A stretch of DNA of 64,000 bases, taken from contig JBAZKJ010000002.1 of the NCBI GenBank assembly GCA_041650855.1, forward strand, positions 284,280-348,279. The letters run 5' to 3'. The position numbers were made by a program, and so were the translations under genes. Below the pieces are notes generated by a model, which was given only the letters and a program-made list of their open reading frames with translations, was not told the origin of the DNA and did not search any database. Source of the DNA: Candidatus Margulisiibacteriota bacterium (GTDB taxonomy: Bacteria > Margulisbacteria > WOR-1 > O2-12-FULL-45-9 > XYB2-FULL-48-7). Positions 1-64,000 of this stretch are shown piece by piece (position 1 is the first letter of the stretch; every line of letters starts with the position of its first letter).

Positions 1-2288
<2,288 letters not shown>

Positions 2289-2318
2289 GGTCTTAAACGG
2301 CGGAGCAGGTGACTCTCT

Positions 2319-3386
2319 TTACTCCGGCTTGATCCGTTTGACCTGGGGGCCGAAATAGCTGATCTTGTTGCCGCCGCGGATCTCGCGCCTAAGCTTTTCG
2401 CGTTTGACCAGATAGACCCGGGTGCCGATCGTGGTCGTTTCCGTGAAAACCGCGTCTAACAGCCGCTCTTTTTTTTCCGGCAGGCAGAGGACTTCAAGCT
2501 TGACCGCCGCTCGCTGCTTTTTCATCCTGATCGGCTGGACCGAAGCGTCCAGCGCGCCGGCCTTCATCAGCCGGGCGATCGCCCGGTCGTAATGCCGGGG
2601 ATCCATGTCATCGATGTTGGCCTCAATTTGTAAAATTGCATCATGCTCGGTCGGCGGCAGCGCCTCGCCGATAAAGACCCGGAGCAGATTGGGCCGGGAA
2701 AGGTCGAGCGAGCCGGCGCCATAACCGATATTTTCGACCTTCAGTTTCGGCATCTCCGCGAACTCGGCGATGGCGGTAATGATCGCCGCGCCGGTCGGCG
2801 TGACCAGTTCGCCTTTAAGGCCGGTCGAGTAAGTTGGCGCTCCTTTAAGCAATTCCGCCGTCGCCGGGGCGGGATTCGGGAGTATTCCGTGGGCGTGGGC
2901 GATCTTGCCTTGGCCGGCGGGCAGAGGGGAGCAATAAACTTTTTCGATCCCGAGCTTTTCCAGGCCGAGGCAAGCGCCGACAATGTCGATGATCGCGTCG
3001 ACCGCGCCGACCTCGTGGAAATGGACCTTGTTGACCGGGAGGCCATGGACTTTCGCTTCGGCTTGCGCCAGCCGCCGGAAGATCTGGCCGCTTAGCTTTT
3101 TGACCGGTGCCGACAACTTGCTCCGTTTAATGATCTTTAAAATGTCGGCTAAATTACGAGGCCGATCGTTTTTCTTGAAGTTAACGTTAAAGTAAGTGCC
3201 CGCCAATCCTCTCTTTTTGGTCTTGGAGATTATGATTTGTGCCTTGTTTGGAAGTTTGAAGTTGGAAGTTTGAAGTTTCTGAAGCTCAGCCAATAGATAA
3301 GTCTTATCTAAACCAGCATCCAGCAATGCTCCTAGTATCATATTCCCAGAGATACCGGTAGGGCAGTCAAAGTAGGCGATCTTCAT
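2319..3386 (-). CDS. larC: LarC-like nickel insertion protein (DUF111) of nickel-pincer nucleotide cofactor biosynthesis
   Basis: N-terminus MKIAYFDCPTGISGNMILGALLDAG is characteristic of LarC/DUF111. 355 aa. Overlaps the upstream larB by 4 nt. Confidence 0.7.
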   Translation of the reverse strand: MKIAYFDCPTGISGNMILGALLDAGLDKTYLLAELQKLQTSNFKLPNKAQIIISKTKKRGLAGTYFNVNFKKNDRPRNLADILKIIKRSKLSAPVKKLSGQIFRRLAQAEAKVHGLPVNKVHFHEVGAVDAIIDIVGACLGLEKLGIEKVYCSPLPAGQGKIAHAHGILPNPAPATAELLKGAPTYSTGLKGELVTPTGAAIITAIAEFAEMPKLKVENIGYGAGSLDLSRPNLLRVFIGEALPPTEHDAILQIEANIDDMDPRHYDRAIARLMKAGALDASVQPIRMKKQRAAVKLEVLCLPEKKERLLDAVFTETTTIGTRVYLVKREKLRREIRGGNKISYFGPQVKRIKPE

Positions 3387-4051
3387 TTGGCGATATAGTA
3401 GGCCATCACGGCGGCGCCGAAGCCGTTATCGATATTGACGACCGCGATGCCGGGCGAGCAGGCGTTGAGCATCGTCAGCAGGGCGGACAGGCCTTTAAAA
3501 CTGGCGCCGTAGCCGACGCTGGTCGGCACGGCGATGATCGGTTTGTCGATCACGCCGCCAAGGACCGAGGGGAGGGCCCCTTCCATGCCGGCGACGACGA
3601 TGATGACCCGGGCTTTTTTAAGTTTGTCCAGGTTGCTGAACAGGCGGTGGATGCCGGCGACGCCGACGTCGAACAAGCGCTCGACCCTCAGCCCGAGGAA
3701 GGCGGCGGTGACGGCGGCCTCTTCGGCCACGGGGAGGTCGGCGGTCCCGGCGGTCACGATGGTAACCAAGGAACCCGAGACTGAACGTCTCGGTCTCTTG
3801 AGAGCGGTAATGACCCCGGCAGTTTCGTGATACTGCGCGGCTTTAATGACTTTACGGACGGCGGTGAACGCCTTACGGTCCGCCCGGGTAGCCAGGACGT
3901 CATGGCCGTGCGACCAGATCTTTTTAGCTATCTCAGCGACCTGTCGCGGAGTCTTCCCGGCGCAATAAATGACCTCGGGGAATCCTTTCCGTTGGTGGCG
4001 ATGGTGGTCGACCTTGGCAAAGCCGAGATCTTCGTAATGGCGCGACTTCAT
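3383..4051 (-). CDS. larB: LarB-like pyridinium-3,5-biscarboxylic acid mononucleotide synthase (PurE/AIR-carboxylase-like)
   Basis: N-terminus MKSRHYEDLGFAKVDHHRHQRKGFPEVIYCAGKT and a C-terminal PurE-like fold. 222 aa. Confidence 0.7.
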   Translation of the reverse strand: MKSRHYEDLGFAKVDHHRHQRKGFPEVIYCAGKTPRQVAEIAKKIWSHGHDVLATRADRKAFTAVRKVIKAAQYHETAGVITALKRPRRSVSGSLVTIVTAGTADLPVAEEAAVTAAFLGLRVERLFDVGVAGIHRLFSNLDKLKKARVIIVVAGMEGALPSVLGGVIDKPIIAVPTSVGYGASFKGLSALLTMLNACSPGIAVVNIDNGFGAAVMAYYIAK

Positions 4052-4058
4052 GGGCTAA

Positions 4059-4901
4059 TTATATCACGACCAGCCCGCGCAGAACTTTCAGGTTCTCGCA
4101 GTCCTGTTGGAGATCGGGATCTTTCGGGGTTTCCAGGACCATCGGCAGCTGAGCAAAACGCTCATCGTTCATTAACAAACGAAAAGCTTCCAGGCCAAGC
4201 TTCCCCTTGCCGATGTGTTCGTGACGGTCTTTCTTGGTGCCGAGATCGGACTGGGAATCGTTGAGGTGAAAAGCCAGCAGGTTATCCAGGCCGATCGTTT
4301 TAGCGAACTGCTCCCAGGTTGAGTGGTATCCTTCAGCCGTTCTTAATTCGTAACCGGCCGCGAAAGCGTGGCAGGTATCAAAGCAAACTCCCATGCGTGC
4401 CGGTTCGCCGACCAGATCGAGGATCTCGGCCAGGTGTTCGAACTTATAACCGAGGTTGGTCCCCTGGCCGGCGGTCGTCTCTACTGCGATCTTGACCTGA
4501 TATCCCTTGGTTTGTCCGAGCAACTCTTTTATGTTCTTGGCGACTTTCTTTAATCCGGCTTCTTCGCCCTCGCCTAAATGCGAACCGGGGTGGAGAACAG
4601 TGAAGGGAAGGGCCAGGGACTCGGCTAAATCAAGCTCCTGGCGGAGGGACTGAAGGGACTTTTCCAGGTTGTCGGGATTGATTGCCGCCAGGTTGATCAG
4701 ATAACCGGTATGGGCAAAGGCCAAGATCGTCTTTTTCTGCCGGAAGGCCGCGATTTGTTCTGCCGGTATCTCTTTGCTGAGCCACTGGTTATTGTTCTTG
4801 ACGAAGAGCTGAATGGCGGTGCAGCCGATCGACAAACCCCGGTCAAGCGCCTGGTCGACCCCGCCGGCAATGGACATGTGGGCCCCGAGCAATCTAGCCA
4901 T
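4059..4901 (-). CDS. nfo: Deoxyribonuclease IV (endonuclease IV, AP endonuclease family 2)
   Basis: MARLLGAHMSIAGG...TIM-barrel xylose-isomerase-like AP endonuclease motifs. 280 aa. Overlaps rarA by 8 nt. Confidence 0.85.
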   Translation of the reverse strand: MARLLGAHMSIAGGVDQALDRGLSIGCTAIQLFVKNNNQWLSKEIPAEQIAAFRQKKTILAFAHTGYLINLAAINPDNLEKSLQSLRQELDLAESLALPFTVLHPGSHLGEGEEAGLKKVAKNIKELLGQTKGYQVKIAVETTAGQGTNLGYKFEHLAEILDLVGEPARMGVCFDTCHAFAAGYELRTAEGYHSTWEQFAKTIGLDNLLAFHLNDSQSDLGTKKDRHEHIGKGKLGLEAFRLLMNDERFAQLPMVLETPKDPDLQQDCENLKVLRGLVVI

Positions 4902-6207
4902 TTTTCTTTAATTCGTCCATCCGGGCGCGGATCTTCTTCTCAAAGCCGATGTCTTTCGGCTCGTAATACTTTTTACTGACCGGTAAATAGTCTTGTTTGA
5001 CGTAACCGCCCTGATAATCATGGGCGTATTTATACCCTTGCCCTTTACCCATTTTCTTTTCGCCTTCGTAAACGGCGTTCTTTAAATGGTCGGGAACAGC
5101 TAGCGTCGGGCTTTCCTCGACGTCTTTCATCGCATTATTGATCCCCAGATAGGCCGCGTTGCTTTTCGGCGCGGTGGCGACGTAGACGGCGGCCTGGGCG
5201 AGGGGGATCCGCGCTTCCGGCAGGCCGACGAACTCGGCGACCTGCATGGCCGAATTAGAGATCACCAAGGCTAACGGGTCGGCGTTGCCGACATCTTCGG
5301 CGGCGCAGATGACGATCCGCCGGGCGATAAAGCGCGGGTCCTCGCCGGCGTAGATCATCTTGGCCAGATAGTAGAGGACGGCGTCCGGGTCGGAACCGCG
5401 CATCGACTTGATGAACGCGGAGATCGTGTTGTAATGCTCTTCGCCTTTCTTGTCGTAAACGATCTTTTTCTTCTGGATCGATTCTTCGGCGACCTTCAGG
5501 GTGATATTAATATGCCCCTTCTTATCCGGCTTGGTCGAGAGGACGCCGAGCTCCAGGGCAGAGAGGGCTCGTCTGGCATCACCGTCGGAAAGCTTGGCCA
5601 GATGCTCCAGGGCGTCGGCCGCGATCTTCACCTTGAGCTTGCCGAAGCCGCGTTCTTTATCGTTGATGGCCGTAGTGATCAACTGTTGCAGGTCGTCAAC
5701 GGCCAGCGGTTTGAGCTCAAAGATCTGCGAGCGGGAGACGAGGGCGGAATTAACGTAAAAGAACGGGTTCTCGGTCGTTGCGCCGATCAGGATCATGTTC
5801 CCTTCTTCCACGTCCGGCAGGAGCGCATCCTGCTGGAGCTTGTTGAAACGGTGGATCTCGTCCAGGAAAAGGATCGTCCGTGCCTTGTGGAGCTTGATCC
5901 GCTCTTTGGCTTCCAGGCTTACCCGGCGGATGTCGTCGACCTTGGCAACCGAAGCGTTGAGCCATTCAAAGTGCCCTTTAGTCGTGTTAGTTATTACCCT
6001 GGCGATGGCAGTTTTGCCGATACCGGGCGGGCCGTAGAGAATGACCGAGGTGACCTTGTCGGTCTCGATCAACCGCCGCAGCAGCTTGCCGGGGCCGATG
6101 ATGTGCGCCTGGCCCACGACCTCGTCCAGCGTGCGCGGCGCCATCCGATAAGCCAGAGGAGCGTCGTTTTGTTTAAAATCGGCCAGATTTTTGTCGAACA
6201 AGTCCAT
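4894..6207 (-). CDS. rarA: Replication-associated recombination protein A (AAA+ ATPase MgsA/RarA)
   Basis: Walker A GPPGIGKT, Walker B ILFLDEIHRF and MgsA C-terminal domain. 437 aa. Confidence 0.85.
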   Translation of the reverse strand: MDLFDKNLADFKQNDAPLAYRMAPRTLDEVVGQAHIIGPGKLLRRLIETDKVTSVILYGPPGIGKTAIARVITNTTKGHFEWLNASVAKVDDIRRVSLEAKERIKLHKARTILFLDEIHRFNKLQQDALLPDVEEGNMILIGATTENPFFYVNSALVSRSQIFELKPLAVDDLQQLITTAINDKERGFGKLKVKIAADALEHLAKLSDGDARRALSALELGVLSTKPDKKGHINITLKVAEESIQKKKIVYDKKGEEHYNTISAFIKSMRGSDPDAVLYYLAKMIYAGEDPRFIARRIVICAAEDVGNADPLALVISNSAMQVAEFVGLPEARIPLAQAAVYVATAPKSNAAYLGINNAMKDVEESPTLAVPDHLKNAVYEGEKKMGKGQGYKYAHDYQGGYVKQDYLPVSKKYYEPKDIGFEKKIRARMDELKKNG

Positions 6208-6244
6208 AACTTAATTATATCACCCTTTACCGGGGAAAATCGGC

Positions 6245-6273
6245 TTGCGCCGGACGGCAGGATTTATTATAAT
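6245..6273 (+). promoter_or_regulatory. Sigma-70-like promoter (TTGCGC-N17-TATAAT) for the hydrogenase operon
   Basis: -35 TTGCGC at 6245-6250 and -10 TATAAT at 6268-6273 with a 17-nt spacer, in the divergent rarA / hydrogenase intergenic region. Confidence 0.4.
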
Positions 6274-6282
6274 ATATGTAAC

Positions 6283-6305
6283 AACCCCACCTAACGGGTG
6301 GGGTT
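6283..6305 (+). promoter_or_regulatory. GC-rich 9-bp stem-loop in the 5' leader of the hydrogenase operon
   Basis: AACCCCACC-taacg-GGTGGGGTT perfect inverted repeat, 18 nt upstream of the ATG at 6324. Confidence 0.4.
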
Positions 6306-6323
6306 TGTCGTGTCAAACGCCTG

Positions 6324-9300
6324 ATGAAAAACGAAGCATTAGTCTTAAGCGCGGTCCTTGTTCCCGTTATCGGGGCATTCTTGCTGCCGCTGGCCGGTTT
6401 TATCTCCAAGCAGCTCCGTAACTGGCTGGCGCTGCTGCTGGTGGCGGTCCCGTTGCTTGCCTCGGCCTTGCTGCTGCCGCACGCTTTCAGCGGGGCGAAA
6501 GTTCTCTGTTTCATTATCGACCCGCTCTCGCTTTTTATGGCGCTGGTCTCCGCCGGCATCGGCCTGATCATTGTGCTCTACTCATTCGATTATATCGACC
6601 ATTACGCTAACCAGAACGAATATTACCTGATGGTCGTCCTTTTCCTCGGCTCAATGATGGGGCTGGTCTACTCCAATAACCTGATCGCTTTGTACGTCTT
6701 TTGGGAACTGACGGCGATCGCCAGCTGGCGGCTGATCGGCTTTTACCGGGAGCCCAAAGACGTGCTTAAGGCCGATAAGGCTTTTTTGGTCACCGCTTTT
6801 GGCGCGCTTCTGATGCTGTTGGCTTTTGTCGCTATTTATCAATTGACCGGAACATTGGAATTGACCGGGATGGTCGGTTACGCGCTCCCCGGGTCGCTGG
6901 TCGCCCTGATCCTGGCCGGTATCTTGAGCAAATCGGCCACACTGCCGTTCCATACCTGGCTTCCCGACGCCGGCGTCGCGCCTTCGCCGGTCACCGCCTT
7001 GCTTCACGCGGCGGTCCTGGTCAAGATCGGCGTTTACGTTTTTGCCCGGTTGTTCCTGGCCACCTTTGCCATTGGGCAATTCTGGCATACCGCCGTACCG
7101 GCGATCGCGGCGGTCAGCGCGCTGGTCGCGGCCGGCGCCGCGCTGGTCGAGACGGACATCAAACGGATCGTTGCTTATTCCACGGTCAGCCAGATCGCTT
7201 TCATTTTCTTCGGGTTGGCGATCAATAACGTGATCGGAGTGGTGGGGGGACTTCTTTACATATTAATGCACGGCCTGGCCAAAGCCGGGCTCTTCCTCTC
7301 GGCCGGGATCATCGAACAGAACACCAAGACCAAAGATATCACCTTGATGGGCGGCTTGATCAAAACAATGCCGGTGACGGCGGTCTCGTTCCTCTTTTGC
7401 GCCTTTTCCGTCATGGGGATACCGCCTTTTGGCGGATTCTTCAGCAAGTATTTGGTGATCGCCGGCGGCCTGCGGAGCGGCGAGCTTTGGATCACGTTCG
7501 CTTTTGTGCTCGGCGCCTGCCTGACGATCCTTTATCTGCTCCGGCTCTTTACCCTGGTCTTTCTCGGCGAGCCGCGCGGAGTAACGGCCAAGGAAGGGTC
7601 CTGGTTGATGGTCGCCTGCGTCGCTTTCCTGGCTTTTCTTTCCCTGGCCGCGACGCTGGTCATCAACCTGCCGCTTAACTATTTAATGAAAGCTTTCGGC
7701 CACGCCGACCTCGGCCTGGCGGTGCTTTTCCGGTTCGATCATTTCGGCGTGCTGATCGCCGGGGCGATCGTGGCGTTCGCCGCCCTGGTGGCGCTTTATT
7801 CGCTGGTCTTCATGAAGGGGAAAGAGGGGGCCGGCCAGTTCTGGCTTTATCTGTTATTGACCGTGATCATGTCGGTCGGGGCGGTCCTGGCGAACAACCT
7901 GATCCTCTTCCTCTTTTTCTGGGAAGGTTTGCTGTTGACCCTGTTTGGTATGATCTACATAGGCGGACGCGCTTCGTTTCGCACGGCCGTTAAAGCGTTC
8001 GTGATCGTCGGGATCACCGATCTTTGCTTAATGGCGGGCTTGGCCTTGACCGGTTTACTGGCCGGGACCTTTGTGATGTCGGCAATCGCGCTGCCGGTCA
8101 CCGGTTGGCCGGCGCTGGCCTTTGTCCTCCTGATGATCGGCGCGCTGGCGAAGGCGGGCGCGATGCCGTTCCACAGCTGGATCCCGGACGCGGCCAAGGA
8201 CGCGCCGCTGCCGTTCATGGCTTTTGTCCCCGGCGCGCTGGAAAAGCTGCTCGGCATCTACTTTTTGACCCGCATCAGTCTGGAGCTGTTCCGTCTGACT
8301 CCGCATTCCTCGCTTAGCTATTTGTTAATGATCATCGGCGGCGTCACGATCGTTCTGGCGGTCATGATGGCGCTGATCCAAAAGGATTTTAAAAAGCTCC
8401 TTTCTTATCACGCGATCAGCCAGGTCGGCTACATGGTCCTGGGGATCGGCACGGCGGTGCCGGCCGGCATCGTCGGCGGCCTGTTCCACATGCTCAATAA
8501 CGCTTTGTATAAATCGTGCCTTTTCCTGACCGGCGGCGCGGTGGAAAAAGAGGCGGGGACGACCGACCTCAGCAAGCTCGGCGGTCTTGGCGGGAAAATG
8601 CCGGTCACTTTCGGCTGTTTCATTATTGCCGCTCTTGCGATCTCGGGGGTGCCGCCGTTCAACGGTTTCTTCTCCAAAGAGCTGATCTATGACGGAGCGC
8701 TCGAGCGGGGTTGGCTCTTCTATCTGATGGCGGTCGGCGGCTCGTTCCTGACCGCCGCTTCGTTCCTGAAGCTTGGCCACGCGGCGTTCCTGGGCAAGGT
8801 TGCGGCGGCCAACCAAAACGTCAAAGAAACTTCGTGGCTGATGCTGCTGCCGATGATCGTGATCGCGGCGGTCTGCGTCCTCTTCGGCGTTTACAACGTT
8901 CTGCCGGTCAAGTATTTGCTCCAGCCGGTACTGGCGCCGCATTTGCTGGAAGGGCATAACTTTTACGGCTTGCCGTCCAATCTCCTGCTGATCGCGATCA
9001 CTCTCCTGGTCCTGATCGGCGCGCTGCTCAATCATCTTTACGGCGTCAGGAAGACCGGCCAGGGCTTAGGGGCGGTCGATCATATCCACTACGCACCGGG
9101 GCTCCATCAGGCTTATGATCTGGCCGAAAAGAAGGCTTTTGACCCTTATGAGATTGGGATGAAAGGGGTCGGGGCCCTGTCGCGGCTCTTGTATAAGCTG
9201 GACCGCTTGATCGACGGATTTTACGAGGTGGTCGTGGTTAAACTGGTGGAGTGGGGATCGGCCCTGACCCGCCGGGTGCAGAGCGGCAACGTCAGCGCCT

Positions 9301-9356
9301 ATGTCGCCTGGTCGCTGGTCGGCGGCCTGACCGTGCTCTGGTTGGTGTTGAGGTAA
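6324..9356 (+). CDS. Hydrogenase membrane subunit: fusion of two NuoL/MnhA-type antiporter-like modules
   Basis: 1010 aa, polytopic. Two separate copies of the proton-antiporter core (…GIPPFGGFFSKYLVIAG… and …GVPPFNGFFSKELIYDG…). Confidence 0.7.
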   Translation: MKNEALVLSAVLVPVIGAFLLPLAGFISKQLRNWLALLLVAVPLLASALLLPHAFSGAKVLCFIIDPLSLFMALVSAGIGLIIVLYSFDYIDHYANQNEYYLMVVLFLGSMMGLVYSNNLIALYVFWELTAIASWRLIGFYREPKDVLKADKAFLVTAFGALLMLLAFVAIYQLTGTLELTGMVGYALPGSLVALILAGILSKSATLPFHTWLPDAGVAPSPVTALLHAAVLVKIGVYVFARLFLATFAIGQFWHTAVPAIAAVSALVAAGAALVETDIKRIVAYSTVSQIAFIFFGLAINNVIGVVGGLLYILMHGLAKAGLFLSAGIIEQNTKTKDITLMGGLIKTMPVTAVSFLFCAFSVMGIPPFGGFFSKYLVIAGGLRSGELWITFAFVLGACLTILYLLRLFTLVFLGEPRGVTAKEGSWLMVACVAFLAFLSLAATLVINLPLNYLMKAFGHADLGLAVLFRFDHFGVLIAGAIVAFAALVALYSLVFMKGKEGAGQFWLYLLLTVIMSVGAVLANNLILFLFFWEGLLLTLFGMIYIGGRASFRTAVKAFVIVGITDLCLMAGLALTGLLAGTFVMSAIALPVTGWPALAFVLLMIGALAKAGAMPFHSWIPDAAKDAPLPFMAFVPGALEKLLGIYFLTRISLELFRLTPHSSLSYLLMIIGGVTIVLAVMMALIQKDFKKLLSYHAISQVGYMVLGIGTAVPAGIVGGLFHMLNNALYKSCLFLTGGAVEKEAGTTDLSKLGGLGGKMPVTFGCFIIAALAISGVPPFNGFFSKELIYDGALERGWLFYLMAVGGSFLTAASFLKLGHAAFLGKVAAANQNVKETSWLMLLPMIVIAAVCVLFGVYNVLPVKYLLQPVLAPHLLEGHNFYGLPSNLLLIAITLLVLIGALLNHLYGVRKTGQGLGAVDHIHYAPGLHQAYDLAEKKAFDPYEIGMKGVGALSRLLYKLDRLIDGFYEVVVVKLVEWGSALTRRVQSGNVSAYVAWSLVGGLTVLWLVLR

Positions 9357-9359
9357 ACA

Positions 9360-10766
9360 ATGAGCTATTTACTGTTATTTTTGCCTTTGGCCGCGCTGAT
9401 CGCGATGAACCTGGTCCCGGCCCGGTTCCGGACCAGGAGCGCGCTGGCGCTGGCCGCGGCGATCTGCCTGGCGCAGATCGCGATCGTGCTGGTCAATCCG
9501 ACCGGTTTTTGGGACCGGCTGATCATTGCCGAGCTGGAACCGGTCTTCGGTTTTAATCTGCAGATCAGCGGCCTGGCCGTGGTCATGATGCTGACGGCCG
9601 GTTTGGTCTCGCTGGCCGCCCTGCTGGTGGCCGCCGCTACCTGGCGGCGGGAAAATGACCTGCTTAATTTTTCTTCCCTCCTGATGATCGCCCTGATCGG
9701 GATGAACGGGATCGCCATGGTCAACGGCCTGTTCCAGCTCTACATCTTTATCGAAGTGACCGCCCTGGCGACGTTCGTCCTGATCTGCCTCCGCCATGAC
9801 CGGCTGGCTTTTGAGGGGGTCTGGAAATATCTCCTGCTTTCCGTCGTCGCCAGCGTCATGATGCTGGCGGCCATCGGCCTTGGGTTGATCTTCGCGCCGA
9901 GCAATACTTTCATCGCCCTGCGGCAGGCGATCCCGGCCGCGGCCGGGAGTTTCGCGCCCCGGGCGGCGATCGCCCTTTTTCTCAGCGGACTGCTGATCAA
10001 GAGCGGGGTCGTGCCGTTCCACGGCTGGCTGCCCGACGCGTACTCGTCGGCGCCCGGCCCGGTCGCCGTTCTTTTGGCCGGCATTATCACTAAGGCTACC
10101 GGCGTCTTTGCCTTGATCCGTTTAGTCAGCGAAGTTACCGGCCCGGCGCCGGTCGCCAATATCCTCTTATTGACCGGAGCGCTGTCGGTCGTGGTCGGCG
10201 CGCTGGCGGCCCTCGGCCAAACGGACGTTAAAAGACTGCTGGCTTATTCGAGCATCAGCCAGATCGGCTACATTATATTGGCGTTAGGCGCGGGGACCAG
10301 ACTGGGCTTGTTGGCCGCGCTGTTCCATTTCTTTAATCATGCTGTGTTCAAGTCCCAGCTGTTCGCCAATGCCGCCGCGCTGGAAGAACAGACCGGCAGT
10401 ACCGATCTGAACAAGATCGGCGGACTGGGCGGGAAAATGCCGGTGACCGGGGTAACGATGCTGATCGCTTCGCTCTCGACGGCCGGTTTGCCGCCGCTGG
10501 CCGGGTTCTGGAGCAAACTGGCGGTCGTCATGGCGCTCTGGTTCGCCGGCCAATATGTTTACGCGTTGATCGCCGTTTTGGCCAGCGTGTTGACCCTGGC
10601 GTATTTCCTGCTGCTGCAGCGGAAACTGTTCTTTGGCCGGGTCGATCCGGCGATGAGCGGCGTGACCGAGGCCGGCGCGCTGTTACTGCTGCCGGCGGTC
10701 GGCCTGTCCGTTATCACCGTGCTGCTGGGCCTGGCGCTGCCGCTCTTTTGGCTGGTGGGGAGATAA
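9360..10766 (+). CDS. Antiporter-like membrane subunit (NuoN/NuoM/MnhD-like)
   Basis: 468 aa, with a GLPPLAGFWSKLAVV core motif. Confidence 0.7.
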   Translation: MSYLLLFLPLAALIAMNLVPARFRTRSALALAAAICLAQIAIVLVNPTGFWDRLIIAELEPVFGFNLQISGLAVVMMLTAGLVSLAALLVAAATWRRENDLLNFSSLLMIALIGMNGIAMVNGLFQLYIFIEVTALATFVLICLRHDRLAFEGVWKYLLLSVVASVMMLAAIGLGLIFAPSNTFIALRQAIPAAAGSFAPRAAIALFLSGLLIKSGVVPFHGWLPDAYSSAPGPVAVLLAGIITKATGVFALIRLVSEVTGPAPVANILLLTGALSVVVGALAALGQTDVKRLLAYSSISQIGYIILALGAGTRLGLLAALFHFFNHAVFKSQLFANAAALEEQTGSTDLNKIGGLGGKMPVTGVTMLIASLSTAGLPPLAGFWSKLAVVMALWFAGQYVYALIAVLASVLTLAYFLLLQRKLFFGRVDPAMSGVTEAGALLLLPAVGLSVITVLLGLALPLFWLVGR

Positions 10767-10767
10767 G

Positions 10768-11259
10768 ATGTTGAACCTGGCATTATTGATCTTGCTCGTG
10801 ATCGTCGCGCTCTGGACCGCGCTGACGCCGCTGCTGTTGCGGTCGGCGATCGGCCTGGCTCTGACCAGCGTCCTGTTGACGGTGATCATGTTCCGCTTTA
10901 ACGCCCCGTACGCGGCCGCGTTCGAACTGTCGGTCTGTGCCGGTTTGATCCCGGTCATTTTTATCAGCATCATCAGCTTAACTCACCGCCTGCCGCTCAA
11001 AGAGTTCCTAAAAAGGCGCGAGAGCCGGATCAGCCGTTTCTGGCCGCTGCCGCTCTTGCTGCTGGCCGCAGCGGCCGGTCTTTATTTTGTCCGGGTCCCG
11101 CTCAATCTGGCTCTGCCCTGGCCGGAAACGATCGGCGATGTCCGGGTCGTCCTCTGGGAATACCGGCGGATCTACCTGTTCGGGCAGGTCATGGTCCTGC
11201 TGGCCGGAGTGTTCGGCGTCCTGGTGCTTTTCCGGGAGAGGAAAAAAGATGAACATTGA
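10768..11259 (+). CDS. Mrp/Mbh small membrane subunit (MnhB-like)
   Basis: 163-aa hydrophobic protein in an operon with antiporter modules. Start overlaps the previous stop. Confidence 0.5.
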   Translation: MLNLALLILLVIVALWTALTPLLLRSAIGLALTSVLLTVIMFRFNAPYAAAFELSVCAGLIPVIFISIISLTHRLPLKEFLKRRESRISRFWPLPLLLLAAAAGLYFVRVPLNLALPWPETIGDVRVVLWEYRRIYLFGQVMVLLAGVFGVLVLFRERKKDEH

Positions 11260-11569
11260 GCAAACGCTGTTTTTCTGGCAATACGCGTCGGCGGCGATCT
11301 TATTGATAGTGATCGGCTTCTACTGCCTGCTGGTCACTTACAACCTGTTCCGCGTCCTGATCGGCCTGGAATTGCTGATCAAGGGGGTAACTTTGTTCCT
11401 GCTGGCCGCCGGGGTGTTGGGCGGGCACGGCGCGGTCAGCCAGGGGATGATCATTACCGTGATCGTGATCGAGGTCGTGGTGATGATCGTCGCCGCCGGG
11501 GTAGTGCTGGCTTTCCAGAACGAATATGATTCGCTTAACGTCAAGAACGCGAGGCAACTGAAAGGATGA
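11249..11569 (+). CDS. NuoK/MnhC-like small membrane subunit
   Basis: MNIEQTLFFWQYASAAILLIVIGFYCLL..., three TM segments typical of NuoK/MnhC. The ORF-track 11087 start is an upstream extension overlapping the preceding gene; the ATG at 11249 follows AAAAAG. Confidence 0.55.
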   Translation: MNIEQTLFFWQYASAAILLIVIGFYCLLVTYNLFRVLIGLELLIKGVTLFLLAAGVLGGHGAVSQGMIITVIVIEVVVMIVAAGVVLAFQNEYDSLNVKNARQLKG

Positions 11570-11901
11570 ACATGCTGCTTAGTCCGCCGCTCGCTTTTTT
11601 GGTCTTGCTGCTGGCCGCGCTCGGCCTGTACTGGCTGCTGAGCCCGCTCGCTTTCAAGGTTAAACAAGCGCCAAGCGGCCTGACCAAGGCTTACACCGGC
11701 GGCGAAGAGGTCAAGACCCACCGGGTCCGGCCCGATTACAGCCAGTTCTTTCCCTTCGCCTTTTTCTTCACCATCCTGCACGTGGTCACCCTGGTGGTGG
11801 CGACCGTGCCGCTGGCCGCGCCCGGTTCGGTCGCGATCGCCGTTATTTACCTGGGCGGGGCCGCCTTCGGCCTGTTGCTCCTCTTCCGGAGGCAGGGATG
11901 A
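11566..11901 (+). CDS. Hydrogenase-associated small membrane protein
   Basis: 111-aa hydrophobic protein, translationally coupled within the operon. Confidence 0.45.
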   Translation: MNMLLSPPLAFLVLLLAALGLYWLLSPLAFKVKQAPSGLTKAYTGGEEVKTHRVRPDYSQFFPFAFFFTILHVVTLVVATVPLAAPGSVAIAVIYLGGAAFGLLLLFRRQG

Positions 11902-12335
11902 AGATCATCGATAAGATCGTCCACTGGTCGCGGCTCAAATCGCCGTGGATCCTCCATTTCAACACCGGGGCTTGCAACGCCTGCGACATCGAGATCATCG
12001 CGGCGCTGACGCCGCGCTTCGACCTGGAGCGATTCGGCGTCCAGCTCAAGGCGACGCCGCGCCATGCCGATATCCTGGTCTGTTCCGGCCCGGTCACCCG
12101 CCAGATCCGCGACCGGCTGGTGCGGATCTACGAGCAGATGGCCGAGCCGAAGTTCGTCGTCGCGGTCGGCAGCTGCGCCACCAGCGGCGGCGTTTTTTCC
12201 GGGCTGTACAATGTCCAGGGAGGGATCGATCAGGTCATCCCGGTCGACGCCTATATCCCCGGTTGTCCGGCCAGCCCGCAGGCGATCATCGACGGCGTGG
12301 TCAAATTGCTTAAGAAACTGGAGGGAGCGGCATGA
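11898..12335 (+). CDS. [NiFe]-hydrogenase small subunit (NuoB/MbhJ-like, [4Fe-4S])
   Basis: GACNACD, GSCATSGG and GCP cysteine motifs of the NuoB-type proximal cluster. 145 aa. Confidence 0.85.
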   Translation: MKIIDKIVHWSRLKSPWILHFNTGACNACDIEIIAALTPRFDLERFGVQLKATPRHADILVCSGPVTRQIRDRLVRIYEQMAEPKFVVAVGSCATSGGVFSGLYNVQGGIDQVIPVDAYIPGCPASPQAIIDGVVKLLKKLEGAA

Positions 12336-12799
12336 GCGATCTCACGCAGATTAAACAGCAGCTGGAAGATAAATTCGTTTACCTTAAAGGCGGCATCCGT
12401 GAGCAGGGGGAGCGCCGTCTCTGGAGCGAGGTCAGCTACGACCTCTTTTTCGACGTGTTCGGCTACGCGGTCAAAGAACTCGGATTTGACGCGCTCTGCA
12501 CGATCACCGGGCTGGATGAGGGAGAATACCTGGCTTTCATCTATCACCTGAGCAAGGGTGGGCTGGTCTTTAACCTGAAAACGAAGATCTTAAAGGACAA
12601 GGAAGATCTCCGGACGGTTATCGACTATTTCCCCGGCGCGGCGATCTATGAGCGGGAAGTCGTCGACCTGCTCGGCGTGAAAGTCGCTGGATTGCCGGAC
12701 GGCGTCCGTTATCCGCTGCCGGACGACTGGCCGGCCGGCCAATATCCGCTCCGCAAGGACTGGGACCCTAAGGTCCTGGACCAGAAGGAGGCCGGCTAA
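12332..12799 (+). CDS. NuoC-like (30 kDa) hydrogenase subunit
   Basis: 155 aa, NuoC/HycE N-domain-like. Start overlaps the previous stop. Confidence 0.8.
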   Translation: MSDLTQIKQQLEDKFVYLKGGIREQGERRLWSEVSYDLFFDVFGYAVKELGFDALCTITGLDEGEYLAFIYHLSKGGLVFNLKTKILKDKEDLRTVIDYFPGAAIYEREVVDLLGVKVAGLPDGVRYPLPDDWPAGQYPLRKDWDPKVLDQKEAG

Positions 12800-12800
12800 C

Positions 12801-14006
12801 ATGGACGATAAAGACCGGGATATGCTGATCTCGATCGGGCCGCAGCACCCGGCGTTAAAAGAGCCGACCAGCTTTAGCCTGGCTCTGCGCGGCGAAAAGA
12901 TCGACGCGATCCAGGTCAAGATCGGCTACAACCACCGCGGGATCGAAAAAGGCTGCGAATCGCGCACCTATATCCAGGACATGTACTTGCTGGAACGGAT
13001 CTGCGGGATCTGTTCCCACGCCCATTCCACCGCTTACGTCCAGGCGGTGGAGACGATCGCCGGTCTGCAGGTCCCCCGGCGGGCCTTGTATATCCGGACA
13101 CTGATCGGCGAACTGGAGCGGATCCACAGCCATCTCCTCTGGCTCGGCGTGGCCGGCCACGAGATCGGCTTTGACACGTTATTAATGTATACCTGGCGCG
13201 ACCGGGAAGCGGTCATGGACCTGCTGGCCGAGCTGACCGGCAACCGCGTCAACTACGGCATTAACACGATCGGCGGCGTCCGCCGCGATCTCACCAAAGA
13301 AGAGGGGGAGAAGATCCTCAAGATCATCGACAAACTGGAGGAACAGACCAAATACTACGTGCAGATCGCGCAGGAGGAATCGACCTTGATCCAGCGGCTT
13401 TCCGGGGTCGGCAAGCTGCCCAAAGCGGACGCGCTCCGGCTTGGCGCGGTCGGGCCGACCGCCCGGGCGTCCAGCATCGCTTTTGACGTCCGCAAGGACG
13501 ACCCGTACGCCGCTTACGGCGAGCTCGATTTCAAAGTGGTCAGCGCCGACCAGGCCGACGTTTACGGCCGGACGGTCGTCCGGCTCGGCGAACTGCTGGA
13601 AGCGTATTCGCTCATCCGGCAGGTGATCAAGAACCTGCCGGACGGGCCGATCGCGGTCCGCGCGCCGCGCAAGATCCCGGCGGGCGAAGCGCTGAGCCGC
13701 TACGAAGCGCCGCGCGGCGAAGACGTCCATTATGTCAAAGCGAACGGCACGGATATGCCCGAACGGGTCAAAGTGCGCGCGCCAACATTGGCGAACAGCC
13801 AGGCGATCGCCAAGATGCTGGAAGACCGTTATCTGGCCGACCTGCCGATCGTGGTGGCGGCGATCGATCCGTGCTTCTCCTGCACCGACCGGGCGATCGA
13901 GGTCGAAGGGAAGGGGCTGATGTCGTGGGAAAAACTGCGGCAGTACAGCATCGACTGGTACCGTAAACAGGGAGTGGATTTCCGCAATGTTAAGCGCATT
14001 ATTTAA
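12801..14006 (+). CDS. Group 4 [NiFe]-hydrogenase large subunit (NuoD/MbhL-like)
   Basis: N-terminal RICGICSHAHS and C-terminal DPCFSCTDR nickel-iron ligating motifs, with a ~35-aa C-terminal extension as expected for protease-processed large subunits. Confidence 0.88.
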   Translation: MDDKDRDMLISIGPQHPALKEPTSFSLALRGEKIDAIQVKIGYNHRGIEKGCESRTYIQDMYLLERICGICSHAHSTAYVQAVETIAGLQVPRRALYIRTLIGELERIHSHLLWLGVAGHEIGFDTLLMYTWRDREAVMDLLAELTGNRVNYGINTIGGVRRDLTKEEGEKILKIIDKLEEQTKYYVQIAQEESTLIQRLSGVGKLPKADALRLGAVGPTARASSIAFDVRKDDPYAAYGELDFKVVSADQADVYGRTVVRLGELLEAYSLIRQVIKNLPDGPIAVRAPRKIPAGEALSRYEAPRGEDVHYVKANGTDMPERVKVRAPTLANSQAIAKMLEDRYLADLPIVVAAIDPCFSCTDRAIEVEGKGLMSWEKLRQYSIDWYRKQGVDFRNVKRII

Positions 14007-14925
14007 TATCCTGGTCTTTCCGGGACTGTTATTCCTGTCGTTCCTCGGGACGACGGCGGAATACATCGACCGGAAGCTTTATGCCCGGTTCCAGAACCGG
14101 GTCGGCCCCCCCTGGTTCCAGCCGGTCGCCGACCTGATCAAGCTGTTCGGCAAGAGCGAAGTCGTGCCGGAGGAGGCGGACCCGGCGATGTTCAAACTAG
14201 TGCCGCTGGTCGCCCTGGCGGCGACTTGCGCCGCTTACCTCTACATCCCGATCTGGGGAACTAAAGCGCTTTATTATTTCAAGGGCGACCTGATCGTCAT
14301 CCTTTATCTCTTGACCTTGCCGACCTTTACTTTTTTCCTCGGCGGTTGGTACTCGCGTTCGCTCTACGCCACGATCGGGGCGATCCGCTCGGTCACCCAG
14401 CTTTTTGCTTATGAAATCCCGCTGCTGTTGGCCGTGCTCGCCCCGGCGCTTTTAGCCAACACCTGGTCGCTGTCGGAAATGGTCGAGTATTACACGGTCC
14501 ACCCGTGGTACTGGCTTTTTAACCTGATCGGCTTCGGCGTCGCCCTGATCGCCCTGCTGGGCAAACTGGAGCGCGTCCCTTTTGACAGTCCGGAGGCGGA
14601 GACCGAGATCGTCGCCGGCAGCTTTACCGAATACAGCGGCCGCTTCCTGGCGTTCTTCCGCTGGGCGATCGATATCGAGGCGGTGGTCGGCGCGTCGCTG
14701 CTGGCGGCGGTTTTTATGCCGTTCGGCCTCGGCTATGCTCCGGTCGTCGCTTTTACGCTTTATTTAATAAAGATCCTGTTCATCCTTTGCCTGCTGACGC
14801 TCGCTCGGACGGTCATGGCCCGCCTGCGCATCGACCAGATGATCGATTTTTGCTGGCGGATCGTCGCGCCGGTCGCTTTTCTGCAGATCCTGATCAACCT
14901 GATCTTAAAGGAGATACTGCTCTGA
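13987..14925 (+). CDS. NuoH/MbhM-like membrane subunit
   Basis: 312 aa; NuoH signature RKLYARFQNRVGPP. Confidence 0.8.
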   Translation: MLSALFNILVFPGLLFLSFLGTTAEYIDRKLYARFQNRVGPPWFQPVADLIKLFGKSEVVPEEADPAMFKLVPLVALAATCAAYLYIPIWGTKALYYFKGDLIVILYLLTLPTFTFFLGGWYSRSLYATIGAIRSVTQLFAYEIPLLLAVLAPALLANTWSLSEMVEYYTVHPWYWLFNLIGFGVALIALLGKLERVPFDSPEAETEIVAGSFTEYSGRFLAFFRWAIDIEAVVGASLLAAVFMPFGLGYAPVVAFTLYLIKILFILCLLTLARTVMARLRIDQMIDFCWRIVAPVAFLQILINLILKEILL

Positions 14926-15326
14926 TGGCCAAAAAGATCTTTAGCCGCCCGGGGGCGATGATCGCCCTGGTCCTGAAAACGCTCTTCCAGAAACCGGCGA
15001 CGGTCGATTATCCGAACAAGCCGATGCCGATGACGAAAAACTTCCGGGGCAAACTTAATTTTTTACCGGAGAAGTGCATCGGCTGCCTGATCTGCATGAA
15101 AGATTGCCCGACCGACGCGATCGAGATCAAGAAGCTCGGCGACAAGAAGTTCGAAATGGATATCGACCTGGGAAAATGCATCTACTGCGGCCAGTGCGTC
15201 GACAGCTGTCCGAAAAAAGCGCTGGCGATCACCCCGAACTTCGAACTGGCCCAGTTCTCTCACGACAAGCTGAGGATCGTTTTTAATGCCGACGGACCTG
15301 AAGGCGGAACTGACCAGCCGTCTTAA
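14925..15326 (+). CDS. NuoI/MbhN-like 2x[4Fe-4S] ferredoxin subunit
   Basis: Two CxxCxxCxxxCP motifs (CIGCLICMKDCP, CIYCGQCVDSCP). The ATG at 14925 overlaps the previous TGA. Confidence 0.8.
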   Translation: MAKKIFSRPGAMIALVLKTLFQKPATVDYPNKPMPMTKNFRGKLNFLPEKCIGCLICMKDCPTDAIEIKKLGDKKFEMDIDLGKCIYCGQCVDSCPKKALAITPNFELAQFSHDKLRIVFNADGPEGGTDQPS

Positions 15327-15765
15327 GGGGGCGACGCGGGTCGTCCTGCTCGGCGTCGGCTCCGACCTGCGCGGCGACGACGCGGCCGGCATGCTGGTCG
15401 CCGCACAACTGCAAAACGCCCCAAAACCGACGGTCCTCCTGGGCGGGACCGCGCCGGAAAACCTGACCGGCGAGATCAAAAAACTCAAGCCTTCCCATTT
15501 ATTGATCGTTGACGCGGCCGAGTTGAAAGCGGCGCCGGGGACGGTCAAACTCCTGACGCCGGAGGAGATCGGCGGCTTTTCTTTTTCCACCCACGCTTTG
15601 CCGCTCAAGGTGATGATCGATTTTATCCTGGCCGATTGGCAATGCGCCGTGACCATAATCGCGATCCAACCGGCCGACACGCGTTTCGGCGCGCCGGTCC
15701 ATCCGGCGGTAAACCGGGCGGTCGGGGAGCTTGCCGACAGCCTAAAAGCGGTTATTTCTTCTTAG
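15286..15765 (+). CDS. Hydrogenase maturation endopeptidase (HycI/HyaD family)
   Basis: LLGVGSDLRGDDAAGMLVA motif typical of hydrogenase C-terminal processing proteases. 159 aa. Confidence 0.75.
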   Translation: MPTDLKAELTSRLKGATRVVLLGVGSDLRGDDAAGMLVAAQLQNAPKPTVLLGGTAPENLTGEIKKLKPSHLLIVDAAELKAAPGTVKLLTPEEIGGFSFSTHALPLKVMIDFILADWQCAVTIIAIQPADTRFGAPVHPAVNRAVGELADSLKAVISS

Positions 15766-16024
15766 TTTTAGCGGTTTGGTCCCGTTCGACCGAGATCGTG
15801 CACTCGGTGACGAGCGCGGCGACCGCGCCGACGGCGGCCAGGACCGGGGCGAGCAGGGCGCCGACCACGCCGAACGTCAGCGGGAACGACATCAGCTCTT
15901 TTCCGTCCTTACCCTTGATCGTGATCTTGCGGACGTTCCCTTCCTTAACGATCTCTTTGACCTTGGCCAGCAGCAGCTCACCGTTCACCTTGAACTCTTC
16001 AATGATCTCTTCTTTTTCTACCAT
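15752..16024 (-). CDS. DUF4342-family small protein
   Basis: 90 aa; GNVRKITIKGKDGKEL...GVVGALLAPVLAAVGAVAALVTECTISVERD resembles DUF4342. Convergent with the protease gene and overlapping its 3' end by 14 nt. Confidence 0.5.
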   Translation of the reverse strand: MVEKEEIIEEFKVNGELLLAKVKEIVKEGNVRKITIKGKDGKELMSFPLTFGVVGALLAPVLAAVGAVAALVTECTISVERDQTAKTKKK

Positions 16025-16101
16025 ATTGACTTACCCCCTTTTCGCTGGCATTATAACACCTGCGGGGTGAGAAAACCCTGACTTTTCCCAAGGAGCATGA
16101 A

Positions 16102-17253
16102 ATGAAAAAATGGAATTTGTTGCTTGGGCCTTGTTTGTTTTTGGTGCTTTGTTGCTTGTTGTTTACCCTTACCGGTTGCGGCGGGGGCGGAACGGCGGCG
16201 ACCACGACCACGATCGCGCCGACGACCACGGCGGCGCCGGCCACGACCACCACGACCGGCACCTCTGCCACGACCACTACGACCGGCTCGTCGCCAACGA
16301 CGACCGCCGCCCCGGGTACAACCACAACCACTACAACGACCAGCACCACGACCACGACCTTGACCCCCGGCAGCGTTTGGACCCAGGCGACCGCTGAAGC
16401 CGCGTTCTCTGGTAGGTCCGGGCAGTCCAGCTTGGTGTTTGACAACAAGATCTGGGTGATCGGTGGCATGGGGGCTGGTTCGATCGGGCTAAAGGATGTT
16501 TGGAATTCGAGCAACGGGGTCAACTGGACCAGGGTGACGGACGAGGCGGCGTTCGGCCCTAGGAGCGACCATGGCAGCGCCGTCTTCCTGAACAAAATGT
16601 GGGTTGTCTGCGGCCGAGACCCGTCCGTTTCTTATTCGAACGACGTCTGGTCTTCCAGCGACGGCGTCTTGTGGGAAAGGGCAACGGCCGAAGCGACCGG
16701 CATTGCCAGATGGCGCCCATCCGTGATCGCGTACGATAATAAGCTCTGGATCATCGCCGGTTATACCAGCGACGATGTTCCGACCAACGAAGTCTGGAGT
16801 TCGGCCGACGGGATTATCTGGGAATGCGTCACTCGGGAAGCGGCGTTCGAGCCCAGATTCAGTGCCGGCGTGGTTTCCTTCGAAGGGAACGTCGGCTTGA
16901 TGGGCGGTTATAATAATTATACGTCCACTTATTTTAACGACGTCTGGTTAACTCAGGACGGAACGAACTGGGCGAAACTCGCGCCGACGGCCGATTATTC
17001 CGCCAGGGGCGGACAGACCAGCGTGGTTGCCGCCGGCAAGGTTTGGCAGATCGGCGGCGATAACGGCGGGGTGCTGCATGACGTTTGGAATATCAGCAAC
17101 GTTGACAATACCTGGACGGAAGTGACTGCGGCGGCGGCGTTCAGCGCCCGGGGCAGCCACAGCAGTGTCGTTTTTAATAATAAACTGTGGGTCATCGGCG
17201 GTTGGAATGGGAGCGCCGCCTTGAACGATGTCTGGTATTCACCCTTGCCATAG
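16102..17253 (+). CDS. Surface lipoprotein with Thr-rich stalk and Kelch-type beta-propeller
   Basis: Signal peptide plus lipobox LTGC, then GGGGTAATTTTIAPTTTAAPATTTTTG stalk, then ~6 Kelch-like blades (…IWVIGG…DVWNSSNGVNWTRV…). Confidence 0.65.
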   Translation: MKKWNLLLGPCLFLVLCCLLFTLTGCGGGGTAATTTTIAPTTTAAPATTTTTGTSATTTTTGSSPTTTAAPGTTTTTTTTSTTTTTLTPGSVWTQATAEAAFSGRSGQSSLVFDNKIWVIGGMGAGSIGLKDVWNSSNGVNWTRVTDEAAFGPRSDHGSAVFLNKMWVVCGRDPSVSYSNDVWSSSDGVLWERATAEATGIARWRPSVIAYDNKLWIIAGYTSDDVPTNEVWSSADGIIWECVTREAAFEPRFSAGVVSFEGNVGLMGGYNNYTSTYFNDVWLTQDGTNWAKLAPTADYSARGGQTSVVAAGKVWQIGGDNGGVLHDVWNISNVDNTWTEVTAAAAFSARGSHSSVVFNNKLWVIGGWNGSAALNDVWYSPLP

Positions 17254-17284
17254 CTAACCTTTCCCTTGCTGGTCAGGTTGAAGG

Positions 17285-18907
17285 TTGCGTATAAATAATA
17301 GGGGGGAAATGTTAGTGAATATTAAATTGGCGGGCTTCGTTGGTTTGGTTGGCGCTTTTTGTTTTCTGCTCATAACCGTTTCCGGTTGCGGCGGAGGCGG
17401 GACGGCGGCCACGACGACCACGATCGCGCCGACGACCACGGCGGCGCCGGCCACGACTACCACGACCGGCAGCTCCGCCACGACCACCACGACCGGCTCG
17501 TCGCCAACAACGACCGCCGCGCCGGGGACAACTACCACGACGACGACCGGCACGACCACGACGACCGCCGCGCCGGGGACAACTACGACAACTACTATGA
17601 CCAGCACGACCACCACGACGATCGGCACATTGACGATCACGATGGTCCCGGCTTCCGGCTCGCTCGAGGCGAACAGCATACCGGTGACGATCGAAGCGAA
17701 CGCCGGCGGCGCCACGATCTATTACACAACCGACGAATCGACCCCGACCACGGCTTCGCTGGTCTATTCCGGCCCGATCACGGTCGAAACCTCGCAGGTC
17801 ATCAAGGCCAAGGCTTTCATGGCCGGTTGGACGGACAGCGCCGTCGGGACCAGGAATTATGACCTCTACTGGTGGCAGCCGCTCGGTTCGGGTTTGAGTA
17901 GCGGCGGCTGGGGATATGCGCTTTATTGCGATGGAGCGAACGGCCTCTACGTTGGCGGTGATTTTACTTCTGCCGGCGGGGTTAACGCGGCCAATCTTGC
18001 CAAATGGAATATCGCCCTCCAAACCTGGGAAGCGGTGGGCAATACGGCGTCAGATGTTAATGATATGGTCTGGGCGATCGACGGGATCGGTTCGGCGCTT
18101 TACATCGGCGGAAAATTTACCGCGCCGGCCATAAAGGTCGCGAAATGGGAAAGCAGCGCCTGGTCGGCATTGGGCGGCGGGCTTGATAAAAATGTCCAAG
18201 CTCTGGCGCACAACGAAGCCGGCAGATTATTCGCCGGCGGCGTCTTTACAACAGAGGTTGGTTGGGCCGCGGAAAGCATGATCGCTTACTATGAGAGCGG
18301 CCATTGGAACAATATGACCAACGGCCTTAATGACTCGGTCTCGGCGATGGTTTACGACGGAATTGGGAGTTTATATGCCGGCGGGGCTTTTACCTGCGAA
18401 GCGATCGGCGCTTCATCATTAAGCCGGGTCGCGTATTGGAACGGCAGCTGGCACAATGTCGGCAGTGAGATCCCTGATACCGGTTCCAATACTGTTTATG
18501 CCTTAGCTCTGGATGCGGCCAATAACCTTTATGCCGGCGGCACGTTTATTGTCACCAGCTCGGGTTATTATCAATATTTGGCCAAGTGCAGCGATCCGGC
18601 CGGGACGCCGGCCTGGAGCGCGCTGGGAAATCCGAACGGGGTGGTCAACGCGCTGAAAATGGCCGGTAACGGCGCGTTGGTCGCCGGCGGAGACTTTACC
18701 TCGATCGACAGCGTTACTGTCAACCATATTGCCATCTGCCTTAATCCCGGGACTTCTCCGCAGTGGCAAGCTATCAGTAACGGAACGGACGGGAATATCA
18801 TGGCCGTTGCCTTTGACAGCAGCGGGAATCTTTATGTTACCGGCGGTTTCACCAAAGCGGGGGATGTAACAGTCAATTATGTCGCCAAATGGGGGAAGAA
18901 ATTTTAA
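17285..18907 (+). CDS. Surface lipoprotein with Thr-rich stalk, CHB_HEX_C/Fn3-like module and unclassified beta-propeller repeats
   Basis: Lipobox VSGC and a stalk identical to the neighbours. A GATIYYTTDESTPT module, then 7 repeats of LY(V/A)GG(D/A)FT. Confidence 0.6.
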   Translation: MRINNRGEMLVNIKLAGFVGLVGAFCFLLITVSGCGGGGTAATTTTIAPTTTAAPATTTTTGSSATTTTTGSSPTTTAAPGTTTTTTTGTTTTTAAPGTTTTTTMTSTTTTTIGTLTITMVPASGSLEANSIPVTIEANAGGATIYYTTDESTPTTASLVYSGPITVETSQVIKAKAFMAGWTDSAVGTRNYDLYWWQPLGSGLSSGGWGYALYCDGANGLYVGGDFTSAGGVNAANLAKWNIALQTWEAVGNTASDVNDMVWAIDGIGSALYIGGKFTAPAIKVAKWESSAWSALGGGLDKNVQALAHNEAGRLFAGGVFTTEVGWAAESMIAYYESGHWNNMTNGLNDSVSAMVYDGIGSLYAGGAFTCEAIGASSLSRVAYWNGSWHNVGSEIPDTGSNTVYALALDAANNLYAGGTFIVTSSGYYQYLAKCSDPAGTPAWSALGNPNGVVNALKMAGNGALVAGGDFTSIDSVTVNHIAICLNPGTSPQWQAISNGTDGNIMAVAFDSSGNLYVTGGFTKAGDVTVNYVAKWGKKF

Positions 18908-20061
18908 CCGGCAATAAGAACAGGGAGTTCGGGCTTATTGTTTGTTTGCTGTGTATTGCTTGTTACTTTTTAATTAACCTGACTGGTTGCGGCGGGGGCG
19001 GAACTGCGGCGACCACGACCACGATCGCGCCGACGACCACGGCAGCTCCGGCCACGACCACCACGACCGGCAGCTCTGCCGCGACCACCACGACCGGCTC
19101 GTCGCCAACGACGACGACCGGCCCCACGACCACAACTTCGGCTGCCACGACAACTACAACAACTACAACTACGACAACCACGACCACTCCCCCCCCGGAA
19201 ACTTACGGTTTTGACAGCAAATGGGGGAGCTATGGGACAGGAGAAGGGGAATTTAGATCGCCGGCCGGGATAGCTGTCCTGCCGAGCGGCGGGGACGTTT
19301 TTGTCAGCGACACAAGCAATAATCGGGTGCAAAAATTCACTTCGACCGGCGCATTTATCGATAAATTCGGCACGTTCGGTACCTTTGAGGCCAATTATAA
19401 AAATCCGAACGGGCTCTGTTTTACCAGGACTTATGATACTTTTCTGGTCGCGGATAGAAGCAACCACCGGTTCGTTGAACGGAGTCTTGATGGTAGTGCT
19501 CCAGAGGTGTGGGGAACGCAGGGGACCAGCGACGGTCAATTGGATTATCCGCGTGATGTGGGGGTAGAGGGGGCATTAAATCAGGCTTTTGAAGTTGATG
19601 CCGCCAGGGTCCAAGTGTTCGGCGCACATACCGGTGCTTTTATTAGGAGATGGGGAACAGGCGGTGCGGCGCCGGGGCAGTTTGATTCGCCCTGCGGCAT
19701 CGCGGTCGATCGCACCGCTCAATGGGTCTACGTTGCCGATACCGGTAATCACCGGGTCCAAAAATTCAGTTTTTACGGCACGTTTGAGGCAACCTGGGGA
19801 TCGTATGGGTCAGGCAATGGTCAATTTCATTCTCCCAAGGGGATAGAAGTAGATACTGACGGCAACGTTTATGTGGCCGACACCTTGAACCATCGCGTCC
19901 AGAAATTTAATCCAACGGGGAGTTTAATGGCGATCTGGGGAAGTTACGGAACCGGGGATGGTCAGTTTGTCACCCCGGAAACGCTGGCCGTTTACGGAAC
20001 GAAAGAGGTTTATGTGGCCGATACCGGCAATCACCGGATCCAGAAGTTCGTAAAGCAATAA
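18889..20061 (+). CDS. Surface lipoprotein with Thr-rich stalk and NHL-repeat beta-propeller
   Basis: Lipobox LTGC and the same stalk. Repeated NHRVQKF / NHRIQKF NHL motifs. Confidence 0.65.
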   Translation: MGEEILTGNKNREFGLIVCLLCIACYFLINLTGCGGGGTAATTTTIAPTTTAAPATTTTTGSSAATTTTGSSPTTTTGPTTTTSAATTTTTTTTTTTTTTPPPETYGFDSKWGSYGTGEGEFRSPAGIAVLPSGGDVFVSDTSNNRVQKFTSTGAFIDKFGTFGTFEANYKNPNGLCFTRTYDTFLVADRSNHRFVERSLDGSAPEVWGTQGTSDGQLDYPRDVGVEGALNQAFEVDAARVQVFGAHTGAFIRRWGTGGAAPGQFDSPCGIAVDRTAQWVYVADTGNHRVQKFSFYGTFEATWGSYGSGNGQFHSPKGIEVDTDGNVYVADTLNHRVQKFNPTGSLMAIWGSYGTGDGQFVTPETLAVYGTKEVYVADTGNHRIQKFVKQ

Positions 20062-20076
20062 AGGGGGCAAAAGAAG

Positions 20077-20322
20077 ATGGATTTCCTGCATCCGTTCTCG
20101 ATCCTGCTGGAAGCGGTCGCGGCGGTGTTAGGTGTCTTGCTGGCGACGCAAAAGCGGAAGGCGTGGGGCTGGTGCCTGGCGCTGACGTTCGCGATCTACG
20201 TATATTACGACCTGGCGCGCTATCTTAACTGGGGAGTGTCGCCCGACATTCTCTATCTCAGCTTCTTTATCGCTTCGGTCTCCGTCACCTGGGCGGTCTG
20301 GCAGAGCTATAAGAGCTGCTAA
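20077..20322 (+). CDS. Small membrane protein, unknown function
   Basis: 81 aa with two predicted TM helices. Confidence 0.4.
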   Translation: MDFLHPFSILLEAVAAVLGVLLATQKRKAWGWCLALTFAIYVYYDLARYLNWGVSPDILYLSFFIASVSVTWAVWQSYKSC

Positions 20323-20954
20323 GCTTTGCGCCGGCGCTTTGACCGCCAGTTGATGACGGTCATGATCAGCGGGATCAGCAGGAAGATGTTGGCGCTGTGC
20401 CGGGGGAAAACAAGCGCGCCGAGCATCGCCAGCAGGGAGACGGCCGGGATCGTCATGGAGGCGATCAGCGAAGAGTTGATGAAATCCTCTTCCAACGGCC
20501 GGTCGGTAAAATGTTTCCCTTTCACCGCGTAGGCCCAATTGGCCAGGAAGAAGAGGCCGACCAGGAACATATTCCCGGCAAAGAAGAGCTCCGCCAGCAT
20601 CTGTCCTTCAAAATCACCTTCCAGCGACGCCGAGAACGGGATCAGGACGATGGCGGCGAGCAGGCCGATGTTGATCCAGAGGAGGAGCTTGTCCATCTTC
20701 CTGATGTGATGGAATTGCTGGGTGTGGATCACCCAGAAAACGGCCAGCAGGACAAAACTGAGCAGGAAGTTGAAGAAGCGGGGGATCTGGCCAAAGAGCA
20801 GGGAGGAAAGCGAGATCCCGGAACTGGCGGCGGCGTCCGGGAACTGCAGGTCCAGGACGAGGAGCGTCATGGCGAAAGCAAAGATCCCGTCCGATAATCC
20901 TTCGATCCGGTGGGTGGAGAGCTGGTGATGGTGTTCCGGCTGTTTTTCGTCCAT
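20319..20954 (-). CDS. TMEM175/DUF1211-like putative potassium channel
   Basis: RIEGLSDGIFAFAMTLLVLDL signature of DUF1211/TMEM175 with 6 TM helices. Start taken at MDEKQPE (the 21098 start is an upstream extension). Confidence 0.6.
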   Translation of the reverse strand: MDEKQPEHHHQLSTHRIEGLSDGIFAFAMTLLVLDLQFPDAAASSGISLSSLLFGQIPRFFNFLLSFVLLAVFWVIHTQQFHHIRKMDKLLLWINIGLLAAIVLIPFSASLEGDFEGQMLAELFFAGNMFLVGLFFLANWAYAVKGKHFTDRPLEEDFINSSLIASMTIPAVSLLAMLGALVFPRHSANIFLLIPLIMTVINWRSKRRRKA

Positions 20955-20990
20955 GGTTGTATTATAATACCGGCAGAGGAGGACAACAAC

Positions 20991-21152
20991 ATGCAAAAAG
21001 AAATTAAACTTAAAGGGGTCAAGGTCTTCAAGATCCGGAACCGCTCCGGCTACGCCGCGCTTTACCAGAACAATTTGACCGAAGGGACGACGCCGCAAAT
21101 GGCTCTGGCCCGGATGGCCAAGGCCGCCCGCCGCAAAGCAAAACGCCGGTAA
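20991..21152 (+). CDS. Small basic protein (53 aa), unknown function
   Basis: Strong GAGGAGGA RBS and a TATAAT box at 20964-20969. MQKEIKLKGVKVFKIRNRSGYAALYQ...KAARRKAKRR. Confidence 0.4.
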   Translation: MQKEIKLKGVKVFKIRNRSGYAALYQNNLTEGTTPQMALARMAKAARRKAKRR

Positions 21153-21848
21153 TTATAACCGGATCGGCTGGCTGAGCGAGAAGAATATCCCTTCGGCAAA
21201 GAGAGCGTCGGTGATCCGGTAGCTGCCGTAGCCGATGGTCATCCCGGTCCTGCCGCCCGGCAGGGTTGGATCGCTTTCCACGCCGCCGTAGAATTGAAAC
21301 CCGATCCCCCCCGAACGATTATTGGTGCCGAAGAGGTTGAGCGACAACGCGGTGCCGACGTACGGGGTCATCCCCAGAAAAGATCTCTCCCGCAGAAAAA
21401 GCGTGGCGCCCAGATTGAGCGGCAGGGAGAACATGGCCTGGCTGTTGAGCCCGTTGCCGATTACCAGGCCGAGTCCGGTCTCGTATTCCAGCGCGTCTTC
21501 GGCCAGACCGAGCAGCGCCCCCAGCTTAGAGGGATCGTGGAATACTATATTGCAGCCGCCGCCGACCAGGCCAAACAAGCCTTGCTGGCCGGTCCGGTTA
21601 TAGAGGTAAAGGCCGCTGAGCCGGGCGTCCAGCGAGCGGCCGAACACGCCGCGCTCGCGTTCGTATTTTTGGTATTCAGCGGCGGGTGAGGCCGGCGGCT
21701 CATTGAGCGTGCCGTTGGCCGCGTCCGGGGGCGGCAGCGGGGTCGTTTGCGGCGCGAAAGCGGGCGGCGCGTTCACGCCCCAGGCGGCCGAGCAACAAAG
21801 CAATAATACCAGGGCCAGATGGTTTTTCATCCACGGCAAGAATATCAA
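21153..21848 (-). CDS. Secreted / putative outer-membrane protein
   Basis: Signal peptide (…LALVLLLCCSAAWG), Pro-rich linker, then a Gly/aromatic-rich region with alternating hydrophobic residues. The true start may be MKNHL at 21830. Confidence 0.45.
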   Translation of the reverse strand: MIFLPWMKNHLALVLLLCCSAAWGVNAPPAFAPQTTPLPPPDAANGTLNEPPASPAAEYQKYERERGVFGRSLDARLSGLYLYNRTGQQGLFGLVGGGCNIVFHDPSKLGALLGLAEDALEYETGLGLVIGNGLNSQAMFSLPLNLGATLFLRERSFLGMTPYVGTALSLNLFGTNNRSGGIGFQFYGGVESDPTLPGGRTGMTIGYGSYRITDALFAEGIFFSLSQPIRL

Positions 21849-21872
21849 TTTTGTAGTACAATATCAAGGAAG

Positions 21873-24617
21873 ATGCGCAAGCCAATATCGACCGTTCTGC
21901 TTCTCCTGGCCCTGGTGACCGGCGCGCTGGCGCAGGACGGCTTTGAAAGTCTCCGCCTGATCAACGCCGCCAACTGGGGAAAACTGTTCAACGAAATGCT
22001 CGGCGCAATCGCCCCCAGCAAAGGGGACTTGCATTTTGCCCCGGTCGACGCCTATCTGCTTTACCGGATCCTGCCGGTCGGTTTGCCGTTAACGGTCAAG
22101 CCGTATCACCTGGCCGGCGCTGATCCCTCTTTTCGGCCCGAGGCCATACCGTTTTTGGCCGATATCACGCTGGCCGAGACCGACATCGAGAAACACCAGA
22201 AAAGATTAGGCCAGAACGCGTCGGCGGCCGTTTATCCCTCGCTCGGCCGTCTTTTCTTGCTGGCGGACGGAGCGCCCTACGCCCAGGTCAGGGTCGCGGC
22301 CGGCCCGGTCGAGGACTTTCTTTTACCCAACGACCCGTTCCTGAACAAACAGACCCCGGCCGGATGGTACAAGCTGTCGGCCCGGACCAATCATTATTTA
22401 AGCGGCGCTTTCTACGAAGAATCGGTCGTCCCGTTCGGCGCCTGGCTCCAGCCGGTCAACGGGACCTGGAGCTATCAGGAAGGCGGAGCGTGGTTCCGGC
22501 TGCCGGGCCGGATCGCGGCCGACCTGGCCGCCGCTCCCGACCGGCGGGTTGGCCGTTATTTCGACGTGCAGACCGATAGCGACGGCCGGATAACGGCGGC
22601 GCGCTGGGGCGACAACCGGTTCGGACGTTACGCGCTCTTTTGGTCGGTCGACGGCCGGGTCGGTTCGCCGTTTAGCGGCTATGCTCCCGGCGGAGCGGTT
22701 TTTGAACAAGTCATGTTGACCAAGGACCTGGTCGAATTGCTGACCGCGCCCGGACCGGATGATTTTGACGCGGCCGTCAGCCGGAACCGCGACCTGGCAA
22801 ACTATCAGGCCAGCGGCTCGGTAAAACCGGCGTTGACGCCGGCGGAGGCAAAAGCGGTCGGCGAATTCACCGAGGACCGGCTGCCGCGGGAAAAAGGGGC
22901 GCGGCGAGCGGCTCTCGGCCGTTACTGGCAGGTGCAGACCGATCAGCTGGCCTTGGCCAGGCGTGCCGGCTGGTATGAGCGGATCAGGCGGGAATGGCCG
23001 TTTTTCCGGCAATTGCGGGAACAGCTGCGGGCCGACTTTACGCGAATGGGCGTTTATGCGCTGGAAAACCGGCAGAACGTGCTGGAGGAGTGGTTAACCG
23101 ACCGGTTGGAATACCGGACCGTCACGCCGCCCGGCGAAGCGAAGTATGTCCAGGAGCTGAACTTTTCGACTTTTTTCCGTCCCGTGGAAAAGCCCTCGGT
23201 CTTCACCGAGCGCGAACGGGCGGTGATGAAAACGGTCATCCGCCGGGCGGCAAGCGGCGAGGCTGGCGGGTTAGCTCTGCGCTCGGTCATGGCGCTTAAC
23301 GAGTACAACTTCGGTCTGATCCTGAACGATATCCTGGGGGACCTCTATAAGAGCCACGGCTGCATCCACGTCTCCCCGCGCAACAGCTATTTCCTTTACG
23401 AGATCCTGCCGCTTGGGGCGGAGATGGTCGTCCACCCGTATACCGACCGGCTCAGCGCAGAAGCGATCGCCGCCGTGCCGCCGCTGGCCAACCTGGTCAA
23501 TTACGCGGAAGACCTGGAAAAGTTAAAAGCCGCCTTTGCCGACCGGAAAGCCGTGCGGATCGACGTTTATCCGAGCTCTGGTTTTTGGCTGGTTAGCCTG
23601 GATGGTAAGCCGTTCGCCCGGTTAGCCGTCAAGGGCGGAGCGCAAAAAGTGATGCAGATGGTGATGAGCCGCGATGCCAAGGGGCGTCCGGTCTTTGAAG
23701 CCGCACTGGCTTACCCAACTTCGCCCGGGCGGTTCCGGATCTTGAAGCGGACGACCAATTACGTTTCCAATCTTTACCGCGATACGACGATCATCCCGAT
23801 GGGCGGGGAGATCGTCAGCCGGGGGGACCACTGGTCCTTTCAGGACAGCACCGGCCAATGGCGCGACCTGCCGGCTAGCGTGGCCGACGACCTGAACAAG
23901 CCGAGCGAAGCGCGGCAATATACTTTTTACGACCCGGCCGTCAACGCCAGCGGCGAGGTCGCCAGCGTCAAGTGGGGGAGCCACCCGTTCGGCAAGTACG
24001 CGCTGATCACGACCAAGGACGGCCGGACCGCCTGGCCGGAGCTGATCCATTCGTCCGGCGACCTGATCATGGAAGAGCGGCAACTGATCAATGATCTGAT
24101 CTATGTCCTGGCGGCGCCGCACGACGCGCTGGACGATTGTCTTGATAACAGCCCCAACTTCGGCCTGTACAAGGATTGTTACGATTTTGTCAGCGGCGTT
24201 AACTCCGGCGAGGTTTTGGGGGACCGGGAACGGGCCGCCTACAAGCTGCATTACGGCCTGCCCAGGACGGCGAGCGAGGAAGCGACTTTGCCGCCGGATA
24301 CGGTGGCTGCTTACCGGTCCAATCGGGGAGGGCTCAAAATGAAGCTGGACCAGCGGAAGATCGACGGCTTGGTCTACGATAATTACATGTACGTAGTGAC
24401 GGTCGAGAAATACGCCCACCATTACGCGACGCTGCGGCGTTACTGGCAGGAGCTGAGCGGTTTAAGATTAGCGATGCTCCGGGACTTCAATGATTTCGTG
24501 GTCAAAGACCCGGTGATCTTTCATTCGTTCATGAGGGAATTAATGCTGGCTCGGACCCGCCTGGAGCGGTTGTCGCAGGAGAACGCCATTAGGCAATTAG
24601 CGAAATTGCTCGAGTAG
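21873..24617 (+). CDS. Large secreted protein with tandem L,D-transpeptidase-like modules (paralog 1)
   Basis: Signal peptide MRKPISTVLLLLALVTGALA. C-module YKSHGCIHVSP matches the LDT SHGC catalytic motif; the N-module has SKGDLHF in place of SHGC. Internal duplication, and paralogous to 41974-44901. Confidence 0.6.
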   Translation: MRKPISTVLLLLALVTGALAQDGFESLRLINAANWGKLFNEMLGAIAPSKGDLHFAPVDAYLLYRILPVGLPLTVKPYHLAGADPSFRPEAIPFLADITLAETDIEKHQKRLGQNASAAVYPSLGRLFLLADGAPYAQVRVAAGPVEDFLLPNDPFLNKQTPAGWYKLSARTNHYLSGAFYEESVVPFGAWLQPVNGTWSYQEGGAWFRLPGRIAADLAAAPDRRVGRYFDVQTDSDGRITAARWGDNRFGRYALFWSVDGRVGSPFSGYAPGGAVFEQVMLTKDLVELLTAPGPDDFDAAVSRNRDLANYQASGSVKPALTPAEAKAVGEFTEDRLPREKGARRAALGRYWQVQTDQLALARRAGWYERIRREWPFFRQLREQLRADFTRMGVYALENRQNVLEEWLTDRLEYRTVTPPGEAKYVQELNFSTFFRPVEKPSVFTERERAVMKTVIRRAASGEAGGLALRSVMALNEYNFGLILNDILGDLYKSHGCIHVSPRNSYFLYEILPLGAEMVVHPYTDRLSAEAIAAVPPLANLVNYAEDLEKLKAAFADRKAVRIDVYPSSGFWLVSLDGKPFARLAVKGGAQKVMQMVMSRDAKGRPVFEAALAYPTSPGRFRILKRTTNYVSNLYRDTTIIPMGGEIVSRGDHWSFQDSTGQWRDLPASVADDLNKPSEARQYTFYDPAVNASGEVASVKWGSHPFGKYALITTKDGRTAWPELIHSSGDLIMEERQLINDLIYVLAAPHDALDDCLDNSPNFGLYKDCYDFVSGVNSGEVLGDRERAAYKLHYGLPRTASEEATLPPDTVAAYRSNRGGLKMKLDQRKIDGLVYDNYMYVVTVEKYAHHYATLRRYWQELSGLRLAMLRDFNDFVVKDPVIFHSFMRELMLARTRLERLSQENAIRQLAKLLE

Positions 24618-24622
24618 CGGTT

Positions 24623-24928
24623 TTACTTGGCCCGGGATTTAGCTAAAAATTCGTTGCCGACGTCGGCCGCCTTCCGCGCTTCAAAATAAAGCTTGGAAAG
24701 CATCTGATGGCGTTTGTCTTCCGTTGTCTTCGGGGAAAGGAACGTCCTGATCGAGCTCGCGTCAACGGTGGTGGAGAACTTGGGGTCAACGCTCTTGATA
24801 ACGGTCGTTATCCCCAACGAAAGCGCCAGCCGGATAACCTCTGAGAAACTGAGATCATAGGTCTCAGCGATCTGCTTCATGTGATCGGCCTGCCAGTCTT
24901 CCAACAATACTTGAAACCTTTTTAACAT
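24623..24928 (-). CDS. Ribbon-helix-helix (CopG-like) small protein
   Basis: KRFQVLLEDWQADHMKQIAETYDLSFSEVIRLALSLG fits a beta-strand/helix/helix RHH fold. 101 aa. Confidence 0.4.
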   Translation of the reverse strand: MLKRFQVLLEDWQADHMKQIAETYDLSFSEVIRLALSLGITTVIKSVDPKFSTTVDASSIRTFLSPKTTEDKRHQMLSKLYFEARKAADVGNEFLAKSRAK

Positions 24929-24978
24929 GGGTGTCCTCCTGTTTGTGTATAATTATAGCACAATAAAGCGGTTTTTGG

Positions 24979-25623
24979 TCAGAGCGGCAGTTCCCACTCA
25001 TTCCAAAAGACGTTGACCGGCTTGCCGAAATCCAGGTGGAAGTAGAATTGCCAGGCGTGGTCATTGGCCAGAGTGGAAAAAATGATCTTCTTTTCGCCCA
25101 GCGTGACGGCGGTATTGTACAGCGCCGCCAGCGTCCGGCCGCCGATCCCGCGGGCGGGCGTTTTGACGTAAAGACCGCTTAATTCGAGCAAATTGGTCGG
25201 TTTGATCAGGAGAAAAGTCAGGTCAAGGAGCCGGCCGGCGTCGGTCCCCAGATAGAGAGGATTATCATTGAGCGAGACGGTCTTTTCGTAGGCATGCAGC
25301 GCAACCCTGAGGGTGGTCGGCCCGTTCCCCTTGAGCGCCAAATTGACATTAGCCTGGTCGAAGATCGAGCCGAGATTGGCGATCAATGTGGCGGTCGTGG
25401 CTGGATCGGCCAGTTCTCCCTCGCGGGAGAGGGCAAAATCGACCTGGCCGATGGTAAAACGCCGCTCGTCGATATGTTCCCGAGCTTGCCCGTAGGAGAT
25501 CGCCTGGGTCTCGGCTGCTTTCAGGGCGCGTTCCTTGATCGGGACCCTGGGCTGTGCCAGCTGGGCTGGCCGGAGATGGAACATTATCTGGACCCGCGGG
25601 TCACTCGCTGATAAGTGGAACAT
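24979..25623 (-). CDS. GNAT-family acetyltransferase-like protein
   Basis: Motif A-like VKTPARGIGGRTLAALYNTAV. 214 aa; start uncertain. Confidence 0.5.
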   Translation of the reverse strand: MFHLSASDPRVQIMFHLRPAQLAQPRVPIKERALKAAETQAISYGQAREHIDERRFTIGQVDFALSREGELADPATTATLIANLGSIFDQANVNLALKGNGPTTLRVALHAYEKTVSLNDNPLYLGTDAGRLLDLTFLLIKPTNLLELSGLYVKTPARGIGGRTLAALYNTAVTLGEKKIIFSTLANDHAWQFYFHLDFGKPVNVFWNEWELPL

Positions 25624-25692
25624 GACCAGAATTTATCGAACAAGAGAGCGGAAAATTTCGCCAATTCGGCGAACCGTGGTATAATCAACCAT

Positions 25693-26901
25693 ATGCCAAA
25701 CAGCAATTTTTTCGGCCTCGGAATCGCCCCTGGTCTCCTGGAGATCCTGCAGCGGCTCAAATTCGTGACGCCGACGCCGATCCAGGCGAAAGCGATCCCG
25801 ACCTGCATTGAAGGGAAAGACCTGATCGGGGTCGCCCAGACCGGCACCGGCAAGACGCTCGCCTTCGGCATCCCGATGATCCAGCGGTTAGCCGCGTTAA
25901 AAGGCAAGGGCTTGGTCCTGGCGCCGACCCGGGAGTTGGCCCTGCAGATCGACGATGCGCTCCGGCCTTTTGTCAGCTCTTCCGGGATCAGGACGGCCGT
26001 CCTGATCGGCGGCGCCTCGATGCACCTGCAGGTGCAAGCTATCCGCCGGCAGGCGCGGATCCTGATCGCTACCCCGGGGCGGCTCAATGACCACCTGGAA
26101 CAGCGGACGGTCAACCTGGCCGACGTCAAGATCTTTGTGCTCGACGAAGCCGACCGGATGCTGGACATGGGTTTTGCCCCGCAGATCGCCCGGATCGCCC
26201 GCCACATCCCCGCCGACCGGCAGACGATGCTTTTTTCGGCGACGATGCCCGGGTCGATCGTCAACCTGGCCCGTTCCTACATGAAACTGCCGGTCCAGGT
26301 GGAGGTCGCGCCTTCCGGCACGGCGGCGGAAAAAGTCACCCAGGAGGTCTTTTTTATCCGCAAAGAAGACAAGCCGAAGCTGCTTGGCACGATGCTGGAA
26401 CAGTACCGCGGCACCGTCCTCATTTTTTCCCGGACCAAACGCGGGGCTTCCCGCATCACCCGCGGCCTGCGCGGGATGAACTATAACGCGGCGGAGATCC
26501 ACTCCGACCGGTCGCTCTCCCAGCGCCGGGAAGCGCTGGACGGTTTTAAGTCCGGTAAATACCGGATCCTGGTGGCGACCGACATTGCCGCCCGGGGGAT
26601 CGACGTGACCGGCATCGAGCTGGTCGTTAACTACGACCTGCCCGACGACGCCGAGAACTATGTCCACCGGATCGGCCGGACGGGGCGGGCGGGGCAGGAG
26701 GGGCATGCCGTGACTTTTGCCACGCCGGAGCAGAGCAGCGATGTCCGCAATATCGAGAAATTGATGAGAACGGCCTTGCCGGTCGCTAAACATCCCGAGC
26801 TTTCGATCGAAGTGATGCGGCCGCAGGCCAAGCCCGATACTTCGCACTGGCGCCAGCGCGGCATGAGCAGCTACGGCGCCCGCCACCGCCGCCGCCGCTA
26901 A
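25693..26901 (+). CDS. DEAD-box ATP-dependent RNA helicase
   Basis: Q-motif, GTGKTLAF (motif I), VLDEADRMLDMGF (DEAD box) and an Arg-rich C-tail. Start taken at MPNSNFF. Confidence 0.88.
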   Translation: MPNSNFFGLGIAPGLLEILQRLKFVTPTPIQAKAIPTCIEGKDLIGVAQTGTGKTLAFGIPMIQRLAALKGKGLVLAPTRELALQIDDALRPFVSSSGIRTAVLIGGASMHLQVQAIRRQARILIATPGRLNDHLEQRTVNLADVKIFVLDEADRMLDMGFAPQIARIARHIPADRQTMLFSATMPGSIVNLARSYMKLPVQVEVAPSGTAAEKVTQEVFFIRKEDKPKLLGTMLEQYRGTVLIFSRTKRGASRITRGLRGMNYNAAEIHSDRSLSQRREALDGFKSGKYRILVATDIAARGIDVTGIELVVNYDLPDDAENYVHRIGRTGRAGQEGHAVTFATPEQSSDVRNIEKLMRTALPVAKHPELSIEVMRPQAKPDTSHWRQRGMSSYGARHRRRR

Positions 26902-27767
26902 TTACCGATTATTTTAGCAGCTAACCGCTGAGCCAGCGGGATCGCGACCAGCTGGTCGGCAAAGCCGGGGCTGGTGGCGATGGTGACGACCCCGGCCTGC
27001 TGCGCGATCAGGGCCAAAAATTCCTCAGCCGCCGTGAAACTCTCCGCGTCGGGCAGCGCGCCCTGGTACTTTATCTTGACGATCGCGTCGAGGTCGATAT
27101 CGAGGGCGAACCGTTCCCGGCCGCTGGCCCGGCTAATGATCTCGCTAAGCGGGACCTCTTTGCTCAGTGGCCTGATTTGTATACGACCAAGAGGAAGCTG
27201 GTTGGAATTGCCGACCATTCCTCCCGGACAGCCGAACGAAAGCCGCCCGTTAGTTAAAAAAGTGTAGGCCCACCAGAATTCCCCCAGAAGCTGTTGCCGT
27301 AGCGCCGGCATGATGAAATTGGCGTTATTCAGTTCCCGCCGGATAAAATTGGCTGCGTCACCCAACGTCAGCATCTTGCCGGGCGGCGGTTGCAGGCTAT
27401 CGTCGGGATGGGCGTCAATGTGCAGTAATATTGCCCCTTCTTTCAGGTGCCCGGTCAAGCGGGCCTCGTGCCAGGCAAAATAAGCCATCAGGTGATTATC
27501 CATGACGTAAACAGCCGGTCCGCCGGCTTTTTCCAGCCGGACGCAATTTTCCAGGCCGGTGAACTGGAGATCGGGCCTGTCGCTGAAGGAATTGCACGGG
27601 TGGCTGCCTGGCGTGATCGCGGCGGGATCGCCGGCGATCAGCGGCGTGTAATAAACGTGCGGTTTCTGCCGCGAAAGTTGCAGCTCGGTGAAATGGGCTG
27701 ACCTGACCAGGCCGTCACGGCCTGCCAAATAATGGCCTCTTTGCGCTAAGATCGGCGGAAGATGCAT
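26898..27767 (-). CDS. Hypothetical protein with HIDAHPDD metal-binding-like motif (possible UPF0489 / arginase-deacetylase-like fold)
   Basis: 289 aa; LLHIDAHPDD motif. No confident family assignment. Confidence 0.4.
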   Translation of the reverse strand: MHLPPILAQRGHYLAGRDGLVRSAHFTELQLSRQKPHVYYTPLIAGDPAAITPGSHPCNSFSDRPDLQFTGLENCVRLEKAGGPAVYVMDNHLMAYFAWHEARLTGHLKEGAILLHIDAHPDDSLQPPPGKMLTLGDAANFIRRELNNANFIMPALRQQLLGEFWWAYTFLTNGRLSFGCPGGMVGNSNQLPLGRIQIRPLSKEVPLSEIISRASGRERFALDIDLDAIVKIKYQGALPDAESFTAAEEFLALIAQQAGVVTIATSPGFADQLVAIPLAQRLAAKIIGN

Positions 27768-27823
27768 GACAGCGATATATCGTTAGCCGACGTCGGTGAT
27801 TTCAGTGTGCTACAATTGGGCCG

Positions 27824-28768
27824 ATGCGGGCAAGATTCGCTTTATTGCTAATGGCGATTGTTTTAGCCGCCCCGGCGGCAGCCAAACAACCGGCGGAGTT
27901 TAACCCGGAGTCGCTGCCGGAGATCGCCGCACAGCAGTTTGACGGGCGGGAATTGAAGATCGTCAAAACGCTGGCGAGAAACGCCCAGTATACCCGCTAT
28001 CTGATCAATTATCTGAGCGGACAGCTGAACATTTCCGGTATCATGAACGTACCGGTGGGCAAGGGGCCGTTCCCGGTCGTTATCACCAACCACGGTCACA
28101 TTCCGCCGCGGCTCTACACCGTCGGCCGCGGCTTGAAGCGCGAGCAGGATTACCTGGCCCGGCGCGGCTTCGTCGTTATCCATCCCGACTACCGCAATCA
28201 CGGTTTATCGGCTAAGGACCCGGACAGCGAAAGTGGCTTGCGCCTTGGCTATGTCGAAGACGTCATTAACGTTGTCCTGGCGGTCAAGCAAAGCGGCTAT
28301 AAATTTTTGAACAAGGAGAAGATCGGGATGATGGGACACTCGCTTGGCGGCGGTATTTGTCTTAACATCATGACGACCAAGCCCGACCTGGCCCAAGCTT
28401 TCGTCCTCTACGCGCCGGTCAGCGCCGATTACATCGATAACTTCAACCGCTGGGGCCGGCGGAACCACGGGGGGCCGGGCGCAAGTCTTTTGGCCAAATA
28501 CGGTTCGCCGGAGCCGACAGCCGAGTTCTGGCGCAACATGTCGGCCATTAATTTCCTGGACAAGGTAACTGCCCCGGTCGCGATCCACCACGGGACCAGG
28601 GATGAGTCGTGTTATATCGCCTGGTCCGACCGGTTGGCGGCCGAGCTGAAAAGAGCCGGCAAGGATGTCGCTTATTATCGTTACGCCGGCGAGCGCCATG
28701 AGTTCGGCCCGCAATGGGGCTTGTTCATGGAACGGACCGCAAGATTCTTCCGCCAACATTTGGGGTAA
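27824..28768 (+). CDS. Secreted alpha/beta-hydrolase (esterase/peptidase-like)
   Basis: Signal peptide, GHSLGG nucleophile elbow, and downstream Asp/His candidates. 314 aa. Confidence 0.7.
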   Translation: MRARFALLLMAIVLAAPAAAKQPAEFNPESLPEIAAQQFDGRELKIVKTLARNAQYTRYLINYLSGQLNISGIMNVPVGKGPFPVVITNHGHIPPRLYTVGRGLKREQDYLARRGFVVIHPDYRNHGLSAKDPDSESGLRLGYVEDVINVVLAVKQSGYKFLNKEKIGMMGHSLGGGICLNIMTTKPDLAQAFVLYAPVSADYIDNFNRWGRRNHGGPGASLLAKYGSPEPTAEFWRNMSAINFLDKVTAPVAIHHGTRDESCYIAWSDRLAAELKRAGKDVAYYRYAGERHEFGPQWGLFMERTARFFRQHLG

Positions 28769-28809
28769 TCTGCTATAATGCCTGTATCAACGGAAAGGAG
28801 CTAAACAAC

Positions 28810-28980
28810 ATGATCGCAGAAAGAAGCGAGTTCAAAGGGAAGCCGACCATCGTACTGAAGAGGAGCGAGGACGAGAAATATCCGTTCTCCTTCGGCATGG
28901 CCAAGGCGAAAATGATCCTCGATCACCTCGAGGATATCAAGAAGTTCGTCGCCGAGAACGAAAAAGCGGCCGGCGAATAA
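28810..28980 (+). CDS. Small hypothetical protein (56 aa)
   Basis: AAAGGAG RBS upstream. MIAERSEFKGKPTIVLKRSEDEKYPF…. Confidence 0.3.
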   Translation: MIAERSEFKGKPTIVLKRSEDEKYPFSFGMAKAKMILDHLEDIKKFVAENEKAAGE

Positions 28981-28985
28981 CCCGC

Positions 28986-30509
28986 CTATTTATTTAATTT
29001 CTTAGCCGTCCAAACCCAGCGCTCGCCGAGCAGCTTGCCGGCGCTCTCCGGCATGGTGTCGCAAACGGCGGTCGGCGCCTGCAGAGCCATGGCGAAAAAG
29101 AGCGGTTCCGCCGGTTCCGGCGTCAGCGGCACGTCAACATCGTTCTGGATCTGCCAGCGGCAATTGTCCTGCCCCCCAAAGAAATAAGCCATATAAGCCT
29201 GGCGCTCGCTTTTGCTTAACCCCGGATAATAACGGACAAGCTGGCCGACCGAAGTATCGACCGGGATCCACCCGTAATCAGGCAGATAGAACTCCGCCCA
29301 AAAGTGATCGCCGGCCCCGCGCTGGCCGATGGGGAAAGTCTGCAAGCCGCCGGGACAGCGGGCCGGGATGCCGAGCGAACGGCAGAGCGCGGCAAAGTAG
29401 ATGCTCTGGGCGCCGCAATCGCCAAAACGGTGCCGGTGGACATAGATCGATTCCGGGACCTTGAGGACCTCCAGCGCCAGGTGCGGCATAAAACTGTAAT
29501 TGATCTGCTCGACCACGTAGTAGTAAAGTTTTTGCGCGGCCAGGTACGGATTCTTTTCCCCGGCCACGACTTTCCGGGCGGTGTCCCTGATCCCGGCGTC
29601 AAAGATGATGTTCCGGGCGGAACGGGTGTAACGGCGATAAAGCTGGCTGTTCCGATCGTAACTGCCGACCTTGGCCGGATCGATCTTGAACCGCTGGGCA
29701 AAATGACGGAATTCGTATCTTGCCTCTATTTTGAGATCGTTCTTCAGGGTGTCCAGCGGTACCTCCAGATAAGCCAACCCGATATCGCCGCTGGTCAGGA
29801 ACGGACCTTTGACATATTTGGCCGGTTCAATGGCCACGATCTTGATGTTGTCTTGCGCGGCGGTCGCGATCGGCAGGGGGATCCAGATCTTGAACGTCCC
29901 GGCCGCGGGCAATTCCGCCCGTTTGAGCACCGCGCGGCCGCTCGCCAGGTAGGTGGCAGGCATAAAAAATGTTTTGTCGGCCGGACCGGCAGCCTGCTGT
30001 TTAAGCAGCGCCAGTAAAAGTTTGAGCGGGTCTTGCCCTTTGCCCAGGGCCGTTCCCTGCTGACTGGCCCGGAAATCGGGGTAGAGGTGGTAAAGTGTGT
30101 TCAGGAGATCGGCAAAATAATATTTTTTCCCGCCCATGGTCAAATTATCGATTCGGTTATCCTTAATGACCTGATCGATCCGGGCCTGGCTGATCTTGGG
30201 ATAGGACTGCGTGATCAGCCGTCTGACCGCCTCCAGTGAATGCGGGTAAGAAAGCATCACTTTTTGCGCCCGCCAGTAGCCGGCACAACATTCCCGCCCG
30301 AGGCAGCAATTCTTTTCCTGGCGGTAAGCGGTCCGCGCCAGGTTAAAGTATTCCAGCGCTTTCGGGTAATTGCCGTGTCCCTCAAAGCGCATCGCCTGCT
30401 GGCAGTATTTATCGCCCCGAGTGGAGAAAAGACTGGAACAGCTGATGACCAAGAGGACGATCAGGACTAAGCCCGCGGCTGCCAGAAAAAACTTGCGCAT
30501 GTTCCACAC
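28986..30509 (-). CDS. Secreted transglutaminase-like cysteine protease-fold protein
   Basis: Signal peptide; HRHRFGDCGAQSIYFAALCRSLGIPAR transglutaminase core Cys motif. 507 aa. Confidence 0.65.
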   Translation of the reverse strand: MWNMRKFFLAAAGLVLIVLLVISCSSLFSTRGDKYCQQAMRFEGHGNYPKALEYFNLARTAYRQEKNCCLGRECCAGYWRAQKVMLSYPHSLEAVRRLITQSYPKISQARIDQVIKDNRIDNLTMGGKKYYFADLLNTLYHLYPDFRASQQGTALGKGQDPLKLLLALLKQQAAGPADKTFFMPATYLASGRAVLKRAELPAAGTFKIWIPLPIATAAQDNIKIVAIEPAKYVKGPFLTSGDIGLAYLEVPLDTLKNDLKIEARYEFRHFAQRFKIDPAKVGSYDRNSQLYRRYTRSARNIIFDAGIRDTARKVVAGEKNPYLAAQKLYYYVVEQINYSFMPHLALEVLKVPESIYVHRHRFGDCGAQSIYFAALCRSLGIPARCPGGLQTFPIGQRGAGDHFWAEFYLPDYGWIPVDTSVGQLVRYYPGLSKSERQAYMAYFFGGQDNCRWQIQNDVDVPLTPEPAEPLFFAMALQAPTAVCDTMPESAGKLLGERWVWTAKKLNK

Positions 30510-30573
30510 GCTCCTGTTGTGTAACCGGATTACTCAATTATAATGCACGAAGCGGCGGCGCGCAACGCCGGGC

Positions 30574-31371
30574 TCAAGGTTTGAGCGCGATGATCTTGAG
30601 CCCCTGGCCCCAGTCGTCGAACCAGAGGGCGCCGTTGCCGATCATATAGCCGCGATAGTCGGCGTAGATCTCTTCCGGCCGCTGGGCCAGGATAGTTTCC
30701 TTGACCCGGGGAGTGAACAGCTCGGGGTAGCGGGCGCTGAAGTCGGCCTGGCCCTTGAGCCGGATCGTCGCGCGGCCGGTGGTCACTGCCAGCGGGTAAT
30801 GTACCAGACCGGCGAGCTCGGTTTTCTTGTCCTGCCGGACGAGCTCTTTGAGCCTGGCCAGGAAGCGGGTCGCTTCGTTCGCGGAGTAGAGGTTGATCAC
30901 GCCGCGTTCGTGGAAGCGGTTTTGCGGATTGGTAAAGGCGAAGCGGTCGAGGGTGAGGCCGTTCTCCAGGACGAAGCCCCGCCGGCCGGCGCGGAAAAGA
31001 TCGAGGCTGGGGCTATCCGCCCATTCCAGGGTGTAATGGAAAGCGTCGGCCACTTTGCCGTCCCTGTCCAGTTTCACGACCAGGATATCGTGGAAGCGTT
31101 CTTTGCCGGCCTCGGCCGAGCGCCCCCGGTATTCCGCCTGGAATTTGTAGAGAGTGCCGTCGCCGCCCGCGATCGGCAGCTCTCCGACCTGGAACGGGCT
31201 TCCAGGCGGGTAAGGGGTCGGCAGCCGATCGATTTCCTGGAGCGCCTGGTAGTCAAAATCGGCATGCTTGACCGAGTCGATGAACCTGTAGACCTTGACC
31301 GGCCGGTTATCCGCGCAGCCGGACGCCAGCACCAGCGCGGCGAGGACCAGCGGCACGAGCCGGTTGTTCAT
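30574..31371 (-). CDS. Lipoprotein, unknown function
   Basis: MNNRLVPLVLAALVLASGC lipobox. The ORF-track start at 31398 is an upstream extension. Confidence 0.5.
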   Translation of the reverse strand: MNNRLVPLVLAALVLASGCADNRPVKVYRFIDSVKHADFDYQALQEIDRLPTPYPPGSPFQVGELPIAGGDGTLYKFQAEYRGRSAEAGKERFHDILVVKLDRDGKVADAFHYTLEWADSPSLDLFRAGRRGFVLENGLTLDRFAFTNPQNRFHERGVINLYSANEATRFLARLKELVRQDKKTELAGLVHYPLAVTTGRATIRLKGQADFSARYPELFTPRVKETILAQRPEEIYADYRGYMIGNGALWFDDWGQGLKIIALKP

Positions 31372-32171
31372 TGCACCGCGGAGACGATCAGGCGCCACTG
31401 CGTGCCGTAGAGCCCCACGGTCGCCCAGGTTGCCTGTTTATGGACGGTGGTGGCGCGGTCCCGGTCGAGGAATTCGTAATGGCCGCTCCCTTCCGGCGTG
31501 GCGACGACCTGTTGGGCAAAAGCGACCAGCGAGGGGAATTGCGCATAGCCGGGATCGGAAAAGGTCATTTTGCCGACTTGCAGGATGTCCCGGTCAAAGA
31601 TCACTTTGCCGTCGAGCTGGATGGCGAGCGCTTCAAAGGTGACGCCGCCGGCCTGGTCGTTAACGATCTTCCTGATCAGCGCGTCCGGTTGGAAGACGAG
31701 GGTGGTGTAACCGATCGTTTTGCCGTCCGGTTGGGAAACTATCGGGTAGCCGAGCGCTACGGCGTTGAACCCTTCGACCGCCAGGAACATTTGGCCCATG
31801 GCCGGTTTGTTCGTTGAGCGCAGGGTTTGGAAAAGGGCCTGGTTGGTGATGCTCTGGCCGACTCCCGAAGAATAGCGGGCGGATGGTTCAACGGCCAGCA
31901 GCGTGCCGTCCAGGCTGATCGAGGAAACGACGATCGCCGAATTGACGTCGCTATAGACGTCATAAAGGGCCTGGCGGGCATTCAGCCCTTTGAGGTCGGT
32001 GGCGGCCAGCTTGATCGCCGCCAGCTTCATCACCCCGTTCATCCGGTTGAGCTCGTTTTGCACGGCGGTTTGCAGGTCGGCAACCGCCGGCGGTTTTGGC
32101 GCTGTTCCCATGGCACCGGCGGTCGTGGCGACAAAAAGCAGGACGGTGAGCGCGAATAGTAGTTTGTTCAT
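31368..32171 (-). CDS. Secreted periplasmic protein (Cache-like sensor fold possible)
   Basis: Signal peptide MNKLLFALTVLLFVATTAGA. 267 aa. Confidence 0.45.
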   Translation of the reverse strand: MNKLLFALTVLLFVATTAGAMGTAPKPPAVADLQTAVQNELNRMNGVMKLAAIKLAATDLKGLNARQALYDVYSDVNSAIVVSSISLDGTLLAVEPSARYSSGVGQSITNQALFQTLRSTNKPAMGQMFLAVEGFNAVALGYPIVSQPDGKTIGYTTLVFQPDALIRKIVNDQAGGVTFEALAIQLDGKVIFDRDILQVGKMTFSDPGYAQFPSLVAFAQQVVATPEGSGHYEFLDRDRATTVHKQATWATVGLYGTQWRLIVSAVQ

Positions 32172-32234
32172 GAATTCCTCCTGGCGTTATTATACAACGG
32201 ATTCTGCTATAATTCCTGCCAGGAGGTATCCATT

Positions 32235-32711
32235 ATGTGGCTGTTCATGTTCGTTTTGGCGCTGGCCGTCTCGCTGGCCAACATTTTTTTCTCTAAGAAG
32301 CCGCGGACGCTCAAAAACATCATTGGGATCATCGCTCTTTACCTGCTGGTCATCGACATCGGGGTCGGCGGCTTGATCGGCGCGTATATGCACACGGCCA
32401 GGGCGGATTACACCGCGCAAATGATCGGCTGGGCGGCTGGCAGCCCATTCCAGTATGAAGTGGCGATGATGAACCTGGGGATCGGCGTGCTTGGCATCCT
32501 TTGTCTTTTCTTCCGCCGGGAGTTTTGGCTGGCTGCGGCGCTTAACGTCTTGGTCGTCTATTGGGGCTGCGGCGTCGGGCATGTCCGGGAAGTGCTGCTC
32601 AAGGCGAACGTTGCCGCCTGGAACGCCGGTCCCGGCATCATGTTCGGCGACTTCATTCTGCCGGCGCTGGTGCTCGCCCTGGTGATCGTCCACGGCCGGC
32701 TGAAAGATTAG
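32235..32711 (+). CDS. Integral membrane protein, unknown function
   Basis: 158 aa with 4-5 TM helices. Confidence 0.5.
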   Translation: MWLFMFVLALAVSLANIFFSKKPRTLKNIIGIIALYLLVIDIGVGGLIGAYMHTARADYTAQMIGWAAGSPFQYEVAMMNLGIGVLGILCLFFRREFWLAAALNVLVVYWGCGVGHVREVLLKANVAAWNAGPGIMFGDFILPALVLALVIVHGRLKD

Positions 32712-32714
32712 CGC

Positions 32715-32870
32715 CTAGTCGAACAGGATGATAAGGACGCCGTGGATCGTGGCCGCGGTGATCGCGGCGTAGGCTATCCACCGATGATATTGCAGCTTGA
32801 CCCTTCTTAGCCCGGTCAGGAGCGTTAGCAGCACCAGCGCGTAGGTCGTTATTCCGAGTAATTTAAACAT
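32715..32870 (-). CDS. Possible 51-aa membrane peptide
   Basis: MFKLLGITTYALVLLTLLTGL… Below the ORF-track threshold; overlaps the next gene's end by 8 nt. Confidence 0.25.
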   Translation of the reverse strand: MFKLLGITTYALVLLTLLTGLRRVKLQYHRWIAYAAITAATIHGVLIILFD

Positions 32871-33507
32871 CCTTTTTTACCTGGGGGAGGAACTTAATGA
32901 TGTGCGGTTCCCCTTTGATCTTAACGGTCAGGGTCAAAGGATATTCCAGCTGGAAGTCGGGGACAAAACAGAGGACGCCGCCCCGCCGGTCGTTGGCGTA
33001 GACCGGCCGAAAATCAAAATATTCCGCGATCCCCTGGTCAATGATCTTGATCAGTTTTTCTTTGGTCGGGGTGTTCATCGTGTTCATGATCGTGTCGACG
33101 GTCGCCTGGATCAGCTGGTCCTGGATGGCGCCGCCGGTGCCGCCGGACATCTTGGCCCGGGTGGCGACCAGGTCCTGGCGCGTGAGCATTTTGACCGGCT
33201 TCAGGTCGCGCCCGTCGGCCAGGGAGACGGCATATTCCTTAACGCCGAGGTCCTGGCCGGTCAGGTTGCGGATCTCCAGGCTGACGGCGATAACGTTGTT
33301 AAATTCGAAGATCGCGCTGGTGATCCGGCAATCCGGCAAGGTGTATTCGGCAAAAGTGTCGTTGCCGATCACGACGCTCTTTAAGCCCGGTTGGTCTACC
33401 TGCGGTTCGTAATTGGTGGTGGCCAGGGGGACCTGGGCGCAGCCCAAGGTCATGAACAGCCCGGCCAACAGCGCTAAGTATCCTAAATGGCGCAGCCGCT
33501 TCTTCAT
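32863..33507 (-). CDS. Lipoprotein, unknown function
   Basis: MKKRLRHLGYLALLAGLFMTLGC lipobox. 214 aa. Confidence 0.5.
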   Translation of the reverse strand: MKKRLRHLGYLALLAGLFMTLGCAQVPLATTNYEPQVDQPGLKSVVIGNDTFAEYTLPDCRITSAIFEFNNVIAVSLEIRNLTGQDLGVKEYAVSLADGRDLKPVKMLTRQDLVATRAKMSGGTGGAIQDQLIQATVDTIMNTMNTPTKEKLIKIIDQGIAEYFDFRPVYANDRRGGVLCFVPDFQLEYPLTLTVKIKGEPHIIKFLPQVKKDV

Positions 33508-34055
33508 TATTTGGCGAGCTGGAAGATGTAGAGCGTCTTCCTGGCCGGCATGTCATAGAGCTCCATGCAGGCGCCCAGCTCGGCTTTTTTGGCGTTCATT
33601 GCCTTATTAAGCTCCGGATAGGCTTTGAACGGCCCGATCATGTAGGATAGGTTGTTCCTGATCGGGAATTCGGCGACCAGGCAGTCGCTGGCCCGCCAAG
33701 TCTTAATTTTGAACTTTTTCCGCAGCTGCCGGGCTTTACCAAAGTCTTTTGCTTCCAGGACGCAGCCGATCTCGCTCCGCATCTTGTTTTGGTCGACCAT
33801 TTTCGGGTCGTTCAGGTAAATGCCGAACCCTTTTTCGGTCATGACCCCTTCCAGGGTGCAGCCGTCGTAGACCCGCTGGATCACTTTGCCGGTGTTGGAG
33901 TAAGGGCCGACGTACTCTTCGTAGACGAGCGTGTAGGGGCCGACCTTTTGGACGGTCACTTTGGGCGTGGAGAAAACCCCCATGTAAGCCAGCCAGGCGG
34001 CGACGATCAAAACCAGAGCGACGATCACGATCAATCCCCATTTGATTATTTTCAT
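33507..34055 (-). CDS. Membrane-anchored GyrI-like small-molecule-binding domain protein
   Basis: N-terminal TM helix then a GyrI-like / AraC-effector-binding-like fold. 182 aa. Confidence 0.5.
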   Translation of the reverse strand: MKIIKWGLIVIVALVLIVAAWLAYMGVFSTPKVTVQKVGPYTLVYEEYVGPYSNTGKVIQRVYDGCTLEGVMTEKGFGIYLNDPKMVDQNKMRSEIGCVLEAKDFGKARQLRKKFKIKTWRASDCLVAEFPIRNNLSYMIGPFKAYPELNKAMNAKKAELGACMELYDMPARKTLYIFQLAK

Positions 34056-34129
34056 TGTTTTTTCCTCCCGTTGAAGGTATTATACTGCCAGGTCGCAAAA
34101 GGCGCAACCGGAACAAGGAGGAAACATCG

Positions 34130-35317
34130 ATGCCTAAAGTTACAGTGCTCGGCGCCGGTAATGCCGGACAAACCCACGCGTTCCACCTCACCACCAAAGG
34201 CCACGAGATCTGCCTCTACGAACATCCCGATTTCGCGAAAGCGCTCGACAGCATCAAACAGAACGGGAATGCCATCGAAGCGGTCGCGGAGTTCAAAAAG
34301 GGCGACCTGACGATCAAGAGCGCTTTGAGCGGGACCGCCAAGGTCGCCAAGGTGACCACCGACATCAAAGAGGCGCTCGACTGGTCGGACATCATCATCA
34401 TGCCGGTGCCGGCTTTTGCCCAGGCGAACATGTTCAAGCAGATGATGCCGCACCTGCGCGACGGCCATCTTTTTACCATCCTGCCGGGGAACGAAGCGTC
34501 GCTGATCTTTGCCAAGATGCTGCGCGAAGCGGGGATCAAGAAGAATGTCACCTTCTGCGAAGCGGCCTCCATCCCCTACGCCTGCCGGATCGTCGGCCCG
34601 GCCAAGATCTTTATCGGCGGGATGAAAGACGCCTTTGAGTTCGGCGTCTTCCCGGCGAACCGGACCGCGGCGGCGGTGAAAACGATGAAAGCGATCATGC
34701 CGCTGGAGCTGGACGTCAAGCAGAACGTGATCGAGGTCCATTTTTACAATTTGAACATCATTGCCCATCCGGTGACCGCGACGCTGAATATGGGAGCGTT
34801 CGAGAGCCGCAAAGGCGAGTTCTTCTTCTACAAGGAAGGGATGTCGCCCTCGGTCAGTAAAGTCCAGCAGAAGGTCGACGACGAGCGGATCGCTATCGGC
34901 GCCAAGTTCGGCTTCCAACTGGACTCGTTCATTTCCTTGATCAAGCTCTGGTACCACATCGACGCCAAGGATATCCATGATTTCTCGCAGATCACGCCGA
35001 TCCATAACGCCTTCGGCTACGACGCGCCGAAAAGCCCGCAGGAACGCTATATCGCGGAGGATACGCCGTATATCCTGGTAACGATGCACGAGTATGCCGG
35101 TCTGGCGGGTGTGGCAGACCCGGCGATCCGGAGCATCATCGATATCGATAACATATATAATGATACCGATTACTTCCTGCACGGCCGGACGCTGGTCTCA
35201 CTAGGTTTGGCAGGGATGACGATCAAGGAGATCCTGGAATACGCCAAGACCGGCGAACTGAAGGTCGGCAAAGCCGCTGCGAAAACGGCCCAGCCCAGCA
35301 AAGAGCTGAGGCCGTAA
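34130..35317 (+). CDS. NAD(P)-dependent opine dehydrogenase-family oxidoreductase
   Basis: MPKVTVLGAGNAGQTHAF Rossmann motif; octopine/nopaline DH-like architecture. AAGGAGG RBS. The ORF-track 34055 start is an extension. Confidence 0.6.
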   Translation: MPKVTVLGAGNAGQTHAFHLTTKGHEICLYEHPDFAKALDSIKQNGNAIEAVAEFKKGDLTIKSALSGTAKVAKVTTDIKEALDWSDIIIMPVPAFAQANMFKQMMPHLRDGHLFTILPGNEASLIFAKMLREAGIKKNVTFCEAASIPYACRIVGPAKIFIGGMKDAFEFGVFPANRTAAAVKTMKAIMPLELDVKQNVIEVHFYNLNIIAHPVTATLNMGAFESRKGEFFFYKEGMSPSVSKVQQKVDDERIAIGAKFGFQLDSFISLIKLWYHIDAKDIHDFSQITPIHNAFGYDAPKSPQERYIAEDTPYILVTMHEYAGLAGVADPAIRSIIDIDNIYNDTDYFLHGRTLVSLGLAGMTIKEILEYAKTGELKVGKAAAKTAQPSKELRP

Positions 35318-35319
35318 CG

Positions 35320-36345
35320 ATGAAGGCGGCATTCTTCGACCTGGAGGGCTGGGAGCTCCCCATCATTAATGACGCCTGCCAAGGGGCAGGGATCGAGATC
35401 GTGAAAGCCGAGAGCGGCCTGCTGACCAAGGGCATGCTGCCGGAGCTCAAGGAGATCGAGCTGATCTCGGTCTCCTTTTCGGCCGTTGATAAAAGTGTGA
35501 TTGATGTCCTCCCCAAACTGAAACTGATCAGCACCCGCACTACCGGTTTTGACCAGATCGACCTTCCCTTGGCAAAGCAGCAGGGGATAGCGGTGATCAA
35601 TGTCCCGAGTTACGGCGAAAATACCGTGGCCGAGTACGCGTTCGCCCTGCTCCTGACCCTCTCGCGCCGGCTCAGCGTCACTTTTATCCGCAGTATGTTC
35701 GGGATCTTTGACCAGAAAGCGGTCAGGGGGAACGATATGCTCGGCAAGACGCTGGGGGTGATCGGTACCGGCCGGATCGGCCAGCGGCTGATCAAGATGG
35801 CGGCGGGCTTTGAGCTGAACATTATCTGCTTCGATCCTTACCCGAACCAGGGGCTGATCGACAAGTTTGCCGTTAAATACGTGCCGCTCGAAGAGCTATT
35901 GAAGAACTCGGACCTGATCAGCATTCACGCCCCTTATACCAAGGAGAACCACCATTTGATCAATGCCGATTCCCTGAAGCTGGTCAAAAAGGGATTACTC
36001 CTGGTCAACACCGCCCGCGGGCCGATCGTTGATACGACCGCGGTCTTGCAGGCGGTCAAGGACGGAGTGCTCGGCGGGGTGGCGCTCGACACCTTCGAAG
36101 GCGAGCAGGTCTGGATCAAGGAAGAGAACATCCTGGCGATGGAAACGGATGCTCTGCCCCCGGCCGAAGCTTTTAAAAAGGCGCTCGAAGGCTTTTTCTT
36201 GCAAAGATTCAAGAATGTGGTCCTAACCCCGCATAATGCGTTCAACAGCCACGAAGCGGTCAGGCGGATCATTGACACTGCTTTAGCGGATATGGCCGCT
36301 TTTGCCGCCAAAGGCGATTGCGACCACCGCCTCGACAAGAAATAA
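35320..36345 (+). CDS. D-isomer-specific 2-hydroxyacid dehydrogenase (D-lactate dehydrogenase-like)
   Basis: GVIGTGRIGQRL NAD-binding motif, catalytic Arg/Glu/His region (…NTARG…, …LDTFEGE…, …TPHNA…). Confidence 0.8.
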   Translation: MKAAFFDLEGWELPIINDACQGAGIEIVKAESGLLTKGMLPELKEIELISVSFSAVDKSVIDVLPKLKLISTRTTGFDQIDLPLAKQQGIAVINVPSYGENTVAEYAFALLLTLSRRLSVTFIRSMFGIFDQKAVRGNDMLGKTLGVIGTGRIGQRLIKMAAGFELNIICFDPYPNQGLIDKFAVKYVPLEELLKNSDLISIHAPYTKENHHLINADSLKLVKKGLLLVNTARGPIVDTTAVLQAVKDGVLGGVALDTFEGEQVWIKEENILAMETDALPPAEAFKKALEGFFLQRFKNVVLTPHNAFNSHEAVRRIIDTALADMAAFAAKGDCDHRLDKK

Positions 36346-36346
36346 A

Positions 36347-37774
36347 ATGGAAGACCATGTCGTCCGCGACCGCCGGCAGCAATTCTGGCTGATCGCGATC
36401 ATCTCCGCGATCTCTTTTTTGATCACCCTTGATTACAATAGCCTCAACATCTCCCTCCCGTCGATCGCCAATTCTTTTGGCGTAAAAGTCGGCGTGGTTT
36501 CTTGGTTGCCGACCCTTTATCTGCTCACGATCACCGGCACGCTGCTCGGGTTTGGCAAGCTTGGCGACATGAAGGGGTACAAGCTGGTCCTCTGTCTCGG
36601 CCTCGGTCTGTTCGCCCTGGGCGGACTGGCGTGCGCTCTGGCCCCGACCTTCCCGGCGCTTTTAGCCGCCCGGGTTTTCCAGTCATTGGGGCAGGCGATG
36701 TACAGTCCGATCTGCATTGCCATGCTGACGACTTTCCTGCCGACCGACATGAAGGGGAAAGCCCTGGGCCTGTACGCGACTTTTCAGGGGCTCGGGTTGG
36801 CTTCCGGTCCGGCACTCGGTGGGTTGATGAACTCGCTCATCAGCTGGCGCGGCGTTTTTCTTTTTACGGCGCCGCTTGCCTTGCTGATCCTGCTGGCCGC
36901 AGTTAAGCTCCTGCCGTCCAAACAACCGCCGGCCAGGGAAACGAGATTTGATCTGTTGGGCGCGATAGTTCTGCTGCTCGGCATGGCGGCGATCTTGTAC
37001 GCGCTTAACCAGGGGATCCGGGTCGGTTGGACCGATCCGTTGATCCTGGCTTGCCTCCTGACGTTCCTGGCGGCGTTCGGCGCCTTTTTCCTTCGGGAAA
37101 AGAGCTGCGCTTACCCGCTGCTCGATCTGAACCTGTTCCGGAACCTCAATTTTACCTTTGCGGTCCTGGCTGCTTTTATCGCCCTGGGGATGCACATCGG
37201 CAACAGCTTTCTCTTTCCTTTCTATCTGCAAATGATGCGGCATCTCTCCGTCGGTGAGATCGGCCTGCTGGCGATGGTCCCTTCGGTTATGATGATGCTG
37301 CTGGCACCGTTCGCCGGCAACCTGTCGGACCGGTACGGCTCAAGGTATATCTGTTTGGCCGGGATGGGTCTGGCGGCTGCGGCTTTTGCGCTTTATTTTT
37401 GCTTGTCGCCCGATTCGAACATTTATTATATTGCCGGGGCGATGTTCCTGCTTGGCAGCGGGATGGGGCTTTTTATCGCCCCGAACAACAAGCTGATCAT
37501 GGCGCAGGCGCCGGCCGACAAGCAGGGGGTCGCTTCCGGCGTTTACAAGATCGCCTTGAACGCCGGTTCCTCGGTCGGGATCGCTTTCTACATGCTGGTC
37601 CTGGCGCAGGTTGTCCTGTTCGATATCGCCAAAATGAACATAATGCTTAACCAGGTCCGCCAGCACACTGATGTCATGATGGCCGGTTTCCGTGGGGCCT
37701 TTCTGTTCGGCCTGTCGCTGGCGTTGCTTGGTATGCTTCTCTGCTACTTGGCGAAAGATAAAACGCCAGCGTGA
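36347..37774 (+). CDS. MFS transporter (DHA2-like, 14 TMS)
   Basis: MFS motifs (GKLGDMKGYK, drug:H+ antiporter-like organisation). ATG at 36347 immediately after the upstream TAA. Confidence 0.8.
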   Translation: MEDHVVRDRRQQFWLIAIISAISFLITLDYNSLNISLPSIANSFGVKVGVVSWLPTLYLLTITGTLLGFGKLGDMKGYKLVLCLGLGLFALGGLACALAPTFPALLAARVFQSLGQAMYSPICIAMLTTFLPTDMKGKALGLYATFQGLGLASGPALGGLMNSLISWRGVFLFTAPLALLILLAAVKLLPSKQPPARETRFDLLGAIVLLLGMAAILYALNQGIRVGWTDPLILACLLTFLAAFGAFFLREKSCAYPLLDLNLFRNLNFTFAVLAAFIALGMHIGNSFLFPFYLQMMRHLSVGEIGLLAMVPSVMMMLLAPFAGNLSDRYGSRYICLAGMGLAAAAFALYFCLSPDSNIYYIAGAMFLLGSGMGLFIAPNNKLIMAQAPADKQGVASGVYKIALNAGSSVGIAFYMLVLAQVVLFDIAKMNIMLNQVRQHTDVMMAGFRGAFLFGLSLALLGMLLCYLAKDKTPA

Positions 37775-39981
37775 TTAAACGATTATTTAAACTATTGGCG
37801 TTGCTGCTGGTCTTGTCCGCTCTTTTATCGGCCGGCGCCTGGTACGGTTTTAATTCTTACCTGCTTCCCCGGGTGATCGTTCCGGCAGTCTTCAAGGAAC
37901 TGTCCAGAACCAACCAAGACCTGCCGATCGAGATCTACATTCGCGGGCTCGACTACCATCCTTTCCGGGGATTCCTCTTCAAAAAGATCGAGCTTTATGT
38001 CGAGCAGCCAAAAGGGAAAGACCTGGTTTTTCAGGCGGCGGAGGTTGATACCGACCTGGACTGGCTGGCGCTGGTCTGGAAAAAGGTGAGGATAACCCGC
38101 TTCAAGGTTAGTGGAGCGACGCTCAATATCAAGCGGGACAAGGCCGGCGCCTGGAATTTTGCTCCGCTCCTCAAGATCGACCGCCAAAGTACGGCGACGC
38201 AGGAGTGGAGCGTAGCGCTGGAGCGGATCGAATTCAACGACGCCGCGGTCAATTACGCCGACCGGGCGAACAAAAAGAATGAGTTAACGCGTTCGTTCCC
38301 GAAAGTCGACCTGGCGATCGGCTGGGAAGGGAAAGGGCAGTTTGCGGTCGACCTCCGGGGAGAAGCGGCCGACCCCCGGCAGGAGTCATTTTCCGCCCGG
38401 TTCAAGGCCGATGCCGCCCGAAAAAGCGTGAGCGGCGAAGCGGCGGTCAAGACCGTCCGCCTCAACGATTACTGGCAATATTATCTGGATGATCTCTGCC
38501 GGCCGTGGCATCTCAAAGCCCAGAGTGTCGCCGCCACCGTTAAATTCTCCGTTGCCAGCCGGGAAGCGACTTACGCCGGACAGATCAACGTCAAACAAGG
38601 AGCATTGCGCAACGGCGAGTACAGCGGTTCCGGCAATCTGACGTTCGGCTACAAAGCGCGGCTGGAAAAAGGGCGGCTGGTCAATAAAGGGACGGTCTTT
38701 AAACTAACGGCAGATAACCTGGCGATCTTTTCCGGCCGCAACAAACTGATCACCAGGGCGCGGCTCAAGACGCTGATCGACGGGGACCGGTTCGCCATCG
38801 AAAGATTCAGCGGCGAATCGTTCAAGGGGAAATTCGACCTGCATAGCGAAATGACCCAGAAGGGGGACGACCTCGAGCAGCTTCGGTTGGAGGGGACGGT
38901 GCAAGACGCCTATGCCGGGATCAAGATGAAGTTCTATCCGAACTGGCAGGCAACGGCCGGCGTGTTGCTGACCGCCGAGTCGTCCCGGGTGCTGGCCAAT
39001 ATCACTTTTACCGACCTGCGGCAGCTCCGGTTCATTGCCGCGGTCACCGGCGAGGTCAGTTTGCCTGATCTTGCCGACCTCATCGATCTGAAGTTTGTGC
39101 TGGTGCTCCCCGGCCTCTCCCAGGAGGTAACGCAGAAAGACCTGAAGGGGAAGGTTGTCCTGGCCGGTTATCTGAAGGGGCGGTATGGTGAAGGGAAAAG
39201 CCTGGATGGCTGGCTGGACGTGGCGTTCCGCAACTTCAGGATCAAGAAAGCGGAAGAACGTTCTTTTATCCTCAACCTCAAAGCTAATAACGGTCGTTTT
39301 CAGGCGGTCATTCCCGTCATGCCGCTTTACCACGGCTATTTTGGCGGCGGCTTTGTCTTTGATCCCGACCGCTGGGGCGTCGAGCTCCATTTTGAGGATC
39401 TCGACCTGGCGGCGCTCGGTTCGACCGACAAACGGTTCCAGGGGATGGCCGGCAAACTAGCGGCCAACGGGGCTTGTCTGGCCCCGTGGAGCGATCTGTC
39501 CTCGATCAAAGGGGGCGGTTATTTTAAGATGACCGACGCTAATCTCCAGCCGGCGCCGATCTTCAAGATCATCGAAGAGGGGATCGCCAGCGTTAACAAG
39601 GGCTTTACCTTGCCGGACTTCAAGAGTATCGAGGGGAATTTTCAGGTCGCGGACGAGAAACTGACGATCGATAACGCTTATGCCAAAGCGTCTAATATGG
39701 ACCTGAAGATCGAAGGCGATTACGCTTTTTCCGGCGAAACGGACTTTACGCTCGGGGTCAAATTCTCGCGCGGCAGCAACTGGAAGCTCGCCCGGCAGGT
39801 CCTTTTTCCGGTGACGATCGGGTTCGACGTACTGGCCAATTCGATCCAGGTCGACATCAAGGGCAAATGGCCCGATCTCCAGCAGAAGACGCTGATCAAG
39901 ACGCTGCAGTGGATGGACGCGCTCTTTGACCCGAACATGAAGTTCGAGCCGGATAAATACACGCTTAAGCAGATCTGGTGA
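37771..39981 (+). CDS. AsmA-family / DUF748-like outer-membrane biogenesis protein
   Basis: N-terminal TM anchor then a long beta-rich periplasmic region typical of the AsmA/TamB-like family. 736 aa. Confidence 0.45.
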   Translation: MIKRLFKLLALLLVLSALLSAGAWYGFNSYLLPRVIVPAVFKELSRTNQDLPIEIYIRGLDYHPFRGFLFKKIELYVEQPKGKDLVFQAAEVDTDLDWLALVWKKVRITRFKVSGATLNIKRDKAGAWNFAPLLKIDRQSTATQEWSVALERIEFNDAAVNYADRANKKNELTRSFPKVDLAIGWEGKGQFAVDLRGEAADPRQESFSARFKADAARKSVSGEAAVKTVRLNDYWQYYLDDLCRPWHLKAQSVAATVKFSVASREATYAGQINVKQGALRNGEYSGSGNLTFGYKARLEKGRLVNKGTVFKLTADNLAIFSGRNKLITRARLKTLIDGDRFAIERFSGESFKGKFDLHSEMTQKGDDLEQLRLEGTVQDAYAGIKMKFYPNWQATAGVLLTAESSRVLANITFTDLRQLRFIAAVTGEVSLPDLADLIDLKFVLVLPGLSQEVTQKDLKGKVVLAGYLKGRYGEGKSLDGWLDVAFRNFRIKKAEERSFILNLKANNGRFQAVIPVMPLYHGYFGGGFVFDPDRWGVELHFEDLDLAALGSTDKRFQGMAGKLAANGACLAPWSDLSSIKGGGYFKMTDANLQPAPIFKIIEEGIASVNKGFTLPDFKSIEGNFQVADEKLTIDNAYAKASNMDLKIEGDYAFSGETDFTLGVKFSRGSNWKLARQVLFPVTIGFDVLANSIQVDIKGKWPDLQQKTLIKTLQWMDALFDPNMKFEPDKYTLKQIW

Positions 39982-40009
39982 TATAATAACCGGCAGACCC
40001 GCAAAAGGA

Positions 40010-41974
40010 GTGACGATCGTGAAGAAAACGACCTGGGCCATTATTCTGCTCCTCTCTCTGGCCGTGACCGCTTTTGCCGCTGAACCGAAAGACGCCTCGG
40101 ACCAGACCAAAGCGCTCAATGCCGCGCTGCGGCAACAACTTCCTTTTAATAATAATGAAGATTTTGCCGATGCCGCGCGTGGTTTGATCACCGCGGAAAC
40201 CGGCCTGATCGTTCGCGACGATCAGGGGAAGGCGGTCTGGGACCTGCAGCAGTATGCTTTCCTGGACGGCGACCCGGCTTGTCCGGACACCGTCAACCCG
40301 AGCCTTTGGCGCCATGCCCGGACCGACTATATTCACGGCCTCTTCAAGGTCACGGATCACGTTTATCAGGTGCGCGGTTACGATCTGTCCTGCATCAGTT
40401 TTATCGAGGGCAAGACCGGTTATATAGTAGTTGACCCGCTAGTCTGCGCCGAAACTGCGAAAGCGGCCCTGGCGCTGGTCCATAAGCACGTCGGCCAGAA
40501 ACCGGTCGTGGCCGTGATCTACACCCACAGCCATGTTGACCACTGGGCCGGCGTCAAGGGGGTCGTGTCCGAAGCGGACGTTAAAGCGGGAAAGGTCAAG
40601 ATCATCGCTTCGCAAGGTTTTCTGGAGGAAGCGGTCAGCGAGAATGTCATGGCCGGGAACGCGATGTCGCGCCGGGCAGCATACATGTACGGCAACTTGA
40701 TCCCGAAAGGGCCCAGGGGGCAGCTGAACGCCGGCCTTGGCCCGACGGTCTCGCAAGGCACGATCACCATCATCGCGCCGACCGACGTCATCAAGAAGAC
40801 CGGGGAGACGCGGACGATCGACGGGGTCAAGATCGTCTTCCAGTATACGCCGAACACGGAAGCGCCGACCGAGATGAACTTCTATTTCCCGCAGTACAAG
40901 GCGCTCTGCATCGCGGAGAACTGCGTCCACACCCTGCATAATCTTTACACGCTGCGCGGCGCCAAGGTGCGCGACGCCAAGTCGTGGGCTTATTTCCTGA
41001 ACGAAGCGATCGACCTGTTCGGCGGCCAGGCCGACGTCATGTTCGCCAGCCACCACTGGCCGAGCTGGGGGAGCGAAAAGATCACCGGCATGCTGGCCAA
41101 ACAGCGCGACGCTTATAAATATATCCACGACCAGACGCTCCGCCTGGCCAATGAAGGATTGAACATGGTCGAGATCGCCGAGCAGATCAAATTGCCGGAG
41201 ACGCTGGCGCAGGCGTGGTATAACCGCGGTTACTACGGGACGGTCAACCACGACAGCAAAGCGGTCTACCAGCGGTACCTCGGCTGGTTCGACGGCAACC
41301 CGGCGACGCTTGACCCGCTGACACCGGTTGCCGCCGGCAAGAAATACGTCGAGTTCATGGGCGGCGCCGAGGCGGTCATCAGTAAGGCGAAAAAGGAGTT
41401 TGTGAAAGGGGAATACCGCTGGGTTGCCCAGGTCCTGAACCACGTGGTCTTTGCCGATCCGGGGAACAAGGCGGCGCGCGAGCTGGAAGCGGACGCGCTG
41501 GAACAGCTCGGCTACCAGGCCGAGTCCGGCGTTTGGCGCAACTTTTATCTGACCGGGGCGCGCGAGCTGCGCGCCGGGATAGTCAGGATCCCGGCCAAGA
41601 CGAATAGCCCCGACGTCATCGGCGCGATGTCGCTCGACATGATCTTTGACTTCATGGCGATCCGCCTGAACGGCCCGCAGGCGAACGGGAAGACGATCAG
41701 GATCAACTGGGTCCTGACCGACACCGGCGAAAAATATCTGCTGACGGTGGCCGATTCGGTCTTAAACTACTTCCCCGGGAAGCAGTCCGCTAAGGCGGAC
41801 GTCACGGTCACGCTCAAACGCTCGACGCTGAACGAAGTGCTGTCGGGGGTGGCGTCGTTCAAGAACAAGATCGTTGCCGGCCAGATCAAGATCAAAGGGA
41901 ACATCTTTAAGCTTATCGAGCTGATGGAGCTGCAGGACAAGTTCGACCCGAACTTTAGGATAGTCGACCGGTAA
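40010..41974 (+). CDS. Alkyl/aryl-sulfatase-like metallo-beta-lactamase-fold hydrolase (SdsA1/BDS1 family)
   Basis: Signal peptide, THSHVDHWAG MBL metal motif, and C-terminal SCP2-like dimerisation region. 654 aa. Confidence 0.7.
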   Translation: MTIVKKTTWAIILLLSLAVTAFAAEPKDASDQTKALNAALRQQLPFNNNEDFADAARGLITAETGLIVRDDQGKAVWDLQQYAFLDGDPACPDTVNPSLWRHARTDYIHGLFKVTDHVYQVRGYDLSCISFIEGKTGYIVVDPLVCAETAKAALALVHKHVGQKPVVAVIYTHSHVDHWAGVKGVVSEADVKAGKVKIIASQGFLEEAVSENVMAGNAMSRRAAYMYGNLIPKGPRGQLNAGLGPTVSQGTITIIAPTDVIKKTGETRTIDGVKIVFQYTPNTEAPTEMNFYFPQYKALCIAENCVHTLHNLYTLRGAKVRDAKSWAYFLNEAIDLFGGQADVMFASHHWPSWGSEKITGMLAKQRDAYKYIHDQTLRLANEGLNMVEIAEQIKLPETLAQAWYNRGYYGTVNHDSKAVYQRYLGWFDGNPATLDPLTPVAAGKKYVEFMGGAEAVISKAKKEFVKGEYRWVAQVLNHVVFADPGNKAARELEADALEQLGYQAESGVWRNFYLTGARELRAGIVRIPAKTNSPDVIGAMSLDMIFDFMAIRLNGPQANGKTIRINWVLTDTGEKYLLTVADSVLNYFPGKQSAKADVTVTLKRSTLNEVLSGVASFKNKIVAGQIKIKGNIFKLIELMELQDKFDPNFRIVDR

Positions 41975-44901
41975 TGGCGAGATATTTCTGGACGGCGCTG
42001 TTCTTGCTCTGTTGCCTGGCGCCGCTCCAGGCCGCGACTTACGAAAGCCAGGCGCTGCTCAACGGGACCAACCTGGCGGATTTCATCGGCGACCATCTCG
42101 GTTTTCTCTACGATAGCCACGGTTGTTTGCATTTTACCCCTTCCGATATCTACCTTTTGGTCAGAACGGTCCCCAAAGGGGCGAAGCTGACGATCAAAAG
42201 TTACAATCAGAGAACGCTGCCGGACGGCTACGCGGCGGCGCCGGTCTTCAGAAAACTGGTCACGACCCGGGGCGACGTCAATAAATATGCCGATATGTTC
42301 AAGAAAGGGAACGCCCGGCTGGTCGTTTATCCCGGGCTCGGCCAACTATTTGTCCTGGTCGGCGACCAGCCGCTGGTCAAGATGAAGACGTCGCCCGGTC
42401 CAGCCCAAGACTACCGGCTGGTTTTCTCTGCCGACCCGGACGGGCGGATCGGTTGGGATAGCTCGCTTTCCACGCCGACCGACCCCGGCGACTATAAGAT
42501 CCTCGGGACGACCGCTCATTACCTCAGTAACGCTTATCGCGATATCACGATCGTGCCGTTCGGCGGCTGGCTGGTCAAGCAGAAAGGGAACTGGGTTTTC
42601 CAGAACGACGACCGCAAGTGGTACCAGGCGCCCGGTTTCATTGCTAACGATCTGAACCAGCCGTATGGCCAGCAGACGGAGAACTATCTCGATATTAATC
42701 TGGATAAACAGGGGAAGATAACCGGCGCCCGCTGGGCGGGGAACGATTTCGGCAAGTACGCGCTCCTCTGGACGGTGGACGGCCGGAACCGCTATCCGGA
42801 GCTGGGTTACTGCGAAGGGCAGCTCCTTTATGAACAATCGGTCTTGATCAAGGACCTCGCCCAGCTTTTAACCGTGCCGGGCCCCGATTCGTTGGAGGCG
42901 TGCATTGCCGGGAATGAGAACTTCAAGCTCTACCGCGCCGTTCATGATTTTCTGGTATCCAGCGGCGAGGTCGCGGCGGCGAGCCTTGATCCGGTTTCCT
43001 GCAGTTATGTGAAGCTCTTTAATGGTTTTCCCTTGAACGCGGCCGATAAAGTGAATATCGACGACCGGGTGGAAAAAGCGTTCCGTGATCAACGGGCGGG
43101 GAAATATCCGCTGCTGCCCGATCAAAAGCAGCGCCAGCTCGGCTTGTATAACTTTGTCCGCGATTACGATAATGTTTTTGACAAGAACGCCGGCTGGTAC
43201 GTCATGGTCCGCGACCACTGGGACGTCTTGAGCGATTTACGGGCCAAGCTGCGCCGCGATTATAACGCCTTTGGCCTGTACTCTCCGGATAACCGGGTCA
43301 TCGCCTTGGAGCGGTTCTTGAACGACCGGCTGGAGTTCCGCCAGGTCGTTATCCCCAAGCGGGGCAAGCCGCGGTTGACCTTTGCCGATTTTGCCAGCAC
43401 GGCGGAAGAACAGTCGATCTTCAACGCCCGGGAGAAAGAGGCGCTCCGCGGCCTGATCCGCGCCGCCGCCTCGGGGGAAACGGCGGTGCCGGAGATCTCT
43501 TCAGTTCAGGCGCTCAACGACTACAACTTCGGCGTCCTGCTTAACGCGATGCTGGGCAACTTATATAAAAGCCACGGCTGCATGCACGTCTCGCCGCTTA
43601 ACGTTTATATATTGAACAAAGTCCTGCCGGTCGGCGCCCGGATCACGATCAAGCCGTACGCGGAGAAAGCGCCGGCCGGGTACGATAAGCTCCCGTTCCT
43701 AGCGGAGATGGTGAACTTCAACGACGATCTTACCGGCCTGGCGGCGCAGTTAGCCGATCCGGGCTCCGTCAGGGCGATAGTCTATCCGGGATCCAACTTA
43801 TGGATAATTTCTTTAAAAGATAAACCTTTTGCCCGGATGATGATCGAAGCCGGTTTCCAGCAGAAGGTCAATATCATGCAGGGGCGGGACAAGAACGGTT
43901 ATCCGCTGTTCGCCAAGGACATCGCTTACCCGACGCCCCCCGGCAGTTATTCCGTCTTGCGGAAGGTCGATAATTACGTTTCCAACCTTTATTACGACAC
44001 GACCGTCGTGCCGCAGGGGGCGCAGCTGAAGAAGACCGGCGGCAACTGGTCGTACCGGAAAACGGACGGCAGCTGGGGAAACGTGCCGGACGCGATCAAC
44101 GACGACTTGAACGGGTCGCGCCGGGAACGGACCTACGAATATTACGACCTGGGACGGGACGACAACGACAAGCTGGTCCGCGCGAAGTGGGGGAGCAACA
44201 CTTTCGGCCGCTTCCCGATCCTGCTGACCAAAGACGGCCGGACGCCGGCTCCCGAGCTGGTCCACACGACCGGCGACCTGATGATGGAACAGCGGCGGCT
44301 GGTCGGCGACCTGATCAGGGTGATGGCCTCGACTTTTGAGAGCTTTAACGCCGCGACCGCGGCCAGCCGGAACTTCGATCTCTACACGATCTGCTACCAG
44401 TTCACGCAGGACCCGCAGCGCGCCGACCTGCTTGAGCCGATCGAAAGCGGCAGCTACAAAGCTTATCTGGACCTGCCGCTCAATGCCGACGAGCAAGCGG
44501 CGCTGCCGCCCGATGTCATTGCCTGTTTTAAGCTATACAAGGGGAAAGAACCCCTGACCCAGGCGGAAGCGGACCTGCTCGTCAGGGAAGGATTGGCCCG
44601 CTGGCAGGGGGGAACTTTGAAGGTCGATGACGCCAAGGCCTACGGGGTCCTGTACGACCTCTATCAATACGTCGTTTCGATCAGGAAGAATGCCAATATA
44701 TACTCGACCCTGCAGGACAACTGGAACGCGCTGGCCGATATCCGCCAGGCGATGCTCCGGGACCTGGGCCGGCTCCGGATCAAGGACCCGGCCGTTTTTG
44801 CCGAACTGATGCGGGAGCTGATCACCGAACGGGCGCAAATGGAGCGGTTGACCCAAAAGGACGCATACCGGATACTCGACGAACAACTCGAAGACAATTG
44901 A
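41974..44901 (+). CDS. Large secreted protein with tandem L,D-transpeptidase-like modules (paralog 2)
   Basis: Signal peptide; both modules retain SHGC (YDSHGCLHFTP and YKSHGCMHVSP). Same internal-duplication architecture as 21873-24617. Confidence 0.6.
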   Translation: MARYFWTALFLLCCLAPLQAATYESQALLNGTNLADFIGDHLGFLYDSHGCLHFTPSDIYLLVRTVPKGAKLTIKSYNQRTLPDGYAAAPVFRKLVTTRGDVNKYADMFKKGNARLVVYPGLGQLFVLVGDQPLVKMKTSPGPAQDYRLVFSADPDGRIGWDSSLSTPTDPGDYKILGTTAHYLSNAYRDITIVPFGGWLVKQKGNWVFQNDDRKWYQAPGFIANDLNQPYGQQTENYLDINLDKQGKITGARWAGNDFGKYALLWTVDGRNRYPELGYCEGQLLYEQSVLIKDLAQLLTVPGPDSLEACIAGNENFKLYRAVHDFLVSSGEVAAASLDPVSCSYVKLFNGFPLNAADKVNIDDRVEKAFRDQRAGKYPLLPDQKQRQLGLYNFVRDYDNVFDKNAGWYVMVRDHWDVLSDLRAKLRRDYNAFGLYSPDNRVIALERFLNDRLEFRQVVIPKRGKPRLTFADFASTAEEQSIFNAREKEALRGLIRAAASGETAVPEISSVQALNDYNFGVLLNAMLGNLYKSHGCMHVSPLNVYILNKVLPVGARITIKPYAEKAPAGYDKLPFLAEMVNFNDDLTGLAAQLADPGSVRAIVYPGSNLWIISLKDKPFARMMIEAGFQQKVNIMQGRDKNGYPLFAKDIAYPTPPGSYSVLRKVDNYVSNLYYDTTVVPQGAQLKKTGGNWSYRKTDGSWGNVPDAINDDLNGSRRERTYEYYDLGRDDNDKLVRAKWGSNTFGRFPILLTKDGRTPAPELVHTTGDLMMEQRRLVGDLIRVMASTFESFNAATAASRNFDLYTICYQFTQDPQRADLLEPIESGSYKAYLDLPLNADEQAALPPDVIACFKLYKGKEPLTQAEADLLVREGLARWQGGTLKVDDAKAYGVLYDLYQYVVSIRKNANIYSTLQDNWNALADIRQAMLRDLGRLRIKDPAVFAELMRELITERAQMERLTQKDAYRILDEQLEDN

Positions 44902-44909
44902 GGCGTTAA

Positions 44910-46136
44910 ATGCTCATTAAGTTGGCGTGGCGTAATATTTTCCGCAATTTCCGCCGGACTTTCTTTACCTTTATTGCTATTGCGATCGGCCTGGGACTGA
45001 TGCTGCTGGCCGACTCGATGCTCTCCGGGATCGATGCCCAATCTTTCGCCAAGATCATTGATTATGAGACCGGCCACGTTAAGATCTTCCAGCGCGGTTA
45101 CCAGCAAGATAAAGATAATCTGCCGCTTGATAAATTGATCACCGCGCCGGCCGGGGTGATCGATACTGTCCGCCGCGACCCCGCAGTTGCCGGCGTCACT
45201 TCCCGGGTCAACTTCCGGATCATGCTTTCCGACCGGATCGACCAGATCCCGGCGATCGGCATTGCCGTTAACCCGGCCGATGACGAGTCGGTCTTTCTGT
45301 TGAAGCAGGGGTTAACGCAAGGCGAGTTCCTGGTCAGCTCCGAAGAGGCGATGCTGGTCGGCAAGAAGCTGGCCGATGATTTTGGGGTCGGGGTCGGCGA
45401 CTACCTGACCGTTCTGGCCAGGACCAAATACGATACTTACCAGGCGCTCGACCTCCGGATCAAGGGGGTCCTGCAGACCGAGGATCCCCAGATCGACTGG
45501 TATTCGATCGTCATCCCGCTCGACGTCGGCCAGAGCTCGCTCGACCTGAGCCGGGGTGTCACAGAGATCGACATCAAGTTGAAGGATATCAACGCAGTCG
45601 ACCAGTTCAAGAATAAATTGGCCAAAGAACTTCCCGGCTTAGAGATCGCCACCTGGAAAGAGATGGCCGAAGATGTCCTGGCCATCTCCAAGGCAAAATA
45701 TTCCGGCACCTTCACGATCTTCGGCTGCATTGTTTTGATCGCCCTGATCGGCATCACCAACACGATCCTGATGGCCGCCTTTGAGCGGGTCAAGGAGATC
45801 GGGATGATGGGGGCGATGGGGATGAAACGCGGCCAGATCGTCCGGCTCTTTGTCCTGGAAGGGACAATGATCGGCCTGCTCGGCAGCATCACCGGTTGCA
45901 TCCTTGGCGCTCTGCTGATCGGTTTCTGGATGGTCCCGTACGGGATCGATTTTTCCGCCTTTATGCGGGAGATGGGGCCGATCGGCTACCGGACCACCGG
46001 CAAGTTCACCGGCCAGTGGCATCTGATCATGTTTCCGGTCGCTTTTATCTTTGGTCTGGTCGTGTCAGCCTTGACCAGTATTTATCCGGCCAGAGTGGCT
46101 TCACGAATGGAGCCGAGCGAGGCGTTGAGGAAATAA
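44910..46136 (+). CDS. ABC transporter permease, FtsX/MacB/LolE-like (type A)
   Basis: 4 TM helices, large periplasmic loop, FtsX C-terminal domain. 408 aa. Confidence 0.75.
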   Translation: MLIKLAWRNIFRNFRRTFFTFIAIAIGLGLMLLADSMLSGIDAQSFAKIIDYETGHVKIFQRGYQQDKDNLPLDKLITAPAGVIDTVRRDPAVAGVTSRVNFRIMLSDRIDQIPAIGIAVNPADDESVFLLKQGLTQGEFLVSSEEAMLVGKKLADDFGVGVGDYLTVLARTKYDTYQALDLRIKGVLQTEDPQIDWYSIVIPLDVGQSSLDLSRGVTEIDIKLKDINAVDQFKNKLAKELPGLEIATWKEMAEDVLAISKAKYSGTFTIFGCIVLIALIGITNTILMAAFERVKEIGMMGAMGMKRGQIVRLFVLEGTMIGLLGSITGCILGALLIGFWMVPYGIDFSAFMREMGPIGYRTTGKFTGQWHLIMFPVAFIFGLVVSALTSIYPARVASRMEPSEALRK

Positions 46137-46137
46137 G

Positions 46138-47361
46138 ATGTTCAGATTAGCTTTAAGGAATGTTTTGCGCAATAAAAGGCGGTCGTTCCTGACCGGGCTC
46201 TCGATCGCCTTCGCGGTGATGGTCGTCATCTTTCTCTGGACGTTCGTTTCCGGGATCATCAGCGGGATGTTCCAGAATTACGTGACCAATTCGGTCGGCC
46301 ATATCCGGATCATGAACGCCGATTATCGGAAAAGGGAGACGATGCTGCCGCTTAGCGCCACGGTTTATAATTACCAGAATGTCATCAATCAGATCGAACG
46401 GGACCCGAACGTGAAGCTGGCGACCGGCCGGATCAAGTTCGGCGTCCTGATGGATATCAAGGGGAGGAACAAGCCGGTCCTCGGCGTCGGCCTTGATCCG
46501 GTCAAGGAAGAGTCGGTCATCGGTCTGTCAGGCAAAATGGTGTCCGGTAGGATGTTCGCCGGCGGGACCAGCGAAACGGTCGTCGGCCTCGGCCTGGCCA
46601 AAGAGTTGGGCCTGAAAGCGGGCGACACGCTCACGGTCATCACCCAGACGGCGCACGGCTCGCTCTCCGGCTTGAACCTGAAAGTCGCCGGCATCTTTAG
46701 CCTCGGTGTCCCTTCGATCGATAACCGGACCTTCTATTTGCCGCTTAATCAAGCGCAGCAGCTCCTTGACCTCGATGGCCGGGTGACCGAGATCTTTTTG
46801 CTGATCAGGGATCATGATCGGGCGGTCGAAGTGGCAAAAAAGCTGGACAAGACCTTGCCGTCCGGACTAATTGCCGTGCCGTGGCAGGCGAACGGCTTTT
46901 TGTTCTACATGATGGTGCTGATCAAGTACATGTACGCCGGGATCTACGCCTTCATCCTTCTCCTGGCCAGCTTCACCATTCTCAACACGATGTTCATGGC
47001 GGTCATGGAGCGGACGCGCGAGATCGGGATGATGAAAGCGCTTGGGATGAAAGAAGGGGAGATCGGCCGGCTGATCACTTTGGAAGCGTTGATTCTCGGT
47101 GTAATGGCTAGTCTGGCCGGCGCCGCCGGTGGAACACTGCTCGCTTATTACGTCAGCACTGCCGGGATCGATTATACGGCGGCTTTTAAGAGCATCAGGG
47201 ATATCGAGATCCCGCTCTCTTATGTTTACAAAGGAGAATTCAGCTGGCTGACGATCGGGACCGGTTTTCTGATGGGAGTGTTTTTTTCCGTTCTGGCCTC
47301 GATCTTGCCCGCCCGGCGGGCAGCCAAACTGGAGCCAACCGAAGCGATGAAAGCGGGTTGA
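46138..47361 (+). CDS. ABC transporter permease, FtsX/MacB/LolE-like (type B)
   Basis: 407 aa FtsX-fold permease. Confidence 0.75.
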   Translation: MFRLALRNVLRNKRRSFLTGLSIAFAVMVVIFLWTFVSGIISGMFQNYVTNSVGHIRIMNADYRKRETMLPLSATVYNYQNVINQIERDPNVKLATGRIKFGVLMDIKGRNKPVLGVGLDPVKEESVIGLSGKMVSGRMFAGGTSETVVGLGLAKELGLKAGDTLTVITQTAHGSLSGLNLKVAGIFSLGVPSIDNRTFYLPLNQAQQLLDLDGRVTEIFLLIRDHDRAVEVAKKLDKTLPSGLIAVPWQANGFLFYMMVLIKYMYAGIYAFILLLASFTILNTMFMAVMERTREIGMMKALGMKEGEIGRLITLEALILGVMASLAGAAGGTLLAYYVSTAGIDYTAAFKSIRDIEIPLSYVYKGEFSWLTIGTGFLMGVFFSVLASILPARRAAKLEPTEAMKAG

Positions 47362-47408
47362 CGAGTTTCCGTTCCGGCCTATAATTGTCGGTAACAGGGG
47401 GAGATAAC

Positions 47409-48104
47409 ATGGCAGTCGTTAAAATGGAAAATGCGGTCAAGAACTATAAGGTAGGGAAGCTGGAGGTGCCGGCTTTAAGGGGGATCAACTTGGCGATCGA
47501 AAAGGGGGACTTTGCCGCCATTGCCGGCCCGTCCGGTTCCGGCAAGACGACAATGCTCAACCTGTTCGGCTGTCTCGACAAGCCGACTGGGGGGAAAGTC
47601 TTTATCGAGGAGCACGATATCATCACCCTGAAACCCGACCAGCTGGCCGACGTCCGGAACGAACATATCGGTTTCATCTTCCAGAGCTTTAACCTGATCC
47701 CGGTCCTGACCGCGTTTGAGAACGTCGAATTCCCTTTAATTCTCTTAAAAAAGGACGGGCCGGGCATCCGCAAGAAGAAAGTGATGGAGATGCTGGCTTC
47801 GGTCGGCATCGCCGATCTGGCCAACCGACTGCCCAGCGAAATGAGCGGCGGACAGCAGCAGCGGGTGGCGATCGCCCGGGCGCTGGTCAAGAATCCCGAT
47901 TACGTCCTGGCCGACGAGCCGACGGCGAACATCGATACCAAGACCGGCCACGAGATCCTTGATCTGATGCAGGCGATGAACAAGAACCTCGGCACGACGT
48001 TCATCTTTTCCACCCACGATCCCAAAGTGATGGAGCATGCCCGGCGGCTGATCCGCGTCCGCGACGGACAAATAGAATCGGATGTTGCTCAAGCTGGCGT
48101 ATAG
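47409..48104 (+). CDS. ABC transporter ATP-binding protein (LolD/MacB-NBD-like)
   Basis: Walker A GPSGSGKTT, signature LSGGQQQRVAIARAL, Walker B VLADEPT. GGGGGAG RBS. Start at MAVVKMEN. Confidence 0.88.
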   Translation: MAVVKMENAVKNYKVGKLEVPALRGINLAIEKGDFAAIAGPSGSGKTTMLNLFGCLDKPTGGKVFIEEHDIITLKPDQLADVRNEHIGFIFQSFNLIPVLTAFENVEFPLILLKKDGPGIRKKKVMEMLASVGIADLANRLPSEMSGGQQQRVAIARALVKNPDYVLADEPTANIDTKTGHEILDLMQAMNKNLGTTFIFSTHDPKVMEHARRLIRVRDGQIESDVAQAGV

Positions 48105-49305
48105 AAATATCTTCCGTAATTTCCGGCGGACGCTGTTGACCCTGTCGGCGCTGGCCTTTGCCATTTTAATGTTGATCATCTTCGATTCTTACTTTAAAGG
48201 CCTCGATCTTAAAACCTATGAGAAAATAATCAATTACGAAAACGCCCACCTCAAGTATTTTCCGCAAGGTTACAAGGAAGATATCGATAATTTGCCCATC
48301 GAGAAAGCTTTTGACCCGGCGCCGGTGCTGGCGGTCTTGCGGGCCGACCCGCTGGTCCAGGCGGCGGCGCCCCGGCTCAGCTTTCGTTCGACGTTGTCAA
48401 ACGGCGTCGACCAGTTGCCGGCCGTCGGGTTGGCGGTCGATCCGGCCCAGGATCAGACCGTTTTTACGATGAAGCAAGCGGTTAATCAGGGAGAGTATCT
48501 GGCTGGGGCCGAAGAAGCAATGGTCGTTGGCGCTGACTTGGCGAAGGATTTCAATGTTAGTCCGGGTGATATGCTGACCGTTCTCTGCCGGACCAAGTAT
48601 TCGACTTTCCAGGCGCTCGATCTGCCAATTAAGGGGGTTATCAAGAGCGATGACTATGCCATTGATACGAACTCGATCATTGTCCCCCTGGGGTTGGCCC
48701 AACAAGCGCTGGATCTGGGGCAGGGTGTGACCGAAGTTAATATTTTACTGAAAGATGTCAAACAGATCGACGCTTTTAAGAAGCAATACGCTGGCCGCTT
48801 CCCCGGCTTGGAACTCTGGACCTGGAAAGAAGTGGCGGAAGATGTTGTCGCCCATTCCGAATCTCATGCCATGAGCAAGAACATCATTTTCGCCTGCATA
48901 ATCATTATTGCGCTGGTCGGGATCAGCAATACTATCCTGATCGCGGCGTTCGAGCGGACGCGGGAGATCGGCATGCTTGGCGCCATGGGGATGAAGCGCC
49001 GGCAGATCGTTGGGCTTTTTGTCCTGGAAGGGACGATGATCGGGGTGGTGGGGAGCGCGCTCGGTTGTCTGGCCGGATTATTGCTGGTGGTATTCTGGAC
49101 CACCCGGTTCGGTTTTGACCTTTCTTTCGCGATGAGGGACTGGGGCAATATTGGTTTTCGGACCGGAGTGTTTTTAGGCGCCTGGAATCTTGACCTGATC
49201 CCGCAGGTCTTTGGTTTCGGAGTAGTGGTCGCCTTGCTGTCCAGCATCTATCCGGCGCTGGTCGCTTCGCGCCTGGAGCCGACCGAGGCCTTGAGAAAAT
49301 ATTAG
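48082..49305 (+). CDS. ABC transporter permease, FtsX-like (type A')
   Basis: 407 aa. N-terminus MLLKLAYRNIFRNFRRT is near-identical in pattern to 44910. Confidence 0.75.
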   Translation: MLLKLAYRNIFRNFRRTLLTLSALAFAILMLIIFDSYFKGLDLKTYEKIINYENAHLKYFPQGYKEDIDNLPIEKAFDPAPVLAVLRADPLVQAAAPRLSFRSTLSNGVDQLPAVGLAVDPAQDQTVFTMKQAVNQGEYLAGAEEAMVVGADLAKDFNVSPGDMLTVLCRTKYSTFQALDLPIKGVIKSDDYAIDTNSIIVPLGLAQQALDLGQGVTEVNILLKDVKQIDAFKKQYAGRFPGLELWTWKEVAEDVVAHSESHAMSKNIIFACIIIIALVGISNTILIAAFERTREIGMLGAMGMKRRQIVGLFVLEGTMIGVVGSALGCLAGLLLVVFWTTRFGFDLSFAMRDWGNIGFRTGVFLGAWNLDLIPQVFGFGVVVALLSSIYPALVASRLEPTEALRKY

Positions 49306-49306
49306 G

Positions 49307-50530
49307 ATGAATTTTATCTTAAAGCTGGCGATCAGGAATGTTTTCCGCAATACCCGGCGGTCGATACTGACCGGCGCTTCGATCATGTTTTCGGTGGCGA
49401 TCTTGATCTTTGCCTGGTCGTTTATCGAAGGAACGGTCAAGGACATGTCCGACGCTTATATCCGGTTCCAGAGCGGGCATGTCCGGGTCTTGACCAAAGA
49501 GTTCGCCAGGCGTGAAAAGATGTTCCCGCTCCAGTATTCGATCGCCGATTATCGCGCGGTGCAGCGGCAGATCGCGGCCACTCCCGGGATCAAGACCGTT
49601 ACCGGCCGGCTCAAGTTCGGCGTCCTCTTGGATTACGCGGGGAATACCAAGCAGACGTTGGGCATGGGGATCGAACCGGCGGCGGAGGAGTCGATCCTTG
49701 AGCTTAATAAGAATATTGTGCAGGGACGGGTGATCCGCGCCGGCACAGACGAAGTCAATATCGGAGTGAACATGGCCAAGGACCTTAAACTTAAGCTGGG
49801 GGACATCTTAACGGTTGTGACCCAGACCGCCTACGGTTCCTTGAGCGCCAAGAACTTTACCGTGGTCGGGATCTTTAATTTTTCTTCGCCAACCATTGAT
49901 CGGAAGGTCTTTTTGATCCCGATCGAGAGCGCGCAGTATTTGCTCGAACTCCCGGGCAGCGCCAGCGAGATTTTCATTATCACCGAAAAAGCCGATGCCG
50001 CCCGCCGGGTGGCGTCAATGATCGCCGCCACGCTCGGACCGGGTTATAAAGTAACCGCCTGGCAGGACCAGAGCTCAATTTATATGTTTCTGGTCCTGAT
50101 CAAGTATCTGTACCTTATTATCTTGATCCTGATCGTTTTACTGTCCGCTTTTACCATTCTGAATACTATGTTCATGACGGTGCTGGAGCGGACGCGGGAG
50201 ATCGGGATGATGAAGGCGCTGGGGATGACCAACCGTCAGTTGATAATTATGGTGCTGCTGGAAGCGCTGGTGCTGGGCGCCTTGGCGAGTGTAATTGGGA
50301 TGTTTTTGGGTGCCGCTTTGAGCTACTATATGAGCATTTACGGCCTGGACGTGACTGCTTCCGTCGAGAAAATGGATTTTCCGACCTTTACTGTTTATTA
50401 CTGCGATTTCAGCTGGACCTATGTTTTCAGCGGTTTTGTGGTCGGCATGGCTTGTGCCGTATTGGCGGCGGTCTTTCCCGCTTTGCGGGCGGCAAAATTA
50501 GAACCAACGGAGGCGTTACATGAAATATAA
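49307..50530 (+). CDS. ABC transporter permease, FtsX-like (type B')
   Basis: 407 aa; paralog of 46138. Confidence 0.75.
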   Translation: MNFILKLAIRNVFRNTRRSILTGASIMFSVAILIFAWSFIEGTVKDMSDAYIRFQSGHVRVLTKEFARREKMFPLQYSIADYRAVQRQIAATPGIKTVTGRLKFGVLLDYAGNTKQTLGMGIEPAAEESILELNKNIVQGRVIRAGTDEVNIGVNMAKDLKLKLGDILTVVTQTAYGSLSAKNFTVVGIFNFSSPTIDRKVFLIPIESAQYLLELPGSASEIFIITEKADAARRVASMIAATLGPGYKVTAWQDQSSIYMFLVLIKYLYLIILILIVLLSAFTILNTMFMTVLERTREIGMMKALGMTNRQLIIMVLLEALVLGALASVIGMFLGAALSYYMSIYGLDVTASVEKMDFPTFTVYYCDFSWTYVFSGFVVGMACAVLAAVFPALRAAKLEPTEALHEI

Positions 50531-51290
50531 ACTCGCGATCCTGATGATCTGGGTGCTGGGGACCGGGTGCTGGGGGATCACGGGGGAGGAAATAATCAAT
50601 AAGGTCGACGCTAATATGACGTTCAAGACCGCCCGGTCGGAATCGAAGATGGTCATCCATGTTGATCAGGAAGTCAGGGAGAAGACGATGATCGGCTATG
50701 ATAAGGGGACCGATACGGGCTATGCTGAATTTCTCTCTCCGGCCAGGGACAAAGGGGTCAAGTACCTCAAGATCAAGGATAATATGTGGATGTACCTGCC
50801 GTCGGTCGATAAGATCATCAAGATCTCCGGGGCGATGCTCCGCCAGTCGATGATGGGCTCTGATTTTAGCTACGAGGATGCATTGGAGAGCAGCAAGCTG
50901 CTGGAAAAATACACCGCCACACTGATCTCCGAAGAGGTTGTCCCGCTTACTTTTCGCGAAGGGGAGAAGCTGGTCCGCCGCCAGCGGCGTTGCTATGTGG
51001 TTGACCTGACCGCCAAGGTCAAGGATGTCACTTATTTCCGCCGGGTCGTTTATGTCGATAAAGAACTGTTCGTCCCGGCCCGGGAAGACCTGTTCGCCCT
51101 CTCCGGAAAAAAATTAAAAGAAATGACCATGGGGGATGTGCGGCGCTATGGGGTGCGTTATTATCCGACCTACATGACGATGAGCAACCTGCTGCGGGCG
51201 AATTCCCAGACCGAACTGTTCACCACCAAGATCGAGTTCGACCTGCCTGTCGATGCCAAGGTCTTTACCCAGGGCAATTTGACAAAGTGA
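50520..51290 (+). CDS. LolA-like outer-membrane lipoprotein-sorting-family protein
   Basis: Signal/lipobox (…LGTGC), 256 aa; resembles LolA-like proteins that co-occur with FtsX/ABC modules. Confidence 0.5.
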   Translation: MKYKLAILMIWVLGTGCWGITGEEIINKVDANMTFKTARSESKMVIHVDQEVREKTMIGYDKGTDTGYAEFLSPARDKGVKYLKIKDNMWMYLPSVDKIIKISGAMLRQSMMGSDFSYEDALESSKLLEKYTATLISEEVVPLTFREGEKLVRRQRRCYVVDLTAKVKDVTYFRRVVYVDKELFVPAREDLFALSGKKLKEMTMGDVRRYGVRYYPTYMTMSNLLRANSQTELFTTKIEFDLPVDAKVFTQGNLTK

Positions 51291-52369
51291 GAAGACTGCT
51301 GGTGATAGGGGTCGGGTGGTGGATACTGGGGAGCGTGGCGTTCGGGCTGCAGCTTGCCGGTTCCTACGAGAACGACCTGCTGACCCTGCTCAAGAAGAAC
51401 GGCAGCGCCGGGCTTGGCGACCTGAACAAACTCCGGCTGAAGCTCGACCAGCAAGCCGGGGATAATTTGGCCATCCACCTTGAGCCCCGCTATTATTTCC
51501 TCGCCAAATCGCAAGCGATCTTGGTCACCGGCGCGACCGACCTGGACCAACTGGTCTTTGACCGGGCTTATGCCAAATACCGGACCGATCTTTGGTCGTT
51601 GACCGCCGGCAAACAGCGGATCGCCTGGGGGACCGGCTATATCTGGAACCCGGTCGACATTTTTAACCCGATGGTCCTCTCCTTCGCCGTCCGCGATGAA
51701 GATAAGACCAATGTCGAAGCGGTCCGCCTGGAAGTGCCGGTCGGTGAAGCGGGCGGGGTCGATGCGTTCGTAGTCGCGGGAAAACCCTGGGAGCAAACGG
51801 GGAGAGGGTTGCGGGTAAAGGGGAACACCGGATCGTTCGATCTGGCACTCAGCTACGTCGACCAGGGGACGCTCGGGCATCAGGTCGGTTTAGAAACAGC
51901 CGGCGATATCATTAAAGATGTCGGGGTAAGGGGAGAGATCGCGGTCAAGACCGTTCCGGGCCTGAACGGGTATGTCGCTCAAGCGGTCGCTGGCGGCGAT
52001 TACACGCTCGATAACGGGATCGGCCTCAACTGCGAGTATTATTACAACGGCCTTGGTAGCCGGAACAGCGGCAATTATAACTGGGGAACGGCGGAATCGG
52101 TCGGCATGGATTATCTCTATCTTAGCGGCAATAAGATCATCGATGAGATCACGACCGTTACTGTTTCCTTGTTGACCAACCTTGATGACCAGAGCTACAT
52201 GGTCTACCCGCAATACGCCCGCAATATCGGCCAGAACCTCGACTTATACCTGGAGGGGATGTGGCTGGGCGGTCCGGACGGGTCGGAATTCGTGCCGCCT
52301 TCTTCGGCTGATCCGCTCGGTTTCGGCGGGAGCAAGATGGGGCTTGTCCGGCTCGTTTACTCATTTTGA
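51287..52369 (+). CDS. Putative outer-membrane beta-barrel protein
   Basis: Signal peptide, beta-strand-rich sequence, C-terminal aromatic (…LVRLVYSF). 360 aa. Confidence 0.4.
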   Translation: MRRLLVIGVGWWILGSVAFGLQLAGSYENDLLTLLKKNGSAGLGDLNKLRLKLDQQAGDNLAIHLEPRYYFLAKSQAILVTGATDLDQLVFDRAYAKYRTDLWSLTAGKQRIAWGTGYIWNPVDIFNPMVLSFAVRDEDKTNVEAVRLEVPVGEAGGVDAFVVAGKPWEQTGRGLRVKGNTGSFDLALSYVDQGTLGHQVGLETAGDIIKDVGVRGEIAVKTVPGLNGYVAQAVAGGDYTLDNGIGLNCEYYYNGLGSRNSGNYNWGTAESVGMDYLYLSGNKIIDEITTVTVSLLTNLDDQSYMVYPQYARNIGQNLDLYLEGMWLGGPDGSEFVPPSSADPLGFGGSKMGLVRLVYSF

Positions 52370-52376
52370 CCGGCGC

Positions 52377-52405
52377 GGAACCTTTTAACCGCCCCAATTG
52401 TCCAA
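52377..52405 (+). promoter_or_regulatory. ECF (sigma-E-type) promoter GGAACC-N17-GTCCAA upstream of the ECF sigma gene
   Basis: Direct match to the GGAAC-N16/17-GTCTAA class of ECF promoters. Confidence 0.5.
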
Positions 52406-52413
52406 TATAATGT

Positions 52414-52917
52414 ATGGCAACAGCCATGGCTGCATACGAATTCGACCGAGTTTATCTGGACCACAAGGACCAGGTCTGGCGCCTGGTTAATAAATATGTT
52501 GCCGGGCAGCATGACCGGGAGGACCTTTTTCAGGAGGTCTTTCTCAAGGTCCATCAGGCCTTGCCGAAATTCCGCGGCGACTCTTCCCTGGAGACCTGGC
52601 TCTACCGGCTCACGGTCAACACGGCGATCAATTACGTCAAGAAACAGAAACGCTATAAGCTTTTTTCCGTTCTCCTGGCCGGTTTAAGGTTCGAAGAGAG
52701 CATCCCGACATCGGACGTTGAAGCGACCAGCCTGCTCAAGCCGTTAGAGAAGCTCAACCCGCGCCAGCGGACCATTTTATTGCTGGCTGACGTCGAAGAG
52801 TACAAACTCGAGGAAATCGCCCGGCTAATGGAGTTGCCGGTCGGAACGGTTAAATCAAACCTGGCCCGGTCCCGGGCGATCATGCAAAAGGAGTTGAAGC
52901 AAAATGACCGATTATAA
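52414..52917 (+). CDS. RNA polymerase sigma-70 ECF-family sigma factor
   Basis: Region 2 (…DLFQEVFLKVHQALPKF…) and region 4 (…EEIARLMELPVGTVKS…). 167 aa. Confidence 0.8.
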   Translation: MATAMAAYEFDRVYLDHKDQVWRLVNKYVAGQHDREDLFQEVFLKVHQALPKFRGDSSLETWLYRLTVNTAINYVKKQKRYKLFSVLLAGLRFEESIPTSDVEATSLLKPLEKLNPRQRTILLLADVEEYKLEEIARLMELPVGTVKSNLARSRAIMQKELKQNDRL

Positions 52918-53185
52918 CGAATACCTGAAAGAGTTGAAAAAGGTCAGGGGTCCGTTCGATTCCGATCGGCTCTACCGCGCGATCAAGCAACGGGCAACTG
53001 TTAGGTCGGTCGCCTGGGTTTGGCCGACGGCGGTCTCGCTGGCCGGCGCGGTAGCCGTGCTTTTGGTCGGCCTGGTCTTTTTTGTCAACCTGGAGACCGG
53101 CAGTGACGAGACGATCGCCAGCTACCTGAACGAAGGCCAAGCCATTAACGGCAGTCCGCTGATTAGTTATGTTTTCGGCGAGTGA
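52904..53185 (+). CDS. Putative anti-sigma factor (single TM)
   Basis: 93-aa protein overlapping the sigma gene's 3' end, with one TM helix. Confidence 0.4.
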   Translation: MTDYNEYLKELKKVRGPFDSDRLYRAIKQRATVRSVAWVWPTAVSLAGAVAVLLVGLVFFVNLETGSDETIASYLNEGQAINGSPLISYVFGE

Positions 53186-53186
53186 G

Positions 53187-53215
53187 GGAACCTTTGCGTG
53201 ACTTGGCTTGTCTAA
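53187..53215 (+). promoter_or_regulatory. ECF (sigma-E-type) promoter GGAACC-N17-GTCTAA upstream of the spy-like / tolC / macAB genes
   Basis: -35 GGAACC at 53187-53192 and -10 GTCTAA at 53210-53215. Confidence 0.55.
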
Positions 53216-53247
53216 TCTGGCAGGATGGGTTTAAAGGAGGAAATAAT

Positions 53248-53694
53248 ATGAAAGTGATAATTAAGTCGGTAGCGTTAGCCTTGCTGGTGCTGGTCTTTAG
53301 CACCGCCTCTCTGGCGGCCCCGTGGTGGGGCGGCAAAGAGAGAAAGCGCGATCCGGGCAAACAGATCGCCCAGCGGTTAAACTTAACTGCCGCCCAACAG
53401 GCGCAATTCAAGACGGCCAGGGAGAAGCTGGAAAAGGAGAACAAGCCGTTATTCGACAAGATCAAGGAGCGTTCCGATAAATTACGGAGTGAGCTGGAAA
53501 AAGACAAGCCGGACCAGCGGCTGATCGAACAGTCGATCAAGGAGATCAACGGCTGGCGGACCGAGATCGAGATCAAACGGGTCAAGTCGTTGCTGGAGCT
53601 CAAGGCCAGCCTGACGCCGGACCAGCGGCAAAAATTCCAGGGGATGATGCGGCCGCCGCGCCCGCGCGGGTTTGGCCGCGGACCGCAGAAGTGA
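53248..53694 (+). CDS. Periplasmic Spy/CpxP-family (LTxxQ) stress protein
   Basis: Signal peptide; LNLTAAQQAQFK and LTPDQRQKFQ LTxxQ motifs. AAAGGAGG RBS. Confidence 0.6.
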   Translation: MKVIIKSVALALLVLVFSTASLAAPWWGGKERKRDPGKQIAQRLNLTAAQQAQFKTAREKLEKENKPLFDKIKERSDKLRSELEKDKPDQRLIEQSIKEINGWRTEIEIKRVKSLLELKASLTPDQRQKFQGMMRPPRPRGFGRGPQK

Positions 53695-53708
53695 TAGAAT
53701 AAACCAAG

Positions 53709-54941
53709 ATGTCCTGGCAGAGAACACTGACGATCGTTTGGGCCGCTGTCTATCTGGCGGCGTCCGCCTCAGCGCTCACCTGGCCGGAAGCGCTCAAACT
53801 GGCGCAGCGGAACAATCCGGAACTAAAGAGCGCCCGCAAACAGACCGAGGTGGCGCAGTGGAGCCTGTACCGCAGCTATTCGTCTTTCCTTCCCCAACTT
53901 TCGGCCAATGCTTCGACCGGCCAGTCGACCTCAGGAACCCCGGCGACGACGGCCAACAGCTCGTCTTACGGTTTAAGCGTCTCCCAGACGCTCTTTGCCG
54001 GCCTGGATAACTATTATAGCGCCCAGTCGGCCCGGGCCAGTTACGATTATTATCAAGCGGCCCTGCAAAAAGCGGAAGCCGACGTCTATTATCAGCTCCG
54101 GCAGGCGTTCGTCGACCTGGCGCTGGCCGACGAGAACGTCACCCTCTACCAGCAAATACTGGAGCGCCGGAAAAATAACAGCGATCTGATCGGGCTCCGC
54201 TACGACAGCGGCCGCGAAGACAAAGGGGCGCTGCTGCGGACGCAAGCCGACCAGGCCGATGCCGCCGCCGCCGTGACCGCGGCGGAAAGGGCCCAGACGT
54301 TGGCCGGCCTTAAGCTTTCCCAGCTCATCTCCGCGGAAGCGGCAAAGGCCGACGGCGAACTGGCCGCCAACAGCCTGGCCGTGCCCGATTACGGCCAGCT
54401 CCTGGCGGCGGCTCCGGCCAACGCGATGAACCTGAAACAATTAGAAAGGGCCGAGATCGCGCTGCGGCAGACGATCGGCGAGTTCCTGCCGAACGTTTCC
54501 CTGAGCGGTTCGTACCGCAGAAGCGGCACCGATTGGCCGCCGCAGAGCAACAGCAACAGCTGGTCGCTGAACCTGTCTTATTCATTGTTCCCGGGCGGGG
54601 CGAACATTGCGGATCGGGTCATTTATACGGCGCAGTACGATCAGGCCAAACAGGATTTCCAGAACGCCAGCAACGACCTCCGCTACGGCTTGCAGTCCGC
54701 TTACCAGGCGCTGCTCGACGCGCTCGAGACGGAAAAGACCGCCCAGCTGTCGCTCTCTGCCGCCGCCCTGCGGGCGGAGATCGCCCGGACAAAGTACATC
54801 AACGGCCTGGTCAGCTACGACGAATGGGACCGGATCGAGAACGACTACATCAGCGCCCAGCGGAATTTATTATTACGGAAGAAAGCGGCCCTTTATGCCG
54901 AAGCGGCGTGGTACAACTCATACGGAGGTTACGTTAAATGA
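53709..54941 (+). CDS. TolC-like outer-membrane efflux protein
   Basis: Signal peptide and two OEP repeats. 410 aa. Confidence 0.7.
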   Translation: MSWQRTLTIVWAAVYLAASASALTWPEALKLAQRNNPELKSARKQTEVAQWSLYRSYSSFLPQLSANASTGQSTSGTPATTANSSSYGLSVSQTLFAGLDNYYSAQSARASYDYYQAALQKAEADVYYQLRQAFVDLALADENVTLYQQILERRKNNSDLIGLRYDSGREDKGALLRTQADQADAAAAVTAAERAQTLAGLKLSQLISAEAAKADGELAANSLAVPDYGQLLAAAPANAMNLKQLERAEIALRQTIGEFLPNVSLSGSYRRSGTDWPPQSNSNSWSLNLSYSLFPGGANIADRVIYTAQYDQAKQDFQNASNDLRYGLQSAYQALLDALETEKTAQLSLSAAALRAEIARTKYINGLVSYDEWDRIENDYISAQRNLLLRKKAALYAEAAWYNSYGGYVK

Positions 54942-55879
54942 AAATCAGAAATTTGGGGGTCTTGTTCGTCGGGGTTTTAATGCTGACTTCCTGCGCTCCT
55001 AAGAAAGAGGTCCCGCTCGAGCTGGTGAGCGCCGCCAAGGGGGATATCGAATCGAGCATCCCGGCAACCGGCACGGTGATGCCGCGCAATCGCCTGGAGA
55101 TCAAGCCGCCGGTCGCCGGCCGGATCGAATCGGTCCTCGTCAGCGAGGGGCAGGAAGTTTACAAAGGACAGATCATCGCCTGGATGAGCTCGCTCGACCG
55201 GGCGACCTTGATCGATGCCGCCCGGGCCAAGGGGGAAGAAGAGGTCAAGCGGTGGGAAGAAATGTACAAACCGACGCCGGTCATCGCGCCGATCAACGGT
55301 TTCATTATCCAGCGGGGCGTGGAAGCGGGGCAAAGTCTGACCAGTAACGACGTTGTCCTGGTGATGGCCGATAAATTGATCGTTAAGGCGTCGATCGACG
55401 AGACCGACATCGGCCGGATCAAGGTTGGCCAGCAGGTCAAGATCGTCCTAGATGCTTATCCCAAAGAAGAGATCAACGGGAGCGTGGAGCATATCGCCTA
55501 CGAATCCAAGGTCGTCAGCAATGTCACCGTTTACGAAGTGGACGTTATCCCGGATACCGTGCCGTCATTCTTCCGCGCCGGAATGAGCGCCACGGTCAAT
55601 TTTTCCCAGAACGCTCGGGCAGGGGTCCTGACCGTGCCGCTCAAGGCGATCAAGAAGCGGGGTAAAGCGGTCTACGTTTTCAAGCCGAGCGCCGATAACA
55701 AGACCGCTCAGGCAGTCCAGATCGAGACCGGGCTGGAGAACGGCGACAACATCGAGGTCATTTCCGGCCTGGCCGAGGGGGAGAAAGTGGCCGTCCCGAC
55801 CAAAGCGATGACCGACGCGCTTTCCCAGCGGCGCGGCCCGCCCAATCTGAATCCCTTCGGTACCCAGCGTAGCCGCTAA
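54938..55879 (+). CDS. macA: Efflux periplasmic adaptor (MacA/HlyD family)
   Basis: Lipobox-like LTSC, biotinyl-lipoyl and beta-barrel domains. 313 aa. Confidence 0.75.
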   Translation: MKIRNLGVLFVGVLMLTSCAPKKEVPLELVSAAKGDIESSIPATGTVMPRNRLEIKPPVAGRIESVLVSEGQEVYKGQIIAWMSSLDRATLIDAARAKGEEEVKRWEEMYKPTPVIAPINGFIIQRGVEAGQSLTSNDVVLVMADKLIVKASIDETDIGRIKVGQQVKIVLDAYPKEEINGSVEHIAYESKVVSNVTVYEVDVIPDTVPSFFRAGMSATVNFSQNARAGVLTVPLKAIKKRGKAVYVFKPSADNKTAQAVQIETGLENGDNIEVISGLAEGEKVAVPTKAMTDALSQRRGPPNLNPFGTQRSR

Positions 55880-57837
55880 TGAGCTTGATCGAGATCAAAG
55901 GCCTTTGTAAAACTTATTACATCGGCGGCAAAATACCGGTCTACGCCCTGCGCGACGTTTCTCTGTCGATCGAACCGGGAGAATTTGTGGCCATTATGGG
56001 GCCTTCCGGTTCCGGTAAATCGACCCTCTTGGCCGTTCTCGGTTTACTGGACCGGCCGGATTGCGGCGAATACCGGATCTTGGGCAAGGAAGTTTCCCGT
56101 TTGACCGAAAGGGAAACGTCGCGTCTGCGCAATCATCTTCTCGGTTTTGTCTTCCAGGCGTTCAATCTGCTCCCCCGGCTCGATATCGTCACCAATACGA
56201 TGCTCCCTTTTGTCTATGATGAGGGGATCACGGAGGCGAGCCGTAAAGCGGCGAAAGAACTGCTGGGCAGGGTCGGGCTCGGCGATCGTCTCCGCCACCG
56301 GCCGACGGAACTGTCGGGCGGACAGCAACAGCGGGTAGCGCTGGCCCGGGCGCTGGCCAACAAACCGCTGGTGATCATGGCCGACGAACCGACGGGAAAC
56401 CTGGATACCAAGTCCGCCCAGGAGATCATCAATTTATTCAAAGAGATCAACCGCCAGGGTAATACCATTATCATGGTGACCCATGAACCGAACCTGGCGA
56501 ACGAAGCCAGCCGGCGGATCACGCTCTCCGACGGCCGGATCGTTTCCGACGAGCGATTGCGGGAAACGGCAGGCGGCGCCGTTTCTCTGCCGGAACTCAA
56601 GCCGCGCAATTTTAATCTCTTTTCCCTGAGCCGTTTGGCGAACTATTTCAATGAGGCCTTTCTCTCTTTGCTGACGAACAAGCTCCGCTCATTCCTGTCG
56701 ATCCTCGGCGTGGTCATCGGCGTCGGTGCGGTCATCGCCATGCTGGCGATCGGGACCGGCGCCCAGCGGCAGGTGGAACAGTCGCTCTCGGCGCTCGGGA
56801 CCAATTTGCTCAGCGTCCGGACGTCGTTCCGGCAGGGCGGGATCTCGCTCGGCTCCGATTCGGTCCCCCGGTTCAATCTCGAGGATTTGAAGGCGCTGCA
56901 GGCGCTCGATGGGGTGAAGTACGTTATCCCTTACGTCCAGGGGAGGGGGCAGGCCGTTTACGGCAACCGGAACTGGAGCACCAGTATTAACGGGACGAGC
57001 GTCGATTACCAGTATGTTCGCGACGCGGTTCCGGTCCAGGGGAGATTCTTTACCCAGACGGAAGAGCACCTGCGTGCCAAGGTCGCCGTTCTCGGTAAGC
57101 AGGTGGCCGACCAGCTTTTCCCGGACGGGAACCCCCTCGGCAAGTGGATCAAGATCAACCGGATCAATTTCCAGGTGATCGGCGTCCTGCCGGAAAAAGG
57201 GGGAGGCGGGTTCATGAACCAGGATGACCAGATCTTTGTTCCGCTCTCGACCGCGATGCACCGGCTGCTCGGCCGCGATTACATCAGCAATTTCGACGTC
57301 CAGGCCCAGAGTGCCGACGACTTGACCGGCCTGGCCGAAGAGATCGGTCCGCTGTTGGTTCGGCTCCATCGCTTGCCCGCTTCCCTGTCCGACAGCTACG
57401 ACGTCCGGAACATGGCCGACATCCAGAAAGCGGCGAGCGAGACGGTCCAGACTTTTTCTTTCCTGCTGGGGGCGATCGCCGCGGTCAGTCTGCTCGTTGG
57501 CGGCATCGGCATCATGAACATCATGCTCGTCATGGTGATGGAGCGGACGCACGAGATCGGGCTGCGCAAGGCGCTCGGCGCCGAAGACCGCGACATCATG
57601 ACCCAATTCCTGGTCGAGGCGGTATTGATCTGCGGTCTGGGCGGGCTGATCGGAGTAGGGGTGGGCGGCATCATTTCGTTCTCGATCGGCGCGGCTGCCG
57701 GCTGGTCGGTCGTGATCACCGCGCAGTCGGTCCTGCTCGCTTTTGTCTTTTCGGTGCTGGTCGGGGTGGTGTTCGGCCTCTGGCCTGCCAGAAGAGCCTC
57801 GCGGCTGCTGCCGATCGAAGCGCTCCGCTACGAGTAA
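55879..57837 (+). CDS. macB: MacB-type ABC transporter (fused ATPase-FtsX permease)
   Basis: Walker A GPSGSGKST, LSGGQQQRVALARAL, then 4-TM FtsX permease. 652 aa. Confidence 0.88.
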   Translation: MSLIEIKGLCKTYYIGGKIPVYALRDVSLSIEPGEFVAIMGPSGSGKSTLLAVLGLLDRPDCGEYRILGKEVSRLTERETSRLRNHLLGFVFQAFNLLPRLDIVTNTMLPFVYDEGITEASRKAAKELLGRVGLGDRLRHRPTELSGGQQQRVALARALANKPLVIMADEPTGNLDTKSAQEIINLFKEINRQGNTIIMVTHEPNLANEASRRITLSDGRIVSDERLRETAGGAVSLPELKPRNFNLFSLSRLANYFNEAFLSLLTNKLRSFLSILGVVIGVGAVIAMLAIGTGAQRQVEQSLSALGTNLLSVRTSFRQGGISLGSDSVPRFNLEDLKALQALDGVKYVIPYVQGRGQAVYGNRNWSTSINGTSVDYQYVRDAVPVQGRFFTQTEEHLRAKVAVLGKQVADQLFPDGNPLGKWIKINRINFQVIGVLPEKGGGGFMNQDDQIFVPLSTAMHRLLGRDYISNFDVQAQSADDLTGLAEEIGPLLVRLHRLPASLSDSYDVRNMADIQKAASETVQTFSFLLGAIAAVSLLVGGIGIMNIMLVMVMERTHEIGLRKALGAEDRDIMTQFLVEAVLICGLGGLIGVGVGGIISFSIGAAAGWSVVITAQSVLLAFVFSVLVGVVFGLWPARRASRLLPIEALRYE

Positions 57838-57840
57838 GCG

Positions 57841-58554
57841 CTACTTCCGCAAACCGCAGCGAACGATGATCACCGCCTGGTTGTCGGGGGTTTCCTGCAA
57901 AAAGATCTGGCAGACCAGCTCGTTCTGCCGGTAACCGTTCATCGCCTCGGTGACGTTCAGCTGGTCGGCGCTAAACCCCATTTTAACCAGGGCGGAACCG
58001 ATCGCGCCGGCCGTTTGGTTGACGGCGGTAAAATCCCCGTCCACCGGCACGGTCGCGGTCATTTCAAACCCGTCGACGTCGACCTGGTCGCCGCCCGGCA
58101 GCAGCCAGGGAAAGGTCGTGGTCAGCGGGCCGGAGAAGACCAGGCCGCTCCGTTTGCGCAGGAAACGGAAGACCGGATTGCAGCGCCGGCTCCGGTCGCT
58201 CCCCCGCAGGACGACTGCGGTCCCGTCCTGGACGTAACGCAGAGCGTTCCCCTTGATCAGGAGCGCGGAGCATTCATAAGTGTTGTTCTCGTTGGCGAAC
58301 AGGAGGAGCTTGTCGCCGTTGATCGTGTAGGTCCCCGATTCATAAGGACGGCCGGTCAGCGTCGTGTTGAAATAGTGAACGTCGTCCGCGCCGGCCGAAA
58401 AATAGTAATCGGAAGCGTCGGCGCCGGCCACGGTCTGCCATTCGCCCAGGATCTCGTCGGCCGAGGGGACATGCCCCTTTTGGTTGAACGAGCAGGCGGA
58501 CAAGATCACGCCGAGCGTCAATAAAAAGGCGGCCAGGCGTATCGCGGTTTTCAT
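57841..58554 (-). CDS. Lipoprotein, unknown function
   Basis: MKTAIRLAAFLLTLGVILSAC lipobox. 237 aa. Confidence 0.5.
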   Translation of the reverse strand: MKTAIRLAAFLLTLGVILSACSFNQKGHVPSADEILGEWQTVAGADASDYYFSAGADDVHYFNTTLTGRPYESGTYTINGDKLLLFANENNTYECSALLIKGNALRYVQDGTAVVLRGSDRSRRCNPVFRFLRKRSGLVFSGPLTTTFPWLLPGGDQVDVDGFEMTATVPVDGDFTAVNQTAGAIGSALVKMGFSADQLNVTEAMNGYRQNELVCQIFLQETPDNQAVIIVRCGLRK

Positions 58555-58570
58555 GGCAGCGTCAATTTTA

Positions 58571-59671
58571 TCATAAATTGGCGCGCGGGGGCGCTTGATT
58601 GCCGAAACGGAGCCGGTTGAAAAGGGCGAACGCCTGCTGGTCGGTCAGCGCGACGATGTTGTCGATCACCGCCCGGGCGTCGCCCCGGTGCTGCTCCGCG
58701 AAATAACCGATCAGGACGTTGAGGCAGGCGGCGATATTTTTGCGGAATTCGACGTTGCGCCGGCTGTAGTAAATGTGCTGGTAATTGAAGTCAAAAAGCC
58801 GGTCGAGCGGTTCGCGGACCAGCGGGCTCAGCGCGATCTCGCCCCGGCCGGCGCTCATCTCGATCACGTTCGTCGCCAGCGCGTTGATCATCTCGCTGGT
58901 CTGGCTGCCCAGGATCTCGGTGATCCCGGACGGCAGCTGATCGCGGCTGACCAGGCCGAGCCGGATACCGTCCTCCAGGTCGAGCGGCAGGTAAGAAAGG
59001 CGGTCGGCAAGCCTGACCACGCACGCTTCCAGGGTCGAGGCCGGCTCGTTGTCGCGCAGAGAATATTTGCCGGGGCGGAGGACGGCGTCCTTGGTCTCGC
59101 CGTCGTGTTTCAATATGCCTTCCTGCACCTCATAGCTCAGGTTCAGGTCGGCGATCTCCCGCACGATCCGCAAACTTTGCCGGTTATGCTTGAACGGTTC
59201 GCCGAGCTTTTCCCGGCTGTATTCGCTCAAGATCTTTTCCCCCTCGTGGCCGAACGGCGAATGGCCCAGGTCGTGCCCCAGGGCGATCGCCTCGGCCAGG
59301 TCTTCGTTCAAGCCCAGCGCCCGGCAGATATCGCGGGCGAGCTGGGCGACCTTGATCACGTGAAAGAGCCGGGTATGCACCTGCTGGCTGCTCGGCAGCG
59401 GCAGCGATTCCGGCGAAAAGACCTGGGTCTTGCCCGACAGGGCGGTAAAATAGGGCGAATAGATGATCCGGTCGCGGTCGCGGACAAAAGCGGTCCGGTA
59501 TTCGCAGGGGAGCTCGAGGCGCGCCCGGCCGAGCGACTCCACGCTTTTGGTCGCGTGCCGCGCCAGGCCGGCCAATTCGGCCATCTCGACCTGCGGCCGC
59601 AAAACCGGCAAGGTTCTCGGCCTGCCGGCCAAGAGCCGCAAATAGTGCTGGACATTGCTGGCGATCTTCAT
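58571..59671 (-). CDS. dgt: dGTP triphosphohydrolase-like HD-domain protein
   Basis: HD motif (…IALGHDLGHSPFGHEGE…). Start taken at MKIASNV (the 59833 start is an extension). Confidence 0.75.
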   Translation of the reverse strand: MKIASNVQHYLRLLAGRPRTLPVLRPQVEMAELAGLARHATKSVESLGRARLELPCEYRTAFVRDRDRIIYSPYFTALSGKTQVFSPESLPLPSSQQVHTRLFHVIKVAQLARDICRALGLNEDLAEAIALGHDLGHSPFGHEGEKILSEYSREKLGEPFKHNRQSLRIVREIADLNLSYEVQEGILKHDGETKDAVLRPGKYSLRDNEPASTLEACVVRLADRLSYLPLDLEDGIRLGLVSRDQLPSGITEILGSQTSEMINALATNVIEMSAGRGEIALSPLVREPLDRLFDFNYQHIYYSRRNVEFRKNIAACLNVLIGYFAEQHRGDARAVIDNIVALTDQQAFALFNRLRFGNQAPPRANL

Positions 59672-59732
59672 GCTACAATATCCTTGATTTGGCGGCCGAA
59701 TTTCAAAAGAATTGTTAAAGGGGGAGAAAAAA

Positions 59733-59993
59733 ATGCCGATCGTCTTAAAAGCGCTGGTGTTGCTGGGCGGGTTGACCGGGCTGCTGTCGGGTCTAGCCAT
59801 GCTGCTCCTGTTCGAAAAGTTCATGGCGTTCAATGATTACATAAACAAGAACTTTTTCCGGGCGAAAGGTTATGACTGGCACCAGTACGGCTGGGAGCAC
59901 TGGCTGTTCACGATGAGCTATCTGACCGCGGTATTCCTGATCGCGGCCGGCGGTTACCTGTTATACATTTTTTCGCAGTACGCCCCTTACTGA
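59733..59993 (+). CDS. Small membrane protein
   Basis: AGGGGGAG RBS; 2 TM helices. 86 aa. Confidence 0.4.
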   Translation: MPIVLKALVLLGGLTGLLSGLAMLLLFEKFMAFNDYINKNFFRAKGYDWHQYGWEHWLFTMSYLTAVFLIAAGGYLLYIFSQYAPY

Positions 59994-60661
59994 GCGATCT
60001 TGTTGAGCGACCGGGGCGCGTAGCGGTCGTAGCGGATGGTGTTCCAGGCGGCGAACAGTTCGGGCTTCGCCCGGGCGGGCAGCTTTCTCACCCCAGCCGG
60101 TTTTGCCGCTTTCTTTGACCCCGCGCTTTGCGCCAGCTTGACCGCGCCGGCTTCTTCGGCCGGGACGGCGGCGATCATATCCATCGTGAAGTTGAGACTG
60201 CGCAGGTAGCGGTCGAACGGCGGGACAGCTTTATAAACCCTGATCAGGTCCATCAGATTTTTCGTTTTCCGGAACTTCCGGTACCATTTCTTCTCGGCGA
60301 TCGTCGCCTGGGTGTACTGGATATTATGCTTGATGGAGCGGAAGCGGGCGCCGCCGTTGCTGATCCCGGTAAAGTTGTAGCTCCGTTTCGGGCAGTTCTT
60401 CCCCCAGGTGCTTTCCGCGCCGGCGAGCGCCATATATAAGCGGTAATCAAGCTGATAGCGGTCGGCTTGCTCGACGATCTCCCGGCCGTAGCCGCGCAGC
60501 GGGCTGGAAGGGCAATAGCGCTCCAGGAATTTTTCGATCCGGTGCGGGCGCAGGTCCCGGGCCGCGGCCAGGCCGGCGGCCAGCAGGCAAAAAAGCAGGG
60601 CAAGACAGAGCCGTTTATTGCGCATCAGGAGAATATCGCCCATTGATTGACCTGATTTCAA
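59987..60661 (-). CDS. Secreted protein with glucosaminidase (FlgJ/GH73)-like ALAGAESTWG motif
   Basis: Signal peptide (MRNKRLCLALLFCLLAAGLAAA); LYMALAGAESTWG resembles the GH73 active-site region. The start may be at 60625. Confidence 0.4.
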   Translation of the reverse strand: MKSGQSMGDILLMRNKRLCLALLFCLLAAGLAAARDLRPHRIEKFLERYCPSSPLRGYGREIVEQADRYQLDYRLYMALAGAESTWGKNCPKRSYNFTGISNGGARFRSIKHNIQYTQATIAEKKWYRKFRKTKNLMDLIRVYKAVPPFDRYLRSLNFTMDMIAAVPAEEAGAVKLAQSAGSKKAAKPAGVRKLPARAKPELFAAWNTIRYDRYAPRSLNKIAQ

Positions 60662-60663
60662 CC

Positions 60664-61257
60664 TCAGGCGAAAGTGCTGAAACTGGAGGCGTCCCAGTTG
60701 CGCGGGTCCAGCTTGGGGTAGACCGGCATCCGGCCGCCGACCATGCCGTCGACCATATCGGCAAGCCGGTCCAGGTATTGGGGCGTAGCGCCGGCGGAGA
60801 GCTGGGGCTGGCCGGTCCGGATATCGACCACGGTGGCGCCCAGGTCGCTGATGATCTGGATGTCTTCCGCGTACAGCCGGCCGTTCTCGACCCGCCAGGC
60901 GAACAGCTCCGGATTATAACGGTCTTTGAGGCCGACGATAAACAGGTATTTCTGGTTATGGGTCAGGTCTTGCGCCGAGGGGAGCGGCACGCCGCCCGGG
61001 TGGCTGTGGTAAACGCCCAGGTACTCCAGCTTATGCTTGACCAGGAACCGGTAAGCGAGCTCGATGTCGTCGGCGCCCAGGGCGAAGGTCTGGGTCCGGT
61101 CGCCCAGGTTTTTATTGGGGATCGGCAGGACGCCCAGGATCCGGTTGTCGTGGCCGCCGAGAAAACCGCCGGTCTCCTGGGGGAAGCAAGCCTGGGCTTG
61201 CTTCATGATTATATTGTATTGCCGTTCGGTAATGATAAACATATTTTTACGAAACAA
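60664..61257 (-). CDS. JAB/MPN (JAMM) metalloprotease-domain protein
   Basis: E…HSHPGGVPLPSAQD JAMM motif, plus a ~90-aa C-terminal extension. 197 aa. Confidence 0.6.
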   Translation of the reverse strand: MFRKNMFIITERQYNIIMKQAQACFPQETGGFLGGHDNRILGVLPIPNKNLGDRTQTFALGADDIELAYRFLVKHKLEYLGVYHSHPGGVPLPSAQDLTHNQKYLFIVGLKDRYNPELFAWRVENGRLYAEDIQIISDLGATVVDIRTGQPQLSAGATPQYLDRLADMVDGMVGGRMPVYPKLDPRNWDASSFSTFA

Positions 61258-61334
61258 TCGGACTGTTGAATTTTATTATAGCATAGTTTATAATGCGTCC
61301 TGTTTGATCTTGGAAAATCGAAGGGAGTAATAAA

Positions 61335-63332
61335 ATGTTAGGTTACATTTCCTGGTCCCTGGCCGCCGGTCTGCTGGGTGTCTTGTTCGCGGGGTATCTG
61401 TTCTGGAAAATCCTGCAGATGCCGGCGGGGACGGCGAAGATGAAAGAGATCTCCGGCCTGATCTATGAAGGGGCGATGGCCTACCTGAACCGGCAATACC
61501 GGGTAGTCCTGATCTTTATCCTCTTTATCTTCCTGGTGCTGACCTTTCTGATCAATATATATGTGGCGCTGGCCTATGTTTTCGGCGGCGTTTGTTCCAT
61601 GCTGGCCGGTTACATCGGCATGAACGCGGCCACCCGGGCCAACGTGCGCACCGCCAACGCGGCGGCCGGCAAGAACCAGGCCCAGGCGCTCGGCGTCGCT
61701 TTTTCCGGCGGGGCGATCATGGGAATGGCGGTCGCTTCGATCGGCGTGCTCGGCTTGGGCCTCATTTTCTTCTTTGTTAAAGGGGTCGCCCTGAAGGCGG
61801 CGGTCGTCGGCGGTTATTCCATGGGCGCTTCTTCGATCGCCTTGTTCGCCCGCGTCGGCGGCGGTATTTACACCAAATCGGCCGACGTCGGCGCCGACCT
61901 GGTCGGCAAGATCGAGGCCGGCATTCCCGAAGACGATCCGCGCAACCCGGCGGTCATCGCCGATAACGTCGGCGATAACGTCGGCGACGTAGCCGGTATG
62001 GGGGCCGATCTCTTTGAATCGTACGTTGGCGCCGTGGTGGCGACCATCGCGCTCGGCGCCCTGATGCTGAGCGCGCCGTTCCAGTGGATGATCCTGCCGA
62101 TCCTCTTGATCGCGGCCGGCACGGTCGCTTCGATCGTCGGAGTCCTGTTCATTCAGGTGATCCAGGGGATGAACCCGCAGGCGGCGCTCCGCTACGCGAC
62201 CTACGTCGCCCAGGGCCTGTTCATCATTGCCGCTTTCTTCCTGACCAAGATGGTCGTCGGCAACGTCGGGATCTTCTGGGCGATCCTTTCCGGCATCCTG
62301 GCCGGGATGGCGATCGGCATCATTTCCGAATTTTACACTTCCGGCAAGATCCTGAAGGAGATCGCCGAGGCTTGCAAGACCGGCCCGGCCACCAATATCA
62401 TCGCCGGTTTGGCGATCGGGATGAAGAGCACCATTTTCCCGATCCTCTCGATCTGCGCGGCGATCTGGGTCTCTTACCTGTTCGGCGGCCTGTACGGCAT
62501 CGCTATCTCCGCGGTCGGCATGCTCGGCACGACCGGGATCATCATGTCGGTTGACGCTTACGGCCCGATCGCCGATAACGCCGGCGGGATCGTCACCATG
62601 TCTGGCCTGCCGTCCGAGGTCCGCAAGATCACCGATACGCTCGATTCGCTCGGCAATACGACGGCGGCGATCGGCAAGGGCTTTGCGATCGGTTCGGCGG
62701 CCTTGACCGCTCTGGCGCTTTTTGTCGCTTACACCCAGGCGGTCGGGATTAAATCGATCGATATCCTGAAGGCGGACGTGGTGATCGGCCTTTTCCTCGG
62801 CGGCCTGATCCCTTTTGCTTACGTTTCGATGACCATGCAGGCGGTCGGCCGCGCGGCGTTCAAGATGGTCGAAGAGGTCCGCCGCCAGTTCCGGGAGATC
62901 AAGGGCTTGATGGAAGGCAAGGCGAAGCCGGAGATCAAGAAATGCGTTGATATCGCGACGACCGCGGCCTTGCACGAGATGGTCGTTCCCGGCATTTCCG
63001 CCGTGCTGATCCCGGTCGTGGTCGGCGTCGTGCTCGGCGGCGAGGCGCTCGGCGGCTTGCTGGCCGGTTCGCTCTGCGTCGGCGTCCCGATGGCGATCAT
63101 GCTGGCCAACGCCGGCGCGGTCTGGGACAACGGCAAGAAGCTGATCGAAGACGGTTACTTGGGCGGGAAGGGTACTCCGGTCCACGCGGCGGCGGTCGTC
63201 GGCGACACCGTGGGCGATCCGTTCAAGGATACCAGCGGTCCGGCGATGAATATCTTATTGAAGCTGATGTCGATCGTTTCCCTGGTCCTGGGCCCGGCGA
63301 TCGTCCAGTTCCATCACGTGCTTTTTAGATAA
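61335..63332 (+). CDS. hppA: Membrane-bound H+-translocating pyrophosphatase
   Basis: GGG…[27 protein letters not shown] and C-terminal [13 protein letters not shown] motifs. 665 aa. Confidence 0.92.
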
Positions 63333-63355
63333 TTTATTTTCTTTAGCTGACAAAA

Positions 63356-63386
63356 AGGGGAGCTTTCGCGGCTCCCCTTTTTTGTG
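63356..63386 (+). terminator. Rho-independent terminator of hppA
   Basis: GGGGAGC-tttcgcg-GCTCCCC hairpin followed by TTTTTTG (coordinates +/-1). Confidence 0.8.
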
Positions 63387-63403
63387 TTATTATAGTGTTT
63401 AGC

Positions 63404-63477
63404 GCGCCCATAGCTCAGCTGGATAGAGTACTTCCCTGCGAAGGAAGGGGTCGGGCGTTCGAATCGCCCTGGGCGCA
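63404..63477 (+). tRNA. tRNA-Arg, anticodon read as GCG
   Basis: Hand-folded cloverleaf: acceptor GCGCCCA/TGGGCGC, D-arm GCTC…GAGT, anticodon stem CTTCC/GGAAG with loop CTGCGAA, T-arm GGGCG-TTCGAAT-CGCCC. No encoded CCA. Confidence 0.6.
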
Positions 63478-63484
63478 TATTTCT

Positions 63485-63571
63485 GGAAGGGTGTCCGAGT
63501 GGTTGAAGGAGCACGCCTGGAAAGCGTGTTTACGGGAAACCGTAACGAGAGTTCGAATCTCTCCCCTTCCG
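63485..63571 (+). tRNA. tRNA-Ser (GGA)
   Basis: Acceptor GGAAGGG/CCCTTCC, anticodon loop CTGGAAA, long variable arm, T-loop TTCGAAT. Confidence 0.75.
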
Positions 63572-63582
63572 AATTTTTTCTT

Positions 63583-63669
63583 GGAGGAGTGGCCGAGTGG
63601 TTGAAGGCGGACGCCTCGAAAGCGTCTTTACCAGCAATGGTAACGGGGGTTCGAATCCTCCCTCCTCCG
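63583..63669 (+). tRNA. tRNA-Ser (CGA)
   Basis: Acceptor GGAGGAG/CTCCTCC, anticodon loop CTCGAAA, long variable arm, T-loop TTCGAAT. Confidence 0.75.
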
Positions 63670-63679
63670 ATTTACTAAA

Positions 63680-64000
63680 ATGATAAAAATAGGTCCCGAA
63701 GGTTGGGTAGCCGAGCTTTCGGCCGACTTCACCTATGACAACGTCAAAAAGGTGGGGCGGGCGATCGCCGTTTTTCTGCTCACCCACGACCAGGCGGCAA
63801 AACCTTTCCTGGTCAGTTACGATCCCCGTTTCCAAGCTGAACGGTTCGCGGTGGAGCTTGCCAAGCTGCTGGAATCGGCCGGCATTAACGTTCTTTTTAC
63901 CGAACGAGATACCCCCACGCCGATCGTCGCCTGGGAGACGGTCGACCGGGGAGCGGCCGGCGCGGTGTCCGTGACCGCCAGCGGCCGGGGTCACCGGTTC
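63680..64000 (+). CDS. Phosphoglucomutase/phosphomannomutase-family protein, 5' partial (runs off the window)
   Basis: MIKIGPEGWVAELSADFTYDNVKKVGRAIAVFL resembles the FGTDGWRG…FTxENV N-terminus of alpha-D-phosphohexomutases. No stop before the window end; not in the ORF track. Confidence 0.4.
   Translation, partial: MIKIGPEGWVAELSADFTYDNVKKVGRAIAVFLLTHDQAAKPFLVSYDPRFQAERFAVELAKLLESAGINVLFTERDTPTPIVAWETVDRGAAGAVSVTASGRGHRF

Follow-up and report, generated by a model that had tools for sequence, protein, structure and literature searches.

A tightly packed seven-gene operon in a Margulisbacteria genome encodes two diverged pairs of type VII (MacB/LolCDE-class) ABC permeases together with a single ATPase. 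The operon, A-B-D-A'-B'-L-O, occupies positions 44910-52369 on the forward strand of the 64-kb stretch of DNA that was analysed (the window). The transporter belongs to the established Lol-like, type VII ABC systems, and its layout, with two permease pairs per ATPase, seems to be new among them: we found no description in the literature of four permeases with one ATPase. The reading that we favour, and hold to be rather likely, is that the operon specifies two alternative heterodimeric transporters, A·B·D2 and A'·B'·D2, which would have the motor, the carrier and the outer-membrane exit in common.

Organization of the operon

Permease A (44910-46136, 408 aa), preceded by a GAGG Shine-Dalgarno sequence, is followed after 1 nt by permease B (46138-47361, 407 aa), which is of the partner type. 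ATG 46138 is taken as the start of B since the N-terminal LALRNxxRNxRR aligns with that of the other three permeases. Next comes the ABC ATPase gene D (47409-48104), whose stop codon (TAG, 48102-48104) lies beyond the ATG (48082) of permease A' (48082-49305, 407 aa), the paralogue of A, giving a 23-nt overlap that is also found in locus L008 (88% identical). A second 1-nt gap separates A' from B' (49307-50530, 407 aa), the paralogue of B. B' in turn overlaps by 11 nt with L (50520-51290, 256 aa), encoding a secreted LolA-like periplasmic protein, and L by 4 nt with O (51287-52369, about 355-360 aa), encoding a predicted 18-strand outer-membrane β-barrel. These abutting and overlapping genes are consistent with co-translation. 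The initial annotation had described four FtsX-type permeases of ~407 aa around one ATPase, and the open reading frames indeed have exactly the coordinates it gave and match Pfam; its observation that the third permease, A', overlaps the 3' end of the ATPase gene by 23 nt is borne out as well. It had closed the unit at 50530, whereas the operon runs on without gaps into L and O, to 52369.

The most likely start of D is ATG 47409, which yields 231 aa. This codon has a GGGGGAG Shine-Dalgarno sequence 7 nt upstream and agrees with the gene caller, and it was preferred on both counts to TTG 47385. The spacer between B and D also holds a sigma-70-like promoter match (47358-47385, TTGACG-16 nt-TATAAT, 11 of 12 positions), the top-scoring site in a scan of 14 kb. 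The element is kept in L008, L098 and L112, is reduced to a -10-like box in L094, L099 and L105, and is missing at loci where the spacer consists of a Shine-Dalgarno sequence alone. By its match to the consensus it is a possible internal promoter for D-A'-B'-L-O.

Several neighbouring genes were considered as parts of the operon and set aside. Upstream, the genes for an AsmA-like protein, an alkyl sulfatase and a YkuD-like protein of 975 aa do not adjoin the operon at other loci; the last recurs only in L004/L023, ~8 kb upstream. Downstream, genes for an ECF sigma factor, an anti-sigma factor, a Spy-like protein and TolC, MacA and MacB are not conserved beside the operon, the ECF sigma and Spy-like genes being occasional neighbours elsewhere. 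The MacA, fused MacB and TolC genes form a genuine set of their own, 3.4 kb downstream (53709-57837).

The ATPase

D matches Pfam ABC_tran (PF00005) at 113 bits and qualifies as the nucleotide-binding subunit of a type VII ABC transporter. Its nearest NCBIfam models are LolD, DarD, MacB-NBD, DevA and FtsE, and it stays below the LolD cut-offs (221.9 against 307.75 for TIGR02211, 210 against 360 for NF008639). The search for ABC ATPases covered the 64-kb window and, at other loci, flanks of up to 10 kb. Apart from D, the window holds one ABC nucleotide-binding domain, that of the fused MacB (55879-57837), and no second free nucleotide-binding domain was found there. D is the most conserved gene of the operon, with 83-94% identity and dN/dS of ~0.04-0.09 where dS can be estimated.

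The permeases form two pairs of paralogues

All four permeases match Pfam FtsX (PF02687) at 66-78 bits (cut-off 25.5; 70.5 for A) and MacB_PCD (PF12704) at 52-54 bits (cut-off 27; 52.6 for A). They have the type VII permease topology, in which TM1 is followed by a periplasmic MacB_PCD domain and by three more transmembrane segments with the FtsX domain. The AF2 model of A shows an N-terminal helix, TM1, the periplasmic MacB_PCD domain and TM2-4, with low confidence in the transmembrane part (pLDDT 50-65). Its best PDB matches are the LolE chains of LolCDE (E 4.5e-24), then LolC, MacB and HrtB; YbbP is also among the fold matches. The permeases score 128, 159, 128 and 158 bits with the lolCE model TIGR02212, against a cut-off of 362, and 38-122 bits with the LolE and LolC models, whose cut-offs are 439-540. 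The carrier-docking role that LolC plays through its Hook is assigned to none of the permeases in particular, as the NCBIfam LolC/LolE scores do not separate A, B, A' and B'.

In global alignments A and A' are 55.4% identical and B and B' 46.5%, while any A-type and B-type permease share 26.6-32.5% (32.5% for A and B). Pairwise alignment and trees alike place A' with A and B' with B, upholding the kinship proposed in the initial annotation. The permeases are therefore not a simple array of four equally related members.

The N-terminal LAxRNxxRNxRR and the coupling motif ERxxEIGM are invariant in all four permeases. The paralogues are most alike in the cytoplasmic coupling loop, where 57-62% of the positions are conserved and identical in both clades; in solved structures of LolCDE and MacB this loop touches the ATPase. 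Because the coupling-loop motif is conserved throughout the FtsX family, this likeness argues only weakly by itself for a shared D. The conserved differences that set the clades apart cluster in the periplasmic TM3-TM4 loop (19-27%) and in the periplasmic domain. It is chiefly on the periplasmic side that the pairs diverge, a hint that one motor may serve cargoes of two kinds.

The invariant motifs would also let any of the four permeases dock on D. Hence one may imagine that they mix freely or form other pairs (A·B', A'·B, A·A', B·B'), giving up to four species on D, and homodimeric relatives do exist in LolF (PMC11784454) and Borrelia BBJ27 (PMC13078400). We consider such combinatorial assembly rather unlikely. 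Against homodimers, clusters across the family invariably contain a gene of the A type as well as one of the B type (44 of the 54 complete clusters described below). The A and B trees also agree, with A' and B' in clades of their own and A+A' and B+B' each supported at 100/100 against the outgroups. Gene order bears on the same question.

Related clusters

The two-permease form with one ATPase, usually D-A-B-L-O, accounts for 44 of 54 complete clusters and is the family norm, so the layout of the window is as unusual as had been supposed. Four permeases with one ATPase occur in six complete clusters, and in about eight more that are truncated by contig ends; none of the 54 complete clusters combines four permeases with two ATPases. 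Every four-permease cluster, complete or truncated, has one D, and the homologous loci do not, as the initial annotation had allowed they might, carry two. Because A' served as the seed of the metagenome scan and a single JGI sample family (Ga0315...) supplied most of the four-permease contigs, the survey is biased and six in 54 is not a population estimate.

Three gene orders were seen. A-B-D-A'-B'-L-O is found in the window, L008, L089/L095, L094, L098, L099 and L101, D-A-B-A'-B'-L in L006, and D-A'-B'-L-A-B in L091 and L108; these contigs belong to different assemblies, and their orthologues are 63-88% identical. (A 635-aa gene that follows A-B in L091 was discarded as a part of the cluster: it encodes a P-type cation ATPase and is unrelated.) In all three orders A adjoins B and A' adjoins B', from which we argue that the pair is the functional unit; the 1-nt or overlapping junctions within the pairs are likewise what cognate pairs predict and speak against combinatorial assembly.

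The window comes from a metagenome-assembled contig, and an assembly artefact, a recent neutral duplication or decaying pseudogenes might be suspected. All of these are most improbable. The same order recurs on at least seven independent contigs in ENA, NCBI and JGI assemblies, the copies are only 62-64% identical in DNA, and purifying selection acts on all four reading frames, each of them intact.

The ratio of four permease genes to one ATPase gene, taken alone, might also mean that all four permeases join a larger hetero-oligomer around the ATPase, as the initial annotation had raised. This is very unlikely: each of the solved type VII structures that were matched (LolCDE, MacB, HrtBA, YtrEF and YbbAP) pairs an ATPase dimer with two 4-TM domains, clusters with two permeases are the norm, and the operon is otherwise unchanged in lineages that lost A'-B'. 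Many close relatives (L009, L105, L110 and L111) have the A-B pair alone. A'-B' without A-B was not seen wherever contigs reached far enough.

Two-permease D-A-B-L-O clusters occur in Margulisbacteria, Saganbacteria, WOR-1, Halanaerobiales, Atribacterota and Limnochordia, and also in Spirochaetes, Endomicrobiia and Poribacteria. Those of other diderms consist of orthologous genes with a like operon logic, but have one A-B pair only. We found no publication that describes this family as such. Both A-B-D and D-A-B two-permease operons are present in the Margulisbacteria phylum and, by analogy with LolCDE, it is possible that A-B-D-A'-B' arose from two operons of these types.

Duplication history and selection

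In neighbour-joining trees the A' clade (the window, L006, L008, L026, L089 and L091) has a bootstrap of 61/100 and the B' clade one of 100/100, while A+A' and B+B' are each set off from the outgroup phyla with full support (100/100). These groupings indicate that A and B duplicated together within the Margulisbacteria group, after its split from the outgroups. The D and L trees have no deep split matching that of A/A' and B/B'. Dating the duplication to the base of the phylum was rejected, as only 14 of 100 bootstraps recover the non-prime B sequences as a single clade. Given this value and the 61/100 for A', a diverged A-B pair may have been acquired by transfer within the phylum just as well as by an ancestral duplication with many later losses. 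The tandem duplication of which the initial annotation had spoken is not to be taken as a recent one: the copies are only 46-55% identical and are common to lineages whose orthologues are only ~60-80% identical.

All four permeases are full length. Over six orthologous loci, dN is 0.08-0.18 against a dS of ~0.8-2.0, and a dN/dS of about 0.1-0.2 denotes purifying selection on A'/B' as on A/B. This bears on the possibility that one pair is not a transporter at all, or not one with a cargo of its own. It might be a regulator or mechanotransmitter, as FtsEX, a member of the type VII class that does not transport, is for EnvC (PMC7668044), or a condition-specific back-up for the same substrate; the possible internal promoter before D-A'-B'-L-O could separate the expression of the pairs, and A-B alone suffices in the close relatives named above. 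Still, A' and B' not only match A and B in dN/dS but retain the MacB-type periplasmic domain in full, together with every family motif; in two of the three gene orders L follows them directly, and no EnvC-like or other partner gene stands beside A'-B'. We therefore regard a non-transporting or back-up pair as quite unlikely.

The putative carrier and the predicted barrel

L matches PF17131 at 176.3 bits (cut-off 30) and belongs with the LolA_like, TP_0789-like proteins. PF17131 is its only Pfam match, PF03548 (LolA) being absent, and no NCBIfam model matched it. By sequence it matches 9tp6, 3bk5 and 3buu, PDB entries that bear the description 'outer membrane lipoprotein-sorting protein' or LolA superfamily. 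A cleavable signal peptide is followed by a conserved mature start, (A/G)|(I/L)TGEEII. L is probably not a lipoprotein since the signal-peptide Cys is not conserved among orthologues.

O was recognised through structure prediction only; a search by sequence gave no PDB match and no NCBIfam model. It has a signal peptide and a C-terminal β-signal (...YSF), and its predicted antiparallel strands would make an 18-strand barrel resembling the outer-membrane barrels Occ/OprD, AlgE, Wzi and chitoporin. The Lol-like setting that L and O give the operon had escaped the initial annotation.

Proposed working and comparison with known systems

We infer the pairing of A with B and of A' with B', and the service of D to both pairs, from gene content and order. 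On the favoured reading of two alternative transporters, the operon would form a Lol-like, envelope-spanning export route. Its inner-membrane part would be a type VII ABC transporter made, as in most relatives, of one A-type permease, one B-type permease and a dimer of D, and the same D would drive both A·B·D2 and A'·B'·D2. Both would hand a hydrophobic cargo, presumably a lipid, glycolipid or lipoprotein, to the soluble carrier L, and L would deliver it to, or through, the barrel O. Transport would presumably be outward.

A close parallel is LolCDE-LolA of E. coli, in which the two FtsX/MacB-type permeases likewise differ from each other, permease genes flank a single ATPase gene, and a soluble LolA-fold carrier takes cargo extracted from the inner membrane; the counterpart of that carrier here is L with its LolA-superfamily match. 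The operon differs in having four permeases instead of two, a PF17131 carrier, a gene for an 18-strand barrel and no LolB. It is not a canonical LolCDE system, since the lolCE, LolC, LolE and LolD cut-offs are all missed and the carrier is not of the PF03548 type.

Borrelia BBJ23-29 has been described as a 'potential export system', in which the one permease is predicted to form homodimers and is accompanied by two TPR proteins and a barrel of the Omp85 family (PMC13078400). It has no permease paralogues on a common ATPase, and the barrel of our operon is porin-like with 18 strands, not of the Omp85 family. YbbAP-TesA and the ADOP-type duplicated permeases are type VII systems with two FtsX domains per ATPase dimer, and they extract hydrophobic compounds from the membrane (PMC12646458). 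Their FtsX domains are fused in one chain (TMD:NBD 2:2), whereas our operon has four TMD genes, all separate, for its one NBD gene. With MacAB-TolC the operon has the permease fold in common, but its ATPase is unfused, it has a soluble carrier, and it lacks a membrane-fusion adaptor and a TolC-type duct; no MacA/HlyD adaptor or OEP gene was found in 44910-52369, which sets it apart from the tripartite pumps.

Multitask ATPase genes such as those for MsmK, MceG and FhuC are typically unlinked from the permease operons that they serve. Here, the support for a shared ATPase is gene content, namely one D and two permease pairs at every four-permease locus. That one ATPase gene can energise several permease sets has been described for MsmK (PMC4519317), MceG (PMC9947336) and FhuC (PMC10147376). 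These systems are importers or Mce systems, whereas our operon is of type VII and has both permease sets beside D.

Significance

Margulisbacteria are a phylum related to Cyanobacteria. Type VII ABC transporters (LolCDE, MacB, FtsEX, YbbAP) serve to build the bacterial envelope and to defend it, and one of them, LolCDE, is a target of antibiotics. To our knowledge, all characterised members have two membrane domains per ATPase dimer. Two diverged permease pairs conserved with a single ATPase suggest that in this class substrate-specific modules may be swapped on a common motor, for which the sugar importers on MsmK and the Mce systems on MceG offer precedents.

At least one published survey reportedly looked for LolA by means of PF03548, a search in which a PF17131 carrier would go undetected. 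According to a recent review, diderm Terrabacteria have neither a Lol pathway nor outer-membrane lipoproteins (PMC11784454), and the operon is therefore a testable candidate for the means by which hydrophobic cargo crosses the periplasm there. We suggest tentatively, as a possibility on the doubtful side, that D-A-B-L-O connects the two membranes as a Lol-like pathway hitherto overlooked, running from the inner to the outer one, in diderm Terrabacteria (Margulisbacteria, Halanaerobiales, Atribacterota and others) and in spirochaetes. The four-permease operon would then be a modular version of it, in which two cargo-specific pairs plug into a common motor, carrier and barrel, and the first case of a shared energiser among exporters of the type VII ABC class.

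The permease and ATPase genes

Four FtsX/MacB-type permeases flank a single ABC ATPase, and their ORFs lie exactly where the initial annotation had placed them, all on the forward strand: A at 44910-46136 (408 aa), B at 46138-47361 (407 aa), A' at 48082-49305 (407 aa) and B' at 49307-50530 (407 aa). Each is confirmed by Pfam matches to FtsX and MacB_PCD. The ATPase gene, D, is sited between B and A' and matches ABC_tran. Its start is most likely ATG 47409, since a GGGGGAG Shine-Dalgarno sequence precedes this codon; the product would be of 231 aa, and the gene caller agrees. The 23-nt overlap of the end of D with the start of A' was also read correctly. No second free ATPase is found within the 64-kb window, the only other NBD being fused in MacB (55879-57837). 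The observation of four permeases with one ATPase is confirmed, with minor corrections.

The proposed A/A' and B/B' relationship is borne out by pairwise alignment. Global identity is 55.4% for A/A' and 46.5% for B/B', and 26.6-32.5% in every comparison of an A-type with a B-type permease. Artefact, recent duplication and pseudogenes are out, since DNA identity of the paralogous copies is just 62-64%, the gene order recurs on other contigs and the genes are under purifying selection.

Extent of the operon

The permeases and the ATPase form part of the unit as first described, but the unit does not end at B'; it continues into two further forward-strand genes, L (50520-51290, 256 aa) and O (51287-52369, 360 aa). 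L scores 176 bits on PF17131 (LolA_like, now TP_0789-like). Its nearest solved structures (9tp6, 3bk5, 3buu) are deposited as 'outer membrane lipoprotein-sorting protein' or as LolA-superfamily proteins. A cleavable signal peptide is followed by the conserved mature N-terminus (A/G)|(I/L)TGEEII. L is probably a soluble periplasmic protein, since the signal-peptide cysteine is not kept among orthologues. O was assigned to no family by Pfam, NCBIfam or the PDB sequence search. AlphaFold2, with 52 homologues, models it confidently as an 18-strand beta-barrel (pLDDT 91.8); its sequence begins with a signal peptide and ends in a conserved ...YSF.

The junctions measure 1 nt (A/B), 47 nt (B/D), -23 nt (D/A'), 1 nt (A'/B'), -11 nt (B'/L) and -4 nt (L/O), spacings and overlaps which argue that A-B-D-A'-B'-L-O is one seven-gene operon. 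The B-to-D spacer holds a sigma-70-like consensus match, TTGACG-16 nt-TATAAT (11/12; 47358-47385, forward strand), which is the top site of a 14-kb scan and whose -35 box overlaps the B stop codon. The match is kept in three related loci (L008, L098, L112), partial in three others (L094, L099, L105) and absent from loci with a short spacer. As a putative promoter, it could increase expression from D onwards.

Flanking genes

Directly upstream of A is a secreted 975-aa protein (41974-44901, forward strand) built by internal tandem duplication: its two halves of ~480 aa share 29% identity (E 4e-66), and both have an SHGC(L/M)H motif and a weak YkuD (L,D-transpeptidase) match. No family scores clearly above its cut-off for this protein. 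The same weak match occurs in a 932-aa ORF at 21819-24617 (forward strand), and a homologue of the 975-aa protein is found ~8 kb upstream of the operon in the related locus L004/L023. Further upstream, at 37771-41974, tightly spaced genes on the same forward strand encode an AsmA-family protein (736 aa) and an alkyl sulfatase with a C-terminal SCP2 lipid-binding domain (654 aa), an adjacency seen in no other locus among those compared.

Directly 3' of the operon (52414-57837, forward strand) are genes for an ECF sigma factor, a small putative anti-sigma factor, an LTXXQ/Spy-like periplasmic protein, a TolC-type OEP, a MacA-like adaptor and the fused MacB. With them the window has a second type VII ABC system, this one canonical, and possibly an envelope-stress module. 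Of these, only the ECF sigma factor and the Spy-like protein recur near the operon, at few other loci. Trehalose-synthesis genes (Glyco_transf_20, Trehalose_PPase, TreT) lie downstream of O in L002 and L004, from WOR-1 and Margulisbacteria relatives, and a P-type cation ATPase flanks the operon at two loci (L091:7391-9295, L002:6574-8976); neither context is present in the window.

Related loci

The window is a stretch of a 431-kb metagenome contig, and proteins identical or nearly identical to its own carry the annotation Candidatus Margulisiibacteriota. Related loci were fetched from species-representative genomes with an A/A' profile (78 loci) and from metagenomes with an A' profile (79 loci); exact-protein look-ups added several genomic contexts. 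Every ORF was classified against the seven window proteins, and clusters were counted over the 54 complete ones containing L. One A-type and one B-type permease with one ATPase make up 44 of these 54, and four permeases with one ATPase make up six. Four permeases with two ATPases, the arrangement looked for as evidence against a shared ATPase, occur in none of the 54. The two-permease form is found in Margulisbacteria, Saganbacteria, WOR-1, Halanaerobiales, Atribacterota, Limnochordia, Spirochaetes, Endomicrobiia and Poribacteria; its usual order is D-A-B-L-O, with A-B-D-L-O in WOR-1 and some Margulisbacteria.

The four-permease form has three arrangements: A-B-D-A'-B'-L-O (the window, L008, L089/L095, L094, L098, L099 and L101, and cut by the contig end in L093, L100, L104, L109 and L140), D-A-B-A'-B'-L (L006/L121) and D-A'-B'-L-A-B (L091, L108). 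All three keep A beside B and A' beside B', and on contigs reaching far enough every A'-B' pair has A-B, a single D and a single L alongside it. Mixed pairing among A, B, A' and B' is disfavoured by this strict adjacency, which survives three rearrangements.

In some relatives (L004:10324-11957, L009:3320-4052, L101, L105) A and B are separated by unrelated small genes, such as a DUF559 gene in L004, or by spacers of 0.7-1.7 kb, so that A-B adjacency is not absolute in the two-permease form. Other loci depart from the 2:1 ratio. Three from Atribacterota (L040, L045, L069) read A-D-A-B-L, with three permeases and one ATPase; the extra A copies of L040 and L069 group as a separate clade in the tree, from which that of L045 was left out as too short. 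L146 reads D-A-B-L-A. L152 (2284-13315) holds two systems of the family back to back, L-B-B-D-O then O-D-A-B-L, each with a separate ATPase, unlike the single D of the window.

Selection and history of the two pairs

When the window was compared with six orthologous four-permease loci, all four permeases were full length, with dN of 0.08-0.18, dS of ~0.8-2.0 and dN/dS of roughly 0.1-0.2. Within the operon, constraint is strongest on D and weakest on O. These values indicate that both old permease pairs and the one ATPase gene have been kept by selection. One pair may be non-transporting or a back-up, given the many relatives that have only A-B, but this is less likely, as A' and B' retain all domains and are under the same constraint as A and B.

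Eight A were compared with eight A', and eight B with eight B', from four-permease loci only. The region that the paralogues share most is the cytoplasmic coupling loop: at 57-62% of its positions both clades conserve the same residue. Residues that each clade conserves but that differ between the two are enriched in the periplasmic TM3-TM4 loop (19-27%) and also spread across the whole periplasmic domain. This pattern agrees with two pairs docking on a common ATPase and differing periplasmically, an argument that is only supportive because conservation of the coupling motif extends to the FtsX family as a whole.

In neighbour-joining trees the A' sequences form one clade and the B' sequences another (61 and 100 of 100 bootstrap replicates, respectively). 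A+A' and B+B' are each split from outgroup phyla in 100/100 replicates; non-prime A is monophyletic in 91/100 and non-prime B in just 14/100. The D and L trees have no deep split matching A/A' or B/B'. By the permease topology, A and B were duplicated together as one unit inside this group of phyla, whether in place or via transfer of a diverged pair, and the ATPase and carrier either stayed single or lost their second copies. Close relatives of the window A gene with A-B-D-L-O only (L009, L105, L110, L111) imply that A'-B' was lost later or inserted later. The window order could be derived from A-B-D... and D-A-B-L-O operons, orders both present in the phylum.

Proposed mode of action

The AlphaFold2 model of A (mean pLDDT 71; 85-92 in the periplasmic domain, 50-65 in the membrane helices) shows the topology of MacB and LolC. 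Among solved structures it is matched best by LolE chains of LolCDE (E 4.5e-24), followed by LolC, MacB, the pneumococcal Spr0694-0695 permease, HrtB and YbbP; the PDB sequence search agrees. The operon encodes a type VII ABC machine together with a secreted LolA-like protein and a predicted outer-membrane barrel. We propose that A·B·D2 and A'·B'·D2 assemble as alternative transporters, each of which would pull hydrophobic cargo out of the inner membrane, like LolCDE, and pass it to L, which would carry it to or through O. The two pairs would confer two cargo specificities. Placing all four permeases in a single complex would contradict every solved member of the class matched here.

The initial interpretation, an unusual layout with two permease sets encoded alongside one NBD, is supported at the level of sequence. 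Precedents for one ATPase serving several permease sets are MsmK, MceG and FhuC (PMC4519317, PMC9947336, PMC10147376); we found no description in the literature of ATPase sharing among type VII systems.

Relationship to the Lol pathway

By its gene content the operon appears Lol-pathway-like, yet it is not a canonical Lol member. The window proteins miss the lolCE, LolC, LolE and LolD equivalog cut-offs widely. The canonical carrier is PF03548 (LolA), whereas L belongs to PF17131 and has no PF03548 among its Pfam hits. The operon has no LolB and, unlike canonical Lol, includes a porin-like barrel. The closest published account is of Borrelia BBJ23-29, a cluster studied computationally that has one ATPase, one permease predicted to homodimerise, a protein resembling LolA and an Omp85 barrel (PMC13078400).

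Diderm Terrabacteria have been reviewed as being without a Lol pathway, Halanaerobiales being a possible exception (PMC11784454). One large survey sought LolA by PF03548 at the gathering threshold (preprint 10.1101/2021.05.31.446380), by which PF17131 carriers would go undetected. For this reason the D-A-B-L-O family of several diderm Terrabacterial lineages may have been overlooked so far, which we offer as a lead. The evidence supports reading the window locus as a Lol-like export operon of type VII, in which one ATPase gene accompanies two permease pairs.

Follow-up and report, generated by a model that had tools for sequence, protein, structure and literature searches.

When an ECF sigma factor gene is followed by genes for a periplasmic protein and an efflux pump, an obvious question arises: which of these genes does the sigma factor serve, and does it serve its own gene as well? 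We consider this question for a locus from a Candidatus Margulisiibacteriota bacterium, located in a 64-kb stretch of DNA with 58.3% G+C (hereafter the window, meaning the whole stretch that was analysed). Margulisiibacteriota are an uncultured phylum, a sister lineage of Cyanobacteria, and, to our knowledge, almost nothing has been learned about gene regulation in this group. The locus encodes, in this order, an ECF sigma factor, a 93-aa membrane protein, an LTXXQ protein, TolC, MacA and a fused MacB, and includes the following features:

52377..52405, + strand: P1, putative autoregulatory ECF promoter; -35 GGAACCTTT (52377-52385), -10 TGTCCAA (52399-52405)
52406..52411, + strand: TATAAT hexamer (exact match) abutting the P1 -10 element
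52414..52917, + strand: ECF (group IV) sigma factor gene (Pfam Sigma70_r2 and Sigma70_r4_2; TIGR02937); alternative start ATG at 52426
52904..53185, + strand: gene for the putative anti-sigma (93 aa, one membrane pass); first 14 nt shared with the end of the sigma gene
53187..53215, + strand: P2, putative ECF-dependent target promoter; -35 GGAACCTTT (53187-53195), -10 TGTCTAA (53209-53215)
53233..53240, + strand: Shine-Dalgarno sequence AAAGGAGG of the LTXXQ gene, read from the sequence
53248..53694, + strand: periplasmic LTXXQ protein gene (Pfam PF13801, Metal_resist, and PF07813, LTXXQ)
53709..54941, + strand: TolC-type outer-membrane factor (Pfam OEP, E=1.3e-47, two repeats)
54938..55879, + strand: MacA-type periplasmic adaptor, i.e. 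membrane-fusion protein (Pfam HlyD_D23 and HlyD_3); start overlaps the tolC stop
55879..57837, + strand: MacB-type fused ABC ATPase/permease (Pfam ABC_tran, MacB_PCD and FtsX); start overlaps the macA stop

The gene identities proposed in the first-pass annotation (ECF sigma, Spy/CpxP-like LTXXQ protein, tolC, macA, macB) are confirmed by Pfam; the 93-aa ORF belongs to no Pfam family and stays a putative anti-sigma. The tolC-macA and macA-macB junctions overlap, the gap between the LTXXQ gene and tolC measures 14 nt (15 nt in the earlier count), and no terminator-like sites were found on the + strand between 52400 and 57837.

Both promoter motifs that had been reported, GGAACC-N17-GTC(C/T)AA, are exact and in place: in P1, GGAACC (52377-52382) is separated by a 17-nt spacer from GTCCAA (52400-52405), and in P2, which begins 2 nt past the anti-sigma stop codon, GGAACC (53187-53192) is separated by 17 nt from GTCTAA (53210-53215). 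The two lie 810 bp apart, so that their earlier description as '130 kb-independent' copies has no meaning. Both strands of the window (64 kb) together contain exactly two matches to the pattern GGAACC-N16-17-GTCYAA, P1 and P2, against a mean of 0.04 in dinucleotide-preserving shuffles (n=100), none of which reaches two. When two mismatches are allowed, the extra matches are at chance level (7 found, 8.6 expected). A weight matrix of two blocks, for which 36 sites of other genomes served as training set with the window left out, scores P2 at 31.3 bits and P1 at 29.7 bits; the next independent match, at 12.5 bits, is inside the noise, as the top scores across 20 shuffles range from 8.3 to 17.6 bits.

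Conservation gives these motifs their weight. We compared the window with 22 orthologous loci from Margulisiibacteriota/Saganbacteria (L001-L022; 23 loci with the window), in which the sigma factor is 44-79% identical. The recurrent consensus is GGAAC[C/T]TTT-N13-TGTCTAA. An equivalent of P1 precedes the sigma operon in 22 of the 23 loci, 45-50 nt upstream of the sigma start (counting two sites with a variant -10 and, in L008, one that is displaced). In 19-20 of the 23, an equivalent of P2 follows the anti-sigma stop codon at a distance of 1-4 nt. The GGAAC-YTTT and TGTCTAA blocks alone have a high information content, which falls to almost zero in spacer and flanks; the blocks keep a fixed spacing of 22-24 nt and are always on the coding strand and intergenic, 10-45 nt ahead of a start codon. 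The sites display the sequence features of an autoregulated ECF-type promoter, namely, AAC at -35, GTC/CGT at -10, a spacer of ~16-17 nt and conservation ahead of the sigma operon. Elsewhere in these loci (298 kb in total), scores of at least 25 bits are reached only by a divergent promoter pair in L008; 58 outgroup ECF loci contain no match of 18 bits or more and lack the synteny.

The order sigma, anti-sigma, LTXXQ is kept in the 22 orthologous loci, ~15 of which also carry tolC-macA-macB. Five loci possess the sigma, anti-sigma and LTXXQ genes together with P2 but are devoid of tolC-macAB; therefore, the LTXXQ gene is the conserved target of P2. The invariant core of the module is sigma, anti-sigma and LTXXQ, with the pump as a frequent but optional cargo. 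Accordingly, the first-pass proposal of ECF promoters for the sigma/anti-sigma pair and for the Spy-like gene with the pump is strongly supported, for the core, by the presence of the motif at both positions across orthologues, and has to be relaxed for the pump, which is not a conserved target.

Between the end of the P1 -10 element and the first ATG (52414) lie 8 nt; the distance to the annotated ATG (52426, the start of the 163-aa form in the public annotation) is 20 nt. With such proximity, the mRNA would have to be leaderless or carry a very short leader, a plausible arrangement. A TATAAT hexamer directly follows the -10 element in 7 of 23 P1 sites and in 0 of 19 P2 sites (Fisher p=0.011), possibly representing an overlapping sigma-70-type -10 element or a leaderless start context. 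Downstream of P2, strong SD sequences are found in the orthologous loci; together with a dedicated P2, a strong SD fits a highly expressed LTXXQ output.

The sigma factor itself is a typical minimal ECF protein with Sigma70_r2 (67.9 bits) and Sigma70_r4_2 (56.2 bits) and without regions 1 or 3. It exceeds the cutoff of the NCBIfam ECF superfamily model (TIGR02937, 98.7 bits against 42.9) and reaches none of the NCBIfam sigma equivalog cutoffs, that of RpoE included (TIGR02939, 91.9 bits against 236.15); P0001 is 100% identical to it. The nearest solved structures are AlgU (6in7), RpoE (1or7) and SigW (E ~1e-20 to 1e-18), with CnrH at a distance (E=4e-4).

In the 93-aa protein, a helical N-terminus of ~35 aa is followed by a single TM segment and, on the periplasmic side, by a tail that bears a tandem YVF-type motif; a low-confidence AF2 model places the N-terminal helices at H3-13 and from H20 onward. 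Of the 22 related loci, all but L013 have a comparable ORF here (21 loci; 75-114 aa, mostly ~90-97 aa), and the family comprises 69 clusters, all of 87-104 aa. The protein has no Pfam, NCBIfam or PDB match and resembles no known anti-sigma domain, and none of the 69 family members has a Pfam or NCBIfam match. A class I anti-sigma (ASD; zf-HC2, RskA, RseA_N), which is recognized by a family-model-detectable N-terminal domain of ~60-90 aa, was considered and rejected: there is no family match, and only ~35 residues precede the TM helix. Class II (CnrY-like) anti-sigmas are single-pass proteins with a helical cytoplasmic N-terminus of ~45 aa or less and a periplasmic C-terminal tail (PMC6851896). 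The 93-aa protein agrees with this class in length and topology; a search of PDB found no sequence similarity to CnrY. We infer that it is the anti-sigma of the adjacent sigma factor.

The LTXXQ protein matches PF13801 (55 bits, cutoff 29.2) and PF07813 (34.7 bits, cutoff 24.3), contains the motifs LTAAQ and LTPDQ and is predicted to form a helical hairpin (H48-83 and H90-120; AF2 model, pLDDT 72). The top fold matches of the model, NccX, CnrX, STV, Spy and ZraP, all come from the LTXXQ family. Its signal peptide, with a conserved AxA site, looks cleavable and does not resemble a membrane anchor.

Taken together, these data make it very likely that we are dealing with a self-contained ECF module, typical of Margulisiibacteriota/Saganbacteria, in which P1 serves autoregulation and P2 drives the LTXXQ gene and tolC-macA-macB. 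The adjacent sigma factor would be the user of both promoters, recognizing the RpoE-like bipartite promoter GGAAC[C/T]TTT-N13-TGTCTAA. From P1, ahead of the sigma/anti-sigma genes, it would exert positive autoregulation through a transcript with little or no 5' leader; from P2, it would yield a transcript with a strong Shine-Dalgarno sequence that encodes the LTXXQ protein, soluble and periplasmic, and then tolC-macA-macB under translational coupling, the products of which would assemble into a tripartite ABC-type efflux pump. The LTXXQ protein is likely to be both the conserved output and a co-sensor; by analogy with CnrX-CnrY and CpxP-CpxA, it could combine the role of main output with that of modulating the anti-sigma from the periplasm. 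The inducing signal would come from the envelope.

An alternative that we consider improbable is metal resistance of the CnrYXH-CnrCBA kind, where the LTXXQ protein would bind metal and release the sigma factor, and the pump would export metal ions. Names and layout speak for it: the best Pfam match of the protein is PF13801, Heavy-metal resistance, NccX and CnrX lead the fold matches, NCBI calls the protein 'periplasmic heavy metal sensor', the arrangement of an ECF factor with an anti-sigma at +1 and a PF13801 protein at +2 is tied to heavy-metal stress in ECF281 and ECF290 (PMC7826278), and two loci include EF-hand Ca-binding proteins within the module. Other observations speak against it. 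The metal ligands of CnrX are His42, His46, Glu63, His119 and Met123 (PMC6851896), and these have no counterpart in the LTXXQ protein of the window, which contains neither His nor Cys; no His or Cys is conserved across the 22 LTXXQ orthologues, and His is absent altogether from 8 of the 22 sequences, that of the window among them. With these ligands missing and an AxA signal-peptidase-like site conserved in place of the membrane anchor, the identity of a CnrX-type metal sensor was discarded. The sigma factor is far nearer to RpoE/AlgU than to CnrH, and the pump is a MacB-type ABC exporter rather than an RND/HME system. Specifically, MacB shows the attributes of a MacB-type (type VII) exporter, namely an N-terminal NBD joined in one protein to a 4-TM FtsX-type permease that has a large periplasmic domain, next to genes for an MFP and an OMF, and aligns over its full length with the E. 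coli MacB model (NF007826, residues 2-650, 493.7 bits, below the 966-bit equivalog cutoff); the MacA-type adaptor, with a lipoprotein-like N-terminus (LTSC), passes TIGR01730 (129.8 bits against 94.9), and the TolC-type protein scores 112 bits with TIGR01844, under the 225-bit cutoff. As the conserved output is a His-less Spy/CnrX-fold protein, its public name is probably misleading.

About as improbable, in our estimate, is that P1 and P2 are real ECF promoters read by a different ECF sigma factor encoded elsewhere in the genome, the local sigma being a downstream member of a cascade and not autoregulated. RpoE-like -35/-10 motifs are common to several ECF groups, cross-talk between groups with similar promoters has been documented, as have non-autoregulated ECF factors transcribed by another ECF (PMC3817407), and the finding that the window contains no paralogue of the sigma covers 64 kb of the genome only. 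Against this stands the physical linkage of the motif, in 22 of 23 genomes and through the above divergence, to this very sigma gene, and also to the gene that follows the anti-sigma. In L008, the P1-type motif stays ahead of the sigma gene despite an extra gene between them, so promoter and operon remain linked. The most economical reading is autoregulation. Most ECF sigmas autoregulate via a conserved upstream promoter, which is the standard basis for ECF promoter finding (PMC3817407). Finally, that the repeated motif is no promoter at all, and instead a site bound by some other regulator, what is left of a repeat or mobile element, or a coincidental resemblance, is hardly credible, even though a simple sigma-70 scan also gives chance-level promoter-like sites in the region, given the rarity of the exact pattern, its blocks with fixed spacing, unconserved spacers, coding-strand intergenic placement and compliance with the ECF AAC/GTC rule, the confinement of the P1-P2 similarity to these blocks to the exclusion of longer flanks, and the lack of any Rfam family match in the region.

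With the self-contained ECF module as the preferred reading, several broader claims of the first-pass annotation need trimming. The label 'envelope-stress-induced' reflects gene content only, and 'regulon' overstates what has been examined, a local operon. The upstream envelope operon, which had been put forward as a possible trigger, finds no support in this role: the weight-matrix scan of the window yields no ECF-type site ahead of that Lol/AsmA cluster, and its adjacency to the module is only loosely conserved. In its design, the module is textbook ECF stress signalling and no surprise, a clean but fairly ordinary example. It would provide Margulisiibacteriota with a sequence-level regulatory map that includes a promoter consensus, an autoregulatory loop and a defined output operon, and it moves the functional emphasis to the His-less Spy/CnrX-fold protein as the conserved output, with MacAB-TolC as a swappable payload.

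A more far-reaching possibility, tentative and in our view rather unlikely, is that the 93-aa protein founds a new class of ECF anti-sigmas, in which the conserved tandem motif of the tail, YVFxQ...NGxP..YVFx[D/E]-COOH, docks the co-conserved, soluble LTXXQ chaperone, so that the sigma factor is controlled by chaperone titration, with negative feedback via the ECF-induced LTXXQ protein. If so, misfolded envelope clients or pump substrates would draw the LTXXQ protein off the anti-sigma tail, leaving the tail open to proteolysis or conformational change: a CpxP-like logic on a CnrYX-like architecture. We know of no mechanism of this type described for ECF sigmas. The small, uniform and unannotated family of anti-sigma candidates with its tandem C-terminal motif is a concrete structural target.

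Among known systems, E. coli RpoE/RseA and Pseudomonas aeruginosa AlgU/MucA have a nearly identical promoter architecture (the E. coli sigma-E consensus is GGAACTT at -35 and GTC at -10; PMC6648896), an autoregulated sigma/anti-sigma operon (putative in our case) and envelope-acting outputs. Unlike in these systems, the 93-aa anti-sigma candidate is unrelated to RseA or MucA, genes for RseB/RseC are missing from the module, and where RpoE controls an OMP-folding and LPS regulon, the module has an LTXXQ protein with a MacAB-TolC pump as its putative output. CnrYXH-CnrCBAT of Cupriavidus metallidurans (ECF291, formerly ECF20) resembles the module in its three regulatory parts (an ECF sigma, a short anti-sigma with one membrane pass, and a periplasmic protein that has the LTXXQ/CnrX fold) and in having two sigma-dependent promoters, putative in the module, for regulatory genes and a tripartite envelope-spanning efflux pump (PMC6851896). 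The differences are in the gene order, with the LTXXQ gene of the module located inside the pump operon behind P2, in the LTXXQ protein, which has no His/Met metal site and appears soluble, in the pump (ABC-type MacB, not RND), in the sigma, which is distant from CnrH, and in the anti-sigma, where similarity to CnrY is undetected. ECF281 and ECF290 of the ECF classification 2.0 (Casas-Pastor et al. 2021; PMC7826278) match the module in having an anti-sigma at +1 and a PF13801 protein at +2. In this comparison, made by gene order and anti-sigma type, the anti-sigma of ECF281 is a zinc-finger protein and that of ECF290 is RskA-like, whereas the 93-aa candidate has neither domain. The LTXXQ protein shares its family and fold with CpxP (Cpx), ZraP (ZraSR) and Spy. 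Each of these three is a strongly induced output of its own envelope-signalling system, with feedback on the sensor in the case of CpxP and ZraP. Those systems employ two-component regulators, whereas the module employs an ECF sigma, with feedback that would act on the anti-sigma. As to the pump, E. coli MacAB-TolC and other MacB-type exporters likewise combine a MacB with fused NBD, 4-TM and periplasmic domains, a membrane-fusion protein and an outer-membrane factor; the module differs from other MacB-type exporters in encoding the three components in a single operon with an LTXXQ gene. Control of such a pump by an ECF-type sigma has a precedent in PvdRT-OpmQ, a MacB-type tripartite exporter that is under PvdS.

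The promoter motif that the first-pass annotation had read twice in this stretch lies exactly where it was placed. At P1, the putative ECF promoter before the sigma gene, GGAACC at 52377-52382 is followed by a 17-nt spacer and GTCCAA at 52400-52405; at P2, the putative ECF promoter before the LTXXQ gene, GGAACC at 53187-53192 is followed by a spacer of the same 17 nt and GTCTAA at 53210-53215. The earlier gene calls likewise agree with Pfam and NCBIfam, and the genes that follow the two sites are:

52414/52426-52917, + strand, ECF sigma factor with Sigma70_r2 and r4_2 (Pfam), above the cutoff of TIGR02937
52904-53185, + strand, putative anti-sigma factor, 93 aa, overlapping the sigma stop by 14 nt
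53248-53694, + strand, LTXXQ protein, 148 aa, with PF13801 (Metal_resist) and PF07813 (LTXXQ)
53709-54941, + strand, OEP/TolC protein (Pfam/NCBIfam)
54938-55879, + strand, HlyD-type adaptor, macA (Pfam/NCBIfam), with a lipoprotein-like N-terminus
55879-57837, + strand, fused MacB (ABC_tran, MacB_PCD and FtsX), which the E. coli MacB model covers in full

The pattern GGAACC-N16-17-GTCYAA has only two matches on both strands of the 64-kb window (G+C content 58.3%), namely P1 and P2; the chance expectation is 0.04, and none of 100 dinucleotide-preserving shuffles reaches two. When two mismatches are tolerated, the extra matches in the window stay at chance level (7 found, 8.6 expected). A two-block weight matrix (PWM), trained without the sites of the window, assigns 29.7 bits to P1 and 31.3 bits to P2, the next independent match in the window being at 12.5 bits and the shuffle maxima ranging from 8.3 to 17.6. 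An Rfam search of 51000-59000 gave no match, and a scan of the region for sigma-70 and terminator consensus sequences gave chance-level sites only. The motif has practically the consensus of E. coli sigma-E promoters, with GGAACTT at -35 and GTC at -10 (PMC6648896).

A scan of species-representative genomes with an alignment of the sigma factor yielded two groups of loci: 22 orthologous loci (L001-L022, sigma identity 44-79%), which carry the ascertainment bias of retrieval via the sigma factor and come from Margulisiibacteriota, from Saganbacteria/WOR-1 and from a single bin with the label Omnitrophota, and an outgroup of 58 ECF loci, nearly all from Bacteroidota, with about 30% identity. Over the 23 loci formed by the orthologues and the window, GGAAC[C/T]TTT-N13-(T)GTCTAA, a pattern that specifies about 15.5 bases, is found repeatedly at two positions. 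P1, which precedes the sigma start by 45-50 nt, is present in 22 of these 23 phylogenetically non-independent loci; there are 20 sites of the exact type, the -10 element reads GCCTAA in L011 and ATCTAA in L017, and the copy in L008 is displaced upstream of an extra gene. P2, located 1-4 nt past the anti-sigma stop codon, is represented among the same 23 loci by 19 sites and a GACTAA variant in L012. In L002, L008 and L016, and similarly in L017, P2 is absent and the LTXXQ gene, with its own SD, directly follows the anti-sigma gene and is presumably read from P1. GGAAC and GTC start 23 nt apart at 33 of the 38 sites, and the information content is high in the two blocks only, being near zero in the spacer and the flanks; the slight signal seen ahead of the -35 element of P2 stems from the conservation of the C-terminal codons of the anti-sigma gene. 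The only other PWM matches of at least 25 bits over the 23 loci (298 kb) are a back-to-back pair in L008, and the 58 outgroup loci contain no match of at least 18 bits and no synteny either. This evidence represents classical phylogenetic footprinting of two putative promoters, following the same logic as used to define ECF promoters generally (PMC3817407). The comparison supports the earlier reading of P1 and P2 as ECF-type promoters, both of them conserved among the loci, with P1 predicted to form an autoregulatory loop and P2 to drive an output operon. The pair in L008 comprises copies at 5408(-) and 5421(+), which score 33.5 and 29.4 bits; the minus-strand copy faces the divergent gene of a 404-aa PKD/Ig-repeat lipoprotein, at 4138-5352(-), which may be an extra member of the regulon.

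By tblastn, the sigma factor and the LTXXQ protein are found in 21 of the 22 orthologous loci (L018 having no LTXXQ match), and tolC-macA-macB follows directly downstream in about 15 of the 22. In L007, L013, L020, L021 and L022, the sigma gene, the anti-sigma gene, P2 and the LTXXQ gene are followed by unrelated or convergent genes; L017 resembles these five pump-less loci but lacks P2. In L003, the P2 motif is kept at 7501, directly before the LTXXQ gene, despite an insertion that separates this gene from the anti-sigma gene. Since P2 and the LTXXQ gene persist without the pump, as well as in L003, the LTXXQ gene appears to be the conserved target of P2; as judged by gene content, the conserved core is the triad of sigma, putative anti-sigma and LTXXQ, not the pump; within the sub-lineage of the window, tolC-macAB is often carried as a payload. 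The earlier notion that P2 controls a unit consisting of the LTXXQ gene and tolC-macA-macB, accordingly, is supported for the former, while the latter is not a conserved target, given the five loci without a pump. The insertion in L003 (4000-7465) is a 3.4-kb segment on the opposite strand, whose genes include those of a GH3 glycosidase and of an AbiEii/DUF6036 nucleotidyltransferase. The module is also interrupted in two genomes by genes for calcium-binding EF-hand proteins (three EF-hands, no signal peptide), located between the P1-type promoter and the sigma gene in L008 (5497-5949) and between the LTXXQ gene and tolC in L010 (7431-7961).

The sigma factor reaches no cutoff among the NCBIfam equivalog models, RpoE included. 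Its nearest relatives of solved structure are AlgU (6in7), RpoE (1or7) and SigW, with E-values of about 1e-20 to 1e-18, CnrH being a much weaker match (E=4e-4). Given the sigma-E-like consensus, the proximity to AlgU and RpoE, and the missed equivalog cutoff, this protein is predicted to be RpoE-like in specificity without being an RpoE orthologue. Two in-frame ATGs, 12 nt apart, are found at its start in the window (52414/52426), in L001 (5989/6001) and in L004 (~5988/6001), the first of them only 8-9 nt past the -10 element in all three cases. The exact-sequence lookup of the 167-aa form gave no match; the public annotation of a 100% identical sigma factor starts at the second ATG, 52426, and has 163 aa. 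From the end of the P1 -10 element, it is 8 nt to ATG 52414 and 20 nt to ATG 52426, and no SD is present; in most orthologues' P1 the -10 element is separated from the start codon by 1-17 nt, space for an SD being available only in L010, L014, L015 and L017. With the -10 element so close to the start codon and no SD, P1 transcripts would be leaderless or nearly so, and this arrangement suggests that the sigma transcript begins at the first AUG. A perfect TATAAT abuts the P1 -10 element in 7 of the 23 loci (at 52406-52411 in the window and in L002, L003, L006, L009, L013 and L016) and in none of the 19 P2 sites (Fisher p=0.011, for phylogenetically non-independent sites). It could be an overlapping housekeeping -10 element providing basal expression of the sigma and anti-sigma genes, or else belong to the context of a leaderless start.

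Neither the single sequence nor a profile of the anti-sigma candidate has a match in Pfam, NCBIfam or the PDB. In 21 of the 22 loci, a comparable ORF of 75-114 aa, mostly about 90-97 aa, begins between -35 and +53 nt relative to the sigma stop. A full-database HMM search revealed only 69 clusters at 50% identity, all of 87-104 aa and matching end to end, none with a Pfam domain or a PDB relative, and a word-based search revealed only 4 relatives, all named 'hypothetical protein'. In the alignment, a short N-terminus of ~35 aa (M..Y..YI..LK, then D...MY..I), predicted by AF2 to be helical at low confidence (pLDDT 59 for the protein alone), is followed by one TM helix and a periplasmic tail with the tandem motif ..YVFxQ..(I)NGxP..xYVFx[D/E]-COOH, which occupies residues about 70-93 and ends at the C-terminus; the most conserved residues, Y4, Y74 and Y89, are almost invariant. 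In length and topology, this protein is similar to CnrY, a class II anti-sigma factor whose cytoplasmic domain has 45 aa and whose C-terminus, in the periplasm, docks into CnrX (PMC6851896), but it shows no sequence similarity to CnrY. We infer the anti-sigma function from position, topology and co-conservation.

In the LTXXQ protein, the AxA site of the signal peptide is conserved, as is WWGG at the mature N-terminus, and two LTXXQ motifs are present. Its AF2 model is a long helical hairpin (pLDDT 72), and the top Foldseek matches in the PDB, NccX, CnrX, STV, Spy, ZraP and CpxP, all have this fold, albeit with E-values of only about 0.1; the match to CnrX has a TM score of 0.74 and an rmsd of 2.4 Å. 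A word-based search found 8 relatives. The public name of the protein is 'periplasmic heavy metal sensor'. CnrX binds its metal by His42, His46, Glu63 and His119, plus Met123 (PMC6851896); the window protein contains no His or Cys, and none is conserved among the 22 orthologues. A CnrX-type metal sensor is, hence, rejected, the public name is unsupported and probably wrong, and a role similar to that of Spy/CpxP appears more likely. The ECF and LTXXQ genes that the literature mentions together for Prevotella intermedia do not lie side by side, and their co-occurrence is uninformative.

A strong SD (AAAGGAGG, 53233-53240) and the LTXXQ start (53248) lie 15-35 nt past P2; a strong SD after P2 is likewise found in the orthologues. 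The described order of the LTXXQ gene and tolC-macA-macB is correct, the gap before tolC being 14 nt rather than 15. The tolC-macA and macA-macB junctions overlap, and no terminator-like site was found on the + strand within the unit, which ends at 57837, since macB is followed at 3 nt by the end of a convergent gene. Shortly before tolC, the 3' end of the LTXXQ gene contains a sigma-70-like TTGGCC-17-TAGAAT with an upstream TG (53672-53700); it might serve the pump as a constitutive promoter within the unit, although such matches are at chance level in the scan.

Upstream of P1 lies the envelope operon that had been suggested as a physiological trigger of the system:

35320-52369, genes for a 2-hydroxyacid dehydrogenase, an MFS transporter, an AsmA-like protein, an alkyl sulfatase and a 975-aa protein, then the Lol-like set
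44910-52369, the Lol-like set: four paralogous FtsX/MacB_PCD permeases (407-408 aa each), one ABC ATPase, LolA_like and a 360-aa, weakly Wzi-like protein

The PWM scan found no ECF-type site before any gene of 35320-52369, nor elsewhere in the window besides P1 and P2, so membership of the Lol/AsmA operon in the regulon is rejected for want of evidence. The suggestion of a trigger finds no regulatory link to the sigma factor either, and the neighbourhood is only loosely conserved: homologues of operon members occur within 6 kb upstream of the sigma gene in four other loci, L001 (LolA_like and the 360-aa protein, split from the sigma gene by an inserted cluster), L014 (the 360-aa protein), L007 (AsmA, directly upstream of the sigma gene) and L015 (the 975-aa protein). 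Of the species-level relatives, L001 is the closest (79% sigma identity). There, additional genes spanning ~4.3 kb (1842-5930) separate the Wzi-like gene from the sigma promoter, indicating that the adjacency seen in the window is not fixed; by eye, their translations look like trehalose-phosphate synthase/phosphatase and glycosyltransferases. Since no terminator was found between the upstream operon and the sigma gene, read-through may occur. The ratio of four permeases to one ATPase in the Lol-like set is an unusual stoichiometry.

With good support, the adjacent sigma factor is predicted to read both P1 and P2, and the 93-aa protein to hold it at the membrane. More tentatively, and by analogy, the LTXXQ protein may be both the main output and the periplasmic partner of the anti-sigma tail, a partnership paralleled by CnrX-CnrY and by the feedback of CpxP/ZraP on their sensors. 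Induction would raise the level of this chaperone or modulator and, where present, of the MacAB-TolC exporter; candidates for the inducing signal are misfolded proteins of the envelope, a toxic substrate of the pump, and cations. We know of no studied regulation in the phylum Margulisiibacteriota.

The module represents a known kind of ECF system; it contains one unannotated component, the putative anti-sigma family, and an LTXXQ protein whose public name is probably wrong. In promoter and sigma factor, it is similar to RpoE/AlgU; its three-part sensor and its two-promoter layout with a tripartite pump are paralleled in CnrYXH-CnrCBAT (PMC6851896). The order of ECF, anti-sigma and PF13801 protein, as seen in the window, is known from the comparative genomics of ECF281 and ECF290 (PMC7826278), whose anti-sigma factors, however, are of different types.
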